From NCBI GenBank assembly GCA_902597195.1, contig CACJWV010000001.1, positions 120 to 64,119 on the forward strand: DNA of 64,000 nucleotides, written 5' to 3'. The stretch is from an uncultured Bacteroidota bacterium (GTDB taxonomy: Bacteria; Bacteroidota; Bacteroidia; Flavobacteriales; BACL11). The notes beneath the pieces are model-generated. The model did no database searches, was not told the origin of the DNA, and saw nothing but the letters and a program-made list of their open reading frames with translations. Positions within the stretch are counted from its first letter, which is position 1, and each line of letters opens with the position of its first letter. This document shows, one piece after another, positions 1 through 64,000 of this stretch. The position numbers and the translations under genes were made by a program.

Positions 1-697
1 CAAAATTTGATAATGAATCTAAATTATAATTAAATTTATTGTCAAAATTCCAGTTTTTTGCTAAATATGATTTTGCAGAGTTCTTTGTTTGAAAATCAAC
101 AATCCATTTAGGCAGCTCACTCATATAATAGCTGCTTGATATCCATTCACCCTCTTTATTCATCCAATAGCAAGCATCAGCTGAGTGACCTGCAGATAGA
201 ATTGCTCCTCTGTCTTTCAAAGAAATACCAAAAACTTTTGAATTATCGTCAAATAATTTTATTTGATCTCCAATGGTTGAGGTAAGTAAATGTTTAGGAG
301 ACATTTGTCCGTCTCTAGAAATTATGTCAAATTTATAGTCACAATTACAGATTGTATGCATTTCTCCATCTCCAGCGCAATATATGTTTTCCTTGCTATA
401 TCTATCAAACCAATTATTTGCTATTATTCCATGATTTGAAGGGGTTGTACCTGTGGCAATAGTCGCATGCCCGGGTCCAGTGTATGTGGGCATAAATGAA
501 AAGTGAGTATTTCTAAAAAAATATCCTTCGTTTACTAAAGTCTTAAATCCGTTATTATTAAAGTTTCCCCAAAATCTGTACACATAATCATATCTCATTT
601 GATCGACAACTATACCGACAACTAGATTTTTTTTCTCTTGAGAAAATGAATAAAAAAACTGTAGGTTTAATATAATAATTAATAAAGTTTTTTTCAT
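1..697 (-). CDS. PafA-like alkaline phosphatase / nucleotide pyrophosphatase-phosphodiesterase family protein. N-terminal part only; the C-terminus lies beyond the window edge.
   Basis: Hand translation of the minus strand from the ATG at 697-695 gives MKKTLLIIILNLQFFYSFSQEKKNLVVGIVVDQMRYDYVYRFW...FMPTYTGPGHATIATGTTPSNHGIIANNWFDR. It has a signal peptide plus the VDQMR and PTxTxPGH...HGIxxNxW motifs of the NPP/PafA family. It is absent from the ORF track because the frame runs off the window. Confidence 0.75.
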   Translation of the reverse strand, partial: MKKTLLIIILNLQFFYSFSQEKKNLVVGIVVDQMRYDYVYRFWGNFNNNGFKTLVNEGYFFRNTHFSFMPTYTGPGHATIATGTTPSNHGIIANNWFDRYSKENIYCAGDGEMHTICNCDYKFDIISRDGQMSPKHLLTSTIGDQIKLFDDNSKVFGISLKDRGAILSAGHSADACYWMNKEGEWISSSYYMSELPKWIVDFQTKNSAKSYLAKNWNFDNKFNYNLDSLSNF

Positions 698-840
698 TTT
701 TTAAATTTAATTTTAAAAATTATAAAAGATAAAGCAACTGCAACTAATACGTCATAGTGAGCCAAAGCATTAGGCCATCCAAAGTTCCAAATGCAAATTA
801 AAGTAAGCCAAAGAAACCAAAATTTATCAAATAACTTCAT
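694..840 (-). CDS. Small hydrophobic Trp-rich protein, 48 aa, unknown function
   Basis: Hand translation gives MKLFDKFWFLWLTLICIWNFGWPNALAHYDVLVAVALSFIIFKIKFKK. Its ATG lies 1 nt after the PAP2 stop, and its TGA overlaps the ATG of the phosphatase gene (ATGA). It is below the ORF-track length cutoff. Confidence 0.4.
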   Translation of the reverse strand: MKLFDKFWFLWLTLICIWNFGWPNALAHYDVLVAVALSFIIFKIKFKK

Positions 841-841
841 G

Positions 842-1399
842 CTAATCAATTTTTGCAAATTTTTTCAATAATTTATAGCTAATTAATGAGGCCATAAGTC
901 CCCACAACATCCCAAAAATAACATCAAGTGGAAAATGAACACCGAGATATACTCTTGAGTATGATATAAGTATTGCCCAGCTTGTGATAGATATAAAAAA
1001 TATCTTATTTTTTAGAATCATACTTGTGAAAAATGCAACTGCAAAAGAATTTGCTGCATGCGAAGAAATAAATGAATATAAGCCACCACAATCAACAACA
1101 TGTCTCATTGATTGTGAAATCAATGAATCATGACAAGGTCTCAAAATCTTAAATTGATTTTTAAATAAATGTACACTGCCAAAATCAGATATAAAAATTA
1201 ATATCACTAGTGTAATAATTAATTTAAAAAAAATGAATTCCTTTTTTCTATAAATTAAATATAGTAAGTATAAATATAGTGGTATCCAAATAAATTTATT
1301 ACTGATCATTATGAAAAAGGGATCAATTATTTCGAACCCTGATTGGTTAATCATAAAAAAAACCTTTTCATTAAAATTTGATAAGTAATTATGCATCAT
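842..1399 (-). CDS. PAP2 superfamily membrane phosphatase (undecaprenyl-diphosphatase / phosphatidic acid phosphatase type)
   Basis: All three PAP2 motifs are present: KILRPCH (KxxxxxxRP), [11 protein letters not shown] (xSGH-like) and [13 protein letters not shown] (SRxxxxxHxxxD). It has multiple hydrophobic segments. Confidence 0.85.
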
Positions 1400-2393
1400 T
1401 AAGCTTTTGCCATAAGTTATTTTTTAAGTCACTGAGTCCAAAATTTGATAAAGATGATATAAAAATTACATTAGTTAGTTCTTTACTAATTTCTTCTTTT
1501 ATTTCATGTTTAAGTTCGTCATCTAATAAATCACATTTTGTAAGTGCTATAACTCTTTCTTTATCTAATAAGTCAGGGTTATATTTTTTAAGTTCATTAT
1601 TTAACGTTTTGTATTCTTGTGTTATATCATTACTATCAGCAGGAATCATAAAAAGAAGTACGGAATTTCTTTCAATATGTCTTAAAAATCTTAGACCTAG
1701 ACCTTTCCCATCAGCTGCTCCCTCAATTATTCCTGGAATATCCGCCATTATAAATGATTGATTATTGTAATATGAGACAATTCCGAGATTAGGAGTAAGT
1801 GTAGTGAATGGATAATCTGCAATCTCAGGTTTTGCTGCAGATAGAACAGATAATAGTGTAGATTTTCCTGCATTTGGAAACCCAACTAAGCCTACATCAG
1901 CAAGAACTTTAAGCTCAAGAACAAACCAACCTTCTTCATAATCAATACCAGGTTGAGCATATCTTGGTGCTTGATTTGTTGAAGTTTTAAAATGAGAATT
2001 TCCTCTACCACCCATTCCTCCCTTAACTAAAGTTTTCTCTTCTTCATTTTCTGTTATTTCGAAAATAATTTGATCGCTGTCTGCATGTTTAGCAACAGTA
2101 CCTAAGGGTACATTAATTATTGTGTCTTTTCCATCTTTACCATGCTTGTGATTACCACTTCCAGATGAACCATGTTCAGCAAATAAATGTTTTTTAAACT
2201 TTAAGTGTAATAAGGTCCACATTTGACTATTACCTCTTAGAATGATATTTCCTCCATTTCCTCCATCACCTCCATCTGGGCCTCCTTTTGAAGTTGTTTT
2301 ACTTCTATGAAAATGAGTGCTACCGGCACCCCCTTTACCAGAACGGCAGAATATTTTTACATAGTCAATGAAGTTTGTGTTCTTTGCCTTCAT
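1389..2393 (-). CDS. obg: GTPase Obg/CgtA
   Basis: Glycine-rich Obg fold ([10 protein letters not shown]...[12 protein letters not shown]) followed by the G domain ([22 protein letters not shown]). Confidence 0.95.
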
Positions 2394-2399
2394 GATAGA

Positions 2400-2972
2400 T
2401 TAAATCTTATCTAAAGCGGAGTGTATTTTTTTTGAAATTTCTTCAATACTTCCCATTCCAGCTATTTCCTCTAATTTTTCTTGTAATTTGAAATAGTCTT
2501 TTAAAGGGGAAGTCTTTTTATTATACTCGTTGATTCTATTCTCAATTATTTTCTGATTTTGGTCGTCAGCTCTTCCTGATTCAAGACCTCTTTTCATTAA
2601 CCTTTTTATTAGTTCTTCATCATCTACCGTTAATGAGAGCATGATTTTGATGGGAATACACTTCTCATCAAGCAATTTATCCAACGCCTCAGCTTGTGTT
2701 GTTGTTCTTGGAAATCCATCAAAAATAAATCCCTTAACATCCATACTATTATCAATTATTTTTGAAATCATATCTATAACAACTCTATCAGGAACTAAGT
2801 TGCCGGCATCCATATAAGATTGAGCTTTTAGACCTAGCTCAGATTTATTCTTTATTTCATTACGAAGTATATCACCAGTTGAAAGGTGTTTAAGTTCATA
2901 TTTCTGAACTAATAAATCCGCCTGAGTACCTTTTCCTGCTCCAGGGGGTCCAAATAAAACTACATTAAGCAT
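2400..2972 (-). CDS. adk: Adenylate kinase
   Basis: P-loop GPPGAGKGTQ; the STGDILR and DGFPRT motifs; 190 aa. Confidence 0.95.
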   Translation of the reverse strand: MLNVVLFGPPGAGKGTQADLLVQKYELKHLSTGDILRNEIKNKSELGLKAQSYMDAGNLVPDRVVIDMISKIIDNSMDVKGFIFDGFPRTTTQAEALDKLLDEKCIPIKIMLSLTVDDEELIKRLMKRGLESGRADDQNQKIIENRINEYNKKTSPLKDYFKLQEKLEEIAGMGSIEEISKKIHSALDKI

Positions 2973-2974
2973 AA

Positions 2975-3502
2975 TTAGTGTTTTAATTTATAAATGTGTG
3001 GCAAATTACGACCAATTTCATCATAATCCAAACCATATCCAATAACAAACCTACTAGGGATAGAAAAACCAATAAAATCTATTGGAATTTTTCCATGATA
3101 GGAATCTGGTTTATAAAGTAAGGTGGCTGTTCTAATGCTTTTTACTTCAAGTTTTTTAAGAATCTTAAACAATTCAGATAAAGTGGTTCCAGTGTCAACA
3201 ATATCTTCAACAATAATAATATTTCTTTTTTTTATATCATTTTTTAGTCCTATGAGTTCTTTTACAGCTCCTGTTGATTTTGTGCCTATATATGATGAAA
3301 TTTTAACAAAAGATACTTCAATGTTTTGATTGATTTTTCTAACTAAATCAGAAGCAAAAATGAATGAGCCATTTAATACGCATAAAAAAATAGGATTTTC
3401 AACTTTTAATGAACTTATTTCATTAGCTATTCTAGAAATAGAATTTTCTATCTCAACATCTGAAATAATCTTCTCAAAAATCTTGTTATTTATTTTAATC
3501 AT
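2975..3502 (-). CDS. hpt: Hypoxanthine(-guanine) phosphoribosyltransferase
   Basis: PRPP-binding motif IIIVEDIVDTGTTL; the C-terminal GYGLDY motif; 175 aa. Confidence 0.9.
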   Translation of the reverse strand: MIKINNKIFEKIISDVEIENSISRIANEISSLKVENPIFLCVLNGSFIFASDLVRKINQNIEVSFVKISSYIGTKSTGAVKELIGLKNDIKKRNIIIVEDIVDTGTTLSELFKILKKLEVKSIRTATLLYKPDSYHGKIPIDFIGFSIPSRFVIGYGLDYDEIGRNLPHIYKLKH

Positions 3503-3520
3503 ATGTTCATAATTATTTAT

Positions 3521-5227
3521 TCAACTAAGCCATTTTTTTTGGCATTTAGACTGATTATCAGAAATGTTGTATTCTTTTTTAAATTCTAAAAGTTTAAAGT
3601 AATTGCCTTTTTCTAATTCAACATATTTTAAAGCAAGTTTTTTTTCAATTTTCATTGAAACTAAATTGTCAGACTTAGTCAATATTTCCTTGTAGTCTTT
3701 TACATTTTTATTATTGTTAATTTCAATTATAATATCCTCAGGTCCAATGCCGTTTTGATCAGCTGTAGAGTTTGGCTCAACTTTTTTAATAATTAACTTA
3801 TTATTAGAAATTTGTGAGACGATACCAAAATATCTACAAAGCAAGTCAGGATTCTTTTTTTCAACAAGCTTTAAGCCAACGATTTCAATTGATTTCTTTA
3901 AACTTGGTATGTAATCACTGGTCCCATATATATGATTTTGAAAAATTTTAGACACCTCATTTCCGCCATATTTTGTACATAAAGATTTAAAATCATCTTC
4001 ACTGTACCCAATTTCTTTTTTTGCATATTTTGTGTAAAGATCTTTCATCACACAGTGGAGAGAATGTTTCGTGTCACTATTTTTTATAATGTTTAAGTCA
4101 ATCATTAGCATACATAATGCTCCATCAGGATAAATTGACACTTTTCTGTCAGGTGTTCCCATTTTGTAACCATCAAGCCAACTATCAAAACCACTATCTG
4201 CAACAGATAAATTGAAACGTCCATAGTTCATTAAATGCCTATATAAATTTTGATTTTGTGTTTTAATAAAATCATCCCATGAAAAAACTTTACTATTGAT
4301 AAGAAATAAATCACCCATATATGTAGTTACTCCCTCAGCAACATAGCCTGTTCTAAAGTAATTTTCCTTTGAGTAATCATAAGGTAACATTTCAATAGGT
4401 CTAATAGATTTAATATTCCATGTGTGGTAAAGTTCATGGGAACATACACCTAATAAATCGTCATATCTTTCTGTCATTAAATCATCACTTGGGCCAAGTA
4501 AAAGAACTGTGTTTTTTGTATGCTCAACTCCATGATAAGATCGGTAGGGCGTAATTTGAAATAAAAAATGATACTCATCCACTGGAAAGTCTCCAAAATG
4601 ATTAATTTGACTTTGAGTAAATCTTTTGAAATCTGAAATTAATTTTTTCCAATTAGGCTTACAACTTCCCTCAAACCAAAGGTGAAATAAAATATTATCA
4701 ACCTCGTAAGAATTATGTTGTAGATTTTTTGAACATATAATTGGTGATTCAGCTAATGAGTCAAAATTTTCAGAATATAATGTATTACCTTTTTTTGATA
4801 AAGAAGTTGCAATTTTATAATTTGAGGGAATATCTAATGTTAGTTTATATTTTTCATCAATTCTATTCTCAATGTAAAAAATACAATTGACTGGATTTAT
4901 ATACAATTGGTTTTCATCTAAAAATGAACTACCAGCGTTAAGTAGGTTTGCATAAAAGTTATATTTTACTTTTACTTTTTCTAATCCATTGCACTCAATT
5001 AACCAAGAATCTTTATCAATTTTTTTGAATTTTAGTCTTTTCCCATTAATGCTAAACACAGACCATTTTTGGATATACTGTGCATAATTAGCCAGTTCAT
5101 ACCTTCCTGGGCGCCAACTTGCTAGCTTTAAAATAATTTTTTCACAACCATTAGTCTCAAATTTCAACTCAAAATCAATAAAATGTCTCCAAGGTTTTTT
5201 ATAGCTAATGTTATATTCAATCATCAT
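3521..5227 (-). CDS. M61 family (glycyl aminopeptidase-like) metallopeptidase with C-terminal PDZ-like domain
   Basis: HExxH zinc site in the M61 context (CSHELYHTWNIK). Size of about 570 aa. The C-terminal GIV...KVEPNSTADQNGIGPEDIIIEINN segment looks PDZ-like. Confidence 0.75.
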   Translation of the reverse strand: MMIEYNISYKKPWRHFIDFELKFETNGCEKIILKLASWRPGRYELANYAQYIQKWSVFSINGKRLKFKKIDKDSWLIECNGLEKVKVKYNFYANLLNAGSSFLDENQLYINPVNCIFYIENRIDEKYKLTLDIPSNYKIATSLSKKGNTLYSENFDSLAESPIICSKNLQHNSYEVDNILFHLWFEGSCKPNWKKLISDFKRFTQSQINHFGDFPVDEYHFLFQITPYRSYHGVEHTKNTVLLLGPSDDLMTERYDDLLGVCSHELYHTWNIKSIRPIEMLPYDYSKENYFRTGYVAEGVTTYMGDLFLINSKVFSWDDFIKTQNQNLYRHLMNYGRFNLSVADSGFDSWLDGYKMGTPDRKVSIYPDGALCMLMIDLNIIKNSDTKHSLHCVMKDLYTKYAKKEIGYSEDDFKSLCTKYGGNEVSKIFQNHIYGTSDYIPSLKKSIEIVGLKLVEKKNPDLLCRYFGIVSQISNNKLIIKKVEPNSTADQNGIGPEDIIIEINNNKNVKDYKEILTKSDNLVSMKIEKKLALKYVELEKGNYFKLLEFKKEYNISDNQSKCQKKWLS

Positions 5228-5304
5228 TCAAATCTACAAATTTGGTATAATTAAATTTTAAATCATTTCAATTAATTTAATCAGAATAAAACATTACTTT
5301 TTAT

Positions 5305-5312
5305 TAGATTTG
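5305..5312 (+). promoter_or_regulatory. Candidate Bacteroidota -7 promoter box (TAnnTTTG)
   Basis: TAGATTTG lies 10 nt upstream of the ATG at 5322. The TTG 'start' at 5310 in the ORF track lies inside this box. Confidence 0.3.
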
Positions 5313-5321
5313 AAGAAAAAA

Positions 5322-5720
5322 ATGAAAAAATATTTACCAACCCTTTCTGAACTCATAGATAGGCTTTCAATAGTTCAATTAAAAGAGGTTTTTATACCGG
5401 AGCACAAAGAGGAATATGCAAAAGAAATTCAAGAAATTTTGCATGATATAAATTTAGAGGGTCAGGATGCTGAACTGATAAGAGCTGTCATTGTACTATC
5501 TCAAATGAACTTACATATATGGCATAATGAATCCAATTACAGAAAAGGAATTAAAGATGGTAATAATTTAGAGCTAACCCATGGTTTAAATGGAATAAGA
5601 AATACTGCAAAGAATATAATTCAAGAAAAAGTTGGCGGTAGAAAAGATTATAAGATTGATTGTTTAGCTGCAGAATTTAAAGATTGGGAAATATCTTGGT
5701 CAAAAAAGAATAATAACTAA
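5322..5720 (+). CDS. Hypothetical protein, predicted helical, unknown function
   Basis: Clean ORF beginning MKKYLPTLSELIDRLSIVQLKEVF...NLHIWHNESNYR. The LIDxLSI...K...H/W pattern reminds me of the DUF4254 family, but I cannot verify that. The start was moved from TTG 5310 to ATG 5322. Confidence 0.55.
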   Translation: MKKYLPTLSELIDRLSIVQLKEVFIPEHKEEYAKEIQEILHDINLEGQDAELIRAVIVLSQMNLHIWHNESNYRKGIKDGNNLELTHGLNGIRNTAKNIIQEKVGGRKDYKIDCLAAEFKDWEISWSKKNNN

Positions 5721-5730
5721 AACGTATAAA

Positions 5731-7113
5731 ATGAATTACGACTTAATAGTAATTGGAAGTGGTCCTGGTGGTTATGTTACTGCAATTAGAGCGTCTCAAC
5801 TAGGACTGAAAACAGCAATAATAGAAAAGGAGAGTTTGGGTGGAATATGCTTGAATTGGGGGTGTATTCCTACAAAGGCGCTTTTAAAAAGTGCTCAAGT
5901 CTTTGAATACATAAATAAGGCATCTACATATGGTATTCAAGTAAATGGCTCAAATTTAGATTTTGTCGAGGTTATCAAAAGGTCTAGAGACATAGCAAAT
6001 GGTATGAGCAAAGGAATTGAATATTTGATGAAAAAAAATAAAATTGATGTGATTTTTGGACATGGAAAAATTACTGAACCAGGTAAAGTTGAAGTGACAA
6101 GCTCTGGAAAAAAGGAATCTTATAAATCTACTCATATTATTTTAGCTACGGGTGCAAGATCTAGAGTTCTACCAAATATCCCTCAAGATGGCTCCAAAGT
6201 TATTGGATATAGAGAAGCAATGACCTTAAAAGAAATTCCAAAAAAGCTTGTAATTATTGGTTCGGGTGCAATTGGCGTTGAATTCGCATATTTCTATGCT
6301 ACAATGGGGTCAGAGGTGACAATTGTTGAATATCAAAAAAATATCGTTCCCATTGAAGATAATGATATTTCAAAGCAATTACAGAGATCGTTTAAAAAGC
6401 TTGGAATTAAAATATTAACTCAAACTTCTGTGGAAAAGGTTGATGTCAAAGACAAATGTATTGTACACGCAAAAACAAAAGATTCTGAACAAACTATTGA
6501 TTGTGATGTTGTTTTATCAGCAGTTGGAATTGAAGCTAATACTGAAGGAATTGGGCTTGAGGAATTAGGCGTTAGTATAGAAAATGGCAGAGTAGTTGTT
6601 GATAAGTTTTACAGAACAAATATTCCAGGAATATACGCAATTGGTGATATGTTACCAACTCAAGCATTGGCTCATGTAGCATCTGCTGAGGGAATTTTAT
6701 GTGTGGAAAAAATTACTGGTCATGATGTTGAACCTTTAAACTATTCTAATATCCCGGGATGCACTTATTGCTCACCCGAAATTGCATCAGTGGGACTTAC
6801 TGAAGAAAAAGCTAAAGAACTAGGATACGAAGTAAAAGTTGGAAAATTTCCTTTTTCAGCCTCAGGTAAAGCATCTGCTGCAGGACATAAGGATGGCTTT
6901 GTAAAGGTTATATTTGATGCAAAATATGGAGAATGGTTAGGCTGTCATATGATTGGTTATAATGTCACAGAAATGATAGCTGAAGCTGTAGTTGCAAGGA
7001 GATTAGAAACAACAGGAATGGAAATACTAAAGTCAGTTCATCCACACCCAACAATGAGTGAGGCTGTAATGGAAGCTGTTGCAGACGCTTATGATGAAGT
7101 AATTCATATTTAG
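5731..7113 (+). CDS. lpdA: Dihydrolipoyl dehydrogenase (E3 component)
   Basis: FAD-binding GSGPGGY; redox-active disulfide GGICLNWGCIPTK; NAD-binding GSGAIGVE; C-terminal HPHPTMSE interface motif. Confidence 0.95.
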   Translation: MNYDLIVIGSGPGGYVTAIRASQLGLKTAIIEKESLGGICLNWGCIPTKALLKSAQVFEYINKASTYGIQVNGSNLDFVEVIKRSRDIANGMSKGIEYLMKKNKIDVIFGHGKITEPGKVEVTSSGKKESYKSTHIILATGARSRVLPNIPQDGSKVIGYREAMTLKEIPKKLVIIGSGAIGVEFAYFYATMGSEVTIVEYQKNIVPIEDNDISKQLQRSFKKLGIKILTQTSVEKVDVKDKCIVHAKTKDSEQTIDCDVVLSAVGIEANTEGIGLEELGVSIENGRVVVDKFYRTNIPGIYAIGDMLPTQALAHVASAEGILCVEKITGHDVEPLNYSNIPGCTYCSPEIASVGLTEEKAKELGYEVKVGKFPFSASGKASAAGHKDGFVKVIFDAKYGEWLGCHMIGYNVTEMIAEAVVARRLETTGMEILKSVHPHPTMSEAVMEAVADAYDEVIHI

Positions 7114-10100
7114 AGATTTACTAATTTGAAGTTTCCTAATTTATCATTACTCTCAAAAATTATCTGATATATACCTTTTTTGTGTGCTGTCAGGTCAACT
7201 TTTGTACTTCTGCTTAAATTCTGCTTTGACAGTATTATTTTACCAAATGAGTCAAAGATTTTAAATGAGTAGTTTTCAATGTTGGTCATAACTCTAAAGG
7301 TTCCAGTACTTGGATTAGGGAAAATTGTAATTTCATCATCTAAACTATAATTTTTCGAATCCAGAATATTTTTACCTCTAATATTTACATTGTCAAGAAA
7401 AAAGTTATTACCATAATCATTAATTGCAACAAAACGAATAATTATTGTATCTCCGTTGAGCCCTAAGTTGCTTAGATTTATAGAGTCTTTTTTCCATGAT
7501 CCACATGTGGGTAGCCAGGAACTTCCATAGTATCCAGTGGTTTGTAGATCCGAACCTTTTGCTCCAAAAATAGAATCCCAATTTAGGCCGCAGTCTAAAG
7601 AAATATCTATTCTGAAACCATCATTATAAGAGGAGCTATATCCACTATATGCATAATCATATGATAAAAATTGCTGAGCATTCACTCCGTTTCCAAGTTT
7701 TACCTTATTGGTTATTAAATAAGCTTCGGAGCCTCTTTGATTTGTGTAGTAATTATTTACATAGACTACTTGACTCGGTATACATGATACTCCAGTATCA
7801 ACATATAACTTTTGCCAACCAAATGAACTACTTGGTATTTCCCATCCTATTGGTGGAAATGATGATGATTCAAAATCTTGAACATAGTTTTGGTTGTTTC
7901 CAATTTTAGAAACGGAGTCTGTATAATTAATCATATTATTTATGGTTTGAGTGCTTGAACCATAATTATCAGAGACAGTTAATGAAACATCATAAGATCC
8001 TGGGACATTGTAAACTACAATAGGATTTTCTAAATTTGATGAGCTTGGATTACCTCCGGGAAAACTCCATGACCATGATGCACTTGCTTTTCTTACCGCA
8101 GAGTGATCTACAAAAAAAACAGTATCATTTTTACAGGATATCTCTAATTTATCTGAAGAAATCTGTGCAGATGGGGGAGTACTTTCGTAAAGATCAATAT
8201 CATAGACACTTCTGTTTGTTGCATTAATTAATTTTCCTTCATAATAATTTATCTCAAGTTGAGTGGAGTGTGTCATAAACGGCAATCCATTATCGTATAC
8301 TTGCCAATCGGACATGAAATTGTTCCTGTAATATACTCTGTTCCTTGTGCCAAGATATATTCCTCCGTTGCTTCCTCTTTGAAATTGAATGTTAGTGGGT
8401 TTATCGTTATCCAATGTTGATGTTGATAAATTGATCCAATTAATACCACCATCATTTGATTTAAAAACTTTATATCCATTGGCATATGAGTAATTACCAC
8501 TTTGTGTACACCGTGCTAGCCATACAACGTTTTCATCATTGTCACTCACTGCTATATCAAAAGGTCTCCACACAGATCCATTTTGAGTATTAGAACTAGG
8601 GGTAATGTCAGTCCAGTTCTTACCTCCATCTGATGTCCTCCATACTTTCTTGTCACCCCACCAAGACTCCCATGTGGCCACATATATAACATCAGGATTT
8701 TTCCAAGAGATCTCAATTGATGTAATTTTGTCATTAAAATGATGAACAGGTTCAAACGACAAGCCGTTATTTTTTGTTTTCCATAAAGTAGTATCATTAC
8801 CACTATAAAAAATGTTGTAACATCTGGGGTCAAACTCAATTTGAGATGATTCACCTACAATATATGATGAGTTTGGAAGTTTGTTAATTGAAAAATTATC
8901 TATTGCAATAGTTCGATTTCCAGATAATATTTTGCCACCGTAATCACTATACGCAATTCTCGGATTACCAAAATTTACAAAACCTCTAACATTATCACCT
9001 CCGTCTGTACTAAGCCATCCATTAATATATGTACTATTGTCCTTTAAAAGAGTACCATTATGATATGTGCCCCCAATCATCACATTATTGTCTTTAAAGC
9101 CTGATCCAAATCCCCAAAAATCAGTTCCTGCAATGCCATTCATTTTTTTGACTATGCTGTCACCAGCATTATTTGAATAAAATATACCACCGTCACAGGC
9201 AATCCATAAGTTACTACCATAATAGTTTATGTCATGAATATCTGCATGTACATATTCCTTTTTGTCGGGATGGCTCCATTTTGCTGGGCAATTAAATGTA
9301 AAACCATCATCAGTTGATATCCAGTGGTTGACTCCACCAACATGAATAATATTTTCATTAAACGGGTTTATCGCTAAAGCAAGATCATAATAGTATTGAC
9401 CACCATCATCAGAACCATCATCTTGCCATCCCATTAGATTTAAGTTTGAAGGTGAGGGCATTCCCCCTGGCTGAGGACCACAGCATCTAAACTGCCAATT
9501 ATCTCCTTTGTCATAGCTAACATAAATACCATATAAACCGCTACCTCCATTTGCTTTACCTGTAGCTAGTGCTACAATTTTGTTGGGATTACTAATTGTA
9601 ACAGCAATTTCAGTTCTTTTTTGCTCATCACCTAATATTGGGCTTGGCCAGCCATTACCAATCTTATTAAAAGACAATCCATTGTCATTAGATCTGTAAA
9701 ACTCTGTGCTATCTCCAGTTTGGTTTATGGCATAAATAGTATCACTACTTGACGGGCAAAACTCTATTTCTTGAACAATTCCATTTATTATGTTATTAAA
9801 GTTATATCCACCATTATTTGAAACAAATAAGCCGTGATTAGATGCAACAAATAAATGCTGATTGTCATCTGGATTAAGTTTAATGTCTTTAATAGAATGA
9901 TTTAAAGAATTAAATAAACTATCACCAACAATAATCCAATTTTGCCCACTATCTATAGATTTATATAATTTATTATTTCCAGAAATGTAAATTATACTAT
10001 CATTTGAAAAATCTATCTCAATTGCATATACGCTAGAAACAGGCAAGTTTTTTGTGATTAAAGTCCAATTTGATCCTAAATCATTAGATCTCCATGCACC

Positions 10101-10523
10101 AGCAGTAGCAGTACCAGCATAGATAACATTGGGACTTTGAACTGATTGTTCAACAGTGTATACATGTGCTGCACCAGGAGCATAGCTTCTGCTTTCTGCA
10201 TGTTGATCAAAATCAAATGGGCCAACACACTTCCAGTGATTAGAGTTTTCATTGTTGATTATATTTTCTAGATTTGGATTTGAGGTTCTACTTAAATCTC
10301 TAAGCCATCTCTTGTAATATTGAGTATATTTATTTTTTTTAAACTCATTTTCTCTATAAAATTTTTCATACTCTTGAATTACGTTACCCACATCAGATTT
10401 CTCGTCATACATTAGAGTGACCCAATATGGTAGATTTTTTGAACTCAAATCATATTTTTGCTCAAGTTGACCAAATAAAAGATTAGAAAAAAAAAGAAGT
10501 AGTAAAGTAAAATAAAGTTGCAT
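7110..10523 (-). CDS. Secreted BNR/Asp-box repeat (sortilin/VPS10-like beta-propeller) protein with a PKD domain, a MAM/choice-of-anchor-like domain and a T9SS type-A C-terminal sorting domain
   Basis: N-terminal signal peptide (MQLYFTLLLLFFSNLLFGQ). At least 9 SxDxGxxW/F Asp-boxes: SNDLGSNW, SIDSGQNW, SNDNGLSF, SYDKGDNW, STDDGFTF, STDGGDN, TKNNGLSF, TSDGGKNW, SNDGGINW. PKD-like segment (VVYNVPGSYDVSLTVSDNYGSS). C-terminal tail ITIFPNPSTGTFRV...GIYQIIFES...KLVNL. Confidence 0.8.
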   Translation of the reverse strand: MQLYFTLLLLFFSNLLFGQLEQKYDLSSKNLPYWVTLMYDEKSDVGNVIQEYEKFYRENEFKKNKYTQYYKRWLRDLSRTSNPNLENIINNENSNHWKCVGPFDFDQHAESRSYAPGAAHVYTVEQSVQSPNVIYAGTATAGAWRSNDLGSNWTLITKNLPVSSVYAIEIDFSNDSIIYISGNNKLYKSIDSGQNWIIVGDSLFNSLNHSIKDIKLNPDDNQHLFVASNHGLFVSNNGGYNFNNIINGIVQEIEFCPSSSDTIYAINQTGDSTEFYRSNDNGLSFNKIGNGWPSPILGDEQKRTEIAVTISNPNKIVALATGKANGGSGLYGIYVSYDKGDNWQFRCCGPQPGGMPSPSNLNLMGWQDDGSDDGGQYYYDLALAINPFNENIIHVGGVNHWISTDDGFTFNCPAKWSHPDKKEYVHADIHDINYYGSNLWIACDGGIFYSNNAGDSIVKKMNGIAGTDFWGFGSGFKDNNVMIGGTYHNGTLLKDNSTYINGWLSTDGGDNVRGFVNFGNPRIAYSDYGGKILSGNRTIAIDNFSINKLPNSSYIVGESSQIEFDPRCYNIFYSGNDTTLWKTKNNGLSFEPVHHFNDKITSIEISWKNPDVIYVATWESWWGDKKVWRTSDGGKNWTDITPSSNTQNGSVWRPFDIAVSDNDENVVWLARCTQSGNYSYANGYKVFKSNDGGINWINLSTSTLDNDKPTNIQFQRGSNGGIYLGTRNRVYYRNNFMSDWQVYDNGLPFMTHSTQLEINYYEGKLINATNRSVYDIDLYESTPPSAQISSDKLEISCKNDTVFFVDHSAVRKASASWSWSFPGGNPSSSNLENPIVVYNVPGSYDVSLTVSDNYGSSTQTINNMINYTDSVSKIGNNQNYVQDFESSSFPPIGWEIPSSSFGWQKLYVDTGVSCIPSQVVYVNNYYTNQRGSEAYLITNKVKLGNGVNAQQFLSYDYAYSGYSSSYNDGFRIDISLDCGLNWDSIFGAKGSDLQTTGYYGSSWLPTCGSWKKDSINLSNLGLNGDTIIIRFVAINDYGNNFFLDNVNIRGKNILDSKNYSLDDEITIFPNPSTGTFRVMTNIENYSFKIFDSFGKIILSKQNLSRSTKVDLTAHKKGIYQIIFESNDKLGNFKLVNL
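7113..7335 (-). other. T9SS type-A (Por secretion tail) C-terminal sorting domain of the BNR-repeat protein
   Basis: The last ~75 aa match the FPNP...I.D..GK........L..G.Y pattern of TIGR04183-type CTDs. Confidence 0.75.
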
Positions 10524-11786
10524 TTACTGTATTCCAAAAGTTGCTTTTACTTCATCTACGCAATCAAGCTTTTCCCACGTAAATGTTTCAACTTGTATTT
10601 TTTTTGATTTACCTTGTACAATAAATGTCTTTTCGATTGTCTCTGATTCTCTTCCCATATGTCCGTATGCAGCAGTCTCAAAATAAATGGGGTTTTTAAG
10701 TTTAAGTCTAGATATTATTGATGCAGGTTTTAGGTTAAAGCAATCCATTTTTGAAATTAAATTTGCGATTTCTCCGTCATTGTGATTTGTATTACATGTT
10801 CCAAAAGTATCAATAAAAACACCCATAGGTTCAGAAACTCCAATTGCATAAGAAACCTGTACAAGAGCTTTATCACAAAGTTTAGCAGCTACAATATTTT
10901 TTGCAATATGTCTGGTAGCATAAGCAGCTGAACGATCAACTTTTGATGGATCTTTACCTGAGAATGCACCACCACCGTGCGCTCCTCTGCCACCGTAGGT
11001 GTCAACGATTATTTTTCTACCAGTAAGTCCAGTATCGCCATGTGGGCCACCAATAACAAATTTTCCTGTGGGATTTATATGATATTTTTCTTTTCCGAAA
11101 AGTTTCTTATTAGTATCAGATTGTTTCTCTATAACTTTGGGCATCAAAATATTCAAAATATCATTTTTAATTCTCTTTAGCATGTTTTCTTCAGTGTCAA
11201 AATCATCATGCTGAGTAGAAATTACAATTGAACTGATTTTCACCGGAATATGTTCATCATTATATTCAATTGTGACTTGAGATTTTGAATCAGGCCTCAA
11301 ATAAAGCATTTCTTTCTTTGTTTTTCTAATCTGAGATAACTCTACTAAAATTTGGTGCGATAAGTCAAGTTCGAGAGGAATATAACTTGTAGTTTCATTT
11401 GTTGCATACCCAAACATCATCCCTTGGTCTCCAGCACCTTGTTCTTTGTGTAGTCCTTCACCTTCAACTACTCCCTGTCTAATATCAGATGATTGTTCAT
11501 GTATTGCAGAAATAACTCCACAACTATCAGCGTCAAATTTATATTCAGATTTGGTATATCCAATTCTTCTAATTGTTTCTCTTGCAACTTCTTGAACGTC
11601 TACATATGAATTTGTTTTCACCTCTCCGCTAAGAACAGTCAGCCCAGTAGTTACTAATGTCTCACAAGCCACCTTTGATTCACTATCTTGGACTAAAAAA
11701 TTATCAAGCAGTGAATCTGATATCTGATCAGCTACTTTATCAGGATGTCCCTCAGAGACTGATTCAGATGTAAAGAAATATGACAT
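10524..11786 (-). CDS. metK: S-adenosylmethionine synthetase
   Basis: FTSESVSEGHPDKVADQISD N-terminus; GAGDQGMMFGYA; GGGAFSGKDPSKVDRSAAY. Confidence 0.97.
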   Translation of the reverse strand: MSYFFTSESVSEGHPDKVADQISDSLLDNFLVQDSESKVACETLVTTGLTVLSGEVKTNSYVDVQEVARETIRRIGYTKSEYKFDADSCGVISAIHEQSSDIRQGVVEGEGLHKEQGAGDQGMMFGYATNETTSYIPLELDLSHQILVELSQIRKTKKEMLYLRPDSKSQVTIEYNDEHIPVKISSIVISTQHDDFDTEENMLKRIKNDILNILMPKVIEKQSDTNKKLFGKEKYHINPTGKFVIGGPHGDTGLTGRKIIVDTYGGRGAHGGGAFSGKDPSKVDRSAAYATRHIAKNIVAAKLCDKALVQVSYAIGVSEPMGVFIDTFGTCNTNHNDGEIANLISKMDCFNLKPASIISRLKLKNPIYFETAAYGHMGRESETIEKTFIVQGKSKKIQVETFTWEKLDCVDEVKATFGIQ

Positions 11787-11845
11787 AATATCAATTTTTT
11801 GTTTTGGGTTAAATATCTTTTAATTTAATAAAGATATTGTCCAAA

Positions 11846-11853
11846 CAAAGATA
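11846..11853 (-). promoter_or_regulatory. Candidate -7 promoter box for metK
   Basis: The minus strand reads TATCTTTG (TAnnTTTG), 60 nt upstream of the metK ATG. Confidence 0.25.
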
Positions 11854-11874
11854 ATATTATTCACGAATTATTTT

Positions 11875-11882
11875 TAAATTTG
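11875..11882 (+). promoter_or_regulatory. Candidate -7 promoter box driving the riboswitch-metH-metF transcript
   Basis: TAAATTTG lies immediately upstream of the riboswitch P1 helix. Confidence 0.35.
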
Positions 11883-11885
11883 TGG

Positions 11886-11990
11886 TGACTTATCAAGAAA
11901 GACGGAGGGATGGGCCCTATGATGTCTTGGCAACCTTAAAAGATGGTGCCAATTCCCACTTCAAAAGATTGAAGGAAGATGAGAATTACT
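11886..11990 (+). promoter_or_regulatory. SAM-I (S-box) riboswitch aptamer
   Basis: CTTATCAAGAAAGACGGAGGGATGGGCCCTATGATGTCTTGGCAACC...GGTGCCAATTCC...GAAGATGAG matches the conserved S-box core (UUAUCAAGAG-GGxGGAGGGA-GGCCC-AUGA-GGCAACC-GGUGCxAAUUCC-AGAUGAG). P1 pairs CTTATC (11889-11894) with GATGAG (11978-11983). It sits upstream of methionine biosynthesis genes. Confidence 0.85.
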
Positions 11991-12033
11991 GATTTAATTT
12001 TCCGACTTTTTTGATTTGCGCTAATTAATTAAA

Positions 12034-15000
12034 ATGATTGAAGATATTTTAAAAAATAGAGTTTTAGTTCTTGATGGAGCAATGGGAACAATGATTCAAA
12101 AGTATTCTCTTTCAGAAAAAGATTTTAGAGGAGAGAGATTTATAAATCATAATTGTGATTTAAAAGGCAATAATGATTTGTTATCAATCACACAGCCTAA
12201 AATAATTAAGCAAATACATGAAGAATTTTTAGAGGCTGGAGCTGATATAATTGAAACTAATACATTTAGCAGTAACAAAATAGCTCAGGATGATTATAAT
12301 TTAGGAACAACCATATATGATTTAAACTTCATGTCTGCAAAAATTGCAAAAGAGGCTGCAAAGAAGTTTTCAAGTAAGGAAAAACCTAGATTTGTTGCAG
12401 GCGCAATAGGTCCAACAAATAGGACGGCATCAATCTCTCCAGATGTAGAAGACCCCTCATTTCGGTCAATTACATTTGATCAACTTAGGATATCATATAA
12501 AGAACAAATACTAGCTTTGATTAACGGTGGGATTGACTTAATATTGATTGAAACAGTTTTTGACACTCTCAACTGCAAAGCTGCGTTGTATGCTGCCGAA
12601 GAGGCTTTTGAACTTCTCAAAATAAGACTTCCAATTATGGTTTCAGGAACAATAACTGATGAAAGTGGTAGGACATTATCAGGGCAAACAACAGAAGCTT
12701 TTTTAAACTCTATTTCTCATATTCCCTTGTTAAGTGTTGGATTTAATTGCGCTTTGGGAGCTAAGGCAATGATTCCTTACATAAAAGAATTATCTGACAA
12801 AGCACCTTTTTTTGTTAGTGCTTATCCCAACGCAGGCTTACCAAATGAAATGGGAGAGTATGATGAGGGACCATCTCAAATGGCTTCTTATATTGATGAT
12901 TTTCTCAGCAGAAAAATTGTAAATATTATTGGGGGTTGTTGCGGTACGGGGCCAGAGCATATTAAAATTTTCTCCAAAGTTGCGCAGGCTCATAACCCAA
13001 GATTAGTGCCAGGTATAAAAGATGAGATGAGATTGAGTGGACTAGAGCCATTAACGATTAATAATTCACTCAACTTTGTAAATATTGGAGAGAGAACTAA
13101 TGTAACAGGATCTTTAAAGTTCAGAAAATTAATAAAAGAAAATAAGTTTGAAGATGCTCTACAAGTTGCTCTAAATCAAGTTGAAGGTGGTGCTCAAATT
13201 ATTGATATAAACATGGATGATGGAATGATTGATGGTAAAGAATCAATTTCTAAATTTTTAAATCTAGTTGCCTCGGATCCAGATATTTCTCGTGTACCAA
13301 TTATGATTGATTCTTCCAAATGGGAAATAATTGAAGAAGGATTAAAGCATGTTCAAGGTAAGGGAATTGTTAACTCGATTTCATTAAAAGAGGGTGAAGA
13401 GATTTTTATTAAACAAGCAAAAGAAGTAATGCGCTATGGTGCAGCTTTAGTTGTAATGGCATTTGATGAGAATGGACAAGCTGTTAACTATGAAGATAAA
13501 ATTAGAATTTGCAAAAGAGCATATGAAATACTAACACAAAAAGTTGGTTTCCCATCTCAAGATATAATATTTGATCCCAATATATTAACAGTTGCAACCG
13601 GAATTGAAGAACATAACAATTATGCAGTAGATTTTTTTAAGGCAACAAAATGGATTAAAGAAAATTTACCAAACGCAAAAGTTAGTGGAGGTGTCAGCAA
13701 TGTCTCTTTTTCATTTAGAGGAAATAATATAATAAGAGAGGCAATGCATTCTGCTTTTCTATTTCATGCTATAAAAAATGGTCTAGACATGGGCATTGTT
13801 AATGCAGGTATGATAGAGGTATATGAAGAAATACCAAAAAACATTTTAAAAGCTGTGGAGGATGTTTTGTTAAACAAAGATTCAAACGCAACAGAAAGAC
13901 TTTTATCTGTAGCTGAGAAGGTATCGGGAAAGAGTAAAGAAAGAAAAGAGGACTTAGAGTGGAGAAAAAGAAATACAAATGAAAGACTATCATATTCCTT
14001 AGTAAAAGGAGTTATTTCTTACTTGGAGGAGGATGTAGAGGAAGCAAGGAAAAAGTTTAAAAAACCAATTGAGGTAATAGAGGGTCCGTTGATGGATGGT
14101 ATGAATATTGTTGGAGATTTGTTTGGATCTGGCAAAATGTTTCTTCCTCAAGTTGTTAAAAGTGCAAGAGTCATGAAAAAGGCGGTTTCAATTTTAACAC
14201 CATATATTGAAAAGAGTAAAGGAAAGAAATCGACAGCTGGAAAAGTGTTACTAGCAACCGTGAAAGGAGATGTTCATGACATTGGAAAAAATATAGTTAG
14301 TGTTGTTTTGGGATGCAATAATTATGAAATTATTGACCTAGGTGTAATGGTTCCGTGTGACAAGATTTTAGATGAGGCAGTTAAAAATAAAGTTGATGTT
14401 ATTGGACTGAGTGGATTAATTACTCCTTCTTTAGATGAAATGGTATATGTTGCAAAAGAAATGCAAAATAGGAACATGAAGATTCCTTTAGTCATTGGTG
14501 GCGCAACTACTTCCAAGGTACATACAGCAGTAAAAATAAATCATCATTATGAAAGTCCAGTAATTCACATACTTGATGCATCAAAATCTGTTGGTGTCAT
14601 CAGTAGTTTATTTTCAAAAGAGAAAGTTGAATTTTGTAATGAACTGGACTCAGATTATCAAAAAATTAAAAAAAATTACCTAGAGAGAAAAAACCAAAAG
14701 AAATTTATTTCTTTGGATGAAGCTAGAGCCAATAAATTAAAAACAAATTGGAAAGAGTATAATATTCCTGTTCCTAATTTTACTGGGGTCAAGGTTTTTA
14801 AAATAAAAATTGAAGATATAATTAATTATATTGATTGGACTCCATTTTTTTACACTTGGGAAATGAAGCAAAAATACCCACAGATTTTCGAAGATGAAAA
14901 GTACGGTGTTCAAGCTCAAAAGTTATTTAATGATGCTAATGAAATGCTTAAGAAAATTATTGATAATGATTGGATAGAGCTCAAATCTGTGATTGGAATT

Positions 15001-15657
15001 TGGTCTGCATGCTCAGATGGAGATGATATTCTATTAAAAAATTCTGATAATTCACATTTAGAAACCTTTTGTATGTTGAGACAACAAACTTTAAAAGCAA
15101 AAAATAATCTGTCTTTATCAGATTACATTGCACCAAAAGAGTCTGGAAAAAATGATTATGTCGGCGCATTTGTTTGCTCTGCAGATTTATATAAAGGAAA
15201 CCCACTGGTGAATTTTGAGTTGGATCAAGATGATTACAGCACAATAATGTTTAAATCTATTTCTGACAGATTAGCAGAAGCACTTACTGAATATATGCAT
15301 GAAAAAGTCAGAAAAGAACTTTGGGCATATTCAAGTGATGAAAATTATTCTAACAGTGATTTAATTGATGAAGCTTATACTGGAATTAGACCAGCACCAG
15401 GATATACAGCTTGTCCTGACCATACTGAAAAATTAAAAATTTTTAAAATTTTAAACGCAAAGAAAAATATTGGGGCTTCACTTACTGAAAGTATGGCTAT
15501 GTCACCAAGTTCAACAGTAAGTGGATATTATTTTTCACATCCAAACTCAAAGTACTTTCCTGTTGGAAAGATACAGGATGACCAAATTGAGGATTACGCA
15601 AAGAGAAAAAATATGACAATCAAGGAAGTTAGGAAATGGCTTCTATCAAACATTTAA
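12034..15657 (+). CDS. metH: Cobalamin-dependent methionine synthase
   Basis: 1207 aa with all modules: Hcy-binding ([10 protein letters not shown]), pterin-binding, B12-binding ([10 protein letters not shown], the DxHxxG motif) and the AdoMet reactivation domain ([15 protein letters not shown]). Confidence 0.97.
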
Positions 15658-15660
15658 ATT

Positions 15661-16614
15661 ATGAAAGTTACAGAACATTTTAAGCAAGCTAAAGAAACAT
15701 TATTTTCATTTGAAATCTTACCACCTTTAAAAGGTAAAAGTATAAATTCATTGTACGAAAATCTAAAACCATTAATGGAGTTTAACCCTCCATTTATTGA
15801 TGTCACATATCATAGAGAGGAATACATATATAAAAAACAAAATAATGGATTGCTCGAAAGAAAAGCAGTAAGAAAAAGACCTGGAACTGTTGGTATTTGT
15901 TCTGCAATTATGAACAAATTTCAAATTGATACAGTTCCTCACATAATTTGTGGTGGTTTCAACAAAGAGGAAACAGAGAATGCATTAATAGATTTAGATT
16001 TCTTAGGAATTGACAATGTCTTAGTACTAAGAGGTGACCCTATCAAATCTGAAACTTATTTTTCACCTGAAAATGACGGACACAAATATGCCAGCGATCT
16101 CATTAATCAAGTTTGCTCTATGAACAAAGGGAAATATTTAGATGAAGACATAAAAAATACACATTCAACAAATTTTTGTGTCGGTGTGGCAGGATATCCA
16201 GAGAAACATTTTGAATCTCCTAATATGAATTCGGATATTTATTTTTTAAAGAAAAAAGTTGAATTAGGAGCTGAGTATATCGTAACACAAATGTTTTTTG
16301 ATAATCAAAAATATTTTGATTTTGTAAAATTATGTAGAGATAATAATATTAATGTACCAATTGTTCCAGGGCTAAAGCCAATATCTATAAAGAAACATTT
16401 AAATTTATTACCGCACAGATTTCATCTAAATTTACCCGACGAACTAGTAAAAAATATTTTAAAGTGTAAAAACAATGAGGATATTAGAAAAGTTGGAGTT
16501 GAGTGGGCTATAAACCAAACTAAGGAGTTAATCGATTACGGAGTTCCATGTGTTCACTATTACACCATGGGAAATTCATCTAACATAATTGATATAGTTT
16601 CAAAATTTAATTAG
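15661..16614 (+). CDS. metF: 5,10-methylenetetrahydrofolate reductase
   Basis: FSFEILPP N-terminus; VTYH motif; LRGDP motif; 317 aa; 3 nt downstream of metH. Confidence 0.9.
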   Translation: MKVTEHFKQAKETLFSFEILPPLKGKSINSLYENLKPLMEFNPPFIDVTYHREEYIYKKQNNGLLERKAVRKRPGTVGICSAIMNKFQIDTVPHIICGGFNKEETENALIDLDFLGIDNVLVLRGDPIKSETYFSPENDGHKYASDLINQVCSMNKGKYLDEDIKNTHSTNFCVGVAGYPEKHFESPNMNSDIYFLKKKVELGAEYIVTQMFFDNQKYFDFVKLCRDNNINVPIVPGLKPISIKKHLNLLPHRFHLNLPDELVKNILKCKNNEDIRKVGVEWAINQTKELIDYGVPCVHYYTMGNSSNIIDIVSKFN

Positions 16615-17303
16615 CTTTCAATTGTTGATTCAAATATTTTCTCAATATTATCTGTTTCATTAATGCTTATATCTTTTTTTACAACGCCTTTTTTTAGAAT
16701 TACAATTCTATTACAAACTTTGCTCACTTCGTTGATAATATGGGTGGAAAAAATTATAATTTTATTTTTTGAGATTTTTTTTATTAGATCTCTGAAGTGA
16801 ATTAGTTGCTTAGGATCTAATCCTGTTGTTGGTTCATCTAAAATTAAAATTTTTGGTTCATGTAACAAGCATGAGCATAATCCAACTCTTTGCTTTTGTC
16901 CTTTTGAAAGCTCGCTAATTTTTCTAAATGATAAATCAGATATTTCTGTAAGTTTTTGATATTCATTTATTTGTTTTTTAAAGTTTTTTAAACCGTATAA
17001 TTTTGATGTGAAAATTAAATATTCTTTAACCTTCATTTCTTCATACAATGGATTGTTTTCAGCCAAATATCCAATTTTAGATTTAATATTATACTCGTCA
17101 TGTTCAGTATCCAATTTGTCTATAAAAACTTTACCAGCAGACTGTCTTAAAAGACAAGATATAATTTTTAAGAGTGTTGTTTTTCCAGCACCATTTTCAC
17201 CAATAAGTCCAACTATATCACCTTCATTAAGATCAATTGAAACATTCAAAAGTGCATTTATATTGGCATAACTTTTAGATATATTTTTTATAGAAATTAT
17301 CAT
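16611..17303 (-). CDS. ABC transporter ATP-binding protein with no adjacent permease gene
   Basis: Walker A GENGAGKTT, signature LSKGQKQR, Walker B ILILDEPTTGLD. I prefer the start at ATG 17303 (MIISIKNISKSY), because the longer track ORF (to 17357) would overlap rsgA. Confidence 0.85.
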   Translation of the reverse strand: MIISIKNISKSYANINALLNVSIDLNEGDIVGLIGENGAGKTTLLKIISCLLRQSAGKVFIDKLDTEHDEYNIKSKIGYLAENNPLYEEMKVKEYLIFTSKLYGLKNFKKQINEYQKLTEISDLSFRKISELSKGQKQRVGLCSCLLHEPKILILDEPTTGLDPKQLIHFRDLIKKISKNKIIIFSTHIINEVSKVCNRIVILKKGVVKKDISINETDNIEKIFESTIES

Positions 17304-17327
17304 AAAGCAAAGATAGAAAATACTGAT

Positions 17328-17335
17328 TATATTTG
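17328..17335 (+). promoter_or_regulatory. Candidate -7 promoter box immediately upstream of rsgA
   Basis: TATATTTG ends 4 nt before the rsgA ATG at 17340. Confidence 0.25.
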
Positions 17336-17339
17336 TTTT

Positions 17340-18251
17340 ATGGTAGCTGTTGTGCAAAAGTCACTTGGAAAATATTTTTCAGTTAAAAAAAATGATGGAG
17401 AAATAGTAACTGCAACATTAGCAGGAAAATTAAGAAATTTAGATGCTGACTCTACTAGTCCAATAGTTATCGGAGATAAAGTAGAAATCATAAATCAAAA
17501 TGATGATTGGTCTATTGTCCAACTTTTTGAAAGAAAAAATTTTATTGCAAGGAAATCTGTTAAACTAAGTAAAAGAAGGCATATAATAGCCGCTAATGTT
17601 GATCAGTGTTTACTAATTGTTACAAAAAAATCACCTAAAACATCTACAAGTTTTATTGATAGATTTTTAGTTGCTTGTGAGCATAATAATGTTCCAGTAT
17701 CAATAATTTTTAACAAAACAGATTTGTTAAATAAAGAAGAATTACAAAGTCTTGATTCTTTGTTTAATTACTATAAAAAAATTGGATATAGTTGTTTGAA
17801 AATATCATTTGAGCACGATAGCCTTGAAAGTATTAAGAAACTTATTAAAGGGAAATTTAGCCTAATTTCAGGACATTCTGGTGTTGGAAAATCAACATTA
17901 ATAAATAAGCTTAATCCAAATTTTAATATTAGAGTTTCTGAAATTTCAGATTATCATGAGCAAGGAAAACATACTACAACTTTTTCTGAAATATATGACC
18001 TAGATAATGAAACCTCATTAATTGACACTCCGGGTATTAGAGGATTTGGATTGGTTAAAATTGATAGGAAAGATATTAGTAAATATTTTCCTGAGTTTGT
18101 GCAAAATCAACACAAATGTAAGTATTCAAATTGTGTGCATATTAATGAGCCTAGCTGTGAAATTAAAAAACTAATAAGTTCAGGAGTTATTTTATTATCA
18201 AGATATGATAATTATTGTTCAATGTTTAGATCTGAAGATATATATAGATGA
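17340..18251 (+). CDS. rsgA: Ribosome small-subunit-dependent GTPase A
   Basis: Circularly permuted GTPase order (NKTDL ... GHSGVGKST ... DTPG) and the C-terminal zinc knuckle CKYSNCVHINEPSC. Confidence 0.92.
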   Translation: MVAVVQKSLGKYFSVKKNDGEIVTATLAGKLRNLDADSTSPIVIGDKVEIINQNDDWSIVQLFERKNFIARKSVKLSKRRHIIAANVDQCLLIVTKKSPKTSTSFIDRFLVACEHNNVPVSIIFNKTDLLNKEELQSLDSLFNYYKKIGYSCLKISFEHDSLESIKKLIKGKFSLISGHSGVGKSTLINKLNPNFNIRVSEISDYHEQGKHTTTFSEIYDLDNETSLIDTPGIRGFGLVKIDRKDISKYFPEFVQNQHKCKYSNCVHINEPSCEIKKLISSGVILLSRYDNYCSMFRSEDIYR

Positions 18252-18700
18252 GAGTTGTTATTCAAAGAGTTTTAAATGCATCTGTTCATGTTAATGAAAA
18301 AAAAGTAAGTTCAATAAAAAAGGGATTATTGATTTTTGTAGGCTTTGAGATTAATGACAATACTACAGATTGTGATTGGATCGCAAATAAAATCTTAAAC
18401 TTGAGAATATTTTCCAGTAAAGAAAATAAAATGGAATTAAGTGTGAAAGATGTAAAAGGAGATGTTTTAATAGTAAGTCAGTTTACTTTGCATGCTAAAA
18501 CAAAAAAAGGAAATAGACCCTCATTTATTAAATCTGCAAAATCAGAAACTTCAAAGACACTCTATGATAAATTTATGTTAACTATTAAAGAACTTTATAA
18601 AAACAAAATCAGCCAGGGTATTTTTGGTGCTGATATGAAAATTAGACTAGAAAACGATGGCCCGGTTACAATAATTATTGATTCAAAAAACAAAGAATAA
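18248..18700 (+). CDS. dtd: D-aminoacyl-tRNA deacylase
   Basis: MRVVIQRV N-terminus, SQFTL motif, GPVT near the C-terminus; 150 aa; ATGA overlap with rsgA. Confidence 0.92.
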   Translation: MRVVIQRVLNASVHVNEKKVSSIKKGLLIFVGFEINDNTTDCDWIANKILNLRIFSSKENKMELSVKDVKGDVLIVSQFTLHAKTKKGNRPSFIKSAKSETSKTLYDKFMLTIKELYKNKISQGIFGADMKIRLENDGPVTIIIDSKNKE

Positions 18701-19023
18701 TGAATATGAAAGATTTACAAATTCAAGTTGATGATTGGATAAATCAATACGGCGTTAGATATTTTAATGAACTTACAAATATGGCAATTTTAACGGAGGA
18801 AGTTGGGGAGTTAGCTAGAGTGATGAGTCGTATTTATGGTGAGCAGTCATTTAAAGAAAACGATAAGAATAACATAGGCGAGGAGCTTGCAGACATTTTA
18901 TTTGTTGTTTTGTGTATAGCTAATCAAACAAATACTGATTTAAATTTAGAATTTCAAAAAAAAATGAAACTTAAATCAATTCGAGATAAGAAAAGGCATA
19001 AAAACAATCCAAAAATTAATTAG
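18700..19023 (+). CDS. MazG-like nucleotide pyrophosphohydrolase (YpjD type)
   Basis: EEVGELAR...EELADILFVVL, the EExxE...ExxD all-alpha NTP-PPase motifs; 107 aa. Confidence 0.8.
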   Translation: MNMKDLQIQVDDWINQYGVRYFNELTNMAILTEEVGELARVMSRIYGEQSFKENDKNNIGEELADILFVVLCIANQTNTDLNLEFQKKMKLKSIRDKKRHKNNPKIN

Positions 19024-19663
19024 ATTTTCTACTCACTTCTCCAAAAATTTGAACAATTTCAATTTTTTCTGAGATAGACATTGTGCCAGGATTAATGCCT
19101 AATTTTCCCTGAGGAATTTCTGAGTCAAGTTTTTTAAAGTGGTTTATCCATTGTTTTTGAAATTCATTAGAATCTTGGTATTTATAATTCATTGGTCGAA
19201 GTTCAAAAATGGAATCTTTTAAAAAAGCATCATAAAGTAACTCAGAGCAATAGAATTGATTGTTTTCGTACAAAAAAAACTCGTCATATTTGGTACCAAC
19301 TTTATTTTCAATAAAACTAATAGCGCTTCTAATAGATTTGCGATATTCTTTTTTTAGTCTGCCAACAATAACTTTTGGTTTATTATTTATGTCTAGGCTT
19401 CTATTTAAAAAAACTTTGAGATCAATTAGTTGTACAGATGGAGGGTAAGCTTCATAAACCATTGGAGTTCCGTCGATAATAGACACAATCCCAACATGTG
19501 AGAAATTCATGTTATTAAATCCTGGAGTAACATTTTCGATAGCTTCACAAAGGGGTGAGGAGTCTAAATCTTGAAATAGAAAGTCGCCATCGTTAAATGT
19601 AAATTCTTCTTCAATATGCTGGAAACATGATGATAGAAATATAAATGCAAATATTATTCGCAA
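19016..19663 (-). CDS. YiiX-like permuted papain/NlpC-P60 family hydrolase, putative
   Basis: Signal or lipoprotein-like N-terminus (MRIIFAFIFLSSC). A His (FSHVGIV) precedes the Cys (QFYCSELLYDAF), as in permuted NlpC/P60 enzymes. The assignment rests on motif memory only. Confidence 0.5.
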   Translation of the reverse strand: MRIIFAFIFLSSCFQHIEEEFTFNDGDFLFQDLDSSPLCEAIENVTPGFNNMNFSHVGIVSIIDGTPMVYEAYPPSVQLIDLKVFLNRSLDINNKPKVIVGRLKKEYRKSIRSAISFIENKVGTKYDEFFLYENNQFYCSELLYDAFLKDSIFELRPMNYKYQDSNEFQKQWINHFKKLDSEIPQGKLGINPGTMSISEKIEIVQIFGEVSRKSN

Positions 19664-19668
19664 CTTTA

Positions 19669-19905
19669 CTAGTTAGCTAGAATTGAAATAGTATTGGTTT
19701 TCATTTCAACAACACCACTATTGATTTCAAATTTGTGTTCAGAATTGTTTTCATCTTTAACGATGATAACACCTTTTTTCAAATTAGATACAATAGCTGC
19801 GTGATTATTTAAAATTTCAAAACCTCCGGACTCACCTGGCAGTTTAACGGATTTTGCATTACCTTTAAATATAATTGCCTCAGGACTGATGATTTCAATA
19901 TCCAT
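19669..19905 (-). CDS. atpC: F0F1 ATP synthase subunit epsilon, short form with the beta-sandwich only
   Basis: It lies directly downstream of atpD. IISPE...F.G....V..PG..G.F.IL..HA is the epsilon N-terminal domain; 78 aa. Confidence 0.85.
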   Translation of the reverse strand: MDIEIISPEAIIFKGNAKSVKLPGESGGFEILNNHAAIVSNLKKGVIIVKDENNSEHKFEINSGVVEMKTNTISILAN

Positions 19906-19906
19906 A

Positions 19907-21427
<1,521 letters not shown>

Positions 21428-21447
21428 TTATGGGTTTATTTATTGGG

Positions 21448-21455
21448 CAAACTTA
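21448..21455 (-). promoter_or_regulatory. Candidate -7 promoter box for atpDC
   Basis: The minus strand reads TAAGTTTG, 33 nt upstream of the atpD ATG. Confidence 0.3.
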
Positions 21456-21543
21456 ATATTTTTAATTTGTTTTTTAAGTATGAAAAGCTATATAAATTAA
21501 TTATTAATTTTGAACAAATTTTTAACACCTCAATAAATCAAAT

Positions 21544-22482
21544 TTGCAAGTAATTTATTCAGTTGACGATTTTCCAAGTGATGTTGAAACATCAGTAACT
21601 ATAGGTACATTTGATGGAGTGCACACGGGGCATAGAAAAATTTTTGAAGAACTAATTAAAACTGCAAAAGAGTCAAAGTTAAAATCAGTTGTTTTTACTT
21701 TCGAACCTCATCCAAGAAAAGTTTTAACTAATAATAACTCAAGCCTCGATTTAATTACAATAACTGAAGAAAAAATTGAGCTTTTCAAGTTGATGTCATT
21801 AGACTTTTTAGTCATTCAAAAATTTAGCAAAAATTTTTCAAAGATTGATCCACTAGATTTTATCAGAGATTTTCTTGTTGACAAATTGAACTTGAAATAT
21901 TTAATTGTCGGATATGACCATCAATTTGGAAAAAATAGAAATGGAACATTTGATAGTTTGCAACAATATTCCAAACTTTTAGGATTTTCATTAAAAAAAG
22001 TTGATGTACATAAAAACTCTGAAATTGTAGTTAGTTCAACTAAAATTAGAAGTTTAATAGCTTCTGGGATGATAGAAATGGCTAATAGCCTACTAGGTTA
22101 TCGCTATTTTTTTAGTGGAATTGTTACTAAAGGAAATGAAATTGGAAAAGAGTTAGGATTTGCAACGGCAAATCTTCAAATTAGTGAAGAAAAAGTTCAT
22201 GTTCAAAATGGAGTGTATGCTGTGCATGCATATGTAAAAAATGTAAGGCATTCAGCAATGATGAATGTAGGCTATAACCCTACCTTTGAAAATGATATTT
22301 TTGATGAAAAAAAGGTTGAGGTACATATCTTTAATTTTAAAGAAAATATTTATGGAGAAATTATCAAAGTAGAGGTGATAAAAAAAATCAGAAATGAAGT
22401 TAAGTTTGAAAGTAAGGATAAGTTAATAGACCAGCTAAATATTGATAAGCAAACTTCTTTGTCAATTATTCAAGAGCTTTAA
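21544..22482 (+). CDS. ribF: Bifunctional riboflavin kinase / FMN adenylyltransferase
   Basis: TIGTFDGVHTGH, the kinase domain GFATANL, and ...VEVHIFNF. A TTG start is implied, as there is no in-frame ATG before the GxFDGxH motif. Confidence 0.9.
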   Translation: MQVIYSVDDFPSDVETSVTIGTFDGVHTGHRKIFEELIKTAKESKLKSVVFTFEPHPRKVLTNNNSSLDLITITEEKIELFKLMSLDFLVIQKFSKNFSKIDPLDFIRDFLVDKLNLKYLIVGYDHQFGKNRNGTFDSLQQYSKLLGFSLKKVDVHKNSEIVVSSTKIRSLIASGMIEMANSLLGYRYFFSGIVTKGNEIGKELGFATANLQISEEKVHVQNGVYAVHAYVKNVRHSAMMNVGYNPTFENDIFDEKKVEVHIFNFKENIYGEIIKVEVIKKIRNEVKFESKDKLIDQLNIDKQTSLSIIQEL

Positions 22483-24747
22483 TTTAGCAAACTTTAGCAA
22501 TAAAGTTTTTTCGCCAAAGTTGTCAAAATTTACACATGCTTTAGTACTTGAACCAAATCCTTCGATATTTGAAATTGATCCTTTGCCAAAATTTTGGTGT
22601 TCAATTCGATCTCCGATAGAAAATTTATGCTCGACATAATTTTCAGCTTCATGATTTTCTATTTTTTTTACTGACTTCAAGCTTCTGTTCGTTGTTGGAA
22701 ATGATTTTTTTTTGAAACTAAATTTAGGCTTCGAAAACTGAATCTCTTGTTCATTTCTAACCACATATTTTTCATCCAGTTCATTTAAAAATCTGCTTTC
22801 AGAGCAGTCAATGTATTGTCCCCATCTGAATCTGAATGTAGAGTACGATAAGAATAAATTTTTCATAGCACGAGTAATTGCAACATAAAATAATCTTCTT
22901 TCTTCTTCCAAATCTTGCTCACTTTCTAAGCTCAACATCGATGGAAATAGGTTTTCTTCAATTCCAACTACAAAAACATTAGGAAATTCAAGTCCTTTAG
23001 CTGCATGAATCGTCATTAGTGTTATTTTGTCTACTTCTTCGTCATTTTCATTATCCATGTCTGTAATTAATGCAATTTCTTGCAGATAATTACCAAGAGA
23101 AACTTCATCTTCTGATTGCTCTGCAAAAGTTTTAACTCCATTTAATAATTCTTGAATATTTTCAAATCTACTTACACCTTCAGGTGTTTTGTCATTATGT
23201 AGTTCAGTATAAATTTTTGAACTGTGAATAATATCGTTTGCAAGAGTATAAGCATCGCATTTTTGACTCATCAATATGAACTTTTGAATAAGTTCATAGA
23301 ATTCAATCAACTTTTTCTTTGTCCCCTTATTGATGTTTATATCAATATGCTCTATGTTTTCAATTATGCTCCAAATGCTTGTATCATTTTCTATTGCTTT
23401 TAGACTTAATCTGTTTAATGTTGTTAATCCAATACCTCTGCTAGGATAATTTATTATTCTTTTTAAAGATTCATCGTCATTTTGATTTACTATTACTCTA
23501 AAGTAAGCTAAGATATCTTTAATTTCTTTTCTTTGATAAAAAGAAATTCCACCATAAATTTTATAATTTATGTTTTTCTTTCTTAAAGCTTCCTCAATCG
23601 CTCTTGATTGGGCATTTGTTCTGTAAAGAACGCAAAAGTCGTTGTTAAAGAAATCATCTCTAATTTTTAAATCAAAAATTGTATTTGCTACCAACTTTGC
23701 TTCTTCATTATCAGAGCTACATTTGTGTATTACCACAGAGCTTCCAATGCTATTGTTAGTCCAAACTTTTTTTTGTAATTGTTTTTTGTTAAAGCTGATA
23801 AGATGATTAGCAGTCTCTACAATTGATTTTGTAGATCTGTAATTTTGCTCTAGCTTGAATGATTTAAAGTCAGGGTAATCAGATTGAAAATTAAGTATGT
23901 TTTGTATGTTTGCTCCTCTGAAAGCATATATGCTTTGCGCATCATCACCAACTACACATATATTTTCATTTAATGCAGCAAGCTTTTTTATAATTAAATA
24001 TTGAATATGATTGGTATCCTGATATTCATCAATTAAGATATACTCAAATTTTCTTTGGTATTTTAAAAGTATATCCGGGAAAGAATTCAATAATTTGTAT
24101 GTATTAATTAATAAATCATCAAAGTCCATTGCAGAATATTTAATACATCTGTTAGTGTATGATTTGTAAATATCTATGAAGTTTGTTCTTTTGGCTATTT
24201 TGTCTTGTAATACAATTTCCGGGTTATTAACATATTCATCTGGAGAGATAAAGTTGTTTTTCATAGTCGATATTCTAGATCTTATTATATTAACTTTATA
24301 AAAATCTTTGTTCAGGTTCAGCTCTTTAATAATAGATCTGATTAAACTTTTACTATCTTCAGTGTCGTAAATTGTATAATTTTTTGGATAGTTTATGTAG
24401 TGAGATTCTATTCTCAGAATTTTAGAAAATACAGAATGAAATGTCCCCATCCAAATATTTTTAGCATCATTATCTCCAATGATATTTTGTATCCTGTCCC
24501 TCATTTCTCTAGACGCTTTGTTGGTGAAGGTTAGTGAAAGAATATTAAACGGATTGATTCCATTTTTTATTAAATGAGCAATTCTGTATGTTAAAACTCT
24601 AGTCTTTCCTGACCCAGCTCCTGCAATGACAATCATCGGACCATCTATTTGTTCTACTGCTTGTTTTTGCTCAGGATTTAAATGATTCAAATAGTCGTTC
24701 AATGTTTTTTTTTGTAAAATTAGTCTTAAAAATATATTCTTACGCAA
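22462..24747 (-). CDS. pcrA: UvrD/PcrA/Rep family ATP-dependent DNA helicase
   Basis: Helicase motifs GAGSGKT, TFTNKA, DEYQDTN, QNYRS, VLYRTN, TIHAAKGLEF, VAITRA. The start is uncertain: there is no ATG upstream of LNPEQ, and TTG 24747 is the longest option. Confidence 0.88.
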   Translation of the reverse strand: MRKNIFLRLILQKKTLNDYLNHLNPEQKQAVEQIDGPMIVIAGAGSGKTRVLTYRIAHLIKNGINPFNILSLTFTNKASREMRDRIQNIIGDNDAKNIWMGTFHSVFSKILRIESHYINYPKNYTIYDTEDSKSLIRSIIKELNLNKDFYKVNIIRSRISTMKNNFISPDEYVNNPEIVLQDKIAKRTNFIDIYKSYTNRCIKYSAMDFDDLLINTYKLLNSFPDILLKYQRKFEYILIDEYQDTNHIQYLIIKKLAALNENICVVGDDAQSIYAFRGANIQNILNFQSDYPDFKSFKLEQNYRSTKSIVETANHLISFNKKQLQKKVWTNNSIGSSVVIHKCSSDNEEAKLVANTIFDLKIRDDFFNNDFCVLYRTNAQSRAIEEALRKKNINYKIYGGISFYQRKEIKDILAYFRVIVNQNDDESLKRIINYPSRGIGLTTLNRLSLKAIENDTSIWSIIENIEHIDININKGTKKKLIEFYELIQKFILMSQKCDAYTLANDIIHSSKIYTELHNDKTPEGVSRFENIQELLNGVKTFAEQSEDEVSLGNYLQEIALITDMDNENDEEVDKITLMTIHAAKGLEFPNVFVVGIEENLFPSMLSLESEQDLEEERRLFYVAITRAMKNLFLSYSTFRFRWGQYIDCSESRFLNELDEKYVVRNEQEIQFSKPKFSFKKKSFPTTNRSLKSVKKIENHEAENYVEHKFSIGDRIEHQNFGKGSISNIEGFGSSTKACVNFDNFGEKTLLLKFAKLKLLNN

Positions 24748-24763
24748 AATAAAAAAGATTTTC

Positions 24764-24771
24764 TACATTTG
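24764..24771 (+). promoter_or_regulatory. Candidate -7 promoter box for the first giant adhesin gene
   Basis: TACATTTG lies 37 nt upstream of the ATG at 24808. Confidence 0.3.
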
Positions 24772-24807
24772 TTATACTAGATTAAAATTAGTATTACGAT
24801 CAATTAA

Positions 24808-27800
24808 ATGTTATTTCTTAGGTATCGAAATTCAAACATATTGTTTTTGGGAATTTTATCATTTTTATTGTTAAAATTTTCAGTATCAGCAAGTGCCCAA
24901 AGTTCAATCATGCCCTCGCCATGCAATGATTCTATACAAATGATCGTTAATTCAAGTCTTGAAACATGCATAGAGGGAGATGGGGTAATAGAAATCATAG
25001 TCACAGGAGGAAATGGAAATTTTTCATATTCTCTTGATGGAGGATTAAATTTTTCTACATCAATATTTATTGATACAATCACGATAGATTCTCTTTCAAG
25101 CTCAACATATGATATCTCAGTTAGGGACGATAGCTTATGTGTAAAAAACTTTGGCTATTTCTATTTAGGACAAGTTCAACCTGCTCACATTGACTCAATT
25201 AATTTAGTAAATGAATCATGCTGTGGCGGTGATGGATCCATAGAAATATTTTCTAGCTCAATTTATAATATTAGTTTTTCTATTGACAGTGGCTTAAGTT
25301 GGTCTCAACAAAATTCTTTCAGTTCTTTAGAAAATGGAAACTATTACCTTTTTATTGAAGATGAAAATTTTTGTAGAGATAGTTTGTTTGTTGAACTAAA
25401 AATTGATTCTATTGCTAATATTAACATGGCATCTCAAGTAACTGATGTTATTTGCAATAATGATTCAAATGGTACTTTTAAATTATTATATCCGGACCCT
25501 TGCTATAAATACGAATTATGGAGATACACTGTAAATACACCGCAGCTGATTACAGATTCAGGTACCTATTTCAATAATCTTGTTCCAGGATACTATGGAC
25601 TTATTGCGAAGTCAAATTCAGAAACTTGCTTTGATTCCTCAAGTGTTTTTTATATTTCTCAGCCAGATGAGTTGAGTTCAACTAACGCTCTATCTGTTGA
25701 AAATACATGCTCTAATATCTCGAATTGTAATGGAATGATTACAGCGGGACTTGTCACAGGTGGAATTTCTCCTTTTTACTATTATGTGAATCGATTTGGA
25801 AGCAATATACCTCAAGGTCCAATATCTGTTGATTCAACTTTTTCACTTCTTTGTTCTGGACAATACCAAATTAGATATTTGGATGCAAATGCATGCGAGT
25901 ATTTAGATACTGTTGAGATCGTTGATAACTCATTAAGAATAGATTCGCTAATAAAAAGTGAAATTAAATGTTATGGAAATTCTGATGGTGAAATTGATGT
26001 TTATTTTAGTGGAGGGGAAAGTCCCTTCATAACAATTTGGAATGATACTTTATTGTCAAATAGAATTGACAGTCTAAGTTCAGGTTCCTATAAAGTAAGC
26101 ATCATTGACTCTGTTGGTTGTGTTGTCACTGATAGTTTAATTTTGGAGAATCCTGACACTTTACTTTTTAAAGTACGTTCAAATGGTATCACTGAGGAAA
26201 CTTGCTTTAATAGTTCTAATGACGGTCAAATAATATTAGAAATAACAGGAGGTACATCACCATTTTTTCATAGTTGGATTTCCAGTTCTGGGTCAAGTGG
26301 TTATGGAATTGGTGATACAATTTTCTCGTTGAGTTCAGATACATTTGTATTAAGTGTTGTTGACAATAATGGATGCATCGGATCGCCTAGCTGGGGGACA
26401 GTAGATACTACTTTTGTTGGCGCATTGAATTTTGAAAACCTTTTAACGATTGATTCAGTAAATTTCAATTCAGATTCCATTTGCTATGCAGTTAATGATG
26501 GTTTTATACATATATATTCATCTGGTATCTATCCATTAAGTTATTCAGTAGACAGTGGGCTCACTGTTCAAGTGGACTCGATATTTACATCTTTACCAGC
26601 AAAAAACTATCATATTGTTGTTTATGACAGTTTGGGATGTTCTGAAAATTTAGAAATTGAAATTTTGGAATATGATCAGCTATTAATTCAAATTGATAGC
26701 ATAAAAAATGTAAGTTGCTACGAAGGTAATGATGGTTATATTTCTGTTAGTACTAACTCTGACAGAAGCTATGATTTTTTATGGTCATTAAACAATGATA
26801 CGAATCGCTTTATCAATAACTTAAAATCTAACCAATATTTTGTTAGAGTAACTGATGAAAATCAATGTACATCAGTTGATACTTTCTACATAGCTGAGCT
26901 TGGTGGGCCACTTAAGTCTAATGAAGTTATAAATATTGATGTTACTTGCTTTGGAGGTAAAGACGGTTTTTCTGAGGTTTTGGCCTCAGGTGGAGTACCA
27001 TTCACAGATTCTTCCTATTCCTATATCTGGTTAAGCTCCGAGTATGATACAATTGGTTTTGGTAAAAATCAAAATAATTTATCATCAGACTTTTACACCG
27101 TACACATATTTGATAGCCTTGAATGTGGTCCGTTTGTTGATACGATTAGAATATTGCAGCCTGATTCGTTTTATGTCACTGTCGTAAATATTACAGATAA
27201 TGTTTGCCATGGTAATAATAACGGAAATATATTATTACAAGGGCATGGTGGTAATTTACCATATCACAAATATTTTTTATCTAGTGATAGCTATATTAAT
27301 GAAACTCAAGTTAGTTTTTTTGATAGTTTATTAGCAGATAATTATGTTGCATGGATTGCTGATGGCAAAAATTGTATTTCTGATACATTAAAAAATATTA
27401 AGCTTGGAGAGCCAGGTGGTTTAAATCTCAATTTAACTACCCAAAATCCTAATTGTTATTCTTCATCAGATGGGAGTATGTCACTAATTTTAAATTCAGC
27501 AACATCCCCTTATGATTGTAATGTTTTGTATGATGGTCTGCTAATAAATTCATTCACATTGAATCAAAATTATACCCAAATCTTATATGACTTGTCAAAA
27601 GGAAATTATGAAATCCAAATTTCTGACTATAATGGTTGCGAGTACGATACATTATTTGCATTGTTAGAGCCTGACCCTGTTATTTCTAATTTTACTCCTG
27701 ATTCTTACTATTGGGTTGAACCTGTAGTAATTGACTTTGTTAATTTGAGTGAAAATGCAAATCAATTTGAATGGAGATTTGGTAATGGAACTTCGATTTC

Positions 27801-28203
27801 TAATAACAGTTTAGATAATGTTAGCAGCTTTTATAATAATCAGGGGAAATACATAATTGAACTAATTGCTTCAAATCAAGAGCTTTCTAACATATGCAAT
27901 GATACATCAAAATTTGAGATAGATATTGAAGGTTTTGATATCTTAAATACTTTTACTCCAAACGGAGATAATATCAATGATTATTTCGAATTTGATGAGC
28001 ACCTATTTTCAGAAATAAACGTCAAAATTTATAACAAGTGGGGAACAAAAGTTTTTGAATGGAATGAAATCAACTACAAGTGGGATGGTAGAGGATACAG
28101 CGGAGAAAATCTGCCAGAATCAGTTTATTACTTTGTTTTAGATGCAGTTGGTATTTCTGGACAATATTATCAAACTAATGGTCATATCAATTTATTAAGA
28201 TAG
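24808..28203 (+). CDS. Giant cell-surface SprB-repeat protein with a PKD-like domain and a T9SS type-B C-terminal domain (island gene 1)
   Basis: Signal peptide MLFLRYRNSNILFLGILSFLLLKFSVSASA. Many repeats of C.G..DG.I.....GG..P(F/Y).Y.W ... D..GC. C-terminal FTPNGDNINDYFEF...KIYNKWGTKVFEW...WDGRGYSGENLPESVYYFVL is the gliding-motility-associated CTD (TIGR04131 type). Confidence 0.9.
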   Translation: MLFLRYRNSNILFLGILSFLLLKFSVSASAQSSIMPSPCNDSIQMIVNSSLETCIEGDGVIEIIVTGGNGNFSYSLDGGLNFSTSIFIDTITIDSLSSSTYDISVRDDSLCVKNFGYFYLGQVQPAHIDSINLVNESCCGGDGSIEIFSSSIYNISFSIDSGLSWSQQNSFSSLENGNYYLFIEDENFCRDSLFVELKIDSIANINMASQVTDVICNNDSNGTFKLLYPDPCYKYELWRYTVNTPQLITDSGTYFNNLVPGYYGLIAKSNSETCFDSSSVFYISQPDELSSTNALSVENTCSNISNCNGMITAGLVTGGISPFYYYVNRFGSNIPQGPISVDSTFSLLCSGQYQIRYLDANACEYLDTVEIVDNSLRIDSLIKSEIKCYGNSDGEIDVYFSGGESPFITIWNDTLLSNRIDSLSSGSYKVSIIDSVGCVVTDSLILENPDTLLFKVRSNGITEETCFNSSNDGQIILEITGGTSPFFHSWISSSGSSGYGIGDTIFSLSSDTFVLSVVDNNGCIGSPSWGTVDTTFVGALNFENLLTIDSVNFNSDSICYAVNDGFIHIYSSGIYPLSYSVDSGLTVQVDSIFTSLPAKNYHIVVYDSLGCSENLEIEILEYDQLLIQIDSIKNVSCYEGNDGYISVSTNSDRSYDFLWSLNNDTNRFINNLKSNQYFVRVTDENQCTSVDTFYIAELGGPLKSNEVINIDVTCFGGKDGFSEVLASGGVPFTDSSYSYIWLSSEYDTIGFGKNQNNLSSDFYTVHIFDSLECGPFVDTIRILQPDSFYVTVVNITDNVCHGNNNGNILLQGHGGNLPYHKYFLSSDSYINETQVSFFDSLLADNYVAWIADGKNCISDTLKNIKLGEPGGLNLNLTTQNPNCYSSSDGSMSLILNSATSPYDCNVLYDGLLINSFTLNQNYTQILYDLSKGNYEIQISDYNGCEYDTLFALLEPDPVISNFTPDSYYWVEPVVIDFVNLSENANQFEWRFGNGTSISNNSLDNVSSFYNNQGKYIIELIASNQELSNICNDTSKFEIDIEGFDILNTFTPNGDNINDYFEFDEHLFSEINVKIYNKWGTKVFEWNEINYKWDGRGYSGENLPESVYYFVLDAVGISGQYYQTNGHINLLR
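27941..28200 (+). other. T9SS type-B C-terminal sorting domain of island gene 1
   Basis: FTPNGDxxND...Y(N)(K/R)WG..VF......WDG.......P.GVYY(F/Y) signature. Confidence 0.8.
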
Positions 28204-28255
28204 GAAAGTTAAAACAAAACTTACCTTAAAATCGCTCTATTAGAAGCGAATTTTG

Positions 28256-28263
28256 TAGATTTG
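28256..28263 (+). promoter_or_regulatory. Candidate -7 promoter box for island gene 2
   Basis: TAGATTTG lies 17 nt upstream of the ATG at 28280. Confidence 0.3.
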
Positions 28264-28279
28264 TTCAAAATAATCGATT

Positions 28280-31200
28280 ATGAAAAAGATAGTTGGACTA
28301 ATTCTTTTGGTTTTTCTATCATTTGGTGTTCATGCAAGTCACATCATGGGAGGAGAGATCACCTGGGAGTGTATCAAAGATCCTCTTGACCCTGATGTTG
28401 GTAAGTATATTTTCACAATGAAGTTATACAGAGATTGTGATGGTATTTCTTTACCCACAACTAATCAAACACTAAATGTTTGGAATCACCCTACAGTAAC
28501 TACAATCAGTTTACAATTTATTTCAAATACTGACATATCACCAGACTGTGATGTTACAAATAGTGGAAACCCTGCATTAGACTGTTTTACAAATCCAATC
28601 GGCGCTGTTGAAGAGTACATCTATCAATCTCTGCCAATAGCTTTAATTGGCGCACCTCCAATTTCCAATCCTCCAACACCCACTACGCATGGATGGCATT
28701 TTACATGGGACTCATGCTGTAGAAATGGAGCTATTGTAAATTTAACTACACCAAATTCTGACGGTTTTACCATGAGAGCTTCAATGTTCGCATATGTCGA
28801 TCCTCTAGGTAACTCCACGCCGACAGATCCATGCTTTGATTCCTCTCCAATTTTTAATGAAAGCCCTAAGACAATTATTTGTACTGGATATCCTTTTTCA
28901 TATACACATAATGCATCTGATCAAGAAATGGATAGTTTGGTTTACAGTTGGGACGAGCCATTAGATGACTTTTTTGGGGCTTACAATCCGCCTGTAACAC
29001 CCGGTCTGCTAACGTATACACCCCCTTACACTGCAAATAACCCGCTTCCTGGAAACCCAACACTTGATCCTCAAAACGGTCAGATATCTTACACATCAAA
29101 TTTATCTGGTAACTTTGTTACTGTAGTAAGAGTTGATGCATACAAATGTGATCAGCTGGTTGCTCAAATTTATAGAGAAATTCAAGCAGTTTTAATTGCT
29201 TGTCCTCCTCTTGCTGGTGGAAATGCAAACTTTCCTCCAAATATTCCAGCACCATTTCCAGCACCAACTCCCTATTATACCACTGTTGCAGCTGGAACTT
29301 TGGTATCTTTCAATATTAGTGCCTCTGATGCTGATTTATATGCAGCTGGTGTACCTCAAGATGTATCATTAGAAATCACTGGAGGTCAAATGGCAGGTGA
29401 TTTTATAACAACCACTGATTGTGTTAGCCCACCCTGCGCTACATTTACTGACAACTTAGGTAATCCACCACCTTTTTCATCTCCTTCTATCGTTAATGGA
29501 ATTTTTGAGTGGCAAACAGCATGTACCCATATTTCTTCGGATGCAGGATGTGGTAACGTATCAAATATTTACAATTTTGCAATAAAAGCATATGATGACT
29601 TTTGTCCTGCAAATGCTATTACTTTTGCAACAATAACAATCGAAGTTACTCAAGCAGCATCTCTGCCTGCACCCGATTTAAAATGTGTGTTTGTTAATGG
29701 TAATGGCGATGTAACTTTAGATTGGAACCACACCGTAGGGGCAAACAACTCTACGCTATATCATCTCTACGCCTCTGATAATATTGGGGGACCTTACGTA
29801 AATGTTGCAGATGTATCATATCCAACTGATAATTATACAATTGACTCTTCACTTGTGCCACCAGGAGCGCAATATTTTTTCATGACAAATGAGTCCACAT
29901 GTGCAAGTGAATCTCTACCATCAGACACCATTACACCAATAGCATTTGAAATTTCATCAAACAATGTATCTTGTTGGGATGATGCAGATGGGTCAATTTC
30001 CGTCGAAGTTTTAACTAACATGTTAAATCCATTTAGTTATTATATAAATGGTGTAATTAACCCTAATCCACCTCCTTATGATACTTTGTTTAGTGCATTA
30101 CAAGCCGGAACTTATAATATTACAGTAAGTGACAACGGATATTGCCAAATTACTCAGCCAATTCATATAACTGCCCCTGGTTTTCCATTACAATTAATTA
30201 TTAGTGATACTGTGAATACCTGCTTTGGCCAAGGAACCGCTAACGCTAGCGTAGATGGAGCAGGAGGAACCCCACCATACAGCTATGAATGGTTTAATTT
30301 TGGTGATACAATAGCATTTTCTACACAAAATACTGTAGATTCCTTATCCACTGGTAGTTATTTTGTAGAAATTATGGATGTAAATGGATGCGATACTTTC
30401 ACTACAGTACAAGTTATATCCTCACAGCTTCCATTGACAGCCTCACCACAGATTTATGGTGTTTCATGTCAAGGTGATAGTACTGGTATGATCATAGCAG
30501 ATGGAGGAGGTAGCTCTCCCCCTTATAAATACTACTGGAAGGATTCTAGCGGAGATACTATAAGATATACAGGATATATGATAGGAAGAGACACATTGAG
30601 AGATCTTCCTGCAGGAAGTTATAGGCTACATATTTATGATTCACAAGATTGTTTTGAAGATTATATATTAACAGTAGGAGAACCTGCAACGAGCCTAACA
30701 ATAGATAGTTTATTAACTGTTTCAGATATTGCTTGTCATGGAGATAGTGTAGGTAGCGCGAGAATGTTTGTAAGCGGAGGTATGCCTAACTACTCATATG
30801 TTTGGGAAAGCGGAGAGACTGGTTTAGTAGCTACATCTCTCAAGGCTGGCTATAACACTGTGTCTGTTACAGATGACTGGGGTTGTACAGTAGAGGATAG
30901 TATTCAAATTAATGAGAACCCTCTGATTGAGTCAACAGTTAGTGTTGTTCAGAATGTAAGTTGTTATGGTAATTCTGACGGTATTGCAAGTGTTACTTCA
31001 TCAGGAGGCATTCCATCATATATATATTTCTGGAGTAATGGCCATACAGGCTTTAGTATGCCAGATACAGCATATAATCTACTATTTGGAAGTTATTATG
31101 TTACTACCAGAGATGCTTTAGGTTGTGAAGTTATAGATAGTATAGATATAAGTCAACCAGAACCTTTATCAATGGAGGCTAGTGAGATAGAGTGGATTTC

Positions 31201-33178
31201 TTGCTATGGAGCAAATGATGGATTGGCAAATGCATATGCTTGGGGAGGTACAGCTCCTTATACCTTTACATGGCTGCCAAACGGGCAACAAGGAGATACT
31301 GTAAACACATTAACTCCAGGTATACACACAGTTACTGTTACTGATGCAAAAGGCTGTACAGCAAGTGATACAGTATTTATAAATGAGCCTTTTGAGCTAT
31401 TTGTAGACATAGATGATGCACAGACCGTTTTAGCTTATTGTGTAGGAGTTAATACTGCTTCACTCACAGCTATTGCATCTGGAGGAACACCTGGTTATTC
31501 TTATCAATGGGATGATAATAGTGTTGCTCCTCAAACAACATCAGTAGCAACAGATTTATTTGCAGGAGTTTATACAATTACAGTTACAGATTCTAGAGGT
31601 TGTACAGTTACAGATTCTAGAGATATAGATACAGTTACAAATACAATGAATGCACATATTACTGCATTAAATCAGTATAACGGAGGCCATCACGTAAGTT
31701 GTTATGGCGCAAATGATGGAAAAGTATATGTGTCGGCTTCAGGAGCACATGAACCTTATTCTTACCAATGGTTTGGTCCTTCAGGCTTTAGTGGTAGTAA
31801 CGACACTATTAATCAACTTGCTGCAGGTATATACTCTGTGAATGTTAGTGATACAAATAATTGTATGGTAAATACGAGTATACATGTTACTGAGCCATTA
31901 AATCTATTATATAGTGTTCATTCCTCCACTGCTGAGACATGTCTTGGTTCTTGTGATGGAACAGTTTCATTACAATTATCAGGTGGTACTGCTCCTTACG
32001 TAGGTATTTTTACTAATAATGTAACTGGACATATTGGATCAAGCTCTATGCCTAATGATAGCTTGATTACTAATGTTTGTTCTGGTAGTCATAGTATTAC
32101 ACTAACTGATGCTAATGGTTGCTCTAGTGCTATAATCAACGGAGGTAACAATCAGGTCGTTGTTCCATTTGCATTGTCAACAACAGCGTCTATTGATTTT
32201 TCTTCTGTGGTAAATGTATTGTGTAACTCATCTGCTACTGGCTCTGTAAGTGCTTTAAACCCAATTACAAATAATACAAACTACTCTTACTCTTGGGAAA
32301 ATGTAAATAACCCTGGAGTTACAGTTTCAAGTACTACTGCAGCATCAAACTTAATTGCTGGCACTTATGTTTTATTAGCACATTATTCTGATTCAAATAA
32401 TTTAAATCTAATATACCCAGGATGTACATCATCAGATACTGTTACTATTTCGGAGCTACCAGCTGTTGAAATTTCAAGTAATGGAATAGTTGCAGCGGAT
32501 TGCTTTGGAGCAAGTACTGGTAGTATTAACGCAGCAGTCTCTGGTGGAACACCGCCTTATACTTTTAGTTGGCTGCCTAGCGGTGGAAGTTCGAACTTAG
32601 CTAGCAATTTAAGTGCAGGTACGTATACGCTGAATGTATTAGACGCTAATCAGTGTTCTGATGTAGATACTTTTATGGTATCACAGCCAGATGTTCTAAA
32701 TGTTAGTATCACTGAGAATAATTATTTGTTGAGCGTATCTTCCTTAACAGGAGGAGTACCTCCTTACTCATATTCTTGGAGAGAATCTTCAACACCAAAT
32801 GTTTCAATACAAGGAGGGACTTCATTTTTAGTAACAGAAGGAGGAAATTATTATGTAATAATAACGGATGCCAATGGATGTACACAGACATCTAATTCTG
32901 TGTTGTTTAATGAGACAAGCATTGGAGAAGCTGCAATAAGTGAGATAAAAATATATCCGAACCCATTTAGAGATGAAGCTACGATTGATTTAGGAACATC
33001 AGTATCGGACGTAGTCGTAAGGGTAATGGATATATATGGAAAAGTTATAGAAATAATAGAAACAAAGAATAGAGATAAGGTTTTAATAAAGTCTAGAAAC
33101 AAGGCTAAAGGAACCTATTTTGTGGAGATAGAAATAGATGAAGATCAAATATTCTACAAGAAATTAATAATGGATTAA
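28280..33178 (+). CDS. Giant cell-surface protein: unique ~555-aa head, SprB-repeat stalk and T9SS type-A C-terminal domain (island gene 2)
   Basis: Signal peptide MKKIVGLILLVFLSFGVHA. Head starts SHIMGGEITWEC...LYRDCDG. About a dozen SprB-type repeats (GGTPPYSYEW, GGMPNYSYVW, GGTAPYTFTW, GGTPGYSYQW and others). Tail IKIYPNPFRDEATIDLG...GTYFVEIEID is a Por secretion tail (TIGR04183 type). Confidence 0.9.
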   Translation: MKKIVGLILLVFLSFGVHASHIMGGEITWECIKDPLDPDVGKYIFTMKLYRDCDGISLPTTNQTLNVWNHPTVTTISLQFISNTDISPDCDVTNSGNPALDCFTNPIGAVEEYIYQSLPIALIGAPPISNPPTPTTHGWHFTWDSCCRNGAIVNLTTPNSDGFTMRASMFAYVDPLGNSTPTDPCFDSSPIFNESPKTIICTGYPFSYTHNASDQEMDSLVYSWDEPLDDFFGAYNPPVTPGLLTYTPPYTANNPLPGNPTLDPQNGQISYTSNLSGNFVTVVRVDAYKCDQLVAQIYREIQAVLIACPPLAGGNANFPPNIPAPFPAPTPYYTTVAAGTLVSFNISASDADLYAAGVPQDVSLEITGGQMAGDFITTTDCVSPPCATFTDNLGNPPPFSSPSIVNGIFEWQTACTHISSDAGCGNVSNIYNFAIKAYDDFCPANAITFATITIEVTQAASLPAPDLKCVFVNGNGDVTLDWNHTVGANNSTLYHLYASDNIGGPYVNVADVSYPTDNYTIDSSLVPPGAQYFFMTNESTCASESLPSDTITPIAFEISSNNVSCWDDADGSISVEVLTNMLNPFSYYINGVINPNPPPYDTLFSALQAGTYNITVSDNGYCQITQPIHITAPGFPLQLIISDTVNTCFGQGTANASVDGAGGTPPYSYEWFNFGDTIAFSTQNTVDSLSTGSYFVEIMDVNGCDTFTTVQVISSQLPLTASPQIYGVSCQGDSTGMIIADGGGSSPPYKYYWKDSSGDTIRYTGYMIGRDTLRDLPAGSYRLHIYDSQDCFEDYILTVGEPATSLTIDSLLTVSDIACHGDSVGSARMFVSGGMPNYSYVWESGETGLVATSLKAGYNTVSVTDDWGCTVEDSIQINENPLIESTVSVVQNVSCYGNSDGIASVTSSGGIPSYIYFWSNGHTGFSMPDTAYNLLFGSYYVTTRDALGCEVIDSIDISQPEPLSMEASEIEWISCYGANDGLANAYAWGGTAPYTFTWLPNGQQGDTVNTLTPGIHTVTVTDAKGCTASDTVFINEPFELFVDIDDAQTVLAYCVGVNTASLTAIASGGTPGYSYQWDDNSVAPQTTSVATDLFAGVYTITVTDSRGCTVTDSRDIDTVTNTMNAHITALNQYNGGHHVSCYGANDGKVYVSASGAHEPYSYQWFGPSGFSGSNDTINQLAAGIYSVNVSDTNNCMVNTSIHVTEPLNLLYSVHSSTAETCLGSCDGTVSLQLSGGTAPYVGIFTNNVTGHIGSSSMPNDSLITNVCSGSHSITLTDANGCSSAIINGGNNQVVVPFALSTTASIDFSSVVNVLCNSSATGSVSALNPITNNTNYSYSWENVNNPGVTVSSTTAASNLIAGTYVLLAHYSDSNNLNLIYPGCTSSDTVTISELPAVEISSNGIVAADCFGASTGSINAAVSGGTPPYTFSWLPSGGSSNLASNLSAGTYTLNVLDANQCSDVDTFMVSQPDVLNVSITENNYLLSVSSLTGGVPPYSYSWRESSTPNVSIQGGTSFLVTEGGNYYVIITDANGCTQTSNSVLFNETSIGEAAISEIKIYPNPFRDEATIDLGTSVSDVVVRVMDIYGKVIEIIETKNRDKVLIKSRNKAKGTYFVEIEIDEDQIFYKKLIMD
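30349..33163 (+). repeat. Copy 1 of a 2,815-bp near-identical direct repeat (3' part of gene 2)
   Basis: Block-by-block comparison with 42,239-45,053 at a constant offset of 11,890. Mismatches occur only at 30385, 30514, 30516 and 30517. Positions 30518-33163 are identical. Confidence 0.95.
32945..33175 (+). other. T9SS type-A C-terminal sorting domain of island gene 2
   Basis: IKIYPNPFRDEATIDLGTSVSDVVVRVMDIYGKVIEIIE...KGTYFVEIEIDEDQIFYKK. Confidence 0.8.
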
Positions 33179-33262
33179 CCCTGTGGTTTATCCAAATGAA
33201 AAATTTATAATATGATTAATAGTTTATATAATAGTTCAAAATTAAGAAATGGTTTTTTAAAT

Positions 33263-36200
33263 ATGAAGTTGTTTTTTATTGCATTTAGTATGCTAGTTTT
33301 TGTTGGTGTTAATGCACAGGTAACTGTTAATGTTACTAATGCTACTTCTGTAAACGCAAATGATGGATTAGCTATAGCTAATGTTGCTACAGGTTCTGGA
33401 AATTACACGTACTATTGGGAAGATTTAAGTACAAATCTACCTGCTAATGGACCTACAACTACCACAGCTTCAACAGACACATTTTTTAATGCACCCTCTG
33501 GTACATACTTATTATCAGTAATTGACAACGGTTTGAGTACATTTTCAAGTGATACGGTTTTCATTTCTGCTCCTGGTGGTTCTTTTTCTTATAATGGTGC
33601 ACTCGGATTATGCGTAAACACGACGACACAATTAACTGCAATTTTAAGTGGATGTAGTTATATTAATCCAACTCTTGGAATAGATTACACACTGCTGAGC
33701 TCAGTAGGAGGTGTGCTATTGTCTACTAATTCAACTCTTGATTCTGTTTCATTACCTGTTTTAGGTGCAGGAACTTATTATATGTCTTCTGCTAATCTTG
33801 ATAATGGATGTATTACTGTAGATACATTCACTATTTCTACAGGTGTTTTATCTGCAAATGTTGTATCATCAAATGTGTTGGGTCCTAACAACCTAGGTTC
33901 TGCAACTATTACTGCATTTGGAGGAACACCACCATATAGCATATATTGGAGTATTGGTGGAGTTGGTTCAGTTATTACTTCATGGACAAACGGAGATTCT
34001 ATACAAAACCTAACTCCAGGTACATATACATATACAGTTAGTAGCTCTGGTTGTTTCACATCAGGAAGCGTGACAATAACTAATGCATGTAATGCAAATT
34101 TTATTTCAAATTATAATGTATGCGATGAGAGTATAAATCTAAGCGCAACAATGAATATGACTAACCCAGGTAGTTCTTACAATTACAATTATGAGTTATC
34201 AAATAGTTCTGGGGTTATTGAAAATTTATTATCTAGTAATGATTCAATAGCATTCACTAGCTCAATTAGTAATAATGGTTTATACTTTTTAAATGTTACT
34301 GAAACCACAACCGGCTGTATATCACAAGATACAATTGACATTAATTTAACACCGCTGTTAGTAAATACAACTGTAAATAATGTAACAGATCCTTTGTTAT
34401 GTAATGGTTCTATATTTGCAACCCCAACAACAGGTTCCTTTCCTTACACATTTCAATGGGATACCAATGGAACTGTTTTTTCCTCTAATTCCGGTTTTAA
34501 CTCTAGCATAATAAATCTTTGCTCTGATACTTTCTGTCTAACAGTCACTGATGCGAGTTCATGCTCATACAATGAATGTATTGCTGTTCAGTTTAATCCT
34601 TGCATTGCTACCACAACGGTTTTTGATAGTATCAATTGTTACAATGGTGTTGGAGTGATTCAAGTAGATGTTGATACACTAGGTTTAGGAGCTGGACCGC
34701 TAGCCTACACTGGTTCTAGGTTCATATATACTGTCACAGACATATCAACAAGTGCTACAACTACACAACAATCCAACAATACTACTTTTATCTTCCCCAA
34801 CTTGTCTGCAGGTTCTTACATTATAAATGTAGAAGATCAGTCATGGGGGTCTTTCTGTGTTGGTGATACAATTGAATTAACTCAGCCGGACCCTTTACAA
34901 ATCTTCACTTCAACATACAATCCGAGTTTTCCGTGGATACAAGATGGATACATAGTAATTGATTCAATTATTGGAGGTACTGCTCCATTTAATGTTGTTT
35001 GGCTAGATTCAGTTGGTATTCCCTTACCAACCTCTGGATTTCTAGTTCAAGATTCTTTAGGTTATTCAAACCAATATAATGGAGGGTATACAATTCAAGT
35101 GACTGATACAAACGGTTGTTTCCAATCAGTTACTTTATACCTTGACCCTGATAATTCGGCATCTCAACTTTCAATTGATTCAACTTCAGTAACTAATCCA
35201 AGATGTTTTGATGATTGTGATGGAAAATTATTTGCCAAAATGTATGGTGTTGGTACTTATTCGGTACCCCCGTTTACATTTTACTGGCTAAATGCAACAA
35301 CAGGTGATACTTTAAAAGTAGATTCATTAGGTTCAGCATGGTATAATCCTGCTCATGTAGCAACTTATACAAATAGATGTGCAGGAGATTATGAACTGCA
35401 TGCTTATGATTATTATGATAGAGGTCCTGCTACGGCTCAATTTACTTTAACTAATCCGGATCAGATTTCTGTTTACACTTACGGAGGAGAGCCACTTGAA
35501 ATTGAGTGTGGAGAAGATACTGTTTTAGTTTCTCAAGTCTTTGGCGGAAATAGAACTAATGATACTATCTTTCATAGCTCCAACACCATACAAATAGCCG
35601 GTGGTTTTCCTGCACTAACAGCATATGGTTTTTCTGACACCTTAGATGTGGGTGGAGATTATCTTTTACAAGTTACTGGAACATATGTCGACACTGGTGG
35701 TGTGTTCCATGATGCAGCTTACAGAGACTTCATCTCTCCCTCACCTGAAATGAATTGGTCATTTGATGGTAACTTTACTCACAGACCAACACCAAATCAA
35801 TATGACTTAACACATTCTTACTATTTTCCATTTACGGGAACGGGTGTTCATGAGTTTATTTTCTTTGATCCTGGTTTAATCTACACTGGAGCTTTAACAT
35901 TTACAATTTTTGAACTTGAGCTTGATACACCTCAGTATACATATATATGGTATGAGTCAACTCCTGCTGGTAATATTGTAATTAGCGATTCATCAACGGC
36001 ATACTCATATCCTGGTGTAAATGGAACAGATTATATATTATCGGTTGAAGATCACAAAGGATGTGAAGCAATTGATTCTCTAAGAGTTGAGTGGAATTTA
36101 AATATATTAAACTTTAATAATGTTAGTGTAGTAAGTGCTTCTTGCTATGGTGATTCATCAGGTTCAGTTGTAATGTCTGTCGATACAACCACTGGTTTTC

Positions 36201-39200
36201 CACCTTATTCATATTTGATTGATGGAGTAGTAACAACAGACACAGTATTCAATCTTCCACAAGGAAATTATACTTTAACACTAGCTGACAGCATAGGTTG
36301 TATATCAGATGATTATAATGTGAGTATTTTACAACCTGATTCCCTTTATGCGTGCGGTATGGATACCAACAAAGTAGCAGTTTTATTGGATTCGTTTACG
36401 ATGTCTTTTGATAGTAGTTACAGCCACACAACACAAGTTAGTACAATGCCTGGTCTTGAGTATATGTTTAGGGTAAGTGGAGTTTTTGGAGACACATTAT
36501 TTGTAAATTATATGGACGCTGCATATACATATAACGTCGCTCCACCAATAGCTCATAGCTATAACCCGTGGCAATTTAACGGTGATTCTACAATTAGACC
36601 AATTCCTGACATTTTTAATCCTAACCACGTTTATGAATATTATTTTATTGGAGATGGTAACTCGCAAACGTTTACTTACGAAGATTTAGCTGGAGATTAT
36701 CTTGGATCTGGTGGACAATTAAACTTTGAATTTTATAAGTTAGTTTGTCCAGTCAAAGATACGTCTTACTCTTGCTTTGGTGATAGTACAGCAACAGCAT
36801 CAGTTTACCCAAATGGAGGAATTCCTTTTGATCCAGATGGACTATCTAATTCAGGAGATGAATATTATAAATATGAGTGGACTGGGGCAGGTGGAACGAT
36901 ATGGTCAACTAGTCAAACTGCAAATAATTTGCCAGCTGGAAATTATACAGTAACAATTACTGACAGCCTTGGATGTACCTATGAAAGAGAATTACTAGTT
37001 CTTCAATCAGCTACTCCATTAAATATTGATACAATCAGCCAAATAAATGTTGCATGTAAAAGTGATTCAACAGGTGAAATTTTAGCTGTTGTTTCTGGAG
37101 GATTCGGTTCCAATGTTGCAGTTCTAGTTTCAGGTAATGACACAATTTATTTACAAACAGATATAGCTGACACAATTCTAATTACAAATTTAAAGTCAGG
37201 CTTATACGACCTTTACGTTTTTGATACGATTCCAAACAGTATATATGGATTGTATGGTTGTCCACAGCAAGCTCAAATTTTTATTGATGAGCCACAGAAT
37301 GAACTAACTTCAACAGTAAACTTGTTGGAGAATGTCATATGTTTTGGAGATTCAACAGGTAAGGCTATTTCAAATGTCCAAGGTGGGCAGTTCCCATATA
37401 TCTATGCATGGGATAATGGAGATTCAACACAAATTAATAGCAATCTTTGGGCAGGATGGCAAGGTGTGACCTTTACTGACGCCAACAATTGTACGTTAAG
37501 AGATAGTATAGAAATTATTAATGTTAATCCTGAAATACAAGGGTTTGTTTCAATTCTACAGAATGTATCATGCTTTAATGGATGTGATGGTATTGCACAA
37601 CTTTCTTCAACTGGAGGAGTGCTACAACACAATTATTTCTGGGATAATGGTCAAACATACTTTGGAAGTGGTCCTGATACTGCTTATAGCCTTTGCTATG
37701 GAGGACATGACATAATAATTGAAGATATGGAGGGTTGTAGAAAAATTGTAGAATTTACAATTAATCAGCCTACTGAAATTTTTGCTCAAGCGACAATGGT
37801 TCAGCCAGTACAATGTTTCGGATTTGATGATGGCATGGCATATGGAACAGCTACTGGTGGTACGCCTCCCTACACTTATGTTTGGGATAGTATAAATGGT
37901 CAAAGTGGGCAAAATGCTATCAACTTAACACCGGGAGTTCATGTTTTATATGTTACAGATAGCAAAGGATGTACTGCTCAAGATACTGTAGTTATTACAG
38001 AACCTGCAGAGCTTATAGTTTCAATTGATGATACCATGACGGTATATTCATACTGTTCAGGAACTAATTCTGGACAACTGTGTGCAGTTGCCTCTGGCGG
38101 TACAACTCCTTATAATTATGTTTGGAACGATCCACTTGGTCAACAAGGCTCTTGTGCGTTTAATTTACAAGCTGATTTCTATACAGTAATAGTAATGGAC
38201 GATAGAAATTGTATTGCAACAACTTCTTTTGATTTAGATTCAATAACTAATTCAATGACTTCAGCAGGAGTATCAACATCACAAAATGACGTAACATGCT
38301 TTGGATTATACGACGGATCAATTACTATTAATTTAGTTACTGGTGGGGTACCTGGATATTCTTACCAGTGGACTGGTCCTTCGGGATACACTTCAACAGA
38401 TTCATCTATATCTTCTCTTTATTCAGGAAGCTATGCTTGTGTAATAACTGATACAAATGGATGCGCAGTAACTATTAATACTGAACTCAATCAGCCGGAT
38501 CAGTTAGAATACAACACCTACAACGTTGCTGATGTTTCTTGTTTTGGAGCATGTAATGGTCAAATTTGGGTTGATGTCGAGGGCGGAACGTGGCCATACT
38601 ATTATGATTTTTCAGAAACTGGAACTTTCCCAATCGCAGCAGCTAATAAAGTTCAATTGATTTCAGATACTTTAATTAAAGATTTATGTACAGGACAGCA
38701 TAGTATTTATATTACTGATGCTAACAACTGTGTTGGAACTGTACAGTGGGGTGGGACATGGCAAGAGTTTGTTGACTCTGGAGTTGTTGTTGTTAACGAC
38801 AACATAAATACTGTTGATGCTACTTGCTTCAATTCAAATGATGGATATGCTTGGATTCCTTGGCCAGGGCCTAATCCTTTATTTACATATACGTGGGAAA
38901 CAGATCCAATAACATCAACTATTGATACAGGCTCGTCTACAAACTTACTATTCCCTGGAAATTATAATTTAGTTGCTCATTATTCTGACAGTGCGAATTT
39001 TGGTCAAGTATACAGTGGATGTGATGTAGCTCTTCCTTTTACAATTTCTGGTCCTCCAGCAATTGTTTCAGGTGGAATAGTAACTGATGTAACTTGCTAT
39101 ACTGATACTGATGGTCAAATTACATTAAACCCTAGTGGGGGTACAGGAAATTTTTCATTCCTATGGGACACAACAACATCTGTTCCAATAGGTTCAAATC

Positions 39201-40657
39201 AGATTAATAGTCAAAATTTAAATAATCTACAACCAGGAACTTACACAGTGACAATAACTGATGCCAATGGTTGCGATATAACACAAAATTTTGATGTTCT
39301 TGAACCAGATGCTCTAACAAATGATTTTATAAATGTTTCTGATGTTACTTGCTTTAATCTTCAAGATGGTTCTGTTACATCACAGCCTGATGGAGGTACT
39401 CCAGGATATTCATTTAGCTGGTCACCGAGTGGAGGTAATGCTGCTATTGCAAATAATTTAACTGCTGGAACTTACACTTTAACGGTTACTGATGCTAATG
39501 GTTGTCAAGGACAATTTAGTGTTGATGTAAATCAACCTGACCAAATTATTGCATCAACTGATGCCAACGCGTTTTATGGTGAGGACCAAAATGGAAATCC
39601 ATACAACATCTCTTGCATTGGCTTGAGTGATGGTTCTGCAATCGTAACAAATGGAGGTGGACTTAGTCCTATTACTTACAGTTGGGTTGATGCAACTGGA
39701 AATGTTGTTTCAACAAATGCAAATACTGGAAATATTTTAAGTGCTGGTAATTATACTATAACGGTAACTGACGCCAACGGTTGTTCTGAGATTGACAATA
39801 TAACTTTGATTGAACCAACTCAATTATTAGCTAATCCAACAGAAAGTGGCGACATTAGCAATTTTCCTGGAGCATTTGATATTTCATGTAAAGGAGAATC
39901 GGATGGATGGATTGAGTTAGATCCCTCAGGAGGTGTTGCTAATTCAGGAGGTATTTATCAATACAGTTGGAATGGAAGTATTAATGGTCCAATGAACATG
40001 AGCTCAATATATAATGTGACTGCAGGTAATTATTCAGTAACTGTAACTGATGCTAATGGTTGTTCAATAACAGAAACATTTAACCTGGATGAACCAGCTG
40101 ACGATTTTGTTGCAACTGTTGATTTTGTAAATTACACTGGACCTCAAAAAGCACCTTATCAAGTTGATTTTATAGACAATACATCCACTTTGAACAACGA
40201 TCTAATCAATCATTACTGGTATTGGTCAGTAAATGAATCAGTTGATAGTTACTTAAACTCCAATCAACAGACATTTACCAACACTTTTAATACAGTTGGT
40301 GACAACTTTGTTTACGTAATAGTTGAAAATACAATTTCAGGCTGCACAGATTCATTAACATTTAATGTAGAGGTACAAGGTATTGATGACCCAATTAATA
40401 ATGTTTTCACACCAAACGGGGATGGAATTAACGACACTTATGACTTTGGTGAGCATGCAATGAGTGTGTTTAATGTCGAAATTTACAATAGATGGGGTGA
40501 GACAGTATTTTCTTGGGAAGGAGAGAAAAAAGCATGGGATGGTAAAGGTTACGATGGACAAATGCTTCCTGAAGGAGTTTATTTCTATGTAATGGAAGCT
40601 GAAGGAATAGACGGAGAATTTTACAGCGAGAAAGGTACTGTTACTTTAATTAGATAA
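33263..40657 (+). CDS. Giant cell-surface SprB-repeat protein (~2464 aa) with two copies of an unassigned domain, a PKD-like domain and a T9SS type-B C-terminal domain (island gene 3)
   Basis: The track ORF starts at 33212. I prefer ATG 33263 because MKLFFIAFSMLVFVGVNAQ is a canonical signal peptide. There are dozens of SprB-type repeats. C-terminal FTPNGDGINDTYDF...EIYNRWGETVFSW...WDGKGYDGQMLPEGVYFYVM. Confidence 0.9.
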   Translation: MKLFFIAFSMLVFVGVNAQVTVNVTNATSVNANDGLAIANVATGSGNYTYYWEDLSTNLPANGPTTTTASTDTFFNAPSGTYLLSVIDNGLSTFSSDTVFISAPGGSFSYNGALGLCVNTTTQLTAILSGCSYINPTLGIDYTLLSSVGGVLLSTNSTLDSVSLPVLGAGTYYMSSANLDNGCITVDTFTISTGVLSANVVSSNVLGPNNLGSATITAFGGTPPYSIYWSIGGVGSVITSWTNGDSIQNLTPGTYTYTVSSSGCFTSGSVTITNACNANFISNYNVCDESINLSATMNMTNPGSSYNYNYELSNSSGVIENLLSSNDSIAFTSSISNNGLYFLNVTETTTGCISQDTIDINLTPLLVNTTVNNVTDPLLCNGSIFATPTTGSFPYTFQWDTNGTVFSSNSGFNSSIINLCSDTFCLTVTDASSCSYNECIAVQFNPCIATTTVFDSINCYNGVGVIQVDVDTLGLGAGPLAYTGSRFIYTVTDISTSATTTQQSNNTTFIFPNLSAGSYIINVEDQSWGSFCVGDTIELTQPDPLQIFTSTYNPSFPWIQDGYIVIDSIIGGTAPFNVVWLDSVGIPLPTSGFLVQDSLGYSNQYNGGYTIQVTDTNGCFQSVTLYLDPDNSASQLSIDSTSVTNPRCFDDCDGKLFAKMYGVGTYSVPPFTFYWLNATTGDTLKVDSLGSAWYNPAHVATYTNRCAGDYELHAYDYYDRGPATAQFTLTNPDQISVYTYGGEPLEIECGEDTVLVSQVFGGNRTNDTIFHSSNTIQIAGGFPALTAYGFSDTLDVGGDYLLQVTGTYVDTGGVFHDAAYRDFISPSPEMNWSFDGNFTHRPTPNQYDLTHSYYFPFTGTGVHEFIFFDPGLIYTGALTFTIFELELDTPQYTYIWYESTPAGNIVISDSSTAYSYPGVNGTDYILSVEDHKGCEAIDSLRVEWNLNILNFNNVSVVSASCYGDSSGSVVMSVDTTTGFPPYSYLIDGVVTTDTVFNLPQGNYTLTLADSIGCISDDYNVSILQPDSLYACGMDTNKVAVLLDSFTMSFDSSYSHTTQVSTMPGLEYMFRVSGVFGDTLFVNYMDAAYTYNVAPPIAHSYNPWQFNGDSTIRPIPDIFNPNHVYEYYFIGDGNSQTFTYEDLAGDYLGSGGQLNFEFYKLVCPVKDTSYSCFGDSTATASVYPNGGIPFDPDGLSNSGDEYYKYEWTGAGGTIWSTSQTANNLPAGNYTVTITDSLGCTYERELLVLQSATPLNIDTISQINVACKSDSTGEILAVVSGGFGSNVAVLVSGNDTIYLQTDIADTILITNLKSGLYDLYVFDTIPNSIYGLYGCPQQAQIFIDEPQNELTSTVNLLENVICFGDSTGKAISNVQGGQFPYIYAWDNGDSTQINSNLWAGWQGVTFTDANNCTLRDSIEIINVNPEIQGFVSILQNVSCFNGCDGIAQLSSTGGVLQHNYFWDNGQTYFGSGPDTAYSLCYGGHDIIIEDMEGCRKIVEFTINQPTEIFAQATMVQPVQCFGFDDGMAYGTATGGTPPYTYVWDSINGQSGQNAINLTPGVHVLYVTDSKGCTAQDTVVITEPAELIVSIDDTMTVYSYCSGTNSGQLCAVASGGTTPYNYVWNDPLGQQGSCAFNLQADFYTVIVMDDRNCIATTSFDLDSITNSMTSAGVSTSQNDVTCFGLYDGSITINLVTGGVPGYSYQWTGPSGYTSTDSSISSLYSGSYACVITDTNGCAVTINTELNQPDQLEYNTYNVADVSCFGACNGQIWVDVEGGTWPYYYDFSETGTFPIAAANKVQLISDTLIKDLCTGQHSIYITDANNCVGTVQWGGTWQEFVDSGVVVVNDNINTVDATCFNSNDGYAWIPWPGPNPLFTYTWETDPITSTIDTGSSTNLLFPGNYNLVAHYSDSANFGQVYSGCDVALPFTISGPPAIVSGGIVTDVTCYTDTDGQITLNPSGGTGNFSFLWDTTTSVPIGSNQINSQNLNNLQPGTYTVTITDANGCDITQNFDVLEPDALTNDFINVSDVTCFNLQDGSVTSQPDGGTPGYSFSWSPSGGNAAIANNLTAGTYTLTVTDANGCQGQFSVDVNQPDQIIASTDANAFYGEDQNGNPYNISCIGLSDGSAIVTNGGGLSPITYSWVDATGNVVSTNANTGNILSAGNYTITVTDANGCSEIDNITLIEPTQLLANPTESGDISNFPGAFDISCKGESDGWIELDPSGGVANSGGIYQYSWNGSINGPMNMSSIYNVTAGNYSVTVTDANGCSITETFNLDEPADDFVATVDFVNYTGPQKAPYQVDFIDNTSTLNNDLINHYWYWSVNESVDSYLNSNQQTFTNTFNTVGDNFVYVIVENTISGCTDSLTFNVEVQGIDDPINNVFTPNGDGINDTYDFGEHAMSVFNVEIYNRWGETVFSWEGEKKAWDGKGYDGQMLPEGVYFYVMEAEGIDGEFYSEKGTVTLIR
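40397..40654 (+). other. T9SS type-B C-terminal sorting domain of island gene 3
   Basis: Same signature as gene 1: FTPNGDxIND, YNRWG, WDGKG, PEGVYFY. Confidence 0.8.
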
Positions 40658-40673
40658 TTCTATTTTTAATCTA

Positions 40674-43600
40674 ATGAAAAGAATTCTATTATACTTTTTT
40701 CTGCTTTTTGTATTAAAAAATTCATATAGTCAGATAATTCTCACAAATGATACCACAGTTTGTGGTATGCAGAATTTGGATTTGTATGCGATTAGTGCGT
40801 CAGTAGATTCATTAGTTACAGATGATACCTATACTCAAACTATAAACTTAGGCTTTGATTTTGATTTCTATGGTGTCACATATAATAAAATGCTTATTTC
40901 ATCAAATGGATATGTAACATTTGATACAACAAGCGCAGGTGGTTATTCACCATGGGCGATAAACGCGGCTATCCCAAATCCAGGAACACCACCAGAGAAT
41001 TCAATTATGGTTACTTGGCAAGATACAGATCCTGGAGTTGCTGGTGCAATTTATTTTGGCTCTTATGGTGCTGCACCAAATAGAGTTTATGTAGTTACTT
41101 GGTGTGGTTTGGCAATGTTTTCATGCAATAGTTTGATATACACCTCGCAACTTAGAATGTATGAGGGCTCAAACAAAATTGAAATGTATCTGCAAGATAA
41201 ACCTCTCTGTGCAACCTGGAATGCAGGAGCAGCAGTGCAGGGCTTAGTAGATGCAACTAGTACTAATTTTGATATAGTTAATGACCCTGTTCAATTTTTA
41301 GATAGAAATTTTCCACTAAACTGGACAGCGACGAATGAAGGATGGGAATTTGTTCCTAATGGTGTAAATTCCTACAACATAAGTCCAATACCTTTTGTAT
41401 CTGTTGCTGCAGGTTCAACCACTTGGACTGATGGCTTTGGAAACATAGTTGGATATGGAGATTCAATAACTGTTATGCCACTTTCTACAACCACATACTA
41501 TGCAACAATGACAAGTCAGTGCTCTGGTACAATAGTTGACTCAATAACAATCACAGTTGGTTCTGGAATACAATCAAATTTAATTACTGAAAATACTAGC
41601 TGTTCTGGAGATGATGGTAAAGTTACTGTTACTCCTGATTTAGTAACTTCTCAGCCACCTTGGAATATAAATCTATTAGACCTTAATGGAAACATCATAC
41701 AAAGTCAGCAAAATGTTTTTACCTCTTACATTTTTTCAGGTTTATATCCAGGTACATACATCGCACAAATTATAGAGCCAGTATCAGGATGCTCTGGCAC
41801 AAAGAGCTTCATTATTAATCAAGATTCTATAGCTTTACAAATTGCTAGCGTTCCAACAAATGTAAGTTGTTACAATGGAAATGACGGAGAAATAGCTGTT
41901 CAAGTTATTAATGGTGCGCCACCATTTACATTCTATCTTAATAACCAAATCAATACGAATCCATACCCTTATGATAGTGTTTTTTCTAATCTTTCATCAG
42001 GAAGTTATTTCATAACTGTCACTGATGATAATAATTGCTCCATAAGAGATACTATTTCAATTGATTCTCCCACCTATCCTTTAAGAGCAATAGCCCAATC
42101 TAAAGTACCTGTTTGTAGCGGATCAACAACTGGACCAATTATTGCATTGGGAGCAGGAGGAACCCCACCATACAGCTATGAATGGTTTGACTACAATTTT
42201 AATAGTTTGTCTAATGACGATAGTTTATTTAATGTTTCTACTGGTAGTTATTTTGTAGAAATTATGGATGTAAACGGATGCGATACTTTCACTACAGTAC
42301 AAGTTATATCCTCACAGCTTCCATTGACAGCCTCACCACAGATTTATGGTGTTTCATGTCAAGGTGATAGTACTGGTATGATCATAGCAGATGGAGGAGG
42401 TAGTTTCCCCCCTTATAAATACTACTGGAAGGATTCTAGCGGAGATACTATAAGATATACAGGATATATGATAGGAAGAGACACATTGAGAGATCTTCCT
42501 GCAGGAAGTTATAGGCTACATATTTATGATTCACAAGATTGTTTTGAAGATTATATATTAACAGTAGGAGAACCTGCAACGAGCCTAACAATAGATAGTT
42601 TATTAACTGTTTCAGATATTGCTTGTCATGGAGATAGTGTAGGTAGCGCGAGAATGTTTGTAAGCGGAGGTATGCCTAACTACTCATATGTTTGGGAAAG
42701 CGGAGAGACTGGTTTAGTAGCTACATCTCTCAAGGCTGGCTATAACACTGTGTCTGTTACAGATGACTGGGGTTGTACAGTAGAGGATAGTATTCAAATT
42801 AATGAGAACCCTCTGATTGAGTCAACAGTTAGTGTTGTTCAGAATGTAAGTTGTTATGGTAATTCTGACGGTATTGCAAGTGTTACTTCATCAGGAGGCA
42901 TTCCATCATATATATATTTCTGGAGTAATGGCCATACAGGCTTTAGTATGCCAGATACAGCATATAATCTACTATTTGGAAGTTATTATGTTACTACCAG
43001 AGATGCTTTAGGTTGTGAAGTTATAGATAGTATAGATATAAGTCAACCAGAACCTTTATCAATGGAGGCTAGTGAGATAGAGTGGATTTCTTGCTATGGA
43101 GCAAATGATGGATTGGCAAATGCATATGCTTGGGGAGGTACAGCTCCTTATACCTTTACATGGCTGCCAAACGGGCAACAAGGAGATACTGTAAACACAT
43201 TAACTCCAGGTATACACACAGTTACTGTTACTGATGCAAAAGGCTGTACAGCAAGTGATACAGTATTTATAAATGAGCCTTTTGAGCTATTTGTAGACAT
43301 AGATGATGCACAGACCGTTTTAGCTTATTGTGTAGGAGTTAATACTGCTTCACTCACAGCTATTGCATCTGGAGGAACACCTGGTTATTCTTATCAATGG
43401 GATGATAATAGTGTTGCTCCTCAAACAACATCAGTAGCAACAGATTTATTTGCAGGAGTTTATACAATTACAGTTACAGATTCTAGAGGTTGTACAGTTA
43501 CAGATTCTAGAGATATAGATACAGTTACAAATACAATGAATGCACATATTACTGCATTAAATCAGTATAACGGAGGCCATCACGTAAGTTGTTATGGCGC

Positions 43601-45068
43601 AAATGATGGAAAAGTATATGTGTCGGCTTCAGGAGCACATGAACCTTATTCTTACCAATGGTTTGGTCCTTCAGGCTTTAGTGGTAGTAACGACACTATT
43701 AATCAACTTGCTGCAGGTATATACTCTGTGAATGTTAGTGATACAAATAATTGTATGGTAAATACGAGTATACATGTTACTGAGCCATTAAATCTATTAT
43801 ATAGTGTTCATTCCTCCACTGCTGAGACATGTCTTGGTTCTTGTGATGGAACAGTTTCATTACAATTATCAGGTGGTACTGCTCCTTACGTAGGTATTTT
43901 TACTAATAATGTAACTGGACATATTGGATCAAGCTCTATGCCTAATGATAGCTTGATTACTAATGTTTGTTCTGGTAGTCATAGTATTACACTAACTGAT
44001 GCTAATGGTTGCTCTAGTGCTATAATCAACGGAGGTAACAATCAGGTCGTTGTTCCATTTGCATTGTCAACAACAGCGTCTATTGATTTTTCTTCTGTGG
44101 TAAATGTATTGTGTAACTCATCTGCTACTGGCTCTGTAAGTGCTTTAAACCCAATTACAAATAATACAAACTACTCTTACTCTTGGGAAAATGTAAATAA
44201 CCCTGGAGTTACAGTTTCAAGTACTACTGCAGCATCAAACTTAATTGCTGGCACTTATGTTTTATTAGCACATTATTCTGATTCAAATAATTTAAATCTA
44301 ATATACCCAGGATGTACATCATCAGATACTGTTACTATTTCGGAGCTACCAGCTGTTGAAATTTCAAGTAATGGAATAGTTGCAGCGGATTGCTTTGGAG
44401 CAAGTACTGGTAGTATTAACGCAGCAGTCTCTGGTGGAACACCGCCTTATACTTTTAGTTGGCTGCCTAGCGGTGGAAGTTCGAACTTAGCTAGCAATTT
44501 AAGTGCAGGTACGTATACGCTGAATGTATTAGACGCTAATCAGTGTTCTGATGTAGATACTTTTATGGTATCACAGCCAGATGTTCTAAATGTTAGTATC
44601 ACTGAGAATAATTATTTGTTGAGCGTATCTTCCTTAACAGGAGGAGTACCTCCTTACTCATATTCTTGGAGAGAATCTTCAACACCAAATGTTTCAATAC
44701 AAGGAGGGACTTCATTTTTAGTAACAGAAGGAGGAAATTATTATGTAATAATAACGGATGCCAATGGATGTACACAGACATCTAATTCTGTGTTGTTTAA
44801 TGAGACAAGCATTGGAGAAGCTGCAATAAGTGAGATAAAAATATATCCGAACCCATTTAGAGATGAAGCTACGATTGATTTAGGAACATCAGTATCGGAC
44901 GTAGTCGTAAGGGTAATGGATATATATGGAAAAGTTATAGAAATAATAGAAACAAAGAATAGAGATAAGGTTTTAATAAAGTCTAGAAACAAGGCTAAAG
45001 GAACCTATTTTGTGGAGATAGAAATAGATGAAGATCAAATATTCTACAAGAAAATTTCAATTAAGTAA
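40674..45068 (+). CDS. Giant cell-surface protein: unique ~300-aa head, SprB-repeat stalk nearly identical to gene 2, and T9SS type-A C-terminal domain (island gene 4)
   Basis: Signal peptide MKRILLYFFLLFVLKNSYSQ. Head contains INLGFDFDFYGVTYNKMLISSNGYVTFD. From residue ~522 onward the protein matches gene 2 except for one S/F substitution and the last 4-5 residues. It lies only 16 nt downstream of gene 3. Confidence 0.9.
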   Translation: MKRILLYFFLLFVLKNSYSQIILTNDTTVCGMQNLDLYAISASVDSLVTDDTYTQTINLGFDFDFYGVTYNKMLISSNGYVTFDTTSAGGYSPWAINAAIPNPGTPPENSIMVTWQDTDPGVAGAIYFGSYGAAPNRVYVVTWCGLAMFSCNSLIYTSQLRMYEGSNKIEMYLQDKPLCATWNAGAAVQGLVDATSTNFDIVNDPVQFLDRNFPLNWTATNEGWEFVPNGVNSYNISPIPFVSVAAGSTTWTDGFGNIVGYGDSITVMPLSTTTYYATMTSQCSGTIVDSITITVGSGIQSNLITENTSCSGDDGKVTVTPDLVTSQPPWNINLLDLNGNIIQSQQNVFTSYIFSGLYPGTYIAQIIEPVSGCSGTKSFIINQDSIALQIASVPTNVSCYNGNDGEIAVQVINGAPPFTFYLNNQINTNPYPYDSVFSNLSSGSYFITVTDDNNCSIRDTISIDSPTYPLRAIAQSKVPVCSGSTTGPIIALGAGGTPPYSYEWFDYNFNSLSNDDSLFNVSTGSYFVEIMDVNGCDTFTTVQVISSQLPLTASPQIYGVSCQGDSTGMIIADGGGSFPPYKYYWKDSSGDTIRYTGYMIGRDTLRDLPAGSYRLHIYDSQDCFEDYILTVGEPATSLTIDSLLTVSDIACHGDSVGSARMFVSGGMPNYSYVWESGETGLVATSLKAGYNTVSVTDDWGCTVEDSIQINENPLIESTVSVVQNVSCYGNSDGIASVTSSGGIPSYIYFWSNGHTGFSMPDTAYNLLFGSYYVTTRDALGCEVIDSIDISQPEPLSMEASEIEWISCYGANDGLANAYAWGGTAPYTFTWLPNGQQGDTVNTLTPGIHTVTVTDAKGCTASDTVFINEPFELFVDIDDAQTVLAYCVGVNTASLTAIASGGTPGYSYQWDDNSVAPQTTSVATDLFAGVYTITVTDSRGCTVTDSRDIDTVTNTMNAHITALNQYNGGHHVSCYGANDGKVYVSASGAHEPYSYQWFGPSGFSGSNDTINQLAAGIYSVNVSDTNNCMVNTSIHVTEPLNLLYSVHSSTAETCLGSCDGTVSLQLSGGTAPYVGIFTNNVTGHIGSSSMPNDSLITNVCSGSHSITLTDANGCSSAIINGGNNQVVVPFALSTTASIDFSSVVNVLCNSSATGSVSALNPITNNTNYSYSWENVNNPGVTVSSTTAASNLIAGTYVLLAHYSDSNNLNLIYPGCTSSDTVTISELPAVEISSNGIVAADCFGASTGSINAAVSGGTPPYTFSWLPSGGSSNLASNLSAGTYTLNVLDANQCSDVDTFMVSQPDVLNVSITENNYLLSVSSLTGGVPPYSYSWRESSTPNVSIQGGTSFLVTEGGNYYVIITDANGCTQTSNSVLFNETSIGEAAISEIKIYPNPFRDEATIDLGTSVSDVVVRVMDIYGKVIEIIETKNRDKVLIKSRNKAKGTYFVEIEIDEDQIFYKKISIK
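42239..45053 (+). repeat. Copy 2 of the 2,815-bp near-identical direct repeat (3' part of gene 4)
   Basis: See copy 1. The offset of 11,890 bp is constant along the whole length, so there are no indels. Confidence 0.95.
44835..45065 (+). other. T9SS type-A C-terminal sorting domain of island gene 4
   Basis: Nucleotide-identical to 32945-33163 of gene 2. Only the last codons differ (KKISIK versus KKLIMD). Confidence 0.8.
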
Positions 45069-45167
45069 TTTAGTTACGTAATTTTTTCATTTCATTTCAT
45101 AATTTACTGTTTAAACGTTCAAAGCAAAAAAATCACTAAAGTATTTCATCTTTTATGAATAAATTGC

Positions 45168-45175
45168 TAAATTTG
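45168..45175 (+). promoter_or_regulatory. Candidate -7 promoter box for the rpsL-led ribosomal operon
   Basis: TAAATTTG lies 24 nt upstream of the rpsL ATG. Confidence 0.35.
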
Positions 45176-45198
45176 CCGGCCTTTAAAAATAAAAATAT

Positions 45199-45573
45199 AT
45201 GCCAACTATACAGCAACTAGTTAGAAAAGGAAGGGTTTCTTTGAAGAAAAAGAGCAAGTCTTTAGCACTGAACTCTTGTCCTCAAAGAAGGGGAGTTTGT
45301 ACTAGAGTATATACTACGACGCCGAAAAAACCTAATTCAGCGTTAAGAAAAGTTGCCAGAGTAAGATTAACAAACGGTAATGAAGTAAATGCATACATTG
45401 GAGGTGAGGGTCACAATTTACAAGAATACTCTGTTGTTTTGGTTAGAGGAGGAAGGGTTAAAGATTTACCTGGTGTAAGATATCACATCGTTAGAGGTGC
45501 ACTTGACACATCTGGTGTAAGTGAAAGAACACAAAGAAGATCAAAGTATGGTGCTAAACGAGAAAAAAAATAA
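45199..45573 (+). CDS. rpsL: 30S ribosomal protein S12
   Basis: [12 protein letters not shown]..., [16 protein letters not shown]. Confidence 0.98.
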
Positions 45574-45577
45574 TTAA

Positions 45578-46048
45578 ATGAGAAAGAAAAGAGCGAAAAA
45601 AAGATATTTAACTCCTGACTCAAAGTTTAACAGTCAACTAGCTACAAGATTTGTCAATAATATCATGCTTGATGGCAAAAAAAATGTAGCTTTTAAAATT
45701 TTTTATGAAGCATTAGATGGGGTTTCTCTGAAAATTGATGACTCGGAAAGTATTAAAGTTTGGGAAAAAGCTCTTGAAAATGTCATGCCACATGTTGAAG
45801 TTAGAAGCAGAAGAATAGGTGGAGCAACTTTTCAAATCCCTCATCCAATTAGAGAAGACAGAAGAATATCTCTTGCAATGAAGTGGATGATTAATGCTGC
45901 AAGAAACAGAAATGAAAAAACAATGAGCCAAAGGCTTGCGTCCGAAATTGTCGCAGCTTACAAAGAAGAGGGAGCTTCGTTTAAGAAAAAACAAGATACT
46001 CACAAGATGGCTGAAGCTAACAAAGCATTTTCACATTTTAGATTTTAA
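45578..46048 (+). CDS. rpsG: 30S ribosomal protein S7
   Basis: MRKKRAKKR...; position between rpsL and fusA; 156 aa. Confidence 0.97.
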
Positions 46049-46053
46049 TTGAT

Positions 46054-48162
46054 ATGGCTAGAGATTTAAAATATACAAGAAATATTGGTATTGCAGCTCA
46101 CATTGATGCAGGTAAAACAACTACCACGGAAAGAATTTTGTATTATGGTGGTGTAAATCATAAAATTGGAGAAGTACATGATGGTGCTGCAACAATGGAT
46201 TGGATGGAGCAAGAACAGGAGAGAGGTATCACAATTACTTCCGCAGCAACCACTCTTAATTGGCCATATAGAGGTACAGATTACCATGTCAACATCATTG
46301 ATACTCCAGGACACGTCGATTTTACTGTTGAAGTAAATAGATCTTTAAGAGTCCTAGATGGTTTAGTATTTTTATTTTCAGCAGTTGATGGTGTAGAGCC
46401 TCAATCTGAAACAAACTGGAGATTAGCAAATAATTATAACGTACCTAGAATAGGTTTCGTTAACAAAATGGATAGACAAGGATCTAATTTCTTAAACGTA
46501 TGTAAGCAAGTTAAAGAGATGTTAGGTTCTCATGCTTTACCATTACAAATTCCAATTGGAAATGAAGCGGATTTTAAAGGAGTTGTGGACTTAATTAATT
46601 TTAAAGGCATTGTTTGGAACGAAGAAGATCAAGGAATGACATTTAAAGAAGTTGAAATTCCTAGTGAAGTATTAGATGAAGCTAGAGAGTACCGCTCAAA
46701 GTTATTAGAAGCAGTTGCTGAATTTGATGATAACTTACTTGAAAAATATTTTGAGGATGAGAACTCTTTAACTGAAAGAGAGATATTAGATGCACTAAGA
46801 GAAGCAACAATTTCTGGTAAAGTTGTTCCTATGATGTGTGGCTCAGCTTTCAAAAACAAAGGTGTACAAACTATGCTAGATATGGTTATGGAAATTTTAC
46901 CTTCTCCTTTGGATGTAGAAGCAATTGAAGGCACAAACCCTAAATCTGGAGATGAAGAAAAAAGAAAACCAGATGCAAATGAACCCTTTGCAGCTCTCGC
47001 ATTTAAAATTGCTACTGACCCCTATGTTGGTAGATTATGTTTCACAAGAGCATACTCTGGTACCTTAAATTCAGGTACTTATGTAATGAATACTAGATCA
47101 GGGTCAAAAGAGAGAATTTCCAGAATTTATCAAATGCACTCTAATAAGCAAAATCAGATTAATTCTTTACAAGCTGGCGATATCGCAGCACTAGTTGGTT
47201 TTAAGGATATCAAAACAGGCGATACACTCTGTGCAGAAAACGCACCCATTGTACTTGAATCAATGGATTTTCCAGATCCAGTTATCGGAGTTGCAATTGA
47301 GCCTAAAACTCAAAAAGATCTTGATAAGCTTGGAGTTGCTTTAGGTAAATTAGCGGAGGAGGATCCCACGTTTACTGTCAAAACTGACGAAGATTCTGGA
47401 CAAACTATCATTTCCGGTATGGGAGAATTGCATTTAGATATCATTATTGATAGATTAAGAAGAGAATTTAGTGTAGAATGTAATCAAGGTGCGCCACAGG
47501 TCGCTTACAAGGAGGCAATTACCTCTGCTGTAAACCACAGAGAAATATACAAAAAACAATCAGGTGGTAGAGGAAAATTTGCGGATATACAATTTGAGAT
47601 CTCTCCTGTTGACAGTGATTTTGAAGGCGAAGGCCTTCAATTCGTAAATGAAATTAAAGGAGGAAATATTCCCAAAGAATTCATTCCCTCTGTTGAAAAA
47701 GGATTCAAAATGGCCATGGTTAACGGTGTTTTAGCTGGTTACCCTCTTAACAGCATGAAGGTTAGATTATATGATGGTTCATATCATGATGTTGATTCTG
47801 ATCAACTATCATTCGAACTCTGTGCTCAGATAGCATTCAAAGCTGCTGCAAAGCAAGCAGCTCCATCTTTGCTGGAGCCAATTATGAAATTAAGTGTTGT
47901 TACGCCTGAGGAAAGTATGGGAGATGTCATTGGAGACTTAAATAGAAGAAGGGGGCAAGTTGAAGGTATGGATGACAAAGCTGGTTCAAAAGTAGTTAGT
48001 GCAAAAGTTCCCCTTTCTGAAATGTTTGGTTACATAACAGATTTGAGAACTATTACATCTGGTAGGGCCACATCCACAATGGAGTTTTTTAAATTCGATG
48101 ATGCACCCAAAAACATAGCAGAGGAGGTTATAGCGAATGTTAACGGTTCAAACGCAAAATAA
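46054..48162 (+). CDS. fusA: Elongation factor G
   Basis: [33 protein letters not shown]; 702 aa. Confidence 0.98.
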
Positions 48163-48163
48163 T

Positions 48164-48472
48164 ATGGCACAAAAGGTAAGAATAAAATTAAAATCATTTG
48201 ATCACAACCTAGTTGATCAATCCGCTGAGAAAATTGTCAAAACAGTTAAAAATTCAGGTGCTGTAATAAGTGGTCCTGTTCCACTTCCTACTCACAAAAG
48301 AATCTATACTGTTTTAAGATCTCCTCATGTCAATAAGGAGTCAAGAGAACAGTTCCAATTATCCAATCACAAAAGACTAATGGATATATATAGTTCTTCG
48401 TCGAAAACAATTGATGCTCTGATGAAGCTTGAGCTACCCAGTGGTGTTGATGTTGAAATTAAAGTAATATAA
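48164..48472 (+). CDS. rpsJ: 30S ribosomal protein S10
   Basis: [14 protein letters not shown].... The track ORF (from 48137) extends into fusA. ATG 48164 gives the canonical 102 aa. Confidence 0.96.
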
Positions 48473-48473
48473 G

Positions 48474-49088
48474 ATGGCTGGATTAATTGCAAAGAAAATT
48501 GGTATGACGTCTATTTTTGATGAAAGTGGAAAAAATATTGCTTGCACCATAATTGAAGCTGGTCCCTGTGTTGTAACTCAACTTAAAACATTTGAAAAAG
48601 ATGGATACAAGGCAGTACAGTTAGGTTTTGGTCAAAAGAAAACCAAAAATATCAATAAAGCTAAACTTGGGCATTTAAAGAAATCAAAAACTAAAAACTT
48701 AAATAAGTTAGTTGAGTTTAATTTTGACAATGAGCCAGAGCTCGGATCTGAGTTAAAAGTGGATTTGTTTAATGTGGGTGATTATGTTACAGTTACAGGA
48801 AACTCAAAAGGCAAAGGATTTCAGGGCGTAGTAAAAAGACATGGTTTTGCTGGTGTTGGTGATGCCACACATGGTCAGCATAATAGAATGAGAGCACCTG
48901 GGTCAATAGGAGCTGCTTCATATCCAGCTAAAGTTTTTAAGGGAATGAGGATGGCAGGACAAATGGGAAATCAGAGAGTCAAAGTTGAGAATTTAGAGGT
49001 TTTGAATATTGATATTGAAAAAAACATAATTGTTGTTAAAGGTGCAGTTCCTGGCTTTAACAATTCTTTTATTTTAATTGAAAAGTAA
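48474..49088 (+). CDS. rplC: 50S ribosomal protein L3
   Basis: [17 protein letters not shown]...; operon order. Confidence 0.97.
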
Positions 49089-49714
49089 TGGTATTAGACG
49101 TATATAACATAAAAGGAAAAAAAACTAAAAAGCAGGTTAAATTACCAAAAGAAATTTTTGGTATTTCTCCTAACGAGCATGCTGTTTATTTAGACGTCAA
49201 ACAATATTTGGCATCACAAAGATTAGGTACTCATAAGTCTAAAGAAAGAGGAGAAGTAAAAGGAAGCAGAAGAAAGTTGAGAAAGCAGAAGGGCAGTGGA
49301 GCTGCTAGAGTTGGTGATATAAAAAATCCAATTTTTAGAGGAGGAGGAAGAGTTTTTGGTCCTAAGCCAAGAAAATATCAATTGAAGTTGAACAAAAAAG
49401 TAAAGAGTCTGGCTAAAAAATCGGTATTCTCATCCCTTTTCACTAAGTCTAACATTATTGTAATTGAAGACTACAAAATGGATAAACCAAGTACTAAGGC
49501 TTACAACCAGATTTTAGAAAACTTCGGTATAGATAATCAAAAAACGTTATTGACAACTAATGACAATTGTAAAAATATTTATCTCTCGAGCAGAAATCTC
49601 AAAAAATCAGATGTTGCACAAATTGAAAATGTTAACACATATCAATTAATGAATGCAAACAAGTTGATTATGATGGAATCTTCTATTAAAAATTTAACAG
49701 AATTATTAAAATAG
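49088..49714 (+). CDS. rplD: 50S ribosomal protein L4
   Basis: Operon position; KGSRRKLRKQKGSGAARVG motif. Confidence 0.95.
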   Translation: MVLDVYNIKGKKTKKQVKLPKEIFGISPNEHAVYLDVKQYLASQRLGTHKSKERGEVKGSRRKLRKQKGSGAARVGDIKNPIFRGGGRVFGPKPRKYQLKLNKKVKSLAKKSVFSSLFTKSNIIVIEDYKMDKPSTKAYNQILENFGIDNQKTLLTTNDNCKNIYLSSRNLKKSDVAQIENVNTYQLMNANKLIMMESSIKNLTELLK

Positions 49715-49718
49715 TTTT

Positions 49719-50009
49719 ATGAGCATTGTAAAAAAGCCTGTAGTAAGCGAAAAAATGACAGATTTAACCGAAAAGTTAAACAGATATGCTTTTGTTGTTG
49801 ATCTAAAAGCAAATAAAGTGCAAATAAAAAATGAGATTGAAAAATTATACGATGTCAAAGTACATTCAGTTAAAACTATGATTTGCATTGGTAAAACTAG
49901 GGTTAGAGGCACAAAATCTGGAATGATAAAAGGAAAAACTTCGAAATACAAAAAAGCTATAATTAAGCTTAATGAAGGAGAAACGATTGATATATATAGC
50001 AATATTTAA
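49719..50009 (+). CDS. rplW: 50S ribosomal protein L23
   Basis: Operon position; 96 aa; KPVVSEK...YAFVVD. Confidence 0.95.
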   Translation: MSIVKKPVVSEKMTDLTEKLNRYAFVVDLKANKVQIKNEIEKLYDVKVHSVKTMICIGKTRVRGTKSGMIKGKTSKYKKAIIKLNEGETIDIYSNI

Positions 50010-50018
50010 AAATTAGAG

Positions 50019-50843
50019 ATGCCAGTTAGAAAAATAAAACCAACTACTCCAGGTCAAAGACACAAACTTGTTGTTTCTTTTGATACTCTCACCAAGAACG
50101 AGCCAACAAAGAGCTTACTTAAACCAAATAAAAAAAGTGGTGGTAGAAATTCTAGAGGTAAAATGACAATTCAATATGTTGGTGGTGGTCACAAGAGAAA
50201 GTATAGAATAATTGATTTTAAAAGAGATAAAAAGAATATACCAGCTAAGGTAGATTCTATCGAATACGACCCTAATAGAACCTCTTTCATATCATTGTTA
50301 AAATATGTTGACGGAGAAAAGAGATACATAATTGCCCCTGATGGTCTTAAAGTAGGTGACGAAGTTATTTCATCTGAAAATGCTCCTATCAAAGTAGGAA
50401 ACACTTTACCATTATCTAAAATTCCATTGGGTTCAGTAATCCATAATCTTGAGCTCTATCCTGGCTCTGGAGCTAAAATTGCTAGAAGTGCTGGTTCATC
50501 TGCACAACTTATGGCTAGAGAAGGTAAGTATGCTACTATTAAGTTAGTGTCTGGTGAAGTAAGAAAAATCCTCATAACCTGCTTAGCTACTCTAGGCTCA
50601 GTTTCAAATTCAGAACATCAGCTTCAAGTATCTGGTAAAGCAGGAAGATCAAGGTGGAAAGGTAGAAGGCCAAGGGTAAGAGCCACTGTAAAAAATCCGG
50701 TTGATCACCCAATGGGTGGAGGTGAAGGTAAACATTCAGGTGGTATCCCTAGAAGCAAAAATGGTATACCAGCAAAAGGTTACAAAACAAGAAGCAAGAA
50801 AAAGAAGTCTGATATTTATATTATTGAAAGAAGAAAAAAGTAA
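50019..50843 (+). CDS. rplB: 50S ribosomal protein L2
   Basis: [15 protein letters not shown]..., [12 protein letters not shown]. Confidence 0.98.
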
Positions 50844-50846
50844 AAT

Positions 50847-51113
50847 ATGGCTAGATCATTAAAAAAAGGACCTTTTGTTCATTACAAGTTACAAAGAAAA
50901 ATTGATGAATTAAATGAATCAGGAAAAAGTAGTGTAATAAAGACTTGGTCGAGAGCTTCAATGATCACTCCAGACTTTGTTGGAAAAACAATAGCAGTAC
51001 ACAATGGAAGACAATTTGTACCTGTTTATGTTACAGAAAACATGGTAGGACATAAGCTCGGTGAATTTTCACCAACTAGAACATTTAGAGGCCATTCAGG
51101 AAACAAAAAATAG
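50847..51113 (+). CDS. rpsS: 30S ribosomal protein S19
   Basis: [11 protein letters not shown]..., [24 protein letters not shown]. Confidence 0.98.
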
Positions 51114-51115
51114 AC

Positions 51116-51517
51116 ATGGGAGCAAGAAAAAGAAATAAAGCACAAGAGTTAAAAAAGGTAAATAAAAATTTAGCATTTGCTAAGCTCATTAATTGTCCTA
51201 CATCTCCAAGAAAAATGAGATTAGTTGCAGATTTAGTAAGAGGTATGAATGTTGAATCAGCTTTGACTGAATTAAAATTTAATCCAAAAGAAGCTTCAAG
51301 AAGACTTGAAAAGCTGTTATTATCTGCTATATCAAATTGGGAAACTAAAAACGAGGGGAAAAGTATAGACCAAAGTGACTTATTTATCTCAGAAATAAAA
51401 GTTGATGGTGGAAGAATGCTTAAAAGAATACAACCTGCACCACAAGGAAGAGCTCACAGAATTAGGAAAAGGTCTAATCATGTGACATTAGTAATAGATT
51501 CAAGAAATAAAAAATAA
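51116..51517 (+). CDS. rplV: 50S ribosomal protein L22
   Basis: Operon position; [14 protein letters not shown]. Confidence 0.96.
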
Positions 51518-51520
51518 ATA

Positions 51521-52213
51521 ATGGGACAAAAAACAAATCCAATTGGAAACAGATTAGGCTTCATCAGAGGATGGGAGTCTAACTGGTATGGTGGCAAAGA
51601 TTTTGGTGATAAATTAGCTGAGGATAACAAGATTAGAGACTATTTAAAAGTTAGATTGTCGAAGGCTAGTGTTTCAAAAATTGCAATTGAAAGAACTTTG
51701 AAGTTAATAACCATCACAATACATACTGCAAGGCCTGGTATCATCATCGGTAAAGGGGGGCAAGAAGTTGAAACTTTGAAAGAAGAACTAAAAAAGATTA
51801 CTAAAAAAGATATTCAAATCAATATTTTTGAGATCAAAAGACCTGAGCTTGAAGCAACATTAGTTGCAGAAAATATTTCTAGACAAATTGAGGGTAGAGT
51901 CTCTTACAAAAGAGCAATAAAAATGGCTATCGCTTCAACTATGAGAATGGGAGCTGAAGGAATTAAAGTTTTAATTTCAGGCAGATTAAACGGAGCAGAA
52001 ATGGCCAGATCCGAGATGTATAAAGACGGAAGAACTCCCCTTCATACTTTTAGAGCAGATATTGATTACTCAATTTCAGAAGCCAGTACCACATATGGAA
52101 AAATTGGAGTTAAAGTTTGGATTTGTAGAGGAGAAGTATATGGAAAAAGAGATTTAATGTTACATTTTAAAACTCCTAATAAAAAAGAATCAAAATTTAA
52201 TAGAAGAAAGTAA
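51521..52213 (+). CDS. rpsC: 30S ribosomal protein S3
   Basis: [13 protein letters not shown]..., KH domain GKGGQEVE. Confidence 0.98.
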
Positions 52214-52215
52214 TT

Positions 52216-52635
52216 ATGTTACAGCCAAAAAAGACAAAATATAGAAAAATGCAAAAAGGCAAAATGAAAGGTAATGCTGGTAGAGGGACAACTCTTGCGT
52301 TTGGCTCTTTTGGAATAAAAGCTTTGGATGAGTGCTGGATAACAGCCAGACAAATCGAAGCTGCGCGTATAGCTGTTACAAGATACATGAAAAGACAAGG
52401 ACAAGTTTGGATTAGAATCTTTCCTGATAAGCCAATTACAAAAAAGCCTGCTGAGGTCAGAATGGGTAAAGGAAAAGGTTCTCCAGAATATTGGGCTGCG
52501 ACAGTTAAGCCAGGAAGAGTTTTGTTTGAATGTGAAGGTGTTGACTTTGAAACAGCAAAGGAAGCTTTAAGATTAGCTGCTCAAAAGCTTCCAATTAAAA
52601 CAAAATTTATAGTAAGTAGAGAATTTATAAAGTAA
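52216..52635 (+). CDS. rplP: 50S ribosomal protein L16
   Basis: [11 protein letters not shown]..., RMGKGKG. Confidence 0.98.
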
Positions 52636-52636
52636 T

Positions 52637-52840
52637 ATGAAAGCGAAAGTGTTAAAAGAAATGCCAATAAATGAACTAAACGATTTACTAGTTAGTGAAA
52701 AGGATAAACTTATTAGTTTGAAACTAAGCCACAGTGTTTCGCCATTAGAGAATCCTCAACAAATTAAATTTATTCGTAGAAATATTGCAAGAATATTGAC
52801 AGAGTTGGGTTCTAGGCAAAAAAGTAATAAAGAAAATTAA
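52637..52840 (+). CDS. rpmC: 50S ribosomal protein L29
   Basis: Operon position between rplP and rpsQ; 67 aa. Confidence 0.93.
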   Translation: MKAKVLKEMPINELNDLLVSEKDKLISLKLSHSVSPLENPQQIKFIRRNIARILTELGSRQKSNKEN

Positions 52841-52843
52841 TCT

Positions 52844-53101
52844 ATGACAGAAAGAAATTTAAGAAAAGAAAGAATTGGGCTTGTAACTAGTAACAAGATG
52901 GATAAATCTATCGTTGTTTCGATACAAAGAAGAGTAAAACATCCACTATACGGGAAGTTTGTGAAAATGACTTCCAAGTTTATAGCTCATGATAAGAACA
53001 ATGATTGTAACGAAGGAGACAAAGTAAAAATAATGGAAACAAGACCCTTAAGTAAAAGAAAAAACTGGAGGTTAGTTGAAATAATAGAAAGAGCAAAATA
53101 A
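52844..53101 (+). CDS. rpsQ: 30S ribosomal protein S17
   Basis: Operon position; [16 protein letters not shown]. Confidence 0.96.
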
Positions 53102-53469
53102 TGATACAGCAGGAATCAAGATTAAAAGTAGCTGACAACAGTGGAGCAAGAGAAATACTCTGCATTAGAGTCTTGGGTGGTACGAGAAAAAGATATGCTT
53201 CACTTGGAGATCAGATTGTCGGAACTGTAAAGGTTGCTACATCATCTGGAAATGTAAAAAAAGGTCAAGTAGTGAAAGCAGTTATTGTTAGAACAAAAAA
53301 AGAAAGAAGAAGAAAGGATGGATCATACATTAGATTCGATGATAATGCGTGCGTGATCATTGATGAGAATAAACAAATGAAGGGAACTAGAGTTTTTGGA
53401 CCTGTTGCACGTGAGTTAAGAGATAATGATTTTATGAAGTTGGTTTCACTAGCACCTGAAGTACTATAA
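53101..53469 (+). CDS. rplN: 50S ribosomal protein L14
   Basis: [16 protein letters not shown].... Confidence 0.98.
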
Positions 53470-53471
53470 AT

Positions 53472-53795
53472 ATGAAAAAACTTAATATTAAAAAAAATGA
53501 TACTGTTCTAGTTTTAGCTGGTTCCAGTAAAGGTAAAAGAGGAAAAGTAGTAAAGGTTTTACCAAAACTATCAAGAATTATAGTTGAAGGTGTTAATGTT
53601 GTTTCTAAGCATACTAAGCCAAATGCTGCCAATCCTGATGGAGGTATTATTAAAAAAGAACTACCAATTCATTATTCAAATGTTGCTTTAATAGATCCAA
53701 AATCTGGTAATCCTTGCAAAGTTGGAAAAAAAATGAATGAAAAATCGAAAAAGTTCGATAGGTATAATAAAAAAACAGGAGAATTCATAAGCTAA
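53472..53795 (+). CDS. rplX: 50S ribosomal protein L24
   Basis: KOW motif ([20 protein letters not shown]); operon position. Confidence 0.96.
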
Positions 53796-54343
53796 TGGAC
53801 TATACACCTAGACTAAAGAAAAAATATAATGATGAAATAGTTTCTACTTTAAAAGGAAACTACAAATCAGTAATGCAAGTACCTAAGTTGGTTAAAATTA
53901 TAATCAATCAAGGAGTTGGAAAAGGAAGCTCTGACAAAAAGCTAATTGATTTTGCTCAAAAAGAAATTACATTAATTTCTGGACAGAAGGCAATGATAAC
54001 AAAATCTAGAAAGGATATTTCTAATTTTAAGCTGAGAAAAGGTATGCCAGTTGGTGTCAAAGTAACTCTCAGAGGAGATAGAATGTATGAATTTTTAGAT
54101 AGATTAATCACAGCAGCACTTCCAAGAGTTAGAGATTTTAAAGGAATATCTCCAAAGGGATTTGACGGTAGAGGTAATTATACTTTAGGTATTAAGGAAC
54201 AAATTGCTTTTCCTGAAATAAGTATAGATAGGGTAAATAACATTACTGGCATGGACATAACGTTTGTAACCAATGCTACATCAGATGAAGATGCAAGAAA
54301 ATTATTAACGGAGTTAGGTTTACCATTTAAAATTAAAAATTAG
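53795..54343 (+). CDS. rplE: 50S ribosomal protein L5
   Basis: Operon position; RDFKG...[14 protein letters not shown]. Confidence 0.97.
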
Positions 54344-54347
54344 AATT

Positions 54348-54617
54348 ATGGCAAAAGAATCAATGAAAGCTCGAGAAGTAAAAAGAGAGAAGTGTGTCGA
54401 AAGATATGCTGAAAAAAGAGCAGCTTTGAAAGCAGCTGGAGATTACGTTGGATTACAAAAGCTTCCAAGAAACGCGTCACCAGTTAGAAAACATAACAGA
54501 TGTAAAATAACTGGTAGACCAAAGGGATATATGAGACAATTTGGAATTTCTAGAGTAAAATTTAGAGAAATGGCAAATTTTGGTTTAATACCTGGTGTAA
54601 AAAAAGCCAGCTGGTAA
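54348..54617 (+). CDS. rpsN: 30S ribosomal protein S14, long form without the zinc-binding Cys cluster
   Basis: [13 protein letters not shown]..., C-terminal KASW; 89 aa; no CxxC pairs. Confidence 0.96.
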
Positions 54618-54628
54618 AAGATAAAAAT

Positions 54629-55027
54629 ATGATAACAGATCCAATAGCAGATTTTTTGACAAGAATTAGAAATGCTCAAATGGCAGGTCACAAAGTAGTT
54701 GATATTCCATCCTCAAATCTTAAGAAAAAAATTACTGAGATACTTTTTGATCAGGGATATATAGCTAACTACAGATTTGATGACAACTCTAACTATCAAG
54801 GAGTTATTAAAATTGCTCTAAAATATGATAAATTTAAGATTCCAGCGATTAAGAATCTCACTAGAATTAGCAAGCCGGGTTTAAGAAAATATGTTAATAA
54901 TGATAGTGTTCCTAGAGTAATTAATGGACTTGGTATTGCTATTCTTTCAACATCCAAAGGAGTTATCACAGATAAGAAAGCAAGAGAATTAAAAATTGGA
55001 GGAGAAGTCCTCTGTCATGTATATTAA
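54629..55027 (+). CDS. rpsH: 30S ribosomal protein S8
   Basis: DPIADFLTRIRNA.... Confidence 0.98.
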   Translation: MITDPIADFLTRIRNAQMAGHKVVDIPSSNLKKKITEILFDQGYIANYRFDDNSNYQGVIKIALKYDKFKIPAIKNLTRISKPGLRKYVNNDSVPRVINGLGIAILSTSKGVITDKKARELKIGGEVLCHVY

Positions 55028-55029
55028 TT

Positions 55030-55581
55030 ATGTCTAGAATAGGAAATAGTATTATAAAAATACCTGAAGGAGTTACATTAGATTTCACAAATGGTTTACT
55101 TACTACAAAAGGTAAACTTGGTGAACTCTCACTTAACATTGATAGCAATATAAATATTGATATTAGTGAACAAGAGATTAAATTAACACGCAAAAGTGAT
55201 AGTAATGAGATAAAATCTATGCATGGTCTAACAAGAGCATTGATATTCAATATGGTCACAGGTGTTTCAGAAGGATTCACAAAAAAATTAGAACTAATTG
55301 GTGTAGGATACAGAGCATCAAATCAGGGACAATTACTGGATATTTCCGTTGGTTTTTCTCACAATATTGTTTTTGAAGTACCAGACTCTGTTAAGCTAAC
55401 AACTGAAACTGAAAAAGGTAAAGCACCTATCATTACTCTTACCTCAATAAACAAGCAATTACTTGGGCATGTTGCTGCTAAGATTAGGTCTTTTAGAAAG
55501 CCTGAGCCCTATAAAGGTAAAGGAATAAGATATGTAGGTGAATATGTAAGAAAGAAAGCAGGAAAAACAGCAGCTGCGTAA
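55030..55581 (+). CDS. rplF: 50S ribosomal protein L6
   Basis: MSRIGNSIIKIPEGV...; PEPYKGKGIRY. Confidence 0.97.
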   Translation: MSRIGNSIIKIPEGVTLDFTNGLLTTKGKLGELSLNIDSNINIDISEQEIKLTRKSDSNEIKSMHGLTRALIFNMVTGVSEGFTKKLELIGVGYRASNQGQLLDISVGFSHNIVFEVPDSVKLTTETEKGKAPIITLTSINKQLLGHVAAKIRSFRKPEPYKGKGIRYVGEYVRKKAGKTAAA

Positions 55582-55593
55582 AAATATGATATT

Positions 55594-55947
55594 ATGAAAT
55601 TAAATTCTAAAAAAGATAAAAGATTAAAAATTAGAAAAAGAATTAGGTCTAAGATATTTGGAACAGAATCTGTTCCTAGGCTTGCAGTTTTTAGAAGTAA
55701 CAATGAGATATATGCACAAATAATTAATGATGACAAAGGTCATACTTTATTTTCAAGTACATCTTTAAACTTAAAAAAAGAGAAATTAACAAAAACTGAG
55801 ATAGCCAAAAGTATTGGTGCTGAAATTGCAGAAAAGGCTATTAAAAAAGGCATAAAATCAGTTGTTTTTGATAGAGGAGGCTTTATTTATCATGGGAGAA
55901 TTAAAGCATTTGCTGAATCTGCTAGAGAGAAAGGTTTAAAATTTTAA
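55594..55947 (+). CDS. rplR: 50S ribosomal protein L18
   Basis: [17 protein letters not shown]...[14 protein letters not shown]. Confidence 0.97.
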
Positions 55948-55949
55948 AT

Positions 55950-56474
55950 ATGAAAGATTTATTACAAAAAAGAAGAGTAAAAATTCCTGCTGACATTGAG
56001 TTAAAGGACAAACTTGTAGGTGTTCAAAGGGTAGTTAAAGTAACTAAAGGTGGAAGAGCTTTTGGATTTTCAGCTATAGTCGTAGTCGGCGATGAAAATA
56101 GCATTGTAGGAATTGGTCTTGGTAAGTCCAAAGATGTTTCTACTGCAATAGCAAAAGCCATTGATTCAGCTAAAAAGAATTTAGTTAAGCTCGCGATCTA
56201 CAAAGGTACTCTACCTCATGAGCAATTTGCAAAATTTGGAGGAGCAAAAGTACTTATAAAACCAGCTTCAAACGGAACAGGTGTTAAAGCAGGTGGAGCT
56301 ATGAGGTCAGTTTTAGAAAGTGCTGGTGTAAAGGATGTTTTAGCAAAATCTAAAGGGTCATCAAATCCACATAATTTAGTTAAGGCAACCATGTTAGCTC
56401 TACTTCAGCTAAGAGACCCTCTAACAGTTTCAAGAAATAGAGGAATAAAAATGGAAAAGGTTTTTAACGGGTAA
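55950..56474 (+). CDS. rpsE: 30S ribosomal protein S5
   Basis: [20 protein letters not shown].... Confidence 0.97.
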
Positions 56475-56478
56475 TAAA

Positions 56479-56655
56479 ATGGAAAAAATAAAAATTAAGC
56501 AAATTAGAAGTAGAATAGGCAGACCGAAAGATCAGAAAAGAACACTTGATGCTCTTGGTTTAAACAAAATGAATAAGGTAGTTGAACACAATGCCACCCC
56601 TCAAATCATGGGAATGGTAAATAAAGTTAACCACTTAATAAAAATTTTAGATTAG
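56479..56655 (+). CDS. rpmD: 50S ribosomal protein L30
   Basis: Hand translation gives [58 protein letters not shown], 58 aa. It is below the ORF-track cutoff and sits in the expected slot between rpsE and rplO. Confidence 0.92.
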
Positions 56656-56656
56656 T

Positions 56657-57112
56657 ATGGAATTACACAATTTAAAACCTGCAAATGGTTCAATAAAGAG
56701 CTCCAAAAGAATTGGTAGAGGAGAAGGTTCAAAAAAAGGAGGTACTTCTACTAGAGGGCACAAGGGGGCTAAATCTAGGTCTGGATATTCTAAAAAAAGT
56801 GGTTTTGAAGGCGGACAACAACCTCTGCAAAGAAGAGTTCCAAAATTTGGATTCAACAATATAAATAGAAAAGAATTTAAGCCTGTTAACATTGATACAA
56901 TTCAAAACCTGGTTAATAATAAAAAAATTAAAAAAGGAAAAGTTGATATACAGCTTATGATAGAAAATGGTTTAGTCCAAAAGAAAGATTTAGTGAAAAT
57001 TTTAGGAAGAGGAGAGTTGAGCTCAAAGCTAGAGATTTCAGCTCATGCATTTTCTAACAGTGCAAAAGAATCAATAGAGAAAAACGGTGGAAAAATAATT
57101 ATTATAGAATGA
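56657..57112 (+). CDS. rplO: 50S ribosomal protein L15
   Basis: LHNLKPA.GS...KRIGRG.GS..G.T..RGHKG. Confidence 0.97.
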
Positions 57113-58467
57113 ATAAAATTATTCAAACGATAAAAAATATTTGGAATATTCAGGATCTTAGGAATAGGATTCTGCTGACAATTGGATTTATTGCAATATA
57201 CAGATTTGGATCTTTTGTTGTAATACCAGGTGTTGATTCTGCTCAATTATCTGCACTGCAAGACCAAGCGTCTGATGGTTTGCTAGGACTTCTTAACTTA
57301 TTTACTGGTGGAGCCTTTTCTCAAGCTTCAATTTTTGCACTTGGAATAATGCCATATATTTCAGCCTCAATTGTTATTCAACTTTTAGGTATGGCAATCC
57401 CTTATTTCCAAAAGTTACAAAGAGAGGGAGAAAGTGGTAGAAGAAAAATTAATAGCATAACAAGATATTTAACAATTCTCATCACGGGAGGCCAAGCGCC
57501 TGGATACATCGCTAACCTTAAAGCTACTCTTCCTCAGTCAGCTTTTCTATTAAATGATATTAAGTTTCTTTGGGTTTTTGATATGTTTTGGGTCTCATCA
57601 ATAATAATTCTGGTTACTGGAACTATGTTTGTAATGTGGTTGGGAGAAAAAATTACCGACAGAGGTATAGGAAATGGAATTTCTTTACTAATTATGATTG
57701 GTATAATTGCTAGTTTTCCACAGTCTTTGACTCAAGAATTCGTATCTGCTCTTAGTAGTACTGGAGGCGGTCTTGTAGCATTTGTTGTAGAAATGTTAAT
57801 TTTATTAGTTGTAATAACAATTACAATTCTACTTGTCCAAGGCACAAGAAGAATACCTGTGCAATATGCAAAAAGAGTTGTAGGTAATAGACAATACGGA
57901 GGTGTCAGACAATTCATTCCGTTAAGGGTGAATGCTGCAGGAGTAATGCCTATAATTTTTGCTCAAGCCATAATGTTTGTGCCAATAACTATTATTGGTT
58001 TTACTGAATCAGAAGCAATGCAAGGAATAGCAGCAACTTTAACTGATTTTTCTGGTTTTTGGTATAACCTAATTTTCTTTTTTATGATTGTTGGTTTTAC
58101 ATATTTTTATACTGCAATAACAGTAAATCCCAATCAGATGGCTGATGATATGAAAAAAAATGGTGGATTCATTCCAGGAGTTAAGCCGGGACGATCCACA
58201 GCAGAATATTTAGATAATATAATGTCTAGAATAACTTTACCAGGTTCAATTTTTTTAGGAATAGTAGCAATTTTGCCTGCATTTGCAATGAAAGCTGGAG
58301 TAAACATACAATTCGCGCAATTTTATGGAGGAACATCTTTGTTAATTCTTGTAGGAGTTGTATTGGATACCTTACAACAAATTGAAAGCCATTTATTAAT
58401 GAGACACTACGACGGATTGATGGACTCAGGAAGAATTAAAGGAAAGTCTGCCGGAAGATATATGTAA
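57109..58467 (+). CDS. secY: Preprotein translocase subunit SecY
   Basis: Ten-TM protein of 452 aa; [15 protein letters not shown]; operon position. Confidence 0.97.
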
Positions 58468-58468
58468 T

Positions 58469-59242
58469 ATGATTAAAATAAAAACAGAGGAAGACATAGA
58501 ATTAATGAGAGCAAGTTCCAATTTGGTGGCTAAAACTCATGCTCACTTAGCAAGTTTTATTAAACCAGGCGTAACCCTGCTCAGCTTAGATAAAATTGCT
58601 GAGGAATTCATCAGAGATAACGGTGGTATTCCTGCTTTTAAAGGCTACAATGGTTTTCCTAACACATTGTGTATATCACCAAATGAACAAGTAGTACATG
58701 GAATTCCAAATAACACTAAAGCAAAAGATGGTGACATAATATCTATAGATTGTGGGGTTTACATGAACGGATTTTATGGTGATTCTGCATATACTTATCC
58801 GATTGGAAAAATTAGCAATGATGCTCAAAACTTGCTCGATGTGACAAAAGAGTCGCTTTACAAAGGAATTGAACATTGTATTGACGGAAATTTTATTGGT
58901 GATATTGGTTACGCCATACAAAGTTATGTTGAGTCAAATGGAATGAGTGTTGTAAGAGAATTAGTCGGACATGGAATTGGAAAAGACTTGCATGAAAGTC
59001 CAGAGGTGCCTAACTATGGAGAAAAAGGTAGAGGTGAAGTTTTAAAGGAAGGTATGGTTTTAGCTGTTGAACCCATGGTTAATTTAGGTACAAAAAATAT
59101 TTATCAACATGCTGATGGATGGACTATCACTACTGCTGATAATAAATTTTCAGCTCATTTTGAGCATACTGTTATTGTGGGAAAAAATCAGGCTGAAGTA
59201 TTAACAAGTTTTAAAAATATTGAAAGTAAACTAAATGGCTAA
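58469..59242 (+). CDS. map: Type I methionine aminopeptidase
   Basis: Metal ligands in DIISIDCG...GDSAYT...GHGIG...EP...EHT context. Confidence 0.96.
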
Positions 59243-59450
59243 ACAAGCGAACATAGAGCTAGATGGGATAATTAAACAAGCATTGTCTAACGCTATGTTT
59301 AGAGTTGAACTTGAAAATGAGCATATTGTAACTGCGCACATTTCGGGAAAAATGAGAAAATTTTACATTAGGCTTTTGCCAGGTGATAAGGTAAAGTTAG
59401 AAATGTCACCCTATGATCTGACTAAAGCTAGAATAACTTACAGATACTAA
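59235..59450 (+). CDS. infA: Translation initiation factor IF-1
   Basis: 71 aa; [51 protein letters not shown]. Confidence 0.97.
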
Positions 59451-59459
59451 ATAAAAAAT

Positions 59460-59576
59460 ATGAAAGTCAGAACATCAGTAAAAAAAAGAAGCGATGATTG
59501 CAAAATTGTCAAAAGAAAAGGAAGGTTATATGTTATTAATAAAAAAAACCCAAGGTTTAAACAAAGACAAGGATAA
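59460..59576 (+). CDS. rpmJ: 50S ribosomal protein L36, C-minus form lacking the zinc ribbon
   Basis: Hand translation gives [38 protein letters not shown], 38 aa. Its TAA overlaps the rpsM ATG (TAATG). It is below the ORF-track cutoff. Confidence 0.92.
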
Positions 59577-59944
59577 TGGCTAGAATTAAAGGAATAGACT
59601 TACCAAAAGAGAAAAGAGGTGTAATTGGTCTCACATACATTTATGGTATAGGTAGCACTTTTGCTAAGAACATACTTAAAAAAGCTAATGTTTCTGAGCA
59701 TAAAAAAATCAAAGATTGGTCAGATGAAGAAGCTAATAAAATTAGGGGACTAATTAATGATGAATACACTGTTGAGGGAGAGCTGAGAGCGGAAACTCAA
59801 ACAAATATCAAAAGATTAATGGATATTGGTTGTAACAGAGGAATTAGACACAGAACGGGACTGCCTTTAAGAGGTCAGAGAACGAAAAATAACTCAAGAA
59901 CGAGAAAAGGTAAAAAGAAAACAATAGCAAACAAAAAGAAATAG
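59576..59944 (+). CDS. rpsM: 30S ribosomal protein S13
   Basis: [14 protein letters not shown].... Confidence 0.98.
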
Positions 59945-59945
59945 T

Positions 59946-60326
59946 ATGGCTAAATCAACTAAAAAAAATAAGGTAAAGATAGAACCAGAGGGTCAAGCAC
60001 ATATTCAGGCTTCTTTCAACAACATCATAATCTCAATAACAAACAATAAAGGGCAAGTTATTTCTTGGTCATCTGCAGGAAAAATGGGGTTCAAAGGATC
60101 TAAAAAGAATACACCATATGCTGCACAAGTTGCAGCTGAAGATTGCTCTAGAATTGCTATTGAGCTTGGATTAAAAAGAGTAAAAGTTTTTGTTAAAGGT
60201 CCTGGTGCAGGTAGAGAATCTGCGATAAGATCAATTCACAATTCTGGACTATTAGTTTCAGAAATAGTTGATGTAACACCGCTTCCACATAATGGTTGCA
60301 GACCACCAAATAAAAGAAGAGTTTAA
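59946..60326 (+). CDS. rpsK: 30S ribosomal protein S11
   Basis: [16 protein letters not shown]......SAG..GFKGSKK.TPYAAQ. Confidence 0.98.
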
Positions 60327-60339
60327 TAAATAAAATAAT

Positions 60340-60945
60340 ATGGCAAGATATACAGGAGCAAAATCTAGAATTTCCAGAAAGTTTGGGGAGCCAATCTTTG
60401 GTAATGACAAAGCGTTGGCTAAAAAATCGTACCCGCCAGGACAGCATGGAAATTTCAAAAGAAGAGCAAAGCAATCCGAATATGGAATTCAGCTTCAAGA
60501 AAAGCAAAAAGCTAAATACCTTTATGGGATTTTAGAGAAACAATTTTCAAACTTGTTTAAAAAGGCTTTAAGAAGAAAAGGTATAACTGGAGAAATTCTA
60601 TTACAGCTTTGTGAGTTGAGATTAGATAATACCGTTTATCGATTGGGATTAGCGCCAACAAGAAGAGCTGCTAGACAATTAGTTAGTCACAAACATATTT
60701 TGTTGAACGGAGCAGTATGTAATATTCCATCATATTCGCTAGCAATTGGTGATGTTGTTTCGGTTAGGGAAAGATCTAAATCTTTAGAAGTTGTAACAGA
60801 TTCATTAAAAAATAATAGTTGTAAAGTTGATTGGTTAGAGTTGAACATTGACAATATTTCTGGAAAAGTAAATGCTTTTCCTGAAAGAGTTCAGATACCA
60901 GAAAATATTAAAGAACAGTTAATAGTTGAACTTTACTCAAAATAA
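60340..60945 (+). CDS. rpsD: 30S ribosomal protein S4
   Basis: [17 protein letters not shown]...; S4 domain [22 protein letters not shown]. Confidence 0.98.
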
Positions 60946-60966
60946 TAATTAAAAAATAATAATAAT

Positions 60967-61950
60967 ATGTCGATTTTAAATTTTCAAAAACCTGAAGAAG
61001 TTGTAATGATAAACAATCAAGATCATGTAGGTGATTTTGAATTTAGACCTCTAGAGCCTGGTTATGGTTTAACAGTAGGCAATGCATTAAGAAGAGTTTT
61101 ATTATCTTCTTTAGAGGGCTTTGCAATAACTTCAGTAAAAATAAAAGGTGTTGATCATGAATTTTCTTCAATTAAAGGCGTAGTTCAAGATGTTACAGAA
61201 ATTATTCTTAATCTAAAGCAGGTTAGATTTAAACAACAGATAAATGATGTCGAAGAAGAAAGTGCTACAATTGTACTAAAAAATCAAAAATCTTTCACTG
61301 CAAAAGATATCGCTAATTCATTATCAAGTTTTCAAGTATTGAATCCTGATGTTTTAATTTGTGAAATGGATTCATCTGTAAATTTTGAAATCGAAATATT
61401 TATTGAAAAAGGAAGAGGTTATGTTTCTGCTGAAGAAAATGAAAACGATGAAGCAAGCATTGGAACTATTTCGCTAGATTCAATTTTTACTCCAATCAGA
61501 AATGTCAAGTATAATATTGATAATTATAGAGTTGGACAAAAAACAGACTATGAAAAACTTAATATCACTATAGAAACCGATGGTTCAATTGATCCTAAAC
61601 AAGCTCTTACTGAAGCATCCAAAATATTAATACAACACTTTTTACTATTCTCAGATGAGAAAATCAATTTAGAAAATGAAATTTCTGATGATTTTGATGA
61701 AGATACACTCCACATGAGACAATTGTTAAAAACTGAACTGACTGATTTTGGGTTATCTGTTAGAGCATTAAATTGTTTAAAAACTGCTGAAGTATACACA
61801 CTTGGAGAATTAGTTTCATACAAAAAGTCAGATATGTTAAAATTCAGAAATTTTGGTAAGAAATCACTTTCAGAGCTTGAAGATTTAATTGAAGAGAAAG
61901 GTTTGACATTTGGTTTTGATGTATCAAAGTATAATTTAGAAAATGAATAG
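60967..61950 (+). CDS. rpoA: DNA-directed RNA polymerase subunit alpha
   Basis: [26 protein letters not shown]; C-terminal domain [10 protein letters not shown]...LGEL. Confidence 0.98.
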
Positions 61951-62589
61951 ATGAGACACGCAAAAAAAAATAACCATCTCTCAAGAAAAGCTCCACATAG
62001 GAAAGCAATGCTTTCAAATATGGCTTGTTCTTTAATAAAGCATAAGAGAATAAAAACAACCTTAGCTAAAGCAAAAGCTTTAAGAGTTTATCTTGAGCCG
62101 CTAATTACAAAGTCAAAAAATGATACTACTCACTCAAGAAGAGTTGTTTTTAGCTATTTAAAACAAAAGGAAATTGTTACAGAACTCTTTGGAGAAGTTG
62201 CAACGAAAATTACTGATAGACCAGGTGGGTATACTAGAATTATTAGACTGTCTAATAGAATTGGAGACAACTCAAAAATGTGTTTTATTGAGTTAGTTGA
62301 CTACAACGAAGTTTATGTAAAGGATACTGTTGATAAAAAATCAAAAAGAAGAAGATCTAGATCGAAAACAAAATCACAAAGTGAAACTCCAAAAAATGAA
62401 TCAACACCAAAAAATTCTGAAAAGGAGGCCTCATTAGAAGATAGCACACAGACTCCCAAAAGTGTAAACACTGGCAATGTCCCTAATCAAAATGATTCGG
62501 TTGCTGATTCAAAAATTAAAGTAAAAGAAACAGAGACAACTAGATCAGAAAAAAAAATGGATTCAAATCAAAATCCTGATGAAAAATAA
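61951..62589 (+). CDS. rplQ: 50S ribosomal protein L17 with a long low-complexity C-terminal extension
   Basis: [33 protein letters not shown] core (~118 aa), followed by a ~95-aa K/S/T/E/N-rich tail. Confidence 0.95.
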
Positions 62590-62612
62590 TGTTCAAAAAA
62601 ATAAAAAATTAT

Positions 62613-62648
62613 AAAAGGAAAAAATATATATTTTTTCCTTTTTTTTTA
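62613..62648 (+). terminator. Rho-independent terminator candidate at the end of the ribosomal super-operon
   Basis: Perfect palindrome AAAAGGAAAAAA-TATATA-TTTTTTCCTTTT followed by a T-run to 62647. The stem is AT-rich with only two G-C pairs. Confidence 0.45.
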
Positions 62649-62658
62649 AATTTAAGTT

Positions 62659-63771
62659 ATGGTAAATACGAATAGGAAAAATAGCTTATTACTATTAGAG
62701 GATGGTACAGTTTTTGAAGGTAAATCTGCAGGTATTTCAGGATTTTCTACTGGAGAATTGTGTTTTAACACTGGTATGTCTGGTTACCAGGAAGTTTTTA
62801 CTGACCCTTCTTATTTTGGACAATTAATGATTACTACAAATGCTCATATTGGTAATTACGGTGTACATAAAAATGAATCTGAATCTGAAAATATGAAAAT
62901 TTCAGGCTTAATATGTAAAAATTTTAATTTTGGTTTTTCAAGAAAGGCAGGCTTTGATGAGTTAAATAACTATTTTATTTCCCAAAATAGAGTTGTTATA
63001 ACTGACGTTGACACTAGAGCTGTTGTTAGACATATTAGAAGTAAAGGAGCCATGAATGCAATTATTAGCAACTCAGAACACACTTTAGATGATTTATCTA
63101 GATTGCTGTCTGATGTTCCTAGTATGAATGGTTTGGAGCTCTCATCAAAAGTAACAACTTGTGAAAGCTATACATATGGGAACGAATCAGCTAAATATAA
63201 AATTGCTGTTTTAGATTTAGGACTTAAAAAAAGTATTTTAAATTGCTTAACTGATAGAAACTCTTTTTGTAAAGTGTTTCCAATGAAATCTAGCTTCGAT
63301 GAGATAATGAGTTTTTCACCAGATGGTTTTTTGATTTCAAATGGACCTGGAGATCCATCAGCCATGAAAGACGTTATTAAACTCGTAAAAAGAATAACTC
63401 ATTCAAAAAAACCAGTTTTTGGCATTTGCCTAGGGCACCAAATTTTAGCATTGTCTGAGGGTATATCAACTTTTAAAATGCATAATGGACATAGAGGAAT
63501 AAACCACCCTGTAAAAAATCTAAAAACGGGTTTATGTGAAATAACATCACAAAATCATGGTTTTGGAGTAAATGAAGATGATATCAAAAAAAATAAGAAT
63601 GTTGAGGTAACTCATATTAATCTCAATGATGGAACAATTGAGGGTATTAAATTAATTGATAAAGATTGTTTCTCAGTACAATATCACCCTGAGGCATCTC
63701 CTGGTCCTCATGACTCCAGATATCTTTTTGATGATTTCATTAATAAAGTTTCTAAAAGATGTCCAAAATAA
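62659..63771 (+). CDS. carA: Carbamoyl-phosphate synthase small (glutamine amidotransferase) subunit
   Basis: [14 protein letters not shown]-terminus; GATase triad context [10 protein letters not shown] and [13 protein letters not shown]. Confidence 0.96.
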
Positions 63772-64000
63772 AGAGAGTAATTGGTAGACAAATAATTGAT
63801 TCAAGAGGAACTCCAACTGTAGAGGCCGAAGTCTTTTTAGAGAATGGTATTAGAGCTAGAGGAATAGCTCCCTCTGGAGCTTCAACAGGAAAGTATGAAG
63901 CAGTTGAATTGAGAGATAATGATCCTCATTCTTATTTTGGAAAAGGAGTCTCAAAAGCAGTTTCTAATATAAATACAATTATTTCTAAACAATTAATTGG
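63759..64000 (+). CDS. eno: Enolase, N-terminal part only; continues beyond the window
   Basis: Hand translation from ATG 63759 gives [55 protein letters not shown].... It overlaps the carA end by 13 nt. Confidence 0.93.

Follow-up and report, generated by a model that had tools for sequence, protein, structure and literature searches.

Related systems and the adhesin cluster

Near-identical bacterial paralogues such as tufA/tufB and the rRNA operons are kept alike by recombination-dependent gene conversion while diverging between species. In those systems whole housekeeping genes are homogenised, whereas in the two adhesin genes studied here, g2 and g4, only the C-terminal two-thirds are affected and the heads stay distinct. 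Bacterial concerted evolution was reviewed by Santoyo & Romero 2005. PMC2795765, which cites this review together with Pride & Blaser 2002, describes the 3' part ('segment 3') of Helicobacter pylori babA/babB and homA/homB as grouping by strain while the other segments group by gene, and ascribes the pattern to gene conversion within the genome. The bab and hom genes resemble g2 and g4 in being paralogous surface adhesins with concerted 3' segments, but they differ in phylum, protein fold and secretion route, occupy dispersed loci, and undergo conversion that also yields chimeras for antigenic variation. In contrast, g2 and g4 lie in one cluster, share a domain of about 2.8 kb with perfect identity, and hold the pattern across species and family divergence rather than between strains.

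The Porphyromonas gingivalis genes rgpA, kgp and hagA have identical repeated adhesin regions in common which defeat automated assembly, as described in the sections of PMC5266723 on these genes. Like g2 and g4, they belong to the Bacteroidota, and their products are T9SS cargo that has type A sorting domains and differing N-terminal parts. However, their shared units are cleaved-adhesin/DUF2436 domains instead of SprB repeats, and it is these units that are shuffled combinatorially among genes and strains. The same sections describe no site-pattern evidence for a conversion domain that has defined limits and conserved escape islands. SprB and the gliding adhesins of Flavobacterium johnsoniae share with g2 and g4 the SprB repeat (PF13573), the T9SS C-terminal sorting signal and the very large size of the surface proteins. 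The sorting domain of F. johnsoniae SprB is of type B. This type is present in the neighbouring genes g1 and g3, whereas g2 and g4 carry type A. Searches of the literature that combined gene conversion with SprB or T9SS yielded no description of such a locus or of concerted evolution of SprB paralogues. As an example of concerted evolution, the locus is clean but ordinary.

The window, which is the whole 64,000-nt stretch of DNA that was analysed, contains a four-gene cluster identified from the ORF list, Pfam and NCBIfam:

24808–28203, + strand: g1, first gene of the cluster, 1131-aa SprB adhesin with type B sorting domain
28280–33178, + strand: g2, 1632-aa SprB-repeat adhesin with type A T9SS sorting domain
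33212–40657, + strand: g3, 2481-aa SprB adhesin between g2 and g4, type B sorting domain
40674–45068, + strand: g4, 1464-aa paralogue of g2, type A sorting domain

Pfam analysis revealed nine SprB (PF13573) stretches in g2 and eight in g4 (E about 1e-68), and Por_Secre_tail at aa 1558–1630 of g2. The type A sorting domain (TIGR04183 / PF18962) scored 49.2 bits in g2 and 58.5 bits in g4 against a curated cut-off of 27, and the TIGR04183 profile 39.7 bits against a cut-off of 23. Judged by these domains, the paralogues g2 and g4 belong to the SprB-repeat cargo of T9SS with a type A signal, and their secretion and surface attachment are predicted. The g2 protein consists of a unique N-terminal head (about aa 1–550), a stretch of about 137 aa that is about 45% identical to g4, and the shared module, R. 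Alignment revealed that g4 joins the same C-terminal module to an N-terminal head unlike that of g2 (about aa 1–385; head identity about 30%). Neither head matched a family in Pfam or NCBIfam, and an exact-sequence look-up of g2 and g4 in sequence collections returned no match. The g3 protein has about 36% aa identity to R and lies outside the converted domain.

The shared module and its edges

The features of the shared region are as follows:

30350–33163, + strand: R, g2 copy, 2814 nt / 938 aa, SprB repeats and most of the sorting domain
42240–45053, + strand: R, g4 copy, four mismatches to the g2 copy
30257–30295, + strand: 39-nt patch, g2 copy, GAGGTPPYSYEWF, identical to 42150–42188
42150–42188, + strand: 39-nt patch, g4 copy, identical to 30257–30295
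30296–30349, + strand: g2-type island, 54 nt, NFGDTIAFSTQNTVDSLS, gene-specific and conserved in g2 orthologues
42189–42239, + strand: g4-type island, 51 nt, DYNFNSLSNDDSLFNVS, one codon shorter, conserved in g4 orthologues
30385, + strand: private change in the g2 of the window, synonymous, AAT against AAC in g4 and all relatives (singleton list and alignment)
30515–30517, + strand: gene-specific codon inside R, Ser in g2, TCT in the window and TCC in relatives
33164–33178, + strand: g2-specific tail, LIMD and stop, conserved in g2 orthologues, six gene-specific quartet sites
45054–45068, + strand: g4-specific tail, ISIK and stop (ISLK in AG-913-I23)

The R copies, which form the C-terminal 938 residues of g2 and g4, lie 11.9 kb apart in direct orientation at an offset of 11890. 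Mismatches occur only at 30385, 30514, 30516 and 30517, and the last 2646 nt are identical. Identity ends 15 nt short of both stop codons, the proteins end in KKLIMD and KKISIK, and the DNA 3' of the stops is unrelated between the two genes. The sole other ORF at R is of 83 aa on the reverse strand. An earlier note on this DNA had described these limits, and the coordinates and offset (11893) of the patch, the resumption of identity at offset 11890 with all four mismatches in the first 170 nt, and the halt at 33163/45053 inside the ORFs with no shared intergenic DNA could all be confirmed. The note had also placed an unrelated segment of about 50 nt, one codon shorter in g4, between patch and R. 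The length difference holds (54 against 51 nt), but the segment is a homologous, diverged part of the same SprB repeat, and both versions are conserved in orthologues. The two islands, which encode 17/18 residues, differ at about half of their positions and by one codon in length.

The window contains exactly two copies of the 39-mer GGAGCAGGAGGAACCCCACCATACAGCTATGAATGGTTT, starting at 30257 and 42150. Its identity is not due to chance, because the probability of 13/13 codons matching given the same amino acids is 4e-5 under the codon usage of the locus itself, ACC (8%) and AGC (9%), which are rare codons, appear in both copies, and the best of 130 non-paralogous SprB-core pairs from the four genes matched at 29/39 positions with no long identical run. 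The homogenisation of the patch is read from a single genome-specific quartet site (30271), with no gene-specific site, and the g2 patch copies of relatives carry one to three private changes.

The counterpart in g4 of codon 30515–30517 is 42405–42407, where the window has TTC (Phe) and AH-716-K08 has Tyr. Ser in g2 is set against Phe or Tyr in g4 in three genomes that have both copies. Mismatches 30516 and 30517 fall inside this codon, 30514 lies in the codon next to it and is synonymous, and the gene-specific codon is flanked by the genome-specific sites 30511 and 30518. What had been taken for identity decaying towards the edge is the private synonymous change at 30385 plus a three-mismatch cluster in or next to this codon. 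By comparison with the relatives, the change at 30385 is a new mutation postdating the last homogenisation.

Genome and gene signal across relatives

The closest sequences to the window were the metagenome contig L022 (98% identical) and the SP47 MAG (L004, 91–94%). Within-genome comparison was conducted in four genomes, namely the window, AG-913-I23, AC_MB403 (three copies) and FRAM18_bin188 (g2/g4). The C-terminal 938 aa were 99.0–100% identical within each of the four, while R between genomes had 90–91% or 50–59% aa identity. A third adjacent gene also carries R in AC_MB403, and a third copy in FRAM18_bin188, 78 kb off, was 97.8–98.7% identical. The R copies cluster by genome in the neighbour-joining tree. 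The heads, in contrast, group by gene (g2 orthologues 55–91% identical, g4 orthologues 46–94%).

Site patterns revealed the same switch. The quartet of the window and AG-913-I23 had 333 genome-specific, one gene-specific and no ABBA sites inside 30350–33163, against about 100 gene-specific and five genome-specific sites upstream of 30257, eight and none in the island, and six and none after 33163. For the closer pair AG-913-I23 / AH-716-K08, genome- versus gene-specific sites numbered 43 versus 0 in R and 0 versus 181 upstream, with 23 gene-specific sites in the island, which was never homogenised within the close clade. Between species, R had a dS of 0.47 and a dN/dS of about 0.1, and the heads had a dS of 0.54–0.90. 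Within the window, the R copies differ by one private site and one codon cluster. Since the between-species dS is 0.47, the within-genome identity of R cannot come from purifying selection on nucleotides.

Wherever a close-clade sequence crosses the 5' junction, it has the same layout of patch, island and repeat. These sequences are two single-cell genomes, two MAGs and five metagenome contigs, with 81–98% nt identity to the window, and those among them that extend to the 3' edge all have it at the same place. Edge positions were counted backwards from the last base of the gene, stop included, as negative numbers. The perfect run extends from -2661 to -16 in the window, from -2882 to -74, -3114 to -74 and -2885 to -1 in AC_MB403, and from -2975 to -62 in the g2/g4 pair of FRAM18_bin188. 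The edges vary with genome and gene pair, from -2661 to -3114 at the 5' side and from -1 to -74 at the 3' side. In both distant genomes, AC_MB403 and FRAM18_bin188, the domain starts about 20–115 nt upstream of the patch position and the island within it is homogenised. Breakpoints at orthologous loci thus differ in the distant lineages but not in the close clade, where, from their recurrence, the edges are old and stable and not fresh scars.

Probable gene conversion and the rival explanations

Within R the paralogues are more alike than the orthologues, the signal switches at the boundary and the end points vary with lineage, as is characteristic of concerted evolution. Recurrent gene conversion probably causes the near-identity of the shared module, at a probability of roughly 0.85. 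The preference of the earlier note for conversion over a mobile element or whole-gene duplication is strongly upheld by the grouping of the module by genome and of the heads by gene, by the flip of the quartet signal at the boundaries and by the different edges of the distant genomes. Recurring non-reciprocal homologous recombination, presumably of RecA type, would keep the R copies near-identical in each genome while R diverges between species at an ordinary rate. Outside the conversion domain, g2 and g4 would be too diverged to pair, and the domain would have edges because conversion tracts require flanking homology.

The 5' edge of the close clade is a fixed mosaic. The domain would formerly have begun upstream of the patch, as in the distant relatives today; the 54/51-nt island would then have turned into gene-specific heterology, and the patch would have been left behind as a 39-nt remnant too short for frequent conversion. 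The patch is better read as such a stranded piece of a longer domain because the domain of the distant genomes starts upstream and includes the island. A search of the window and all loci for another donor of either island gave only chance matches of up to 20 nt, which leaves micro-conversion of the island from another SprB repeat unsupported. The island and codon 30515–30517 would persist as 'holes' in the homogenised tract, most plausibly because residues specific to each gene are selected for where head and stalk meet. This assumption was added because neutral conversion alone is awkward for a codon that stays gene-specific despite converted sites 2–5 nt away. It is an even bet whether selection preserves the island and the codon. 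A further idea sees R as more than a passive recombination target: a family of marine Flavobacteriales would keep a set of two to three adhesins with one type of stalk and sorting signal but different heads, under selection for identical stalks (e.g. for co-assembly or a shared recognition/attachment route) and with tiny gene-specific determinants protected against conversion. This idea is unlikely; if it were true, the 17/18-residue island and the Ser-versus-aromatic residue would mark where head specificity is read out.

The earlier note had read the edges as the footprint of recombination or conversion tracts begun in the conserved GG..PY.Y.W core of a repeat. In this scenario, one recent tract started in a generic SprB core, and heteroduplex repair left patchy identity with a decaying 5' end. 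Patchy mismatch repair could indeed leave patch, island and near-identity in this order, and all four mismatches lie within the first 170 nt of R. This scenario is nevertheless very improbable: the same mosaic and 3' end occur in every spanning close-clade sequence at 81–98% nt identity to the window, the gene-specific island is conserved among orthologues, and of the four mismatches three fall within or adjacent to the codon that stays gene-specific in different species. A start in the generic core is itself unlikely, given that non-paralogous cores match at no more than 29/39 nt with no long identical run. Least probable of all is that one ancient duplication or domain fusion was followed by purifying selection alone without conversion. 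The breakpoints shared by close relatives and the dN/dS of about 0.1 in R would agree with it, yet the synonymous divergence of R is 0.47 between species and essentially zero within each genome, the copies cluster by genome even at 50% amino-acid divergence, the domain limits are not the same in distant lineages or in different gene pairs of one genome, and 333 genome-specific sites stand against one gene-specific site. A simple segmental or whole-gene duplication was rejected on the halt of identity 15 nt before the stops, the unrelated flanks and the lack of divergence between copies within genomes. Independent insertion of R into two genes as a mobile or cassette-like element, or its re-duplication per lineage, would fit the sharp edges, the further FRAM18_bin188 copy and the third adjacent gene of AC_MB403. 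It is highly improbable since R continues, in frame, the homologous SprB sequence that precedes it (the 137-aa stretch), and the tails 3' of R are orthologously conserved; R and its flanks contained no terminal inverted repeats, target-site duplication, transposase or shared non-coding DNA. According to the earlier note, identical breakpoints in orthologous loci together with shared flanking DNA or target-site duplications would indicate a single event. Close relatives do have the same breakpoints, while shared flanking DNA and target-site duplications are absent, and with only half of this combination present the conversion reading is not overturned. Antigenic-variation cassettes of the pilE/pilS or vlsE type were also rejected, as both copies are in full-length ORFs with their own starts and heads, and the exchange homogenises rather than diversifies.

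Assembly may also bear on the interior of R, where part of the perfect identity of the window and the single-cell genomes could be assembler-made, by a collapsed repeat traversed twice. That the near-perfect identity is in part such an artefact, with similar copies collapsed, bubbles popped, a node walked twice and only variants within read-pair range of the unique flanks kept, is quite unlikely overall. The surviving mismatches of the window, AG-913-I23 and AH-716-K08 are all found no more than about 335 nt from the unique flank on the 5' side, and some MAG and metagenome contigs are graph walks, with two cyclic (L003, L020) and two 'shortcut' contigs (L004, L022). The Ns of L004 are scattered along the entire contig and favour neither a collapsed assembly nor a real deletion. 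However, no mismatches survive near the 3' unique flank, and the 1.39-Mb AC_MB403 contig holds three copies with perfect runs of 2809–3041 nt, which could not have been placed with short reads. That the AC_MB403 and FRAM18_bin188 contigs come from long reads is deduced from contig size and naming only, and FRAM18 is a mix of Illumina and HiFi MAGs (PMC8254474). The concerted pattern stands with or without the artefact, because only copies that are nearly identical to begin with would collapse.

Precisely at R, independent short-read assemblies (L003, L016, L017–L021) are interrupted or form loops, as near-identity of the copies in natural populations would lead one to expect. Because such repeats break or mis-join short-read MAGs at predictable places, gene content and apparent deletions at such loci are not to be trusted without long reads.

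Under recurrent conversion, the locus would represent an unusually clean bounded conversion domain in bacterial surface-protein genes, one that in uncultured marine Flavobacteriales persists over divergences ranging from near-species to family level. It suggests that T9SS adhesin clusters can evolve as a common stalk/sorting module with diverging heads, that conversion edges can remain fixed for long and then shift, and that tiny gene-specific features can outlast conversion inside a homogenised tract.

The adhesin cluster and its shared module

Four large ORFs encoding SprB-repeat adhesins (g1 to g4) were found between pcrA/ribF/atpD and the rpsG-fusA-rplC ribosomal cluster.

Features of the adhesin cluster (window positions, all on one strand)
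24808-28203: g1, SprB repeats and type B T9SS sorting domain (CHU_C / TIGR04131)
28280-33178: g2, SprB repeats and type A sorting domain (Por_Secre_tail / TIGR04183)
33212-40657: g3, SprB repeats and type B T9SS sorting domain (CHU_C / TIGR04131)
40674-45068: g4, SprB repeats and type A sorting domain (Por_Secre_tail / TIGR04183)
30350-33163 in g2 and 42240-45053 in g4: R, the shared module
30296-30349: island between patch and R, g2 copy, 54 nt
42189-42239: island between patch and R, g4 copy, 51 nt

The sorting-signal types alternated B-A-B-A along 24808-45068, and the cluster lay directly upstream of rpsG-fusA-rplC, an arrangement kept in relatives at only ~50% aa identity. Besides its terminal type B domain, g3 gave weak internal type A sorting-domain matches (aa 315-367 and 1996-2020), which probably represent Ig-like beta-sandwich repeats with a fold like that of the sorting domain.

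R formed the C-terminal 938 residues of the paralogues g2 and g4; their N-terminal heads (~550 and ~385 aa) were mutually unrelated, and the ~137 aa immediately before R were ~45% identical. No Pfam or NCBIfam family was matched by the heads (28280-30000 and 40674-41800), the sole exception being a sub-threshold Por_Secre_tail-like stretch at aa 325-368 of the g4 head. The g2 N-terminus carried a signal-peptide-like MKKIVGLILLVFLSFGVHA, followed by SHIMGGEITWEC.

The coordinates and mismatches in the earlier note were exact to the base. The copies of R were identical from 30350 = 42240 through 33163 = 45053 apart from positions 30385, 30514, 30516 and 30517, with no mismatch over the final 2646 nt. 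Identity ended 15 nt ahead of each stop codon (tails LIMD-stop in g2 vs ISIK-stop in g4), and the DNA past the two stops was unrelated. The 39-mer upstream of R, GGAGCAGGAGGAACCCCACCATACAGCTATGAATGGTTT, hereafter the patch, occurred only at 30257 and 42150, and the islands were mismatched at about half of their positions. A search of R for mobile-element features revealed none, with no terminal inverted repeats, and its reverse strand contained only an 83-aa ORF.

Concerted evolution of g2 and g4

A single scan of GTDB species-representative genomes supplied orthologous loci from close relatives with 81-94% nucleotide identity, namely two single-cell genomes (AH-716-K08, L001; AG-913-I23, L002 + L011) and two MAGs (TMED84, L003/L016; SP47, L004), and from distant relatives with 50-58% aa identity (AC_MB403, L005 + L006; FRAM18_bin188, L009 and L010; L007; L008). 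Five more close-clade contigs, including one with 98% identity to the window, came from a metagenome scan with a pattern taken from the beginning of R. The order g1-g2-g3-g4 was kept, with the ribosomal cluster next wherever the locus extended that far; AC_MB403 had an additional g5 and FRAM18_bin188 a further copy 78 kb away.

Self-comparison of every two-copy genome revealed 98.8-99.9% identity across 2.9-3.2 kb. The C-terminal 938 aa were 99.0-100% identical within each of four genomes (97.8-98.7% for the distant third copy of FRAM18_bin188) and 90-91% or 50-59% identical between genomes, and all module copies clustered by genome in a neighbour-joining tree. The heads showed the reverse grouping (g2 heads 55-91% and g4 heads 46-94% across genomes; g2 vs g4, ~30%). 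Site patterns were counted for four sequences, g2 and g4 of the window and of AG-913-I23.

Site patterns in the four-sequence comparison
Upstream of 30257: 5 genome-specific, ~100 gene-specific, 5 ABBA
39-nt patch: 1 genome-specific (30271), 0 gene-specific, 0 ABBA
Island, 30296-30349: 0 genome-specific, 8 gene-specific
R, 30350-33163: 333 genome-specific, 1 gene-specific, 0 ABBA
Last 15 nt of the genes: 0 genome-specific, 6 gene-specific

This count is decisive for concerted evolution. In the closer pair AG-913-I23 and AH-716-K08, the ratio of genome-specific to gene-specific sites was 43:0 in R and 0:181 upstream. Between the window and AG-913-I23, R showed a dS of 0.47, comparable with that of the heads (0.54-0.90), and a dN/dS of ~0.1. 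The grouping of R copies by genome, together with this similar dS, indicates that R is not frozen but has diverged normally between species and been re-homogenised repeatedly inside each genome. The gene conversion proposed in the earlier note is thus strongly supported in substance by the 333:1 site patterns in R and the grouping of the heads by gene.

The dS between species was uneven across R, at ~1.1 (30350-30800) and ~0.75 (32375-33050) vs ~0.3 mid-module, for which differing conversion histories, or else recombination with other lineages, may be responsible. The dN maximum, 0.106, was located around 32375-32825.

The pattern of g2 and g4 matches that of babA/babB and homA/homB of H. pylori, whose 3' segments are under concerted evolution according to PMC2795765. 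It is also similar to rgpA, kgp and hagA of P. gingivalis, likewise of the Bacteroidota, which are described in PMC5266723 as T9SS cargo genes with identical adhesin regions in common. A literature search found no description of concerted evolution in SprB-repeat adhesins. At the sequence level, it is strongly supported that g2 and g4 represent a further instance of a known phenomenon, paralogue concerted evolution by gene conversion.

Edges, holes and the origin of the patch

The 5' edge had been described as decaying identity. The four mismatches could be resolved into a synonymous change private to the g2 of the window (30385) and a cluster in or beside one gene-specific codon, 30515-30517, which contains 30516 and 30517; the mismatch at 30514, in the preceding codon, is synonymous. 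Codon 30515-30517 of g2 encoded Ser (window, AG-913-I23, AH-716-K08 and L022), and its counterpart in g4 (42405-42407) encoded Phe in the window, AG-913-I23, L003 and L023 and Tyr in AH-716-K08, the consensus MAG L004 being the sole exception to the rule. Genome-specific sites at 30511 and 30518 flank it on both sides, 2-5 nt off. Under neutral conversion such a difference would be expected to disappear; as homogenised sites lie so close to a codon that is still gene-specific, the simplest reading would be selection for the gene-specific residue against conversion. The codon lies in the first full SprB core in R, where it specifies a single residue.

Every close-clade sequence spanning the 5' junction, from the window and both single-cell genomes to the two MAGs and the five metagenome contigs, showed the succession of patch, g2- or g4-type island and R, and each island type was conserved among its own orthologues. 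The 3' edge fell on the same base in every close-clade sequence long enough to include it. Since all close-clade sequences spanning these edges have them in common, the edges are old in this clade, and the mosaic was not left by a single recent tract.

The edges were shifted in the distant relatives (negative positions run backwards from the final base of the gene, stop included). In AC_MB403, the perfect g2/g4 run covered -2882 to -74, the g2/g5 run extended to -3114, and the g4/g5 run did not end until ~124 nt past the stop codon. The g2/g4 run of FRAM18_bin188 covered -2975 to -62, and the island-homologous stretch was homogenised in both genomes. End points varying by lineage and gene pair are predicted by recurrent conversion and not by a single duplication. 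The third copy of FRAM18_bin188 (L010, gene 8468-13096) matched the g4 copy without a difference over 2600 nt and had, in addition, its own ~30-nt divergent island inside R (L010 ~10470-10500; ~25 differences including a 6-nt indel), which is a second case of a divergent hole in a homogenised tract. The system is distinctive in that its edges are long-lived and fixed in one clade and shifted in others, and in that small gene-specific holes resist homogenisation.

Chance conservation of the motif does not account for the patch, because 13 identical codons given the same amino acids have P = 4e-5 under the codon usage of the locus, two rare codons are common to both copies, and the best match among 130 non-paralogous SprB-core pairs was 29/39. 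At this dissimilarity, generic SprB cores are also poor candidates for the tract initiation sites proposed earlier. In the distant genomes, the conversion domain already began ~20-115 nt before the patch position and extended straight across it. In the close clade, the g2 patch copies of AG-913-I23, AH-716-K08 and L019 had 1-3 private changes each, and the g4 copies were invariant except for the genome-specific C/G at 30271. The inclusion of the patch in the distant domain and the private g2 changes suggest that the patch was left stranded by a conversion domain that was once longer. The patch would have been cut off when the island turned heterologous, and at 39 nt its conversion would now be rare.

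Assembly of the repeated module

A collapsed repeat walked twice in short-read assembly can produce interior identity automatically, with variants kept only near unique flanks, and the surviving mismatches in three genomes all lay within ~335 nt of the 5' flank. L003 and L020, two independent assemblies, contained cyclic walks (R, g3, g4 head, R) with a period of ~11.9 kb; in L004 (3831-6740) and L022 (2135-5041), shortcuts joined the g2 head and R straight to DNA downstream of g4; and L016-L019 and L021 started or stopped at an edge of R or within ~250 nt. Cyclic and shortcut contigs are expected artefacts of a collapsed-repeat graph and are also just what real R x R crossover would produce (circle and deletion). 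Together with the broken contigs, they show near-identity of the copies in nature without proving 100%. FRAM18_bin188 is of HiFi or Illumina origin (PMC8254474). The 1.39 Mb contig of AC_MB403, on its three copies and Flye-style naming, cannot have come from short reads. In this genome (20635-29774 of merged L005 + L006), the adjacent g5 (1527 aa) carries the R module, and its head was 66% identical to the head belonging to the distant third FRAM18_bin188 copy.

What the first reader, a model, noticed from the sequence alone, without database searches (positions are those of the whole stretch)
35560..36755. Two copies of an unassigned ~110-120-aa domain interrupt the SprB-repeat array of gene 3
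Two segments of gene 3, at ~35,627-35,926 and ~36,422-36,752, lack the Cys-repeat pattern but resemble each other. The first reads GGDYLLQVTGTYVDTGGVFHDAAYRDFISPSPEMNWSFDGNFTHRPTPNQYDLTHSYYFPFTGTGVHEFIFFDPGLIYTGALTFTIFEL. The second reads GLEYMFRVSGVFGDTLFVNYMDAAYTYNVAPPIAHSYNPWQFNGDSTIRPIPDIFNPNHVYEYYFIGDGNSQTFTYEDLAGDYLGSGGQLNFEFYKL.

The shared skeleton is Y..[QR]V[ST]G...(n)DAAY...P...W.F[DN]G....RP.P......H.Y...F.G.G....F...D.....G.L.F..[FY].L. It is aromatic-rich and cysteine-free, and looks like a beta-sandwich. I cannot match it to a named family from memory.

The two copies sit mid-fibre, about 270 aa apart. They are candidates for a ligand-binding or lectin-like module carried only by the longest, type-B protein.
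Basis: seen in the sequence. Interest (0 to 1): 0.55.

Follow-up and report, generated by a model that had tools for sequence, protein, structure and literature searches.

The report
LecA-like lectin-fold modules in SprB adhesin
Two cysteine-free inserts in a giant secreted surface protein of a marine Flavobacteriales bacterium are real copies of an uncatalogued beta-sandwich domain that is distantly related to the LecA/PA-IL sugar-binding lectins, but both copies have lost two of the three residues that hold the lectin's calcium ion.

Summary
Gene 3 (33212-40657, 2481 aa) is tiled by 24 SprB-like repeats. The only two long (>100 aa) gaps in the tiling hold the two segments, at aa 783-902 and 1052-1178. 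The segments are cysteine-free and related to each other (29% identity, E 9e-9). Pfam and NCBIfam have no model for them.

An exhaustive profile search found a family of at least 175 clusters. Most members are T9SS cargo, often alongside Laminin_G_3, Ig_7, PKD or SprB domains.

With a 47-sequence alignment, AlphaFold2 gives a confident beta-sandwich (pLDDT 92). Its best PDB matches are the PA-IL lectins EclA-N, PllA and LecA (Foldseek probability 0.97-1.0, TM 0.43-0.59). Profile-profile comparison with PA-IL gives 89.9% probability, against at most 0.9% for shuffled controls.

The family's conserved D...DN motif aligns with the calcium ligands of EclA-N. It is present in 92 of 106 domains, but the DN pair is missing in both window copies and their orthologues.

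Verdict: an uncurated, remote branch of the LecA/PA-IL lectin fold. Copy 1 is nested inside a SprB repeat. The copies are probably binding modules that no longer use the canonical calcium-sugar mechanism. Interest is moderate.

The parts
33212..40657 (+). Gene 3: a 2481-aa SprB-repeat surface protein and T9SS cargo, host of both domains
   Evidence: ORF. Pfam SprB E 5e-71 in 15 stretches, plus CHU_C. 24 self-derived repeats tile aa 40-2398.
35558..35917 (+). Copy 1 of the PA-IL-like beta-sandwich domain (aa 783-902)
   Evidence: Matches the family profile. 29% identical to copy 2, E 9e-9. Cys-free. Lies in a gap of the SprB repeat tiling.
36365..36745 (+). Copy 2 of the PA-IL-like beta-sandwich domain (aa 1052-1178)
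   Evidence: AF2 model of aa 1042-1183: pLDDT 92.3, pTM 0.85, strands from residue 14 to 137. Foldseek top hits are EclA-N, PllA and LecA.
35498..35557 (+). N-terminal piece of the SprB repeat that is split by copy 1 (..EIECGEDTVLVSQVFGG..)
   Evidence: Read directly from the sequence. The repeat after the insert starts only at model position 12. Inference: this piece supplies the missing first strand.
35918..36136 (+). C-terminal piece of the split SprB repeat (..YTYIWYES...GCEAIDSLRVEW..)
   Evidence: Repeat-HMM hit at aa 889-975 covers model positions 12-83 only.
35867..35896 (+). Copy 1 loop DPGLIYTGAL, equivalent to the calcium-binding loop of PA-IL lectins. The first Asp is kept and the Asp-Asn pair is deleted.
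   Evidence: hmmalign to the family profile.
36680..36721 (+). Copy 2 loop EDLAGDYLGSGGQL, equivalent to the calcium-binding loop. The first Asp is kept and Asp-Asn is replaced by Gly-Ser.
   Evidence: hmmalign. hhalign pairs it with LecA NDVPGTYGNNSGSF.
40394..40654 (+). T9SS type B C-terminal sorting domain of gene 3 (aa 2395-2481)
   Evidence: PF13585 CHU_C E 2.9e-19. TIGR04131 E 3.1e-13.

Best explanation
Each segment is a ~120-127-residue jelly-roll beta-sandwich from an uncurated domain family. The family occurs mainly in T9SS-secreted surface proteins of Bacteroidota and is a remote relative of the calcium-dependent LecA/PA-IL lectins.

Shown:
- The two copies are homologous to each other and to the family.
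- The fold is predicted with high confidence.
- PA-IL lectins are the best structural and profile match.
- Most family members keep a D...DN triad that aligns with the three side-chain calcium ligands of EclA-N (Asp114, Asp121, Asn122; LecA D100, N107, N108).
- The window copies and their orthologues keep only the first Asp.
- Copy 1 sits between the 'C-G...GG' strand and the 'Y-x-Y-x-W' strand of a SprB repeat. Copy 2 sits between two complete repeats.

Inferred: the modules project sideways from the rod-like SprB-type filament and act as adhesin binding modules. By analogy with the lectin-bearing gliding adhesin RemA, they would contact a surface or polysaccharide ligand. Because the calcium site is gone, binding would have to use the other family-conserved residues, which both copies retain: DAAY, W-x-[WF]-[ND]-G, R-P-x-P-[DN] and N-H-x-Y. 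It would not use the canonical calcium-bridged sugar contact.
For: - Copy-to-copy similarity: E 9e-9.
- Exhaustive profile search: 175 clusters with E<=1e-3 and 51 with E<=1e-10. The orthologues P0007 and P0008 carry two copies at the same positions.
- AF2 with the 47-sequence alignment: pLDDT 92.3, pTM 0.85.
- Foldseek against PDB: ranks 1, 2 and 4 are EclA-N (6ygq; probability 1.00, TM 0.48-0.59). PllA 5ofz has probability 1.00 and TM 0.49/0.56. LecA 1l7l has probability 0.97.
- Family profile against PDB sequences: the best hit is 6ygq, E 0.0035, aligning NH.Y...F.D..Y.DN.G.
- hhalign of the family against a PA-IL profile: probability 89.9%, E 1.7e-6, score 40.6. Controls: reversed profile 0.5%; 30 column shuffles reach at most 0.9% and score 16; SprB repeats 0.6%.
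- With relaxed settings the alignment is colinear over 112 columns.
- EclA-N calcium ligands are taken from PMC11875179.
- Triad census: 92 of 106 domains have [DE]..DN. Both window copies and P0001/7/8/9/12/13/45 lack DN. All other positions conserved at 70% or more are kept in both copies, either identically or with a conservative swap (N/D, D/N, Y/F, F/Y).
- Co-occurring domains in 93 members: Laminin_G_3 in 14, T9SS CTDs in 24, Ig_7 in 8, PKD in 7, Fib_succ_major in 5, SprB in 5.
- 22 of 64 evaluable family domains are flanked by 'C.G' upstream and '.W[ST]' downstream, that is, nested in an Ig-like repeat.
- RemA is a precedent for a lectin module on a mobile gliding adhesin (PMC8481357, citing PMC3393505).
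Against: - The PA-IL link is remote. No member reaches the PF07828 gathering score (best E 0.083 in 1 of 47).
- TM-scores are borderline (0.43-0.59) with rmsd of 6-7.6 A.
- Confident profile alignment covers only the C-terminal 37 columns.
- The LecA loop carrying the galactose contacts H50 and Q53 has no confident counterpart.
- Loss of the DN pair argues against lectin activity in these two copies.
- No binding data exist for any family member.
- Only copy 2 was modelled.
Confidence: 0.62

Rival explanations
1. The two copies are decayed lectin modules that now serve only a structural role in the SprB-like filament, as spacers, kinks or stiffeners, with no ligand of their own.
For: The Asp-Asn pair of the putative calcium site is lost in both copies. 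The loop is not conserved among orthologues: GDYLGSGGQL, GDYFGSTGQL and ANYAANSGVL for copy 2, with a shortened loop in copy 1.
Against: Both modules are kept at the same two positions in orthologues in different 50%-identity clusters (P0007, P0008). All non-calcium conserved positions of the family are retained. This indicates continued selection on more than bulk.
Confidence: 0.22
2. They are functional calcium-dependent, galactoside-type lectins working as LecA and PllA do.
For: PA-IL lectins are the best fold and profile match. Copy 2's loop has the same length as the LecA/PllA loop and keeps the first Asp plus extra acidic residues (E1157, D1162).
Against: N107/N108-equivalent positions are Gly-Ser in copy 2 and deleted in copy 1. 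LecA's H50/Q53 loop is not alignable. Even EclA-N, which keeps the calcium site, does not bind galactose (PMC11875179).
Confidence: 0.07
3. The resemblance to PA-IL is convergent or reflects only a shared calcium-loop motif. On this reading the family is an independent jelly-roll (CBM-like) domain.
For: TM is only about 0.5 and rmsd 6-7.6 A. The confident hhalign stretch is only 37 columns. Other jelly rolls also appear in the hit lists, including GOLD, CBM36, CBM4 and phage tail proteins.
Against: Sequence-profile and structure searches independently pick the same small PDB family as the top hit. Shuffled and reversed controls score far lower. The alignment is colinear over the whole LecA chain.
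Confidence: 0.15
4. The segments are just degenerate SprB/Ig-like repeats that lost their cysteines.
For: They lie within a SprB array. The last strand of copy 1 is partly absorbed into the next repeat's HMM hit.
Against: The self-derived SprB repeat HMM does not cover aa 763-888 or 1057-1182. hhalign of the family against the SprB repeats gives probability 0.6%. The domain is about 125 aa against about 85 aa for a repeat. It also occurs in proteins without SprB repeats, for example with Laminin_G_3.
Confidence: 0.02

Closest known systems
LecA / PA-IL lectin family (Pfam PF07828): LecA of Pseudomonas aeruginosa, PllA of Photorhabdus, N-terminal domain of EclA of Enterobacter cloacae
   Same: - Jelly-roll beta-sandwich of similar size.
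- Best Foldseek and profile match.
- The family consensus F.F.D..Y.DN.G.L.F.IY aligns with LecA YNDVPGTYGNNSGSFSVNI and EclA-N FFADGKDQYKDNAGEFSVEVY, including the three side-chain calcium ligands.
   Different: - No member passes the PF07828 threshold.
- The calcium loop is 2 residues shorter in the family consensus.
- The LecA H50/Q53 sugar loop has no confident counterpart.
- The family has its own motifs: DAAY, W.WNG and RP.PD.YN..H.Y.
- It occurs as a module inside huge T9SS cargo proteins of Bacteroidota, whereas the PA-IL lectins are small soluble proteins of Proteobacteria. The EclA paper calls EclA the first LecA domain fused to another domain.
- The window copies lack the Asp-Asn pair.
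RemA of Flavobacterium johnsoniae, a mobile gliding adhesin with an embedded lectin domain
   Same: A T9SS-secreted, repeat-rich cell-surface adhesin that carries a lectin-type module and binds galactose-containing polysaccharide (PMC8481357, citing PMC3393505). It is the functional analogy for a binding module on a SprB-like filament.
   Different: From my own knowledge, RemA's lectin domain belongs to a different fold family (SUEL/rhamnose-binding type). No sequence relationship was tested here.
SprB repeat proteins (Pfam PF13573) with a T9SS type B CTD
   Same: The host protein is one of these: 15 Pfam SprB stretches, 24 self-derived repeats and a CHU_C/TIGR04131 CTD.
   Different: The two segments themselves are not SprB repeats. 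At 2481 aa the host is much shorter than F. johnsoniae SprB, which is about 6500 aa (own knowledge).
Calcium-dependent carbohydrate-binding modules of the galactose-binding-domain-like fold (for example CBM36, CBM4)
   Same: Jelly-roll beta-sandwiches. They appear as weak Foldseek hits (7ay3 CBM36: E 0.076, TM 0.32-0.35).
   Different: They score much worse than the PA-IL lectins, and no sequence-profile signal was found.

Membership tests
LecA/PA-IL lectin family (PF07828) | Match to the PF07828 HMM at or above the gathering score | tested here: not met
   No hit for either window copy. Among 47 family members, only one weak hit at E 0.083.
LecA/PA-IL lectin family (PF07828) | PA-IL-type jelly-roll beta-sandwich fold | tested here: met
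   The AF2 model (pLDDT 92.3) has EclA-N, PllA and LecA as its best PDB matches, with probability 0.97-1.00 and TM 0.43-0.59. TM is borderline, so this shows fold-level similarity and does not prove membership.
LecA/PA-IL lectin family (PF07828) | Calcium-binding side chains (LecA D100, N107, N108; EclA-N D114, D121, N122) | tested here: not met
   Window copy 1 has D and a deletion. Copy 2 has D, G, S. The wider family does meet this feature in 92 of 106 domains. Ligand identities are from PMC11875179.
LecA/PA-IL lectin family (PF07828) | Galactose-contacting residues (LecA H50, Q53 loop) | tested here: inconclusive
   This region aligns only at near-zero confidence in the relaxed hhalign run.
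LecA/PA-IL lectin family (PF07828) | Calcium-dependent galactoside binding; dimer or tetramer assembly | not testable with these tools
   Needs recombinant protein.
Uncurated 'DAAY / YGDNSGSL' beta-sandwich family (defined here) | Significant match to the family profile and retention of the conserved core positions (Y, G, DAA, W, RP.P, H.Y, F.G, D, Y, G.L) | tested here: met
   Both copies align over the full profile. All positions conserved at 70% or more, other than the DN pair, are kept identically or with a conservative swap.
SprB repeat (PF13573) | The segment matches the repeat model and carries the repeat's Cys pattern | tested here: not met
   The repeat tiling leaves gaps at aa 763-888 and 1057-1182. 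No Cys is present. hhalign probability is 0.6%.
T9SS type B cargo (host protein) | C-terminal type B sorting domain (TIGR04131 / PF13585) | tested here: met
T9SS type B cargo (host protein) | Cognate PorP/SprF-like outer-membrane partner encoded nearby | tested here: inconclusive
   None of the 17 flanking ORFs scanned with Pfam is PorP/SprF-like. Small ORFs and the genome outside the window were not examined.

The most novel reading that the evidence does not exclude
The LecA/PA-IL lectin fold has so far been known only from small soluble lectins of a few Proteobacteria. On this reading it has a large, uncatalogued sister family that serves as a common ligand-binding module of T9SS surface proteins in marine and environmental Bacteroidota. 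A sub-branch became nested inside SprB repeats, lost the calcium site and evolved a new, calcium-independent binding mode that helps these bacteria attach to or glide on particles or algal surfaces.
Probability: 0.25. Interest if true: 0.55.

Novelty: new variant of a known kind. Interest (0 to 1): 0.4.

Why it matters
PA-IL/LecA lectins are studied as virulence factors and drug targets and are regarded as a narrow family. The 2024 EclA paper called EclA the first LecA domain fused to another domain. Here a remote, much more widespread modular branch appears in T9SS cargo of Bacteroidota, with at least 175 clusters at 50% identity, most of them keeping the calcium triad. If the link holds, it gives a testable handle on what giant SprB-like adhesins of uncultured marine Flavobacteriales bind. 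It would also justify a new Pfam/InterPro entry.

For this window specifically the gain is smaller. The two copies are a divergent sub-branch without the Asp-Asn pair of the canonical calcium ligands, so their ligand, if there is one, remains open.

Tried and rejected
- AF2 with only the two window copies as alignment gave pLDDT 55.6 and was not used.
- A profile built from the two copies hit RagC GTPases in the PDB at E 0.002. I rejected this as spurious: the target has an alpha/beta fold, the aligned stretch is short, and the hit vanished with the 47-sequence profile.
- The word-indexed homologue search found only frameshifted fragments of close orthologues, plus one RicinB-containing protein. 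The exhaustive search was needed.
- hhalign against the single LecA sequence gave only 8.7% probability. It became informative only with an 8-sequence PA-IL profile.
- A scan of GTDB representative genomes with aa 760-1185 found no relative.
- An exact look-up of the gene 3 product found nothing.
- No family domain was found in 80 fusA loci covering 1.4 Mb.
- NCBIfam gave only chance-level hits, such as PEP-CTERM FxDxF at E 0.03, probably caused by a PEP-CTERM tail in one member.
- The BFVD fold search returned only generic phage tail jelly rolls.
- A literature search for PA-IL together with type IX secretion found no paper.
Full report
**1. The observation**

Gene 3 is the 33212-40657 (+) ORF of 2481 aa. 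Pfam finds 15 SprB-repeat stretches (E 5e-71) and a CHU_C type B T9SS sorting domain. NCBIfam confirms TIGR04131.

The protein has no cysteine between C766 and C951, or between C1048 and C1179.

BLASTP of the two regions gives 29% identity over 114 residues, E 9e-9. A profile built from the two copies finds nothing else in any six-frame ORF of the window.

I built a repeat HMM iteratively from the protein's own repeats. It tiles aa 40-2398 with 24 units of about 85 aa. The only two long (>100 aa) gaps are at aa 763-888 and 1057-1182; there are also short ones at aa 476-482, 1848-1865, 2122-2128 and 2308-2319.

**2. Boundaries and placement**

The family alignment and the structure model show that each domain begins about 30 residues upstream of the quoted peptides, with a strand of the type 'NDTI(L/F)..(F)T(M/I).F'. 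Copy 1 is roughly aa 783-902 and copy 2 roughly aa 1052-1178.

Copy 1 is preceded by 'EIECGEDTVLVSQVFGG' and followed by 'YTYIWYES...GCEAIDSLRVEW'. The SprB-repeat hit after it starts only at model position 12. Copy 1 is therefore best read as nested inside a split SprB repeat. Copy 2 lies between two complete repeats.

Nesting is common in the family. In 22 of 64 evaluable domains, a 'C.G' strand lies upstream and a '.W[ST]' strand downstream, as expected for an insertion into an Ig_7/PKD/SprB-type repeat.

**3. No curated family covers the domain, but it is not an orphan**

Pfam-A and NCBIfam give no hit for either copy or for 47 family members scanned one by one. The best Pfam result is PF07828 PA-IL at E 0.083 in a single member.

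The word-indexed search found only frameshifted fragments of close orthologues. The exhaustive profile search of 1.84 billion cluster representatives found 175 proteins at E<=1e-3 and 51 at E<=1e-10. Two of these are full-length orthologues, P0007 (2471 aa) and P0008 (2627 aa), which carry two copies at the same positions.

The family consensus is Y.L.VSGTY...DAAY...P...W.WNG....RP.PD.YN..H.Y.Y.F.G.G....F.F.D..Y.DN.G.L.F.IY.

Among 93 further members, the co-occurring Pfam domains are Laminin_G_3 (14), Por_Secre_tail (13), CHU_C (11), Ig_7 (8), PKD (7), Fib_succ_major (5) and SprB (5) (examples). Cluster members with source names come from Tara Oceans samples, a marine MAG project and a Chitinophagales MAG. 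The family is thus a module of T9SS-secreted surface proteins.

**4. Fold and closest known relatives**

With only the two copies as alignment, AF2 was unreliable (pLDDT 55.6). With the 47-sequence alignment, the model of copy 2 has pLDDT 92.3 and pTM 0.85 and is all-beta.

Foldseek against the PDB puts the PllA-like N-terminal lectin domain of EclA (6ygq) at ranks 1, 2 and 4, with probability 1.00 and TM 0.48-0.59. PllA (5ofz, 5odu) has probability 0.99-1.00 and TM 0.49-0.56. LecA (1l7l, 2vxj, 4cp9) has probability 0.90-0.99 and TM 0.43-0.52. GOLD domains, CBMs and viral jelly rolls score lower.

Independently, the family profile searched against PDB sequences has 6ygq as its best hit, E 0.0035.

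I verified the LecA sequence against 1l7l. I then assembled an 8-sequence PA-IL profile from LecA relatives, PllA, a second PllA-like lectin and EclA-N. hhalign of the family against this profile gives probability 89.9%, E 1.7e-6 and score 40.6 over the last 37 columns. Relaxed settings extend this to a colinear 112-column alignment.

The controls score far lower. The reversed PA-IL profile gives 0.5%. Thirty column shuffles reach at most 0.9% and score 16. The SprB repeats of the same protein give 0.6%.

I conclude that the domain is a remote relative of the PA-IL lectin fold and not a degenerate SprB repeat. The TM-scores are borderline and the confident sequence signal is confined to the C-terminal third. 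I therefore keep a 15% rival that the resemblance is convergent.

**5. The calcium site**

In EclA-N, calcium is held by the side chains of Asp114, Asp121 and Asn122 and by two main-chain oxygens (PMC11875179). These three residues are the ones aligned with the family's D...DN.

Of 106 domain sequences, 85 have D..DN and 7 have E..DN. The 14 exceptions include both window copies (copy 1: D, then a deletion; copy 2: D, G, S) and their orthologous clade P0001/P0007/P0008/P0009/P0012/P0013/P0045.

Every other position conserved at 70% or more is kept in both copies, identically or with a conservative swap. These are Y, G, D-A-A, W, N/D, R-P-x-P, D/N, Y/F, H-x-Y, F, G, F, F/Y, D, Y and G-x-L.

By inference, canonical family members are probably calcium-dependent carbohydrate binders. 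The SprB-embedded sub-branch in this window has given up the canonical calcium-bridged contact while remaining under selection.

**6. Most likely mechanism**

The steps below are inferred unless marked otherwise. The host protein is a T9SS type B cargo made of SprB-type repeats (shown). This is the architecture of the filamentous adhesins that Bacteroidota move over the cell surface. RemA shows that such adhesins can carry a lectin module that binds galactose-containing polysaccharide.

The two PA-IL-like modules are most likely side-projecting binding modules of such a filament. One of them is looped out of a repeat.

Given the lost Asp-Asn pair, I rate a non-canonical binding role as most likely. 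A purely structural role comes next (0.22). A LecA-like calcium/galactoside lectin is unlikely (0.07).

**7. Context**

The four SprB-repeat genes at 24808-45068 sit between uvrD and the rpsL-rpsG-fusA ribosomal operon, among housekeeping genes. EF-G is most similar to Crocinitomicaceae and uncultured Flavobacteriales MAGs, at 79-81%.

Gene 3 has no relative in the GTDB representative genomes by pattern scan and is not in the protein collection as an exact sequence.

**8. Novelty and score**

The domain is real and uncatalogued. By fold and remote homology it belongs to a known kind, the PA-IL/LecA lectin-type beta-sandwich. It differs in taxon and context: it is modular and often nested in Ig-like repeats of T9SS cargo. 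In this window it also lacks the calcium site. I file it as a new variant of a known kind, with interest 0.4.

Noticed in passing
window 30257-33163 and 42150-45053: A 2.9-kb direct repeat at 98.9% DNA identity. The C-terminal ~950 aa of gene 2 (28280-33178) and gene 4 (40674-45068) are nearly identical, and the two repeats flank gene 3. This could be a recent duplication, gene conversion, a substrate for recombination that would excise gene 3, or an assembly artefact.
   Followed up: partly
window 24808-45068: Four tandem SprB-repeat genes whose T9SS sorting domains alternate: gene 1 CHU_C (type B), gene 2 Por_Secre_tail (type A), gene 3 CHU_C (type B), gene 4 Por_Secre_tail (type A).
   Followed up: partly
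window 1-24747 and 45199-49714: No PorP/SprF-like partner gene for the two type B cargo proteins among the 17 flanking ORFs scanned. The neighbours are housekeeping genes: obg, M61 peptidase, metH, metF, metK, rsgA, ribF, atpD, uvrD and fusA.
   Followed up: partly
window 33212-33262: The gene 3 ORF begins 17 codons before a typical signal peptide (MKLFFIAFSMLVFVGVNAQ). The true start may be the ATG at 33263 (read).
   Followed up: no
window 46054-48162: EF-G is 79-81% identical to Crocinitomicaceae and uncultured Flavobacteriales MAGs and about 72% or less to other Bacteroidota. The window therefore comes from a marine Flavobacteriales lineage with no close GTDB species representative.
   Followed up: yes
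P0001-P0006 (ENA contigs of 28-697 kb): The close orthologues of gene 3 in the word-indexed database are all short, frameshifted fragments on long contigs. This suggests error-prone long-read assemblies of related genomes.
   Followed up: no
P0011 (1131 aa, JGI): A T9SS type A cargo that consists of four to five tandem units. In each unit the PA-IL-like domain is nested in an Ig-like repeat (iC.G...L / ILWSTGDTT). This member keeps the DN motif and would be a good subject for experiments.
   Followed up: partly
P0047 (995 aa, JGI): A family member named 'roadblock/LC7 domain-containing protein' by its source, although Pfam finds only PKD, SprB, Ig_7 and CHU_C domains. The name is probably a mis-annotation.
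   Followed up: no
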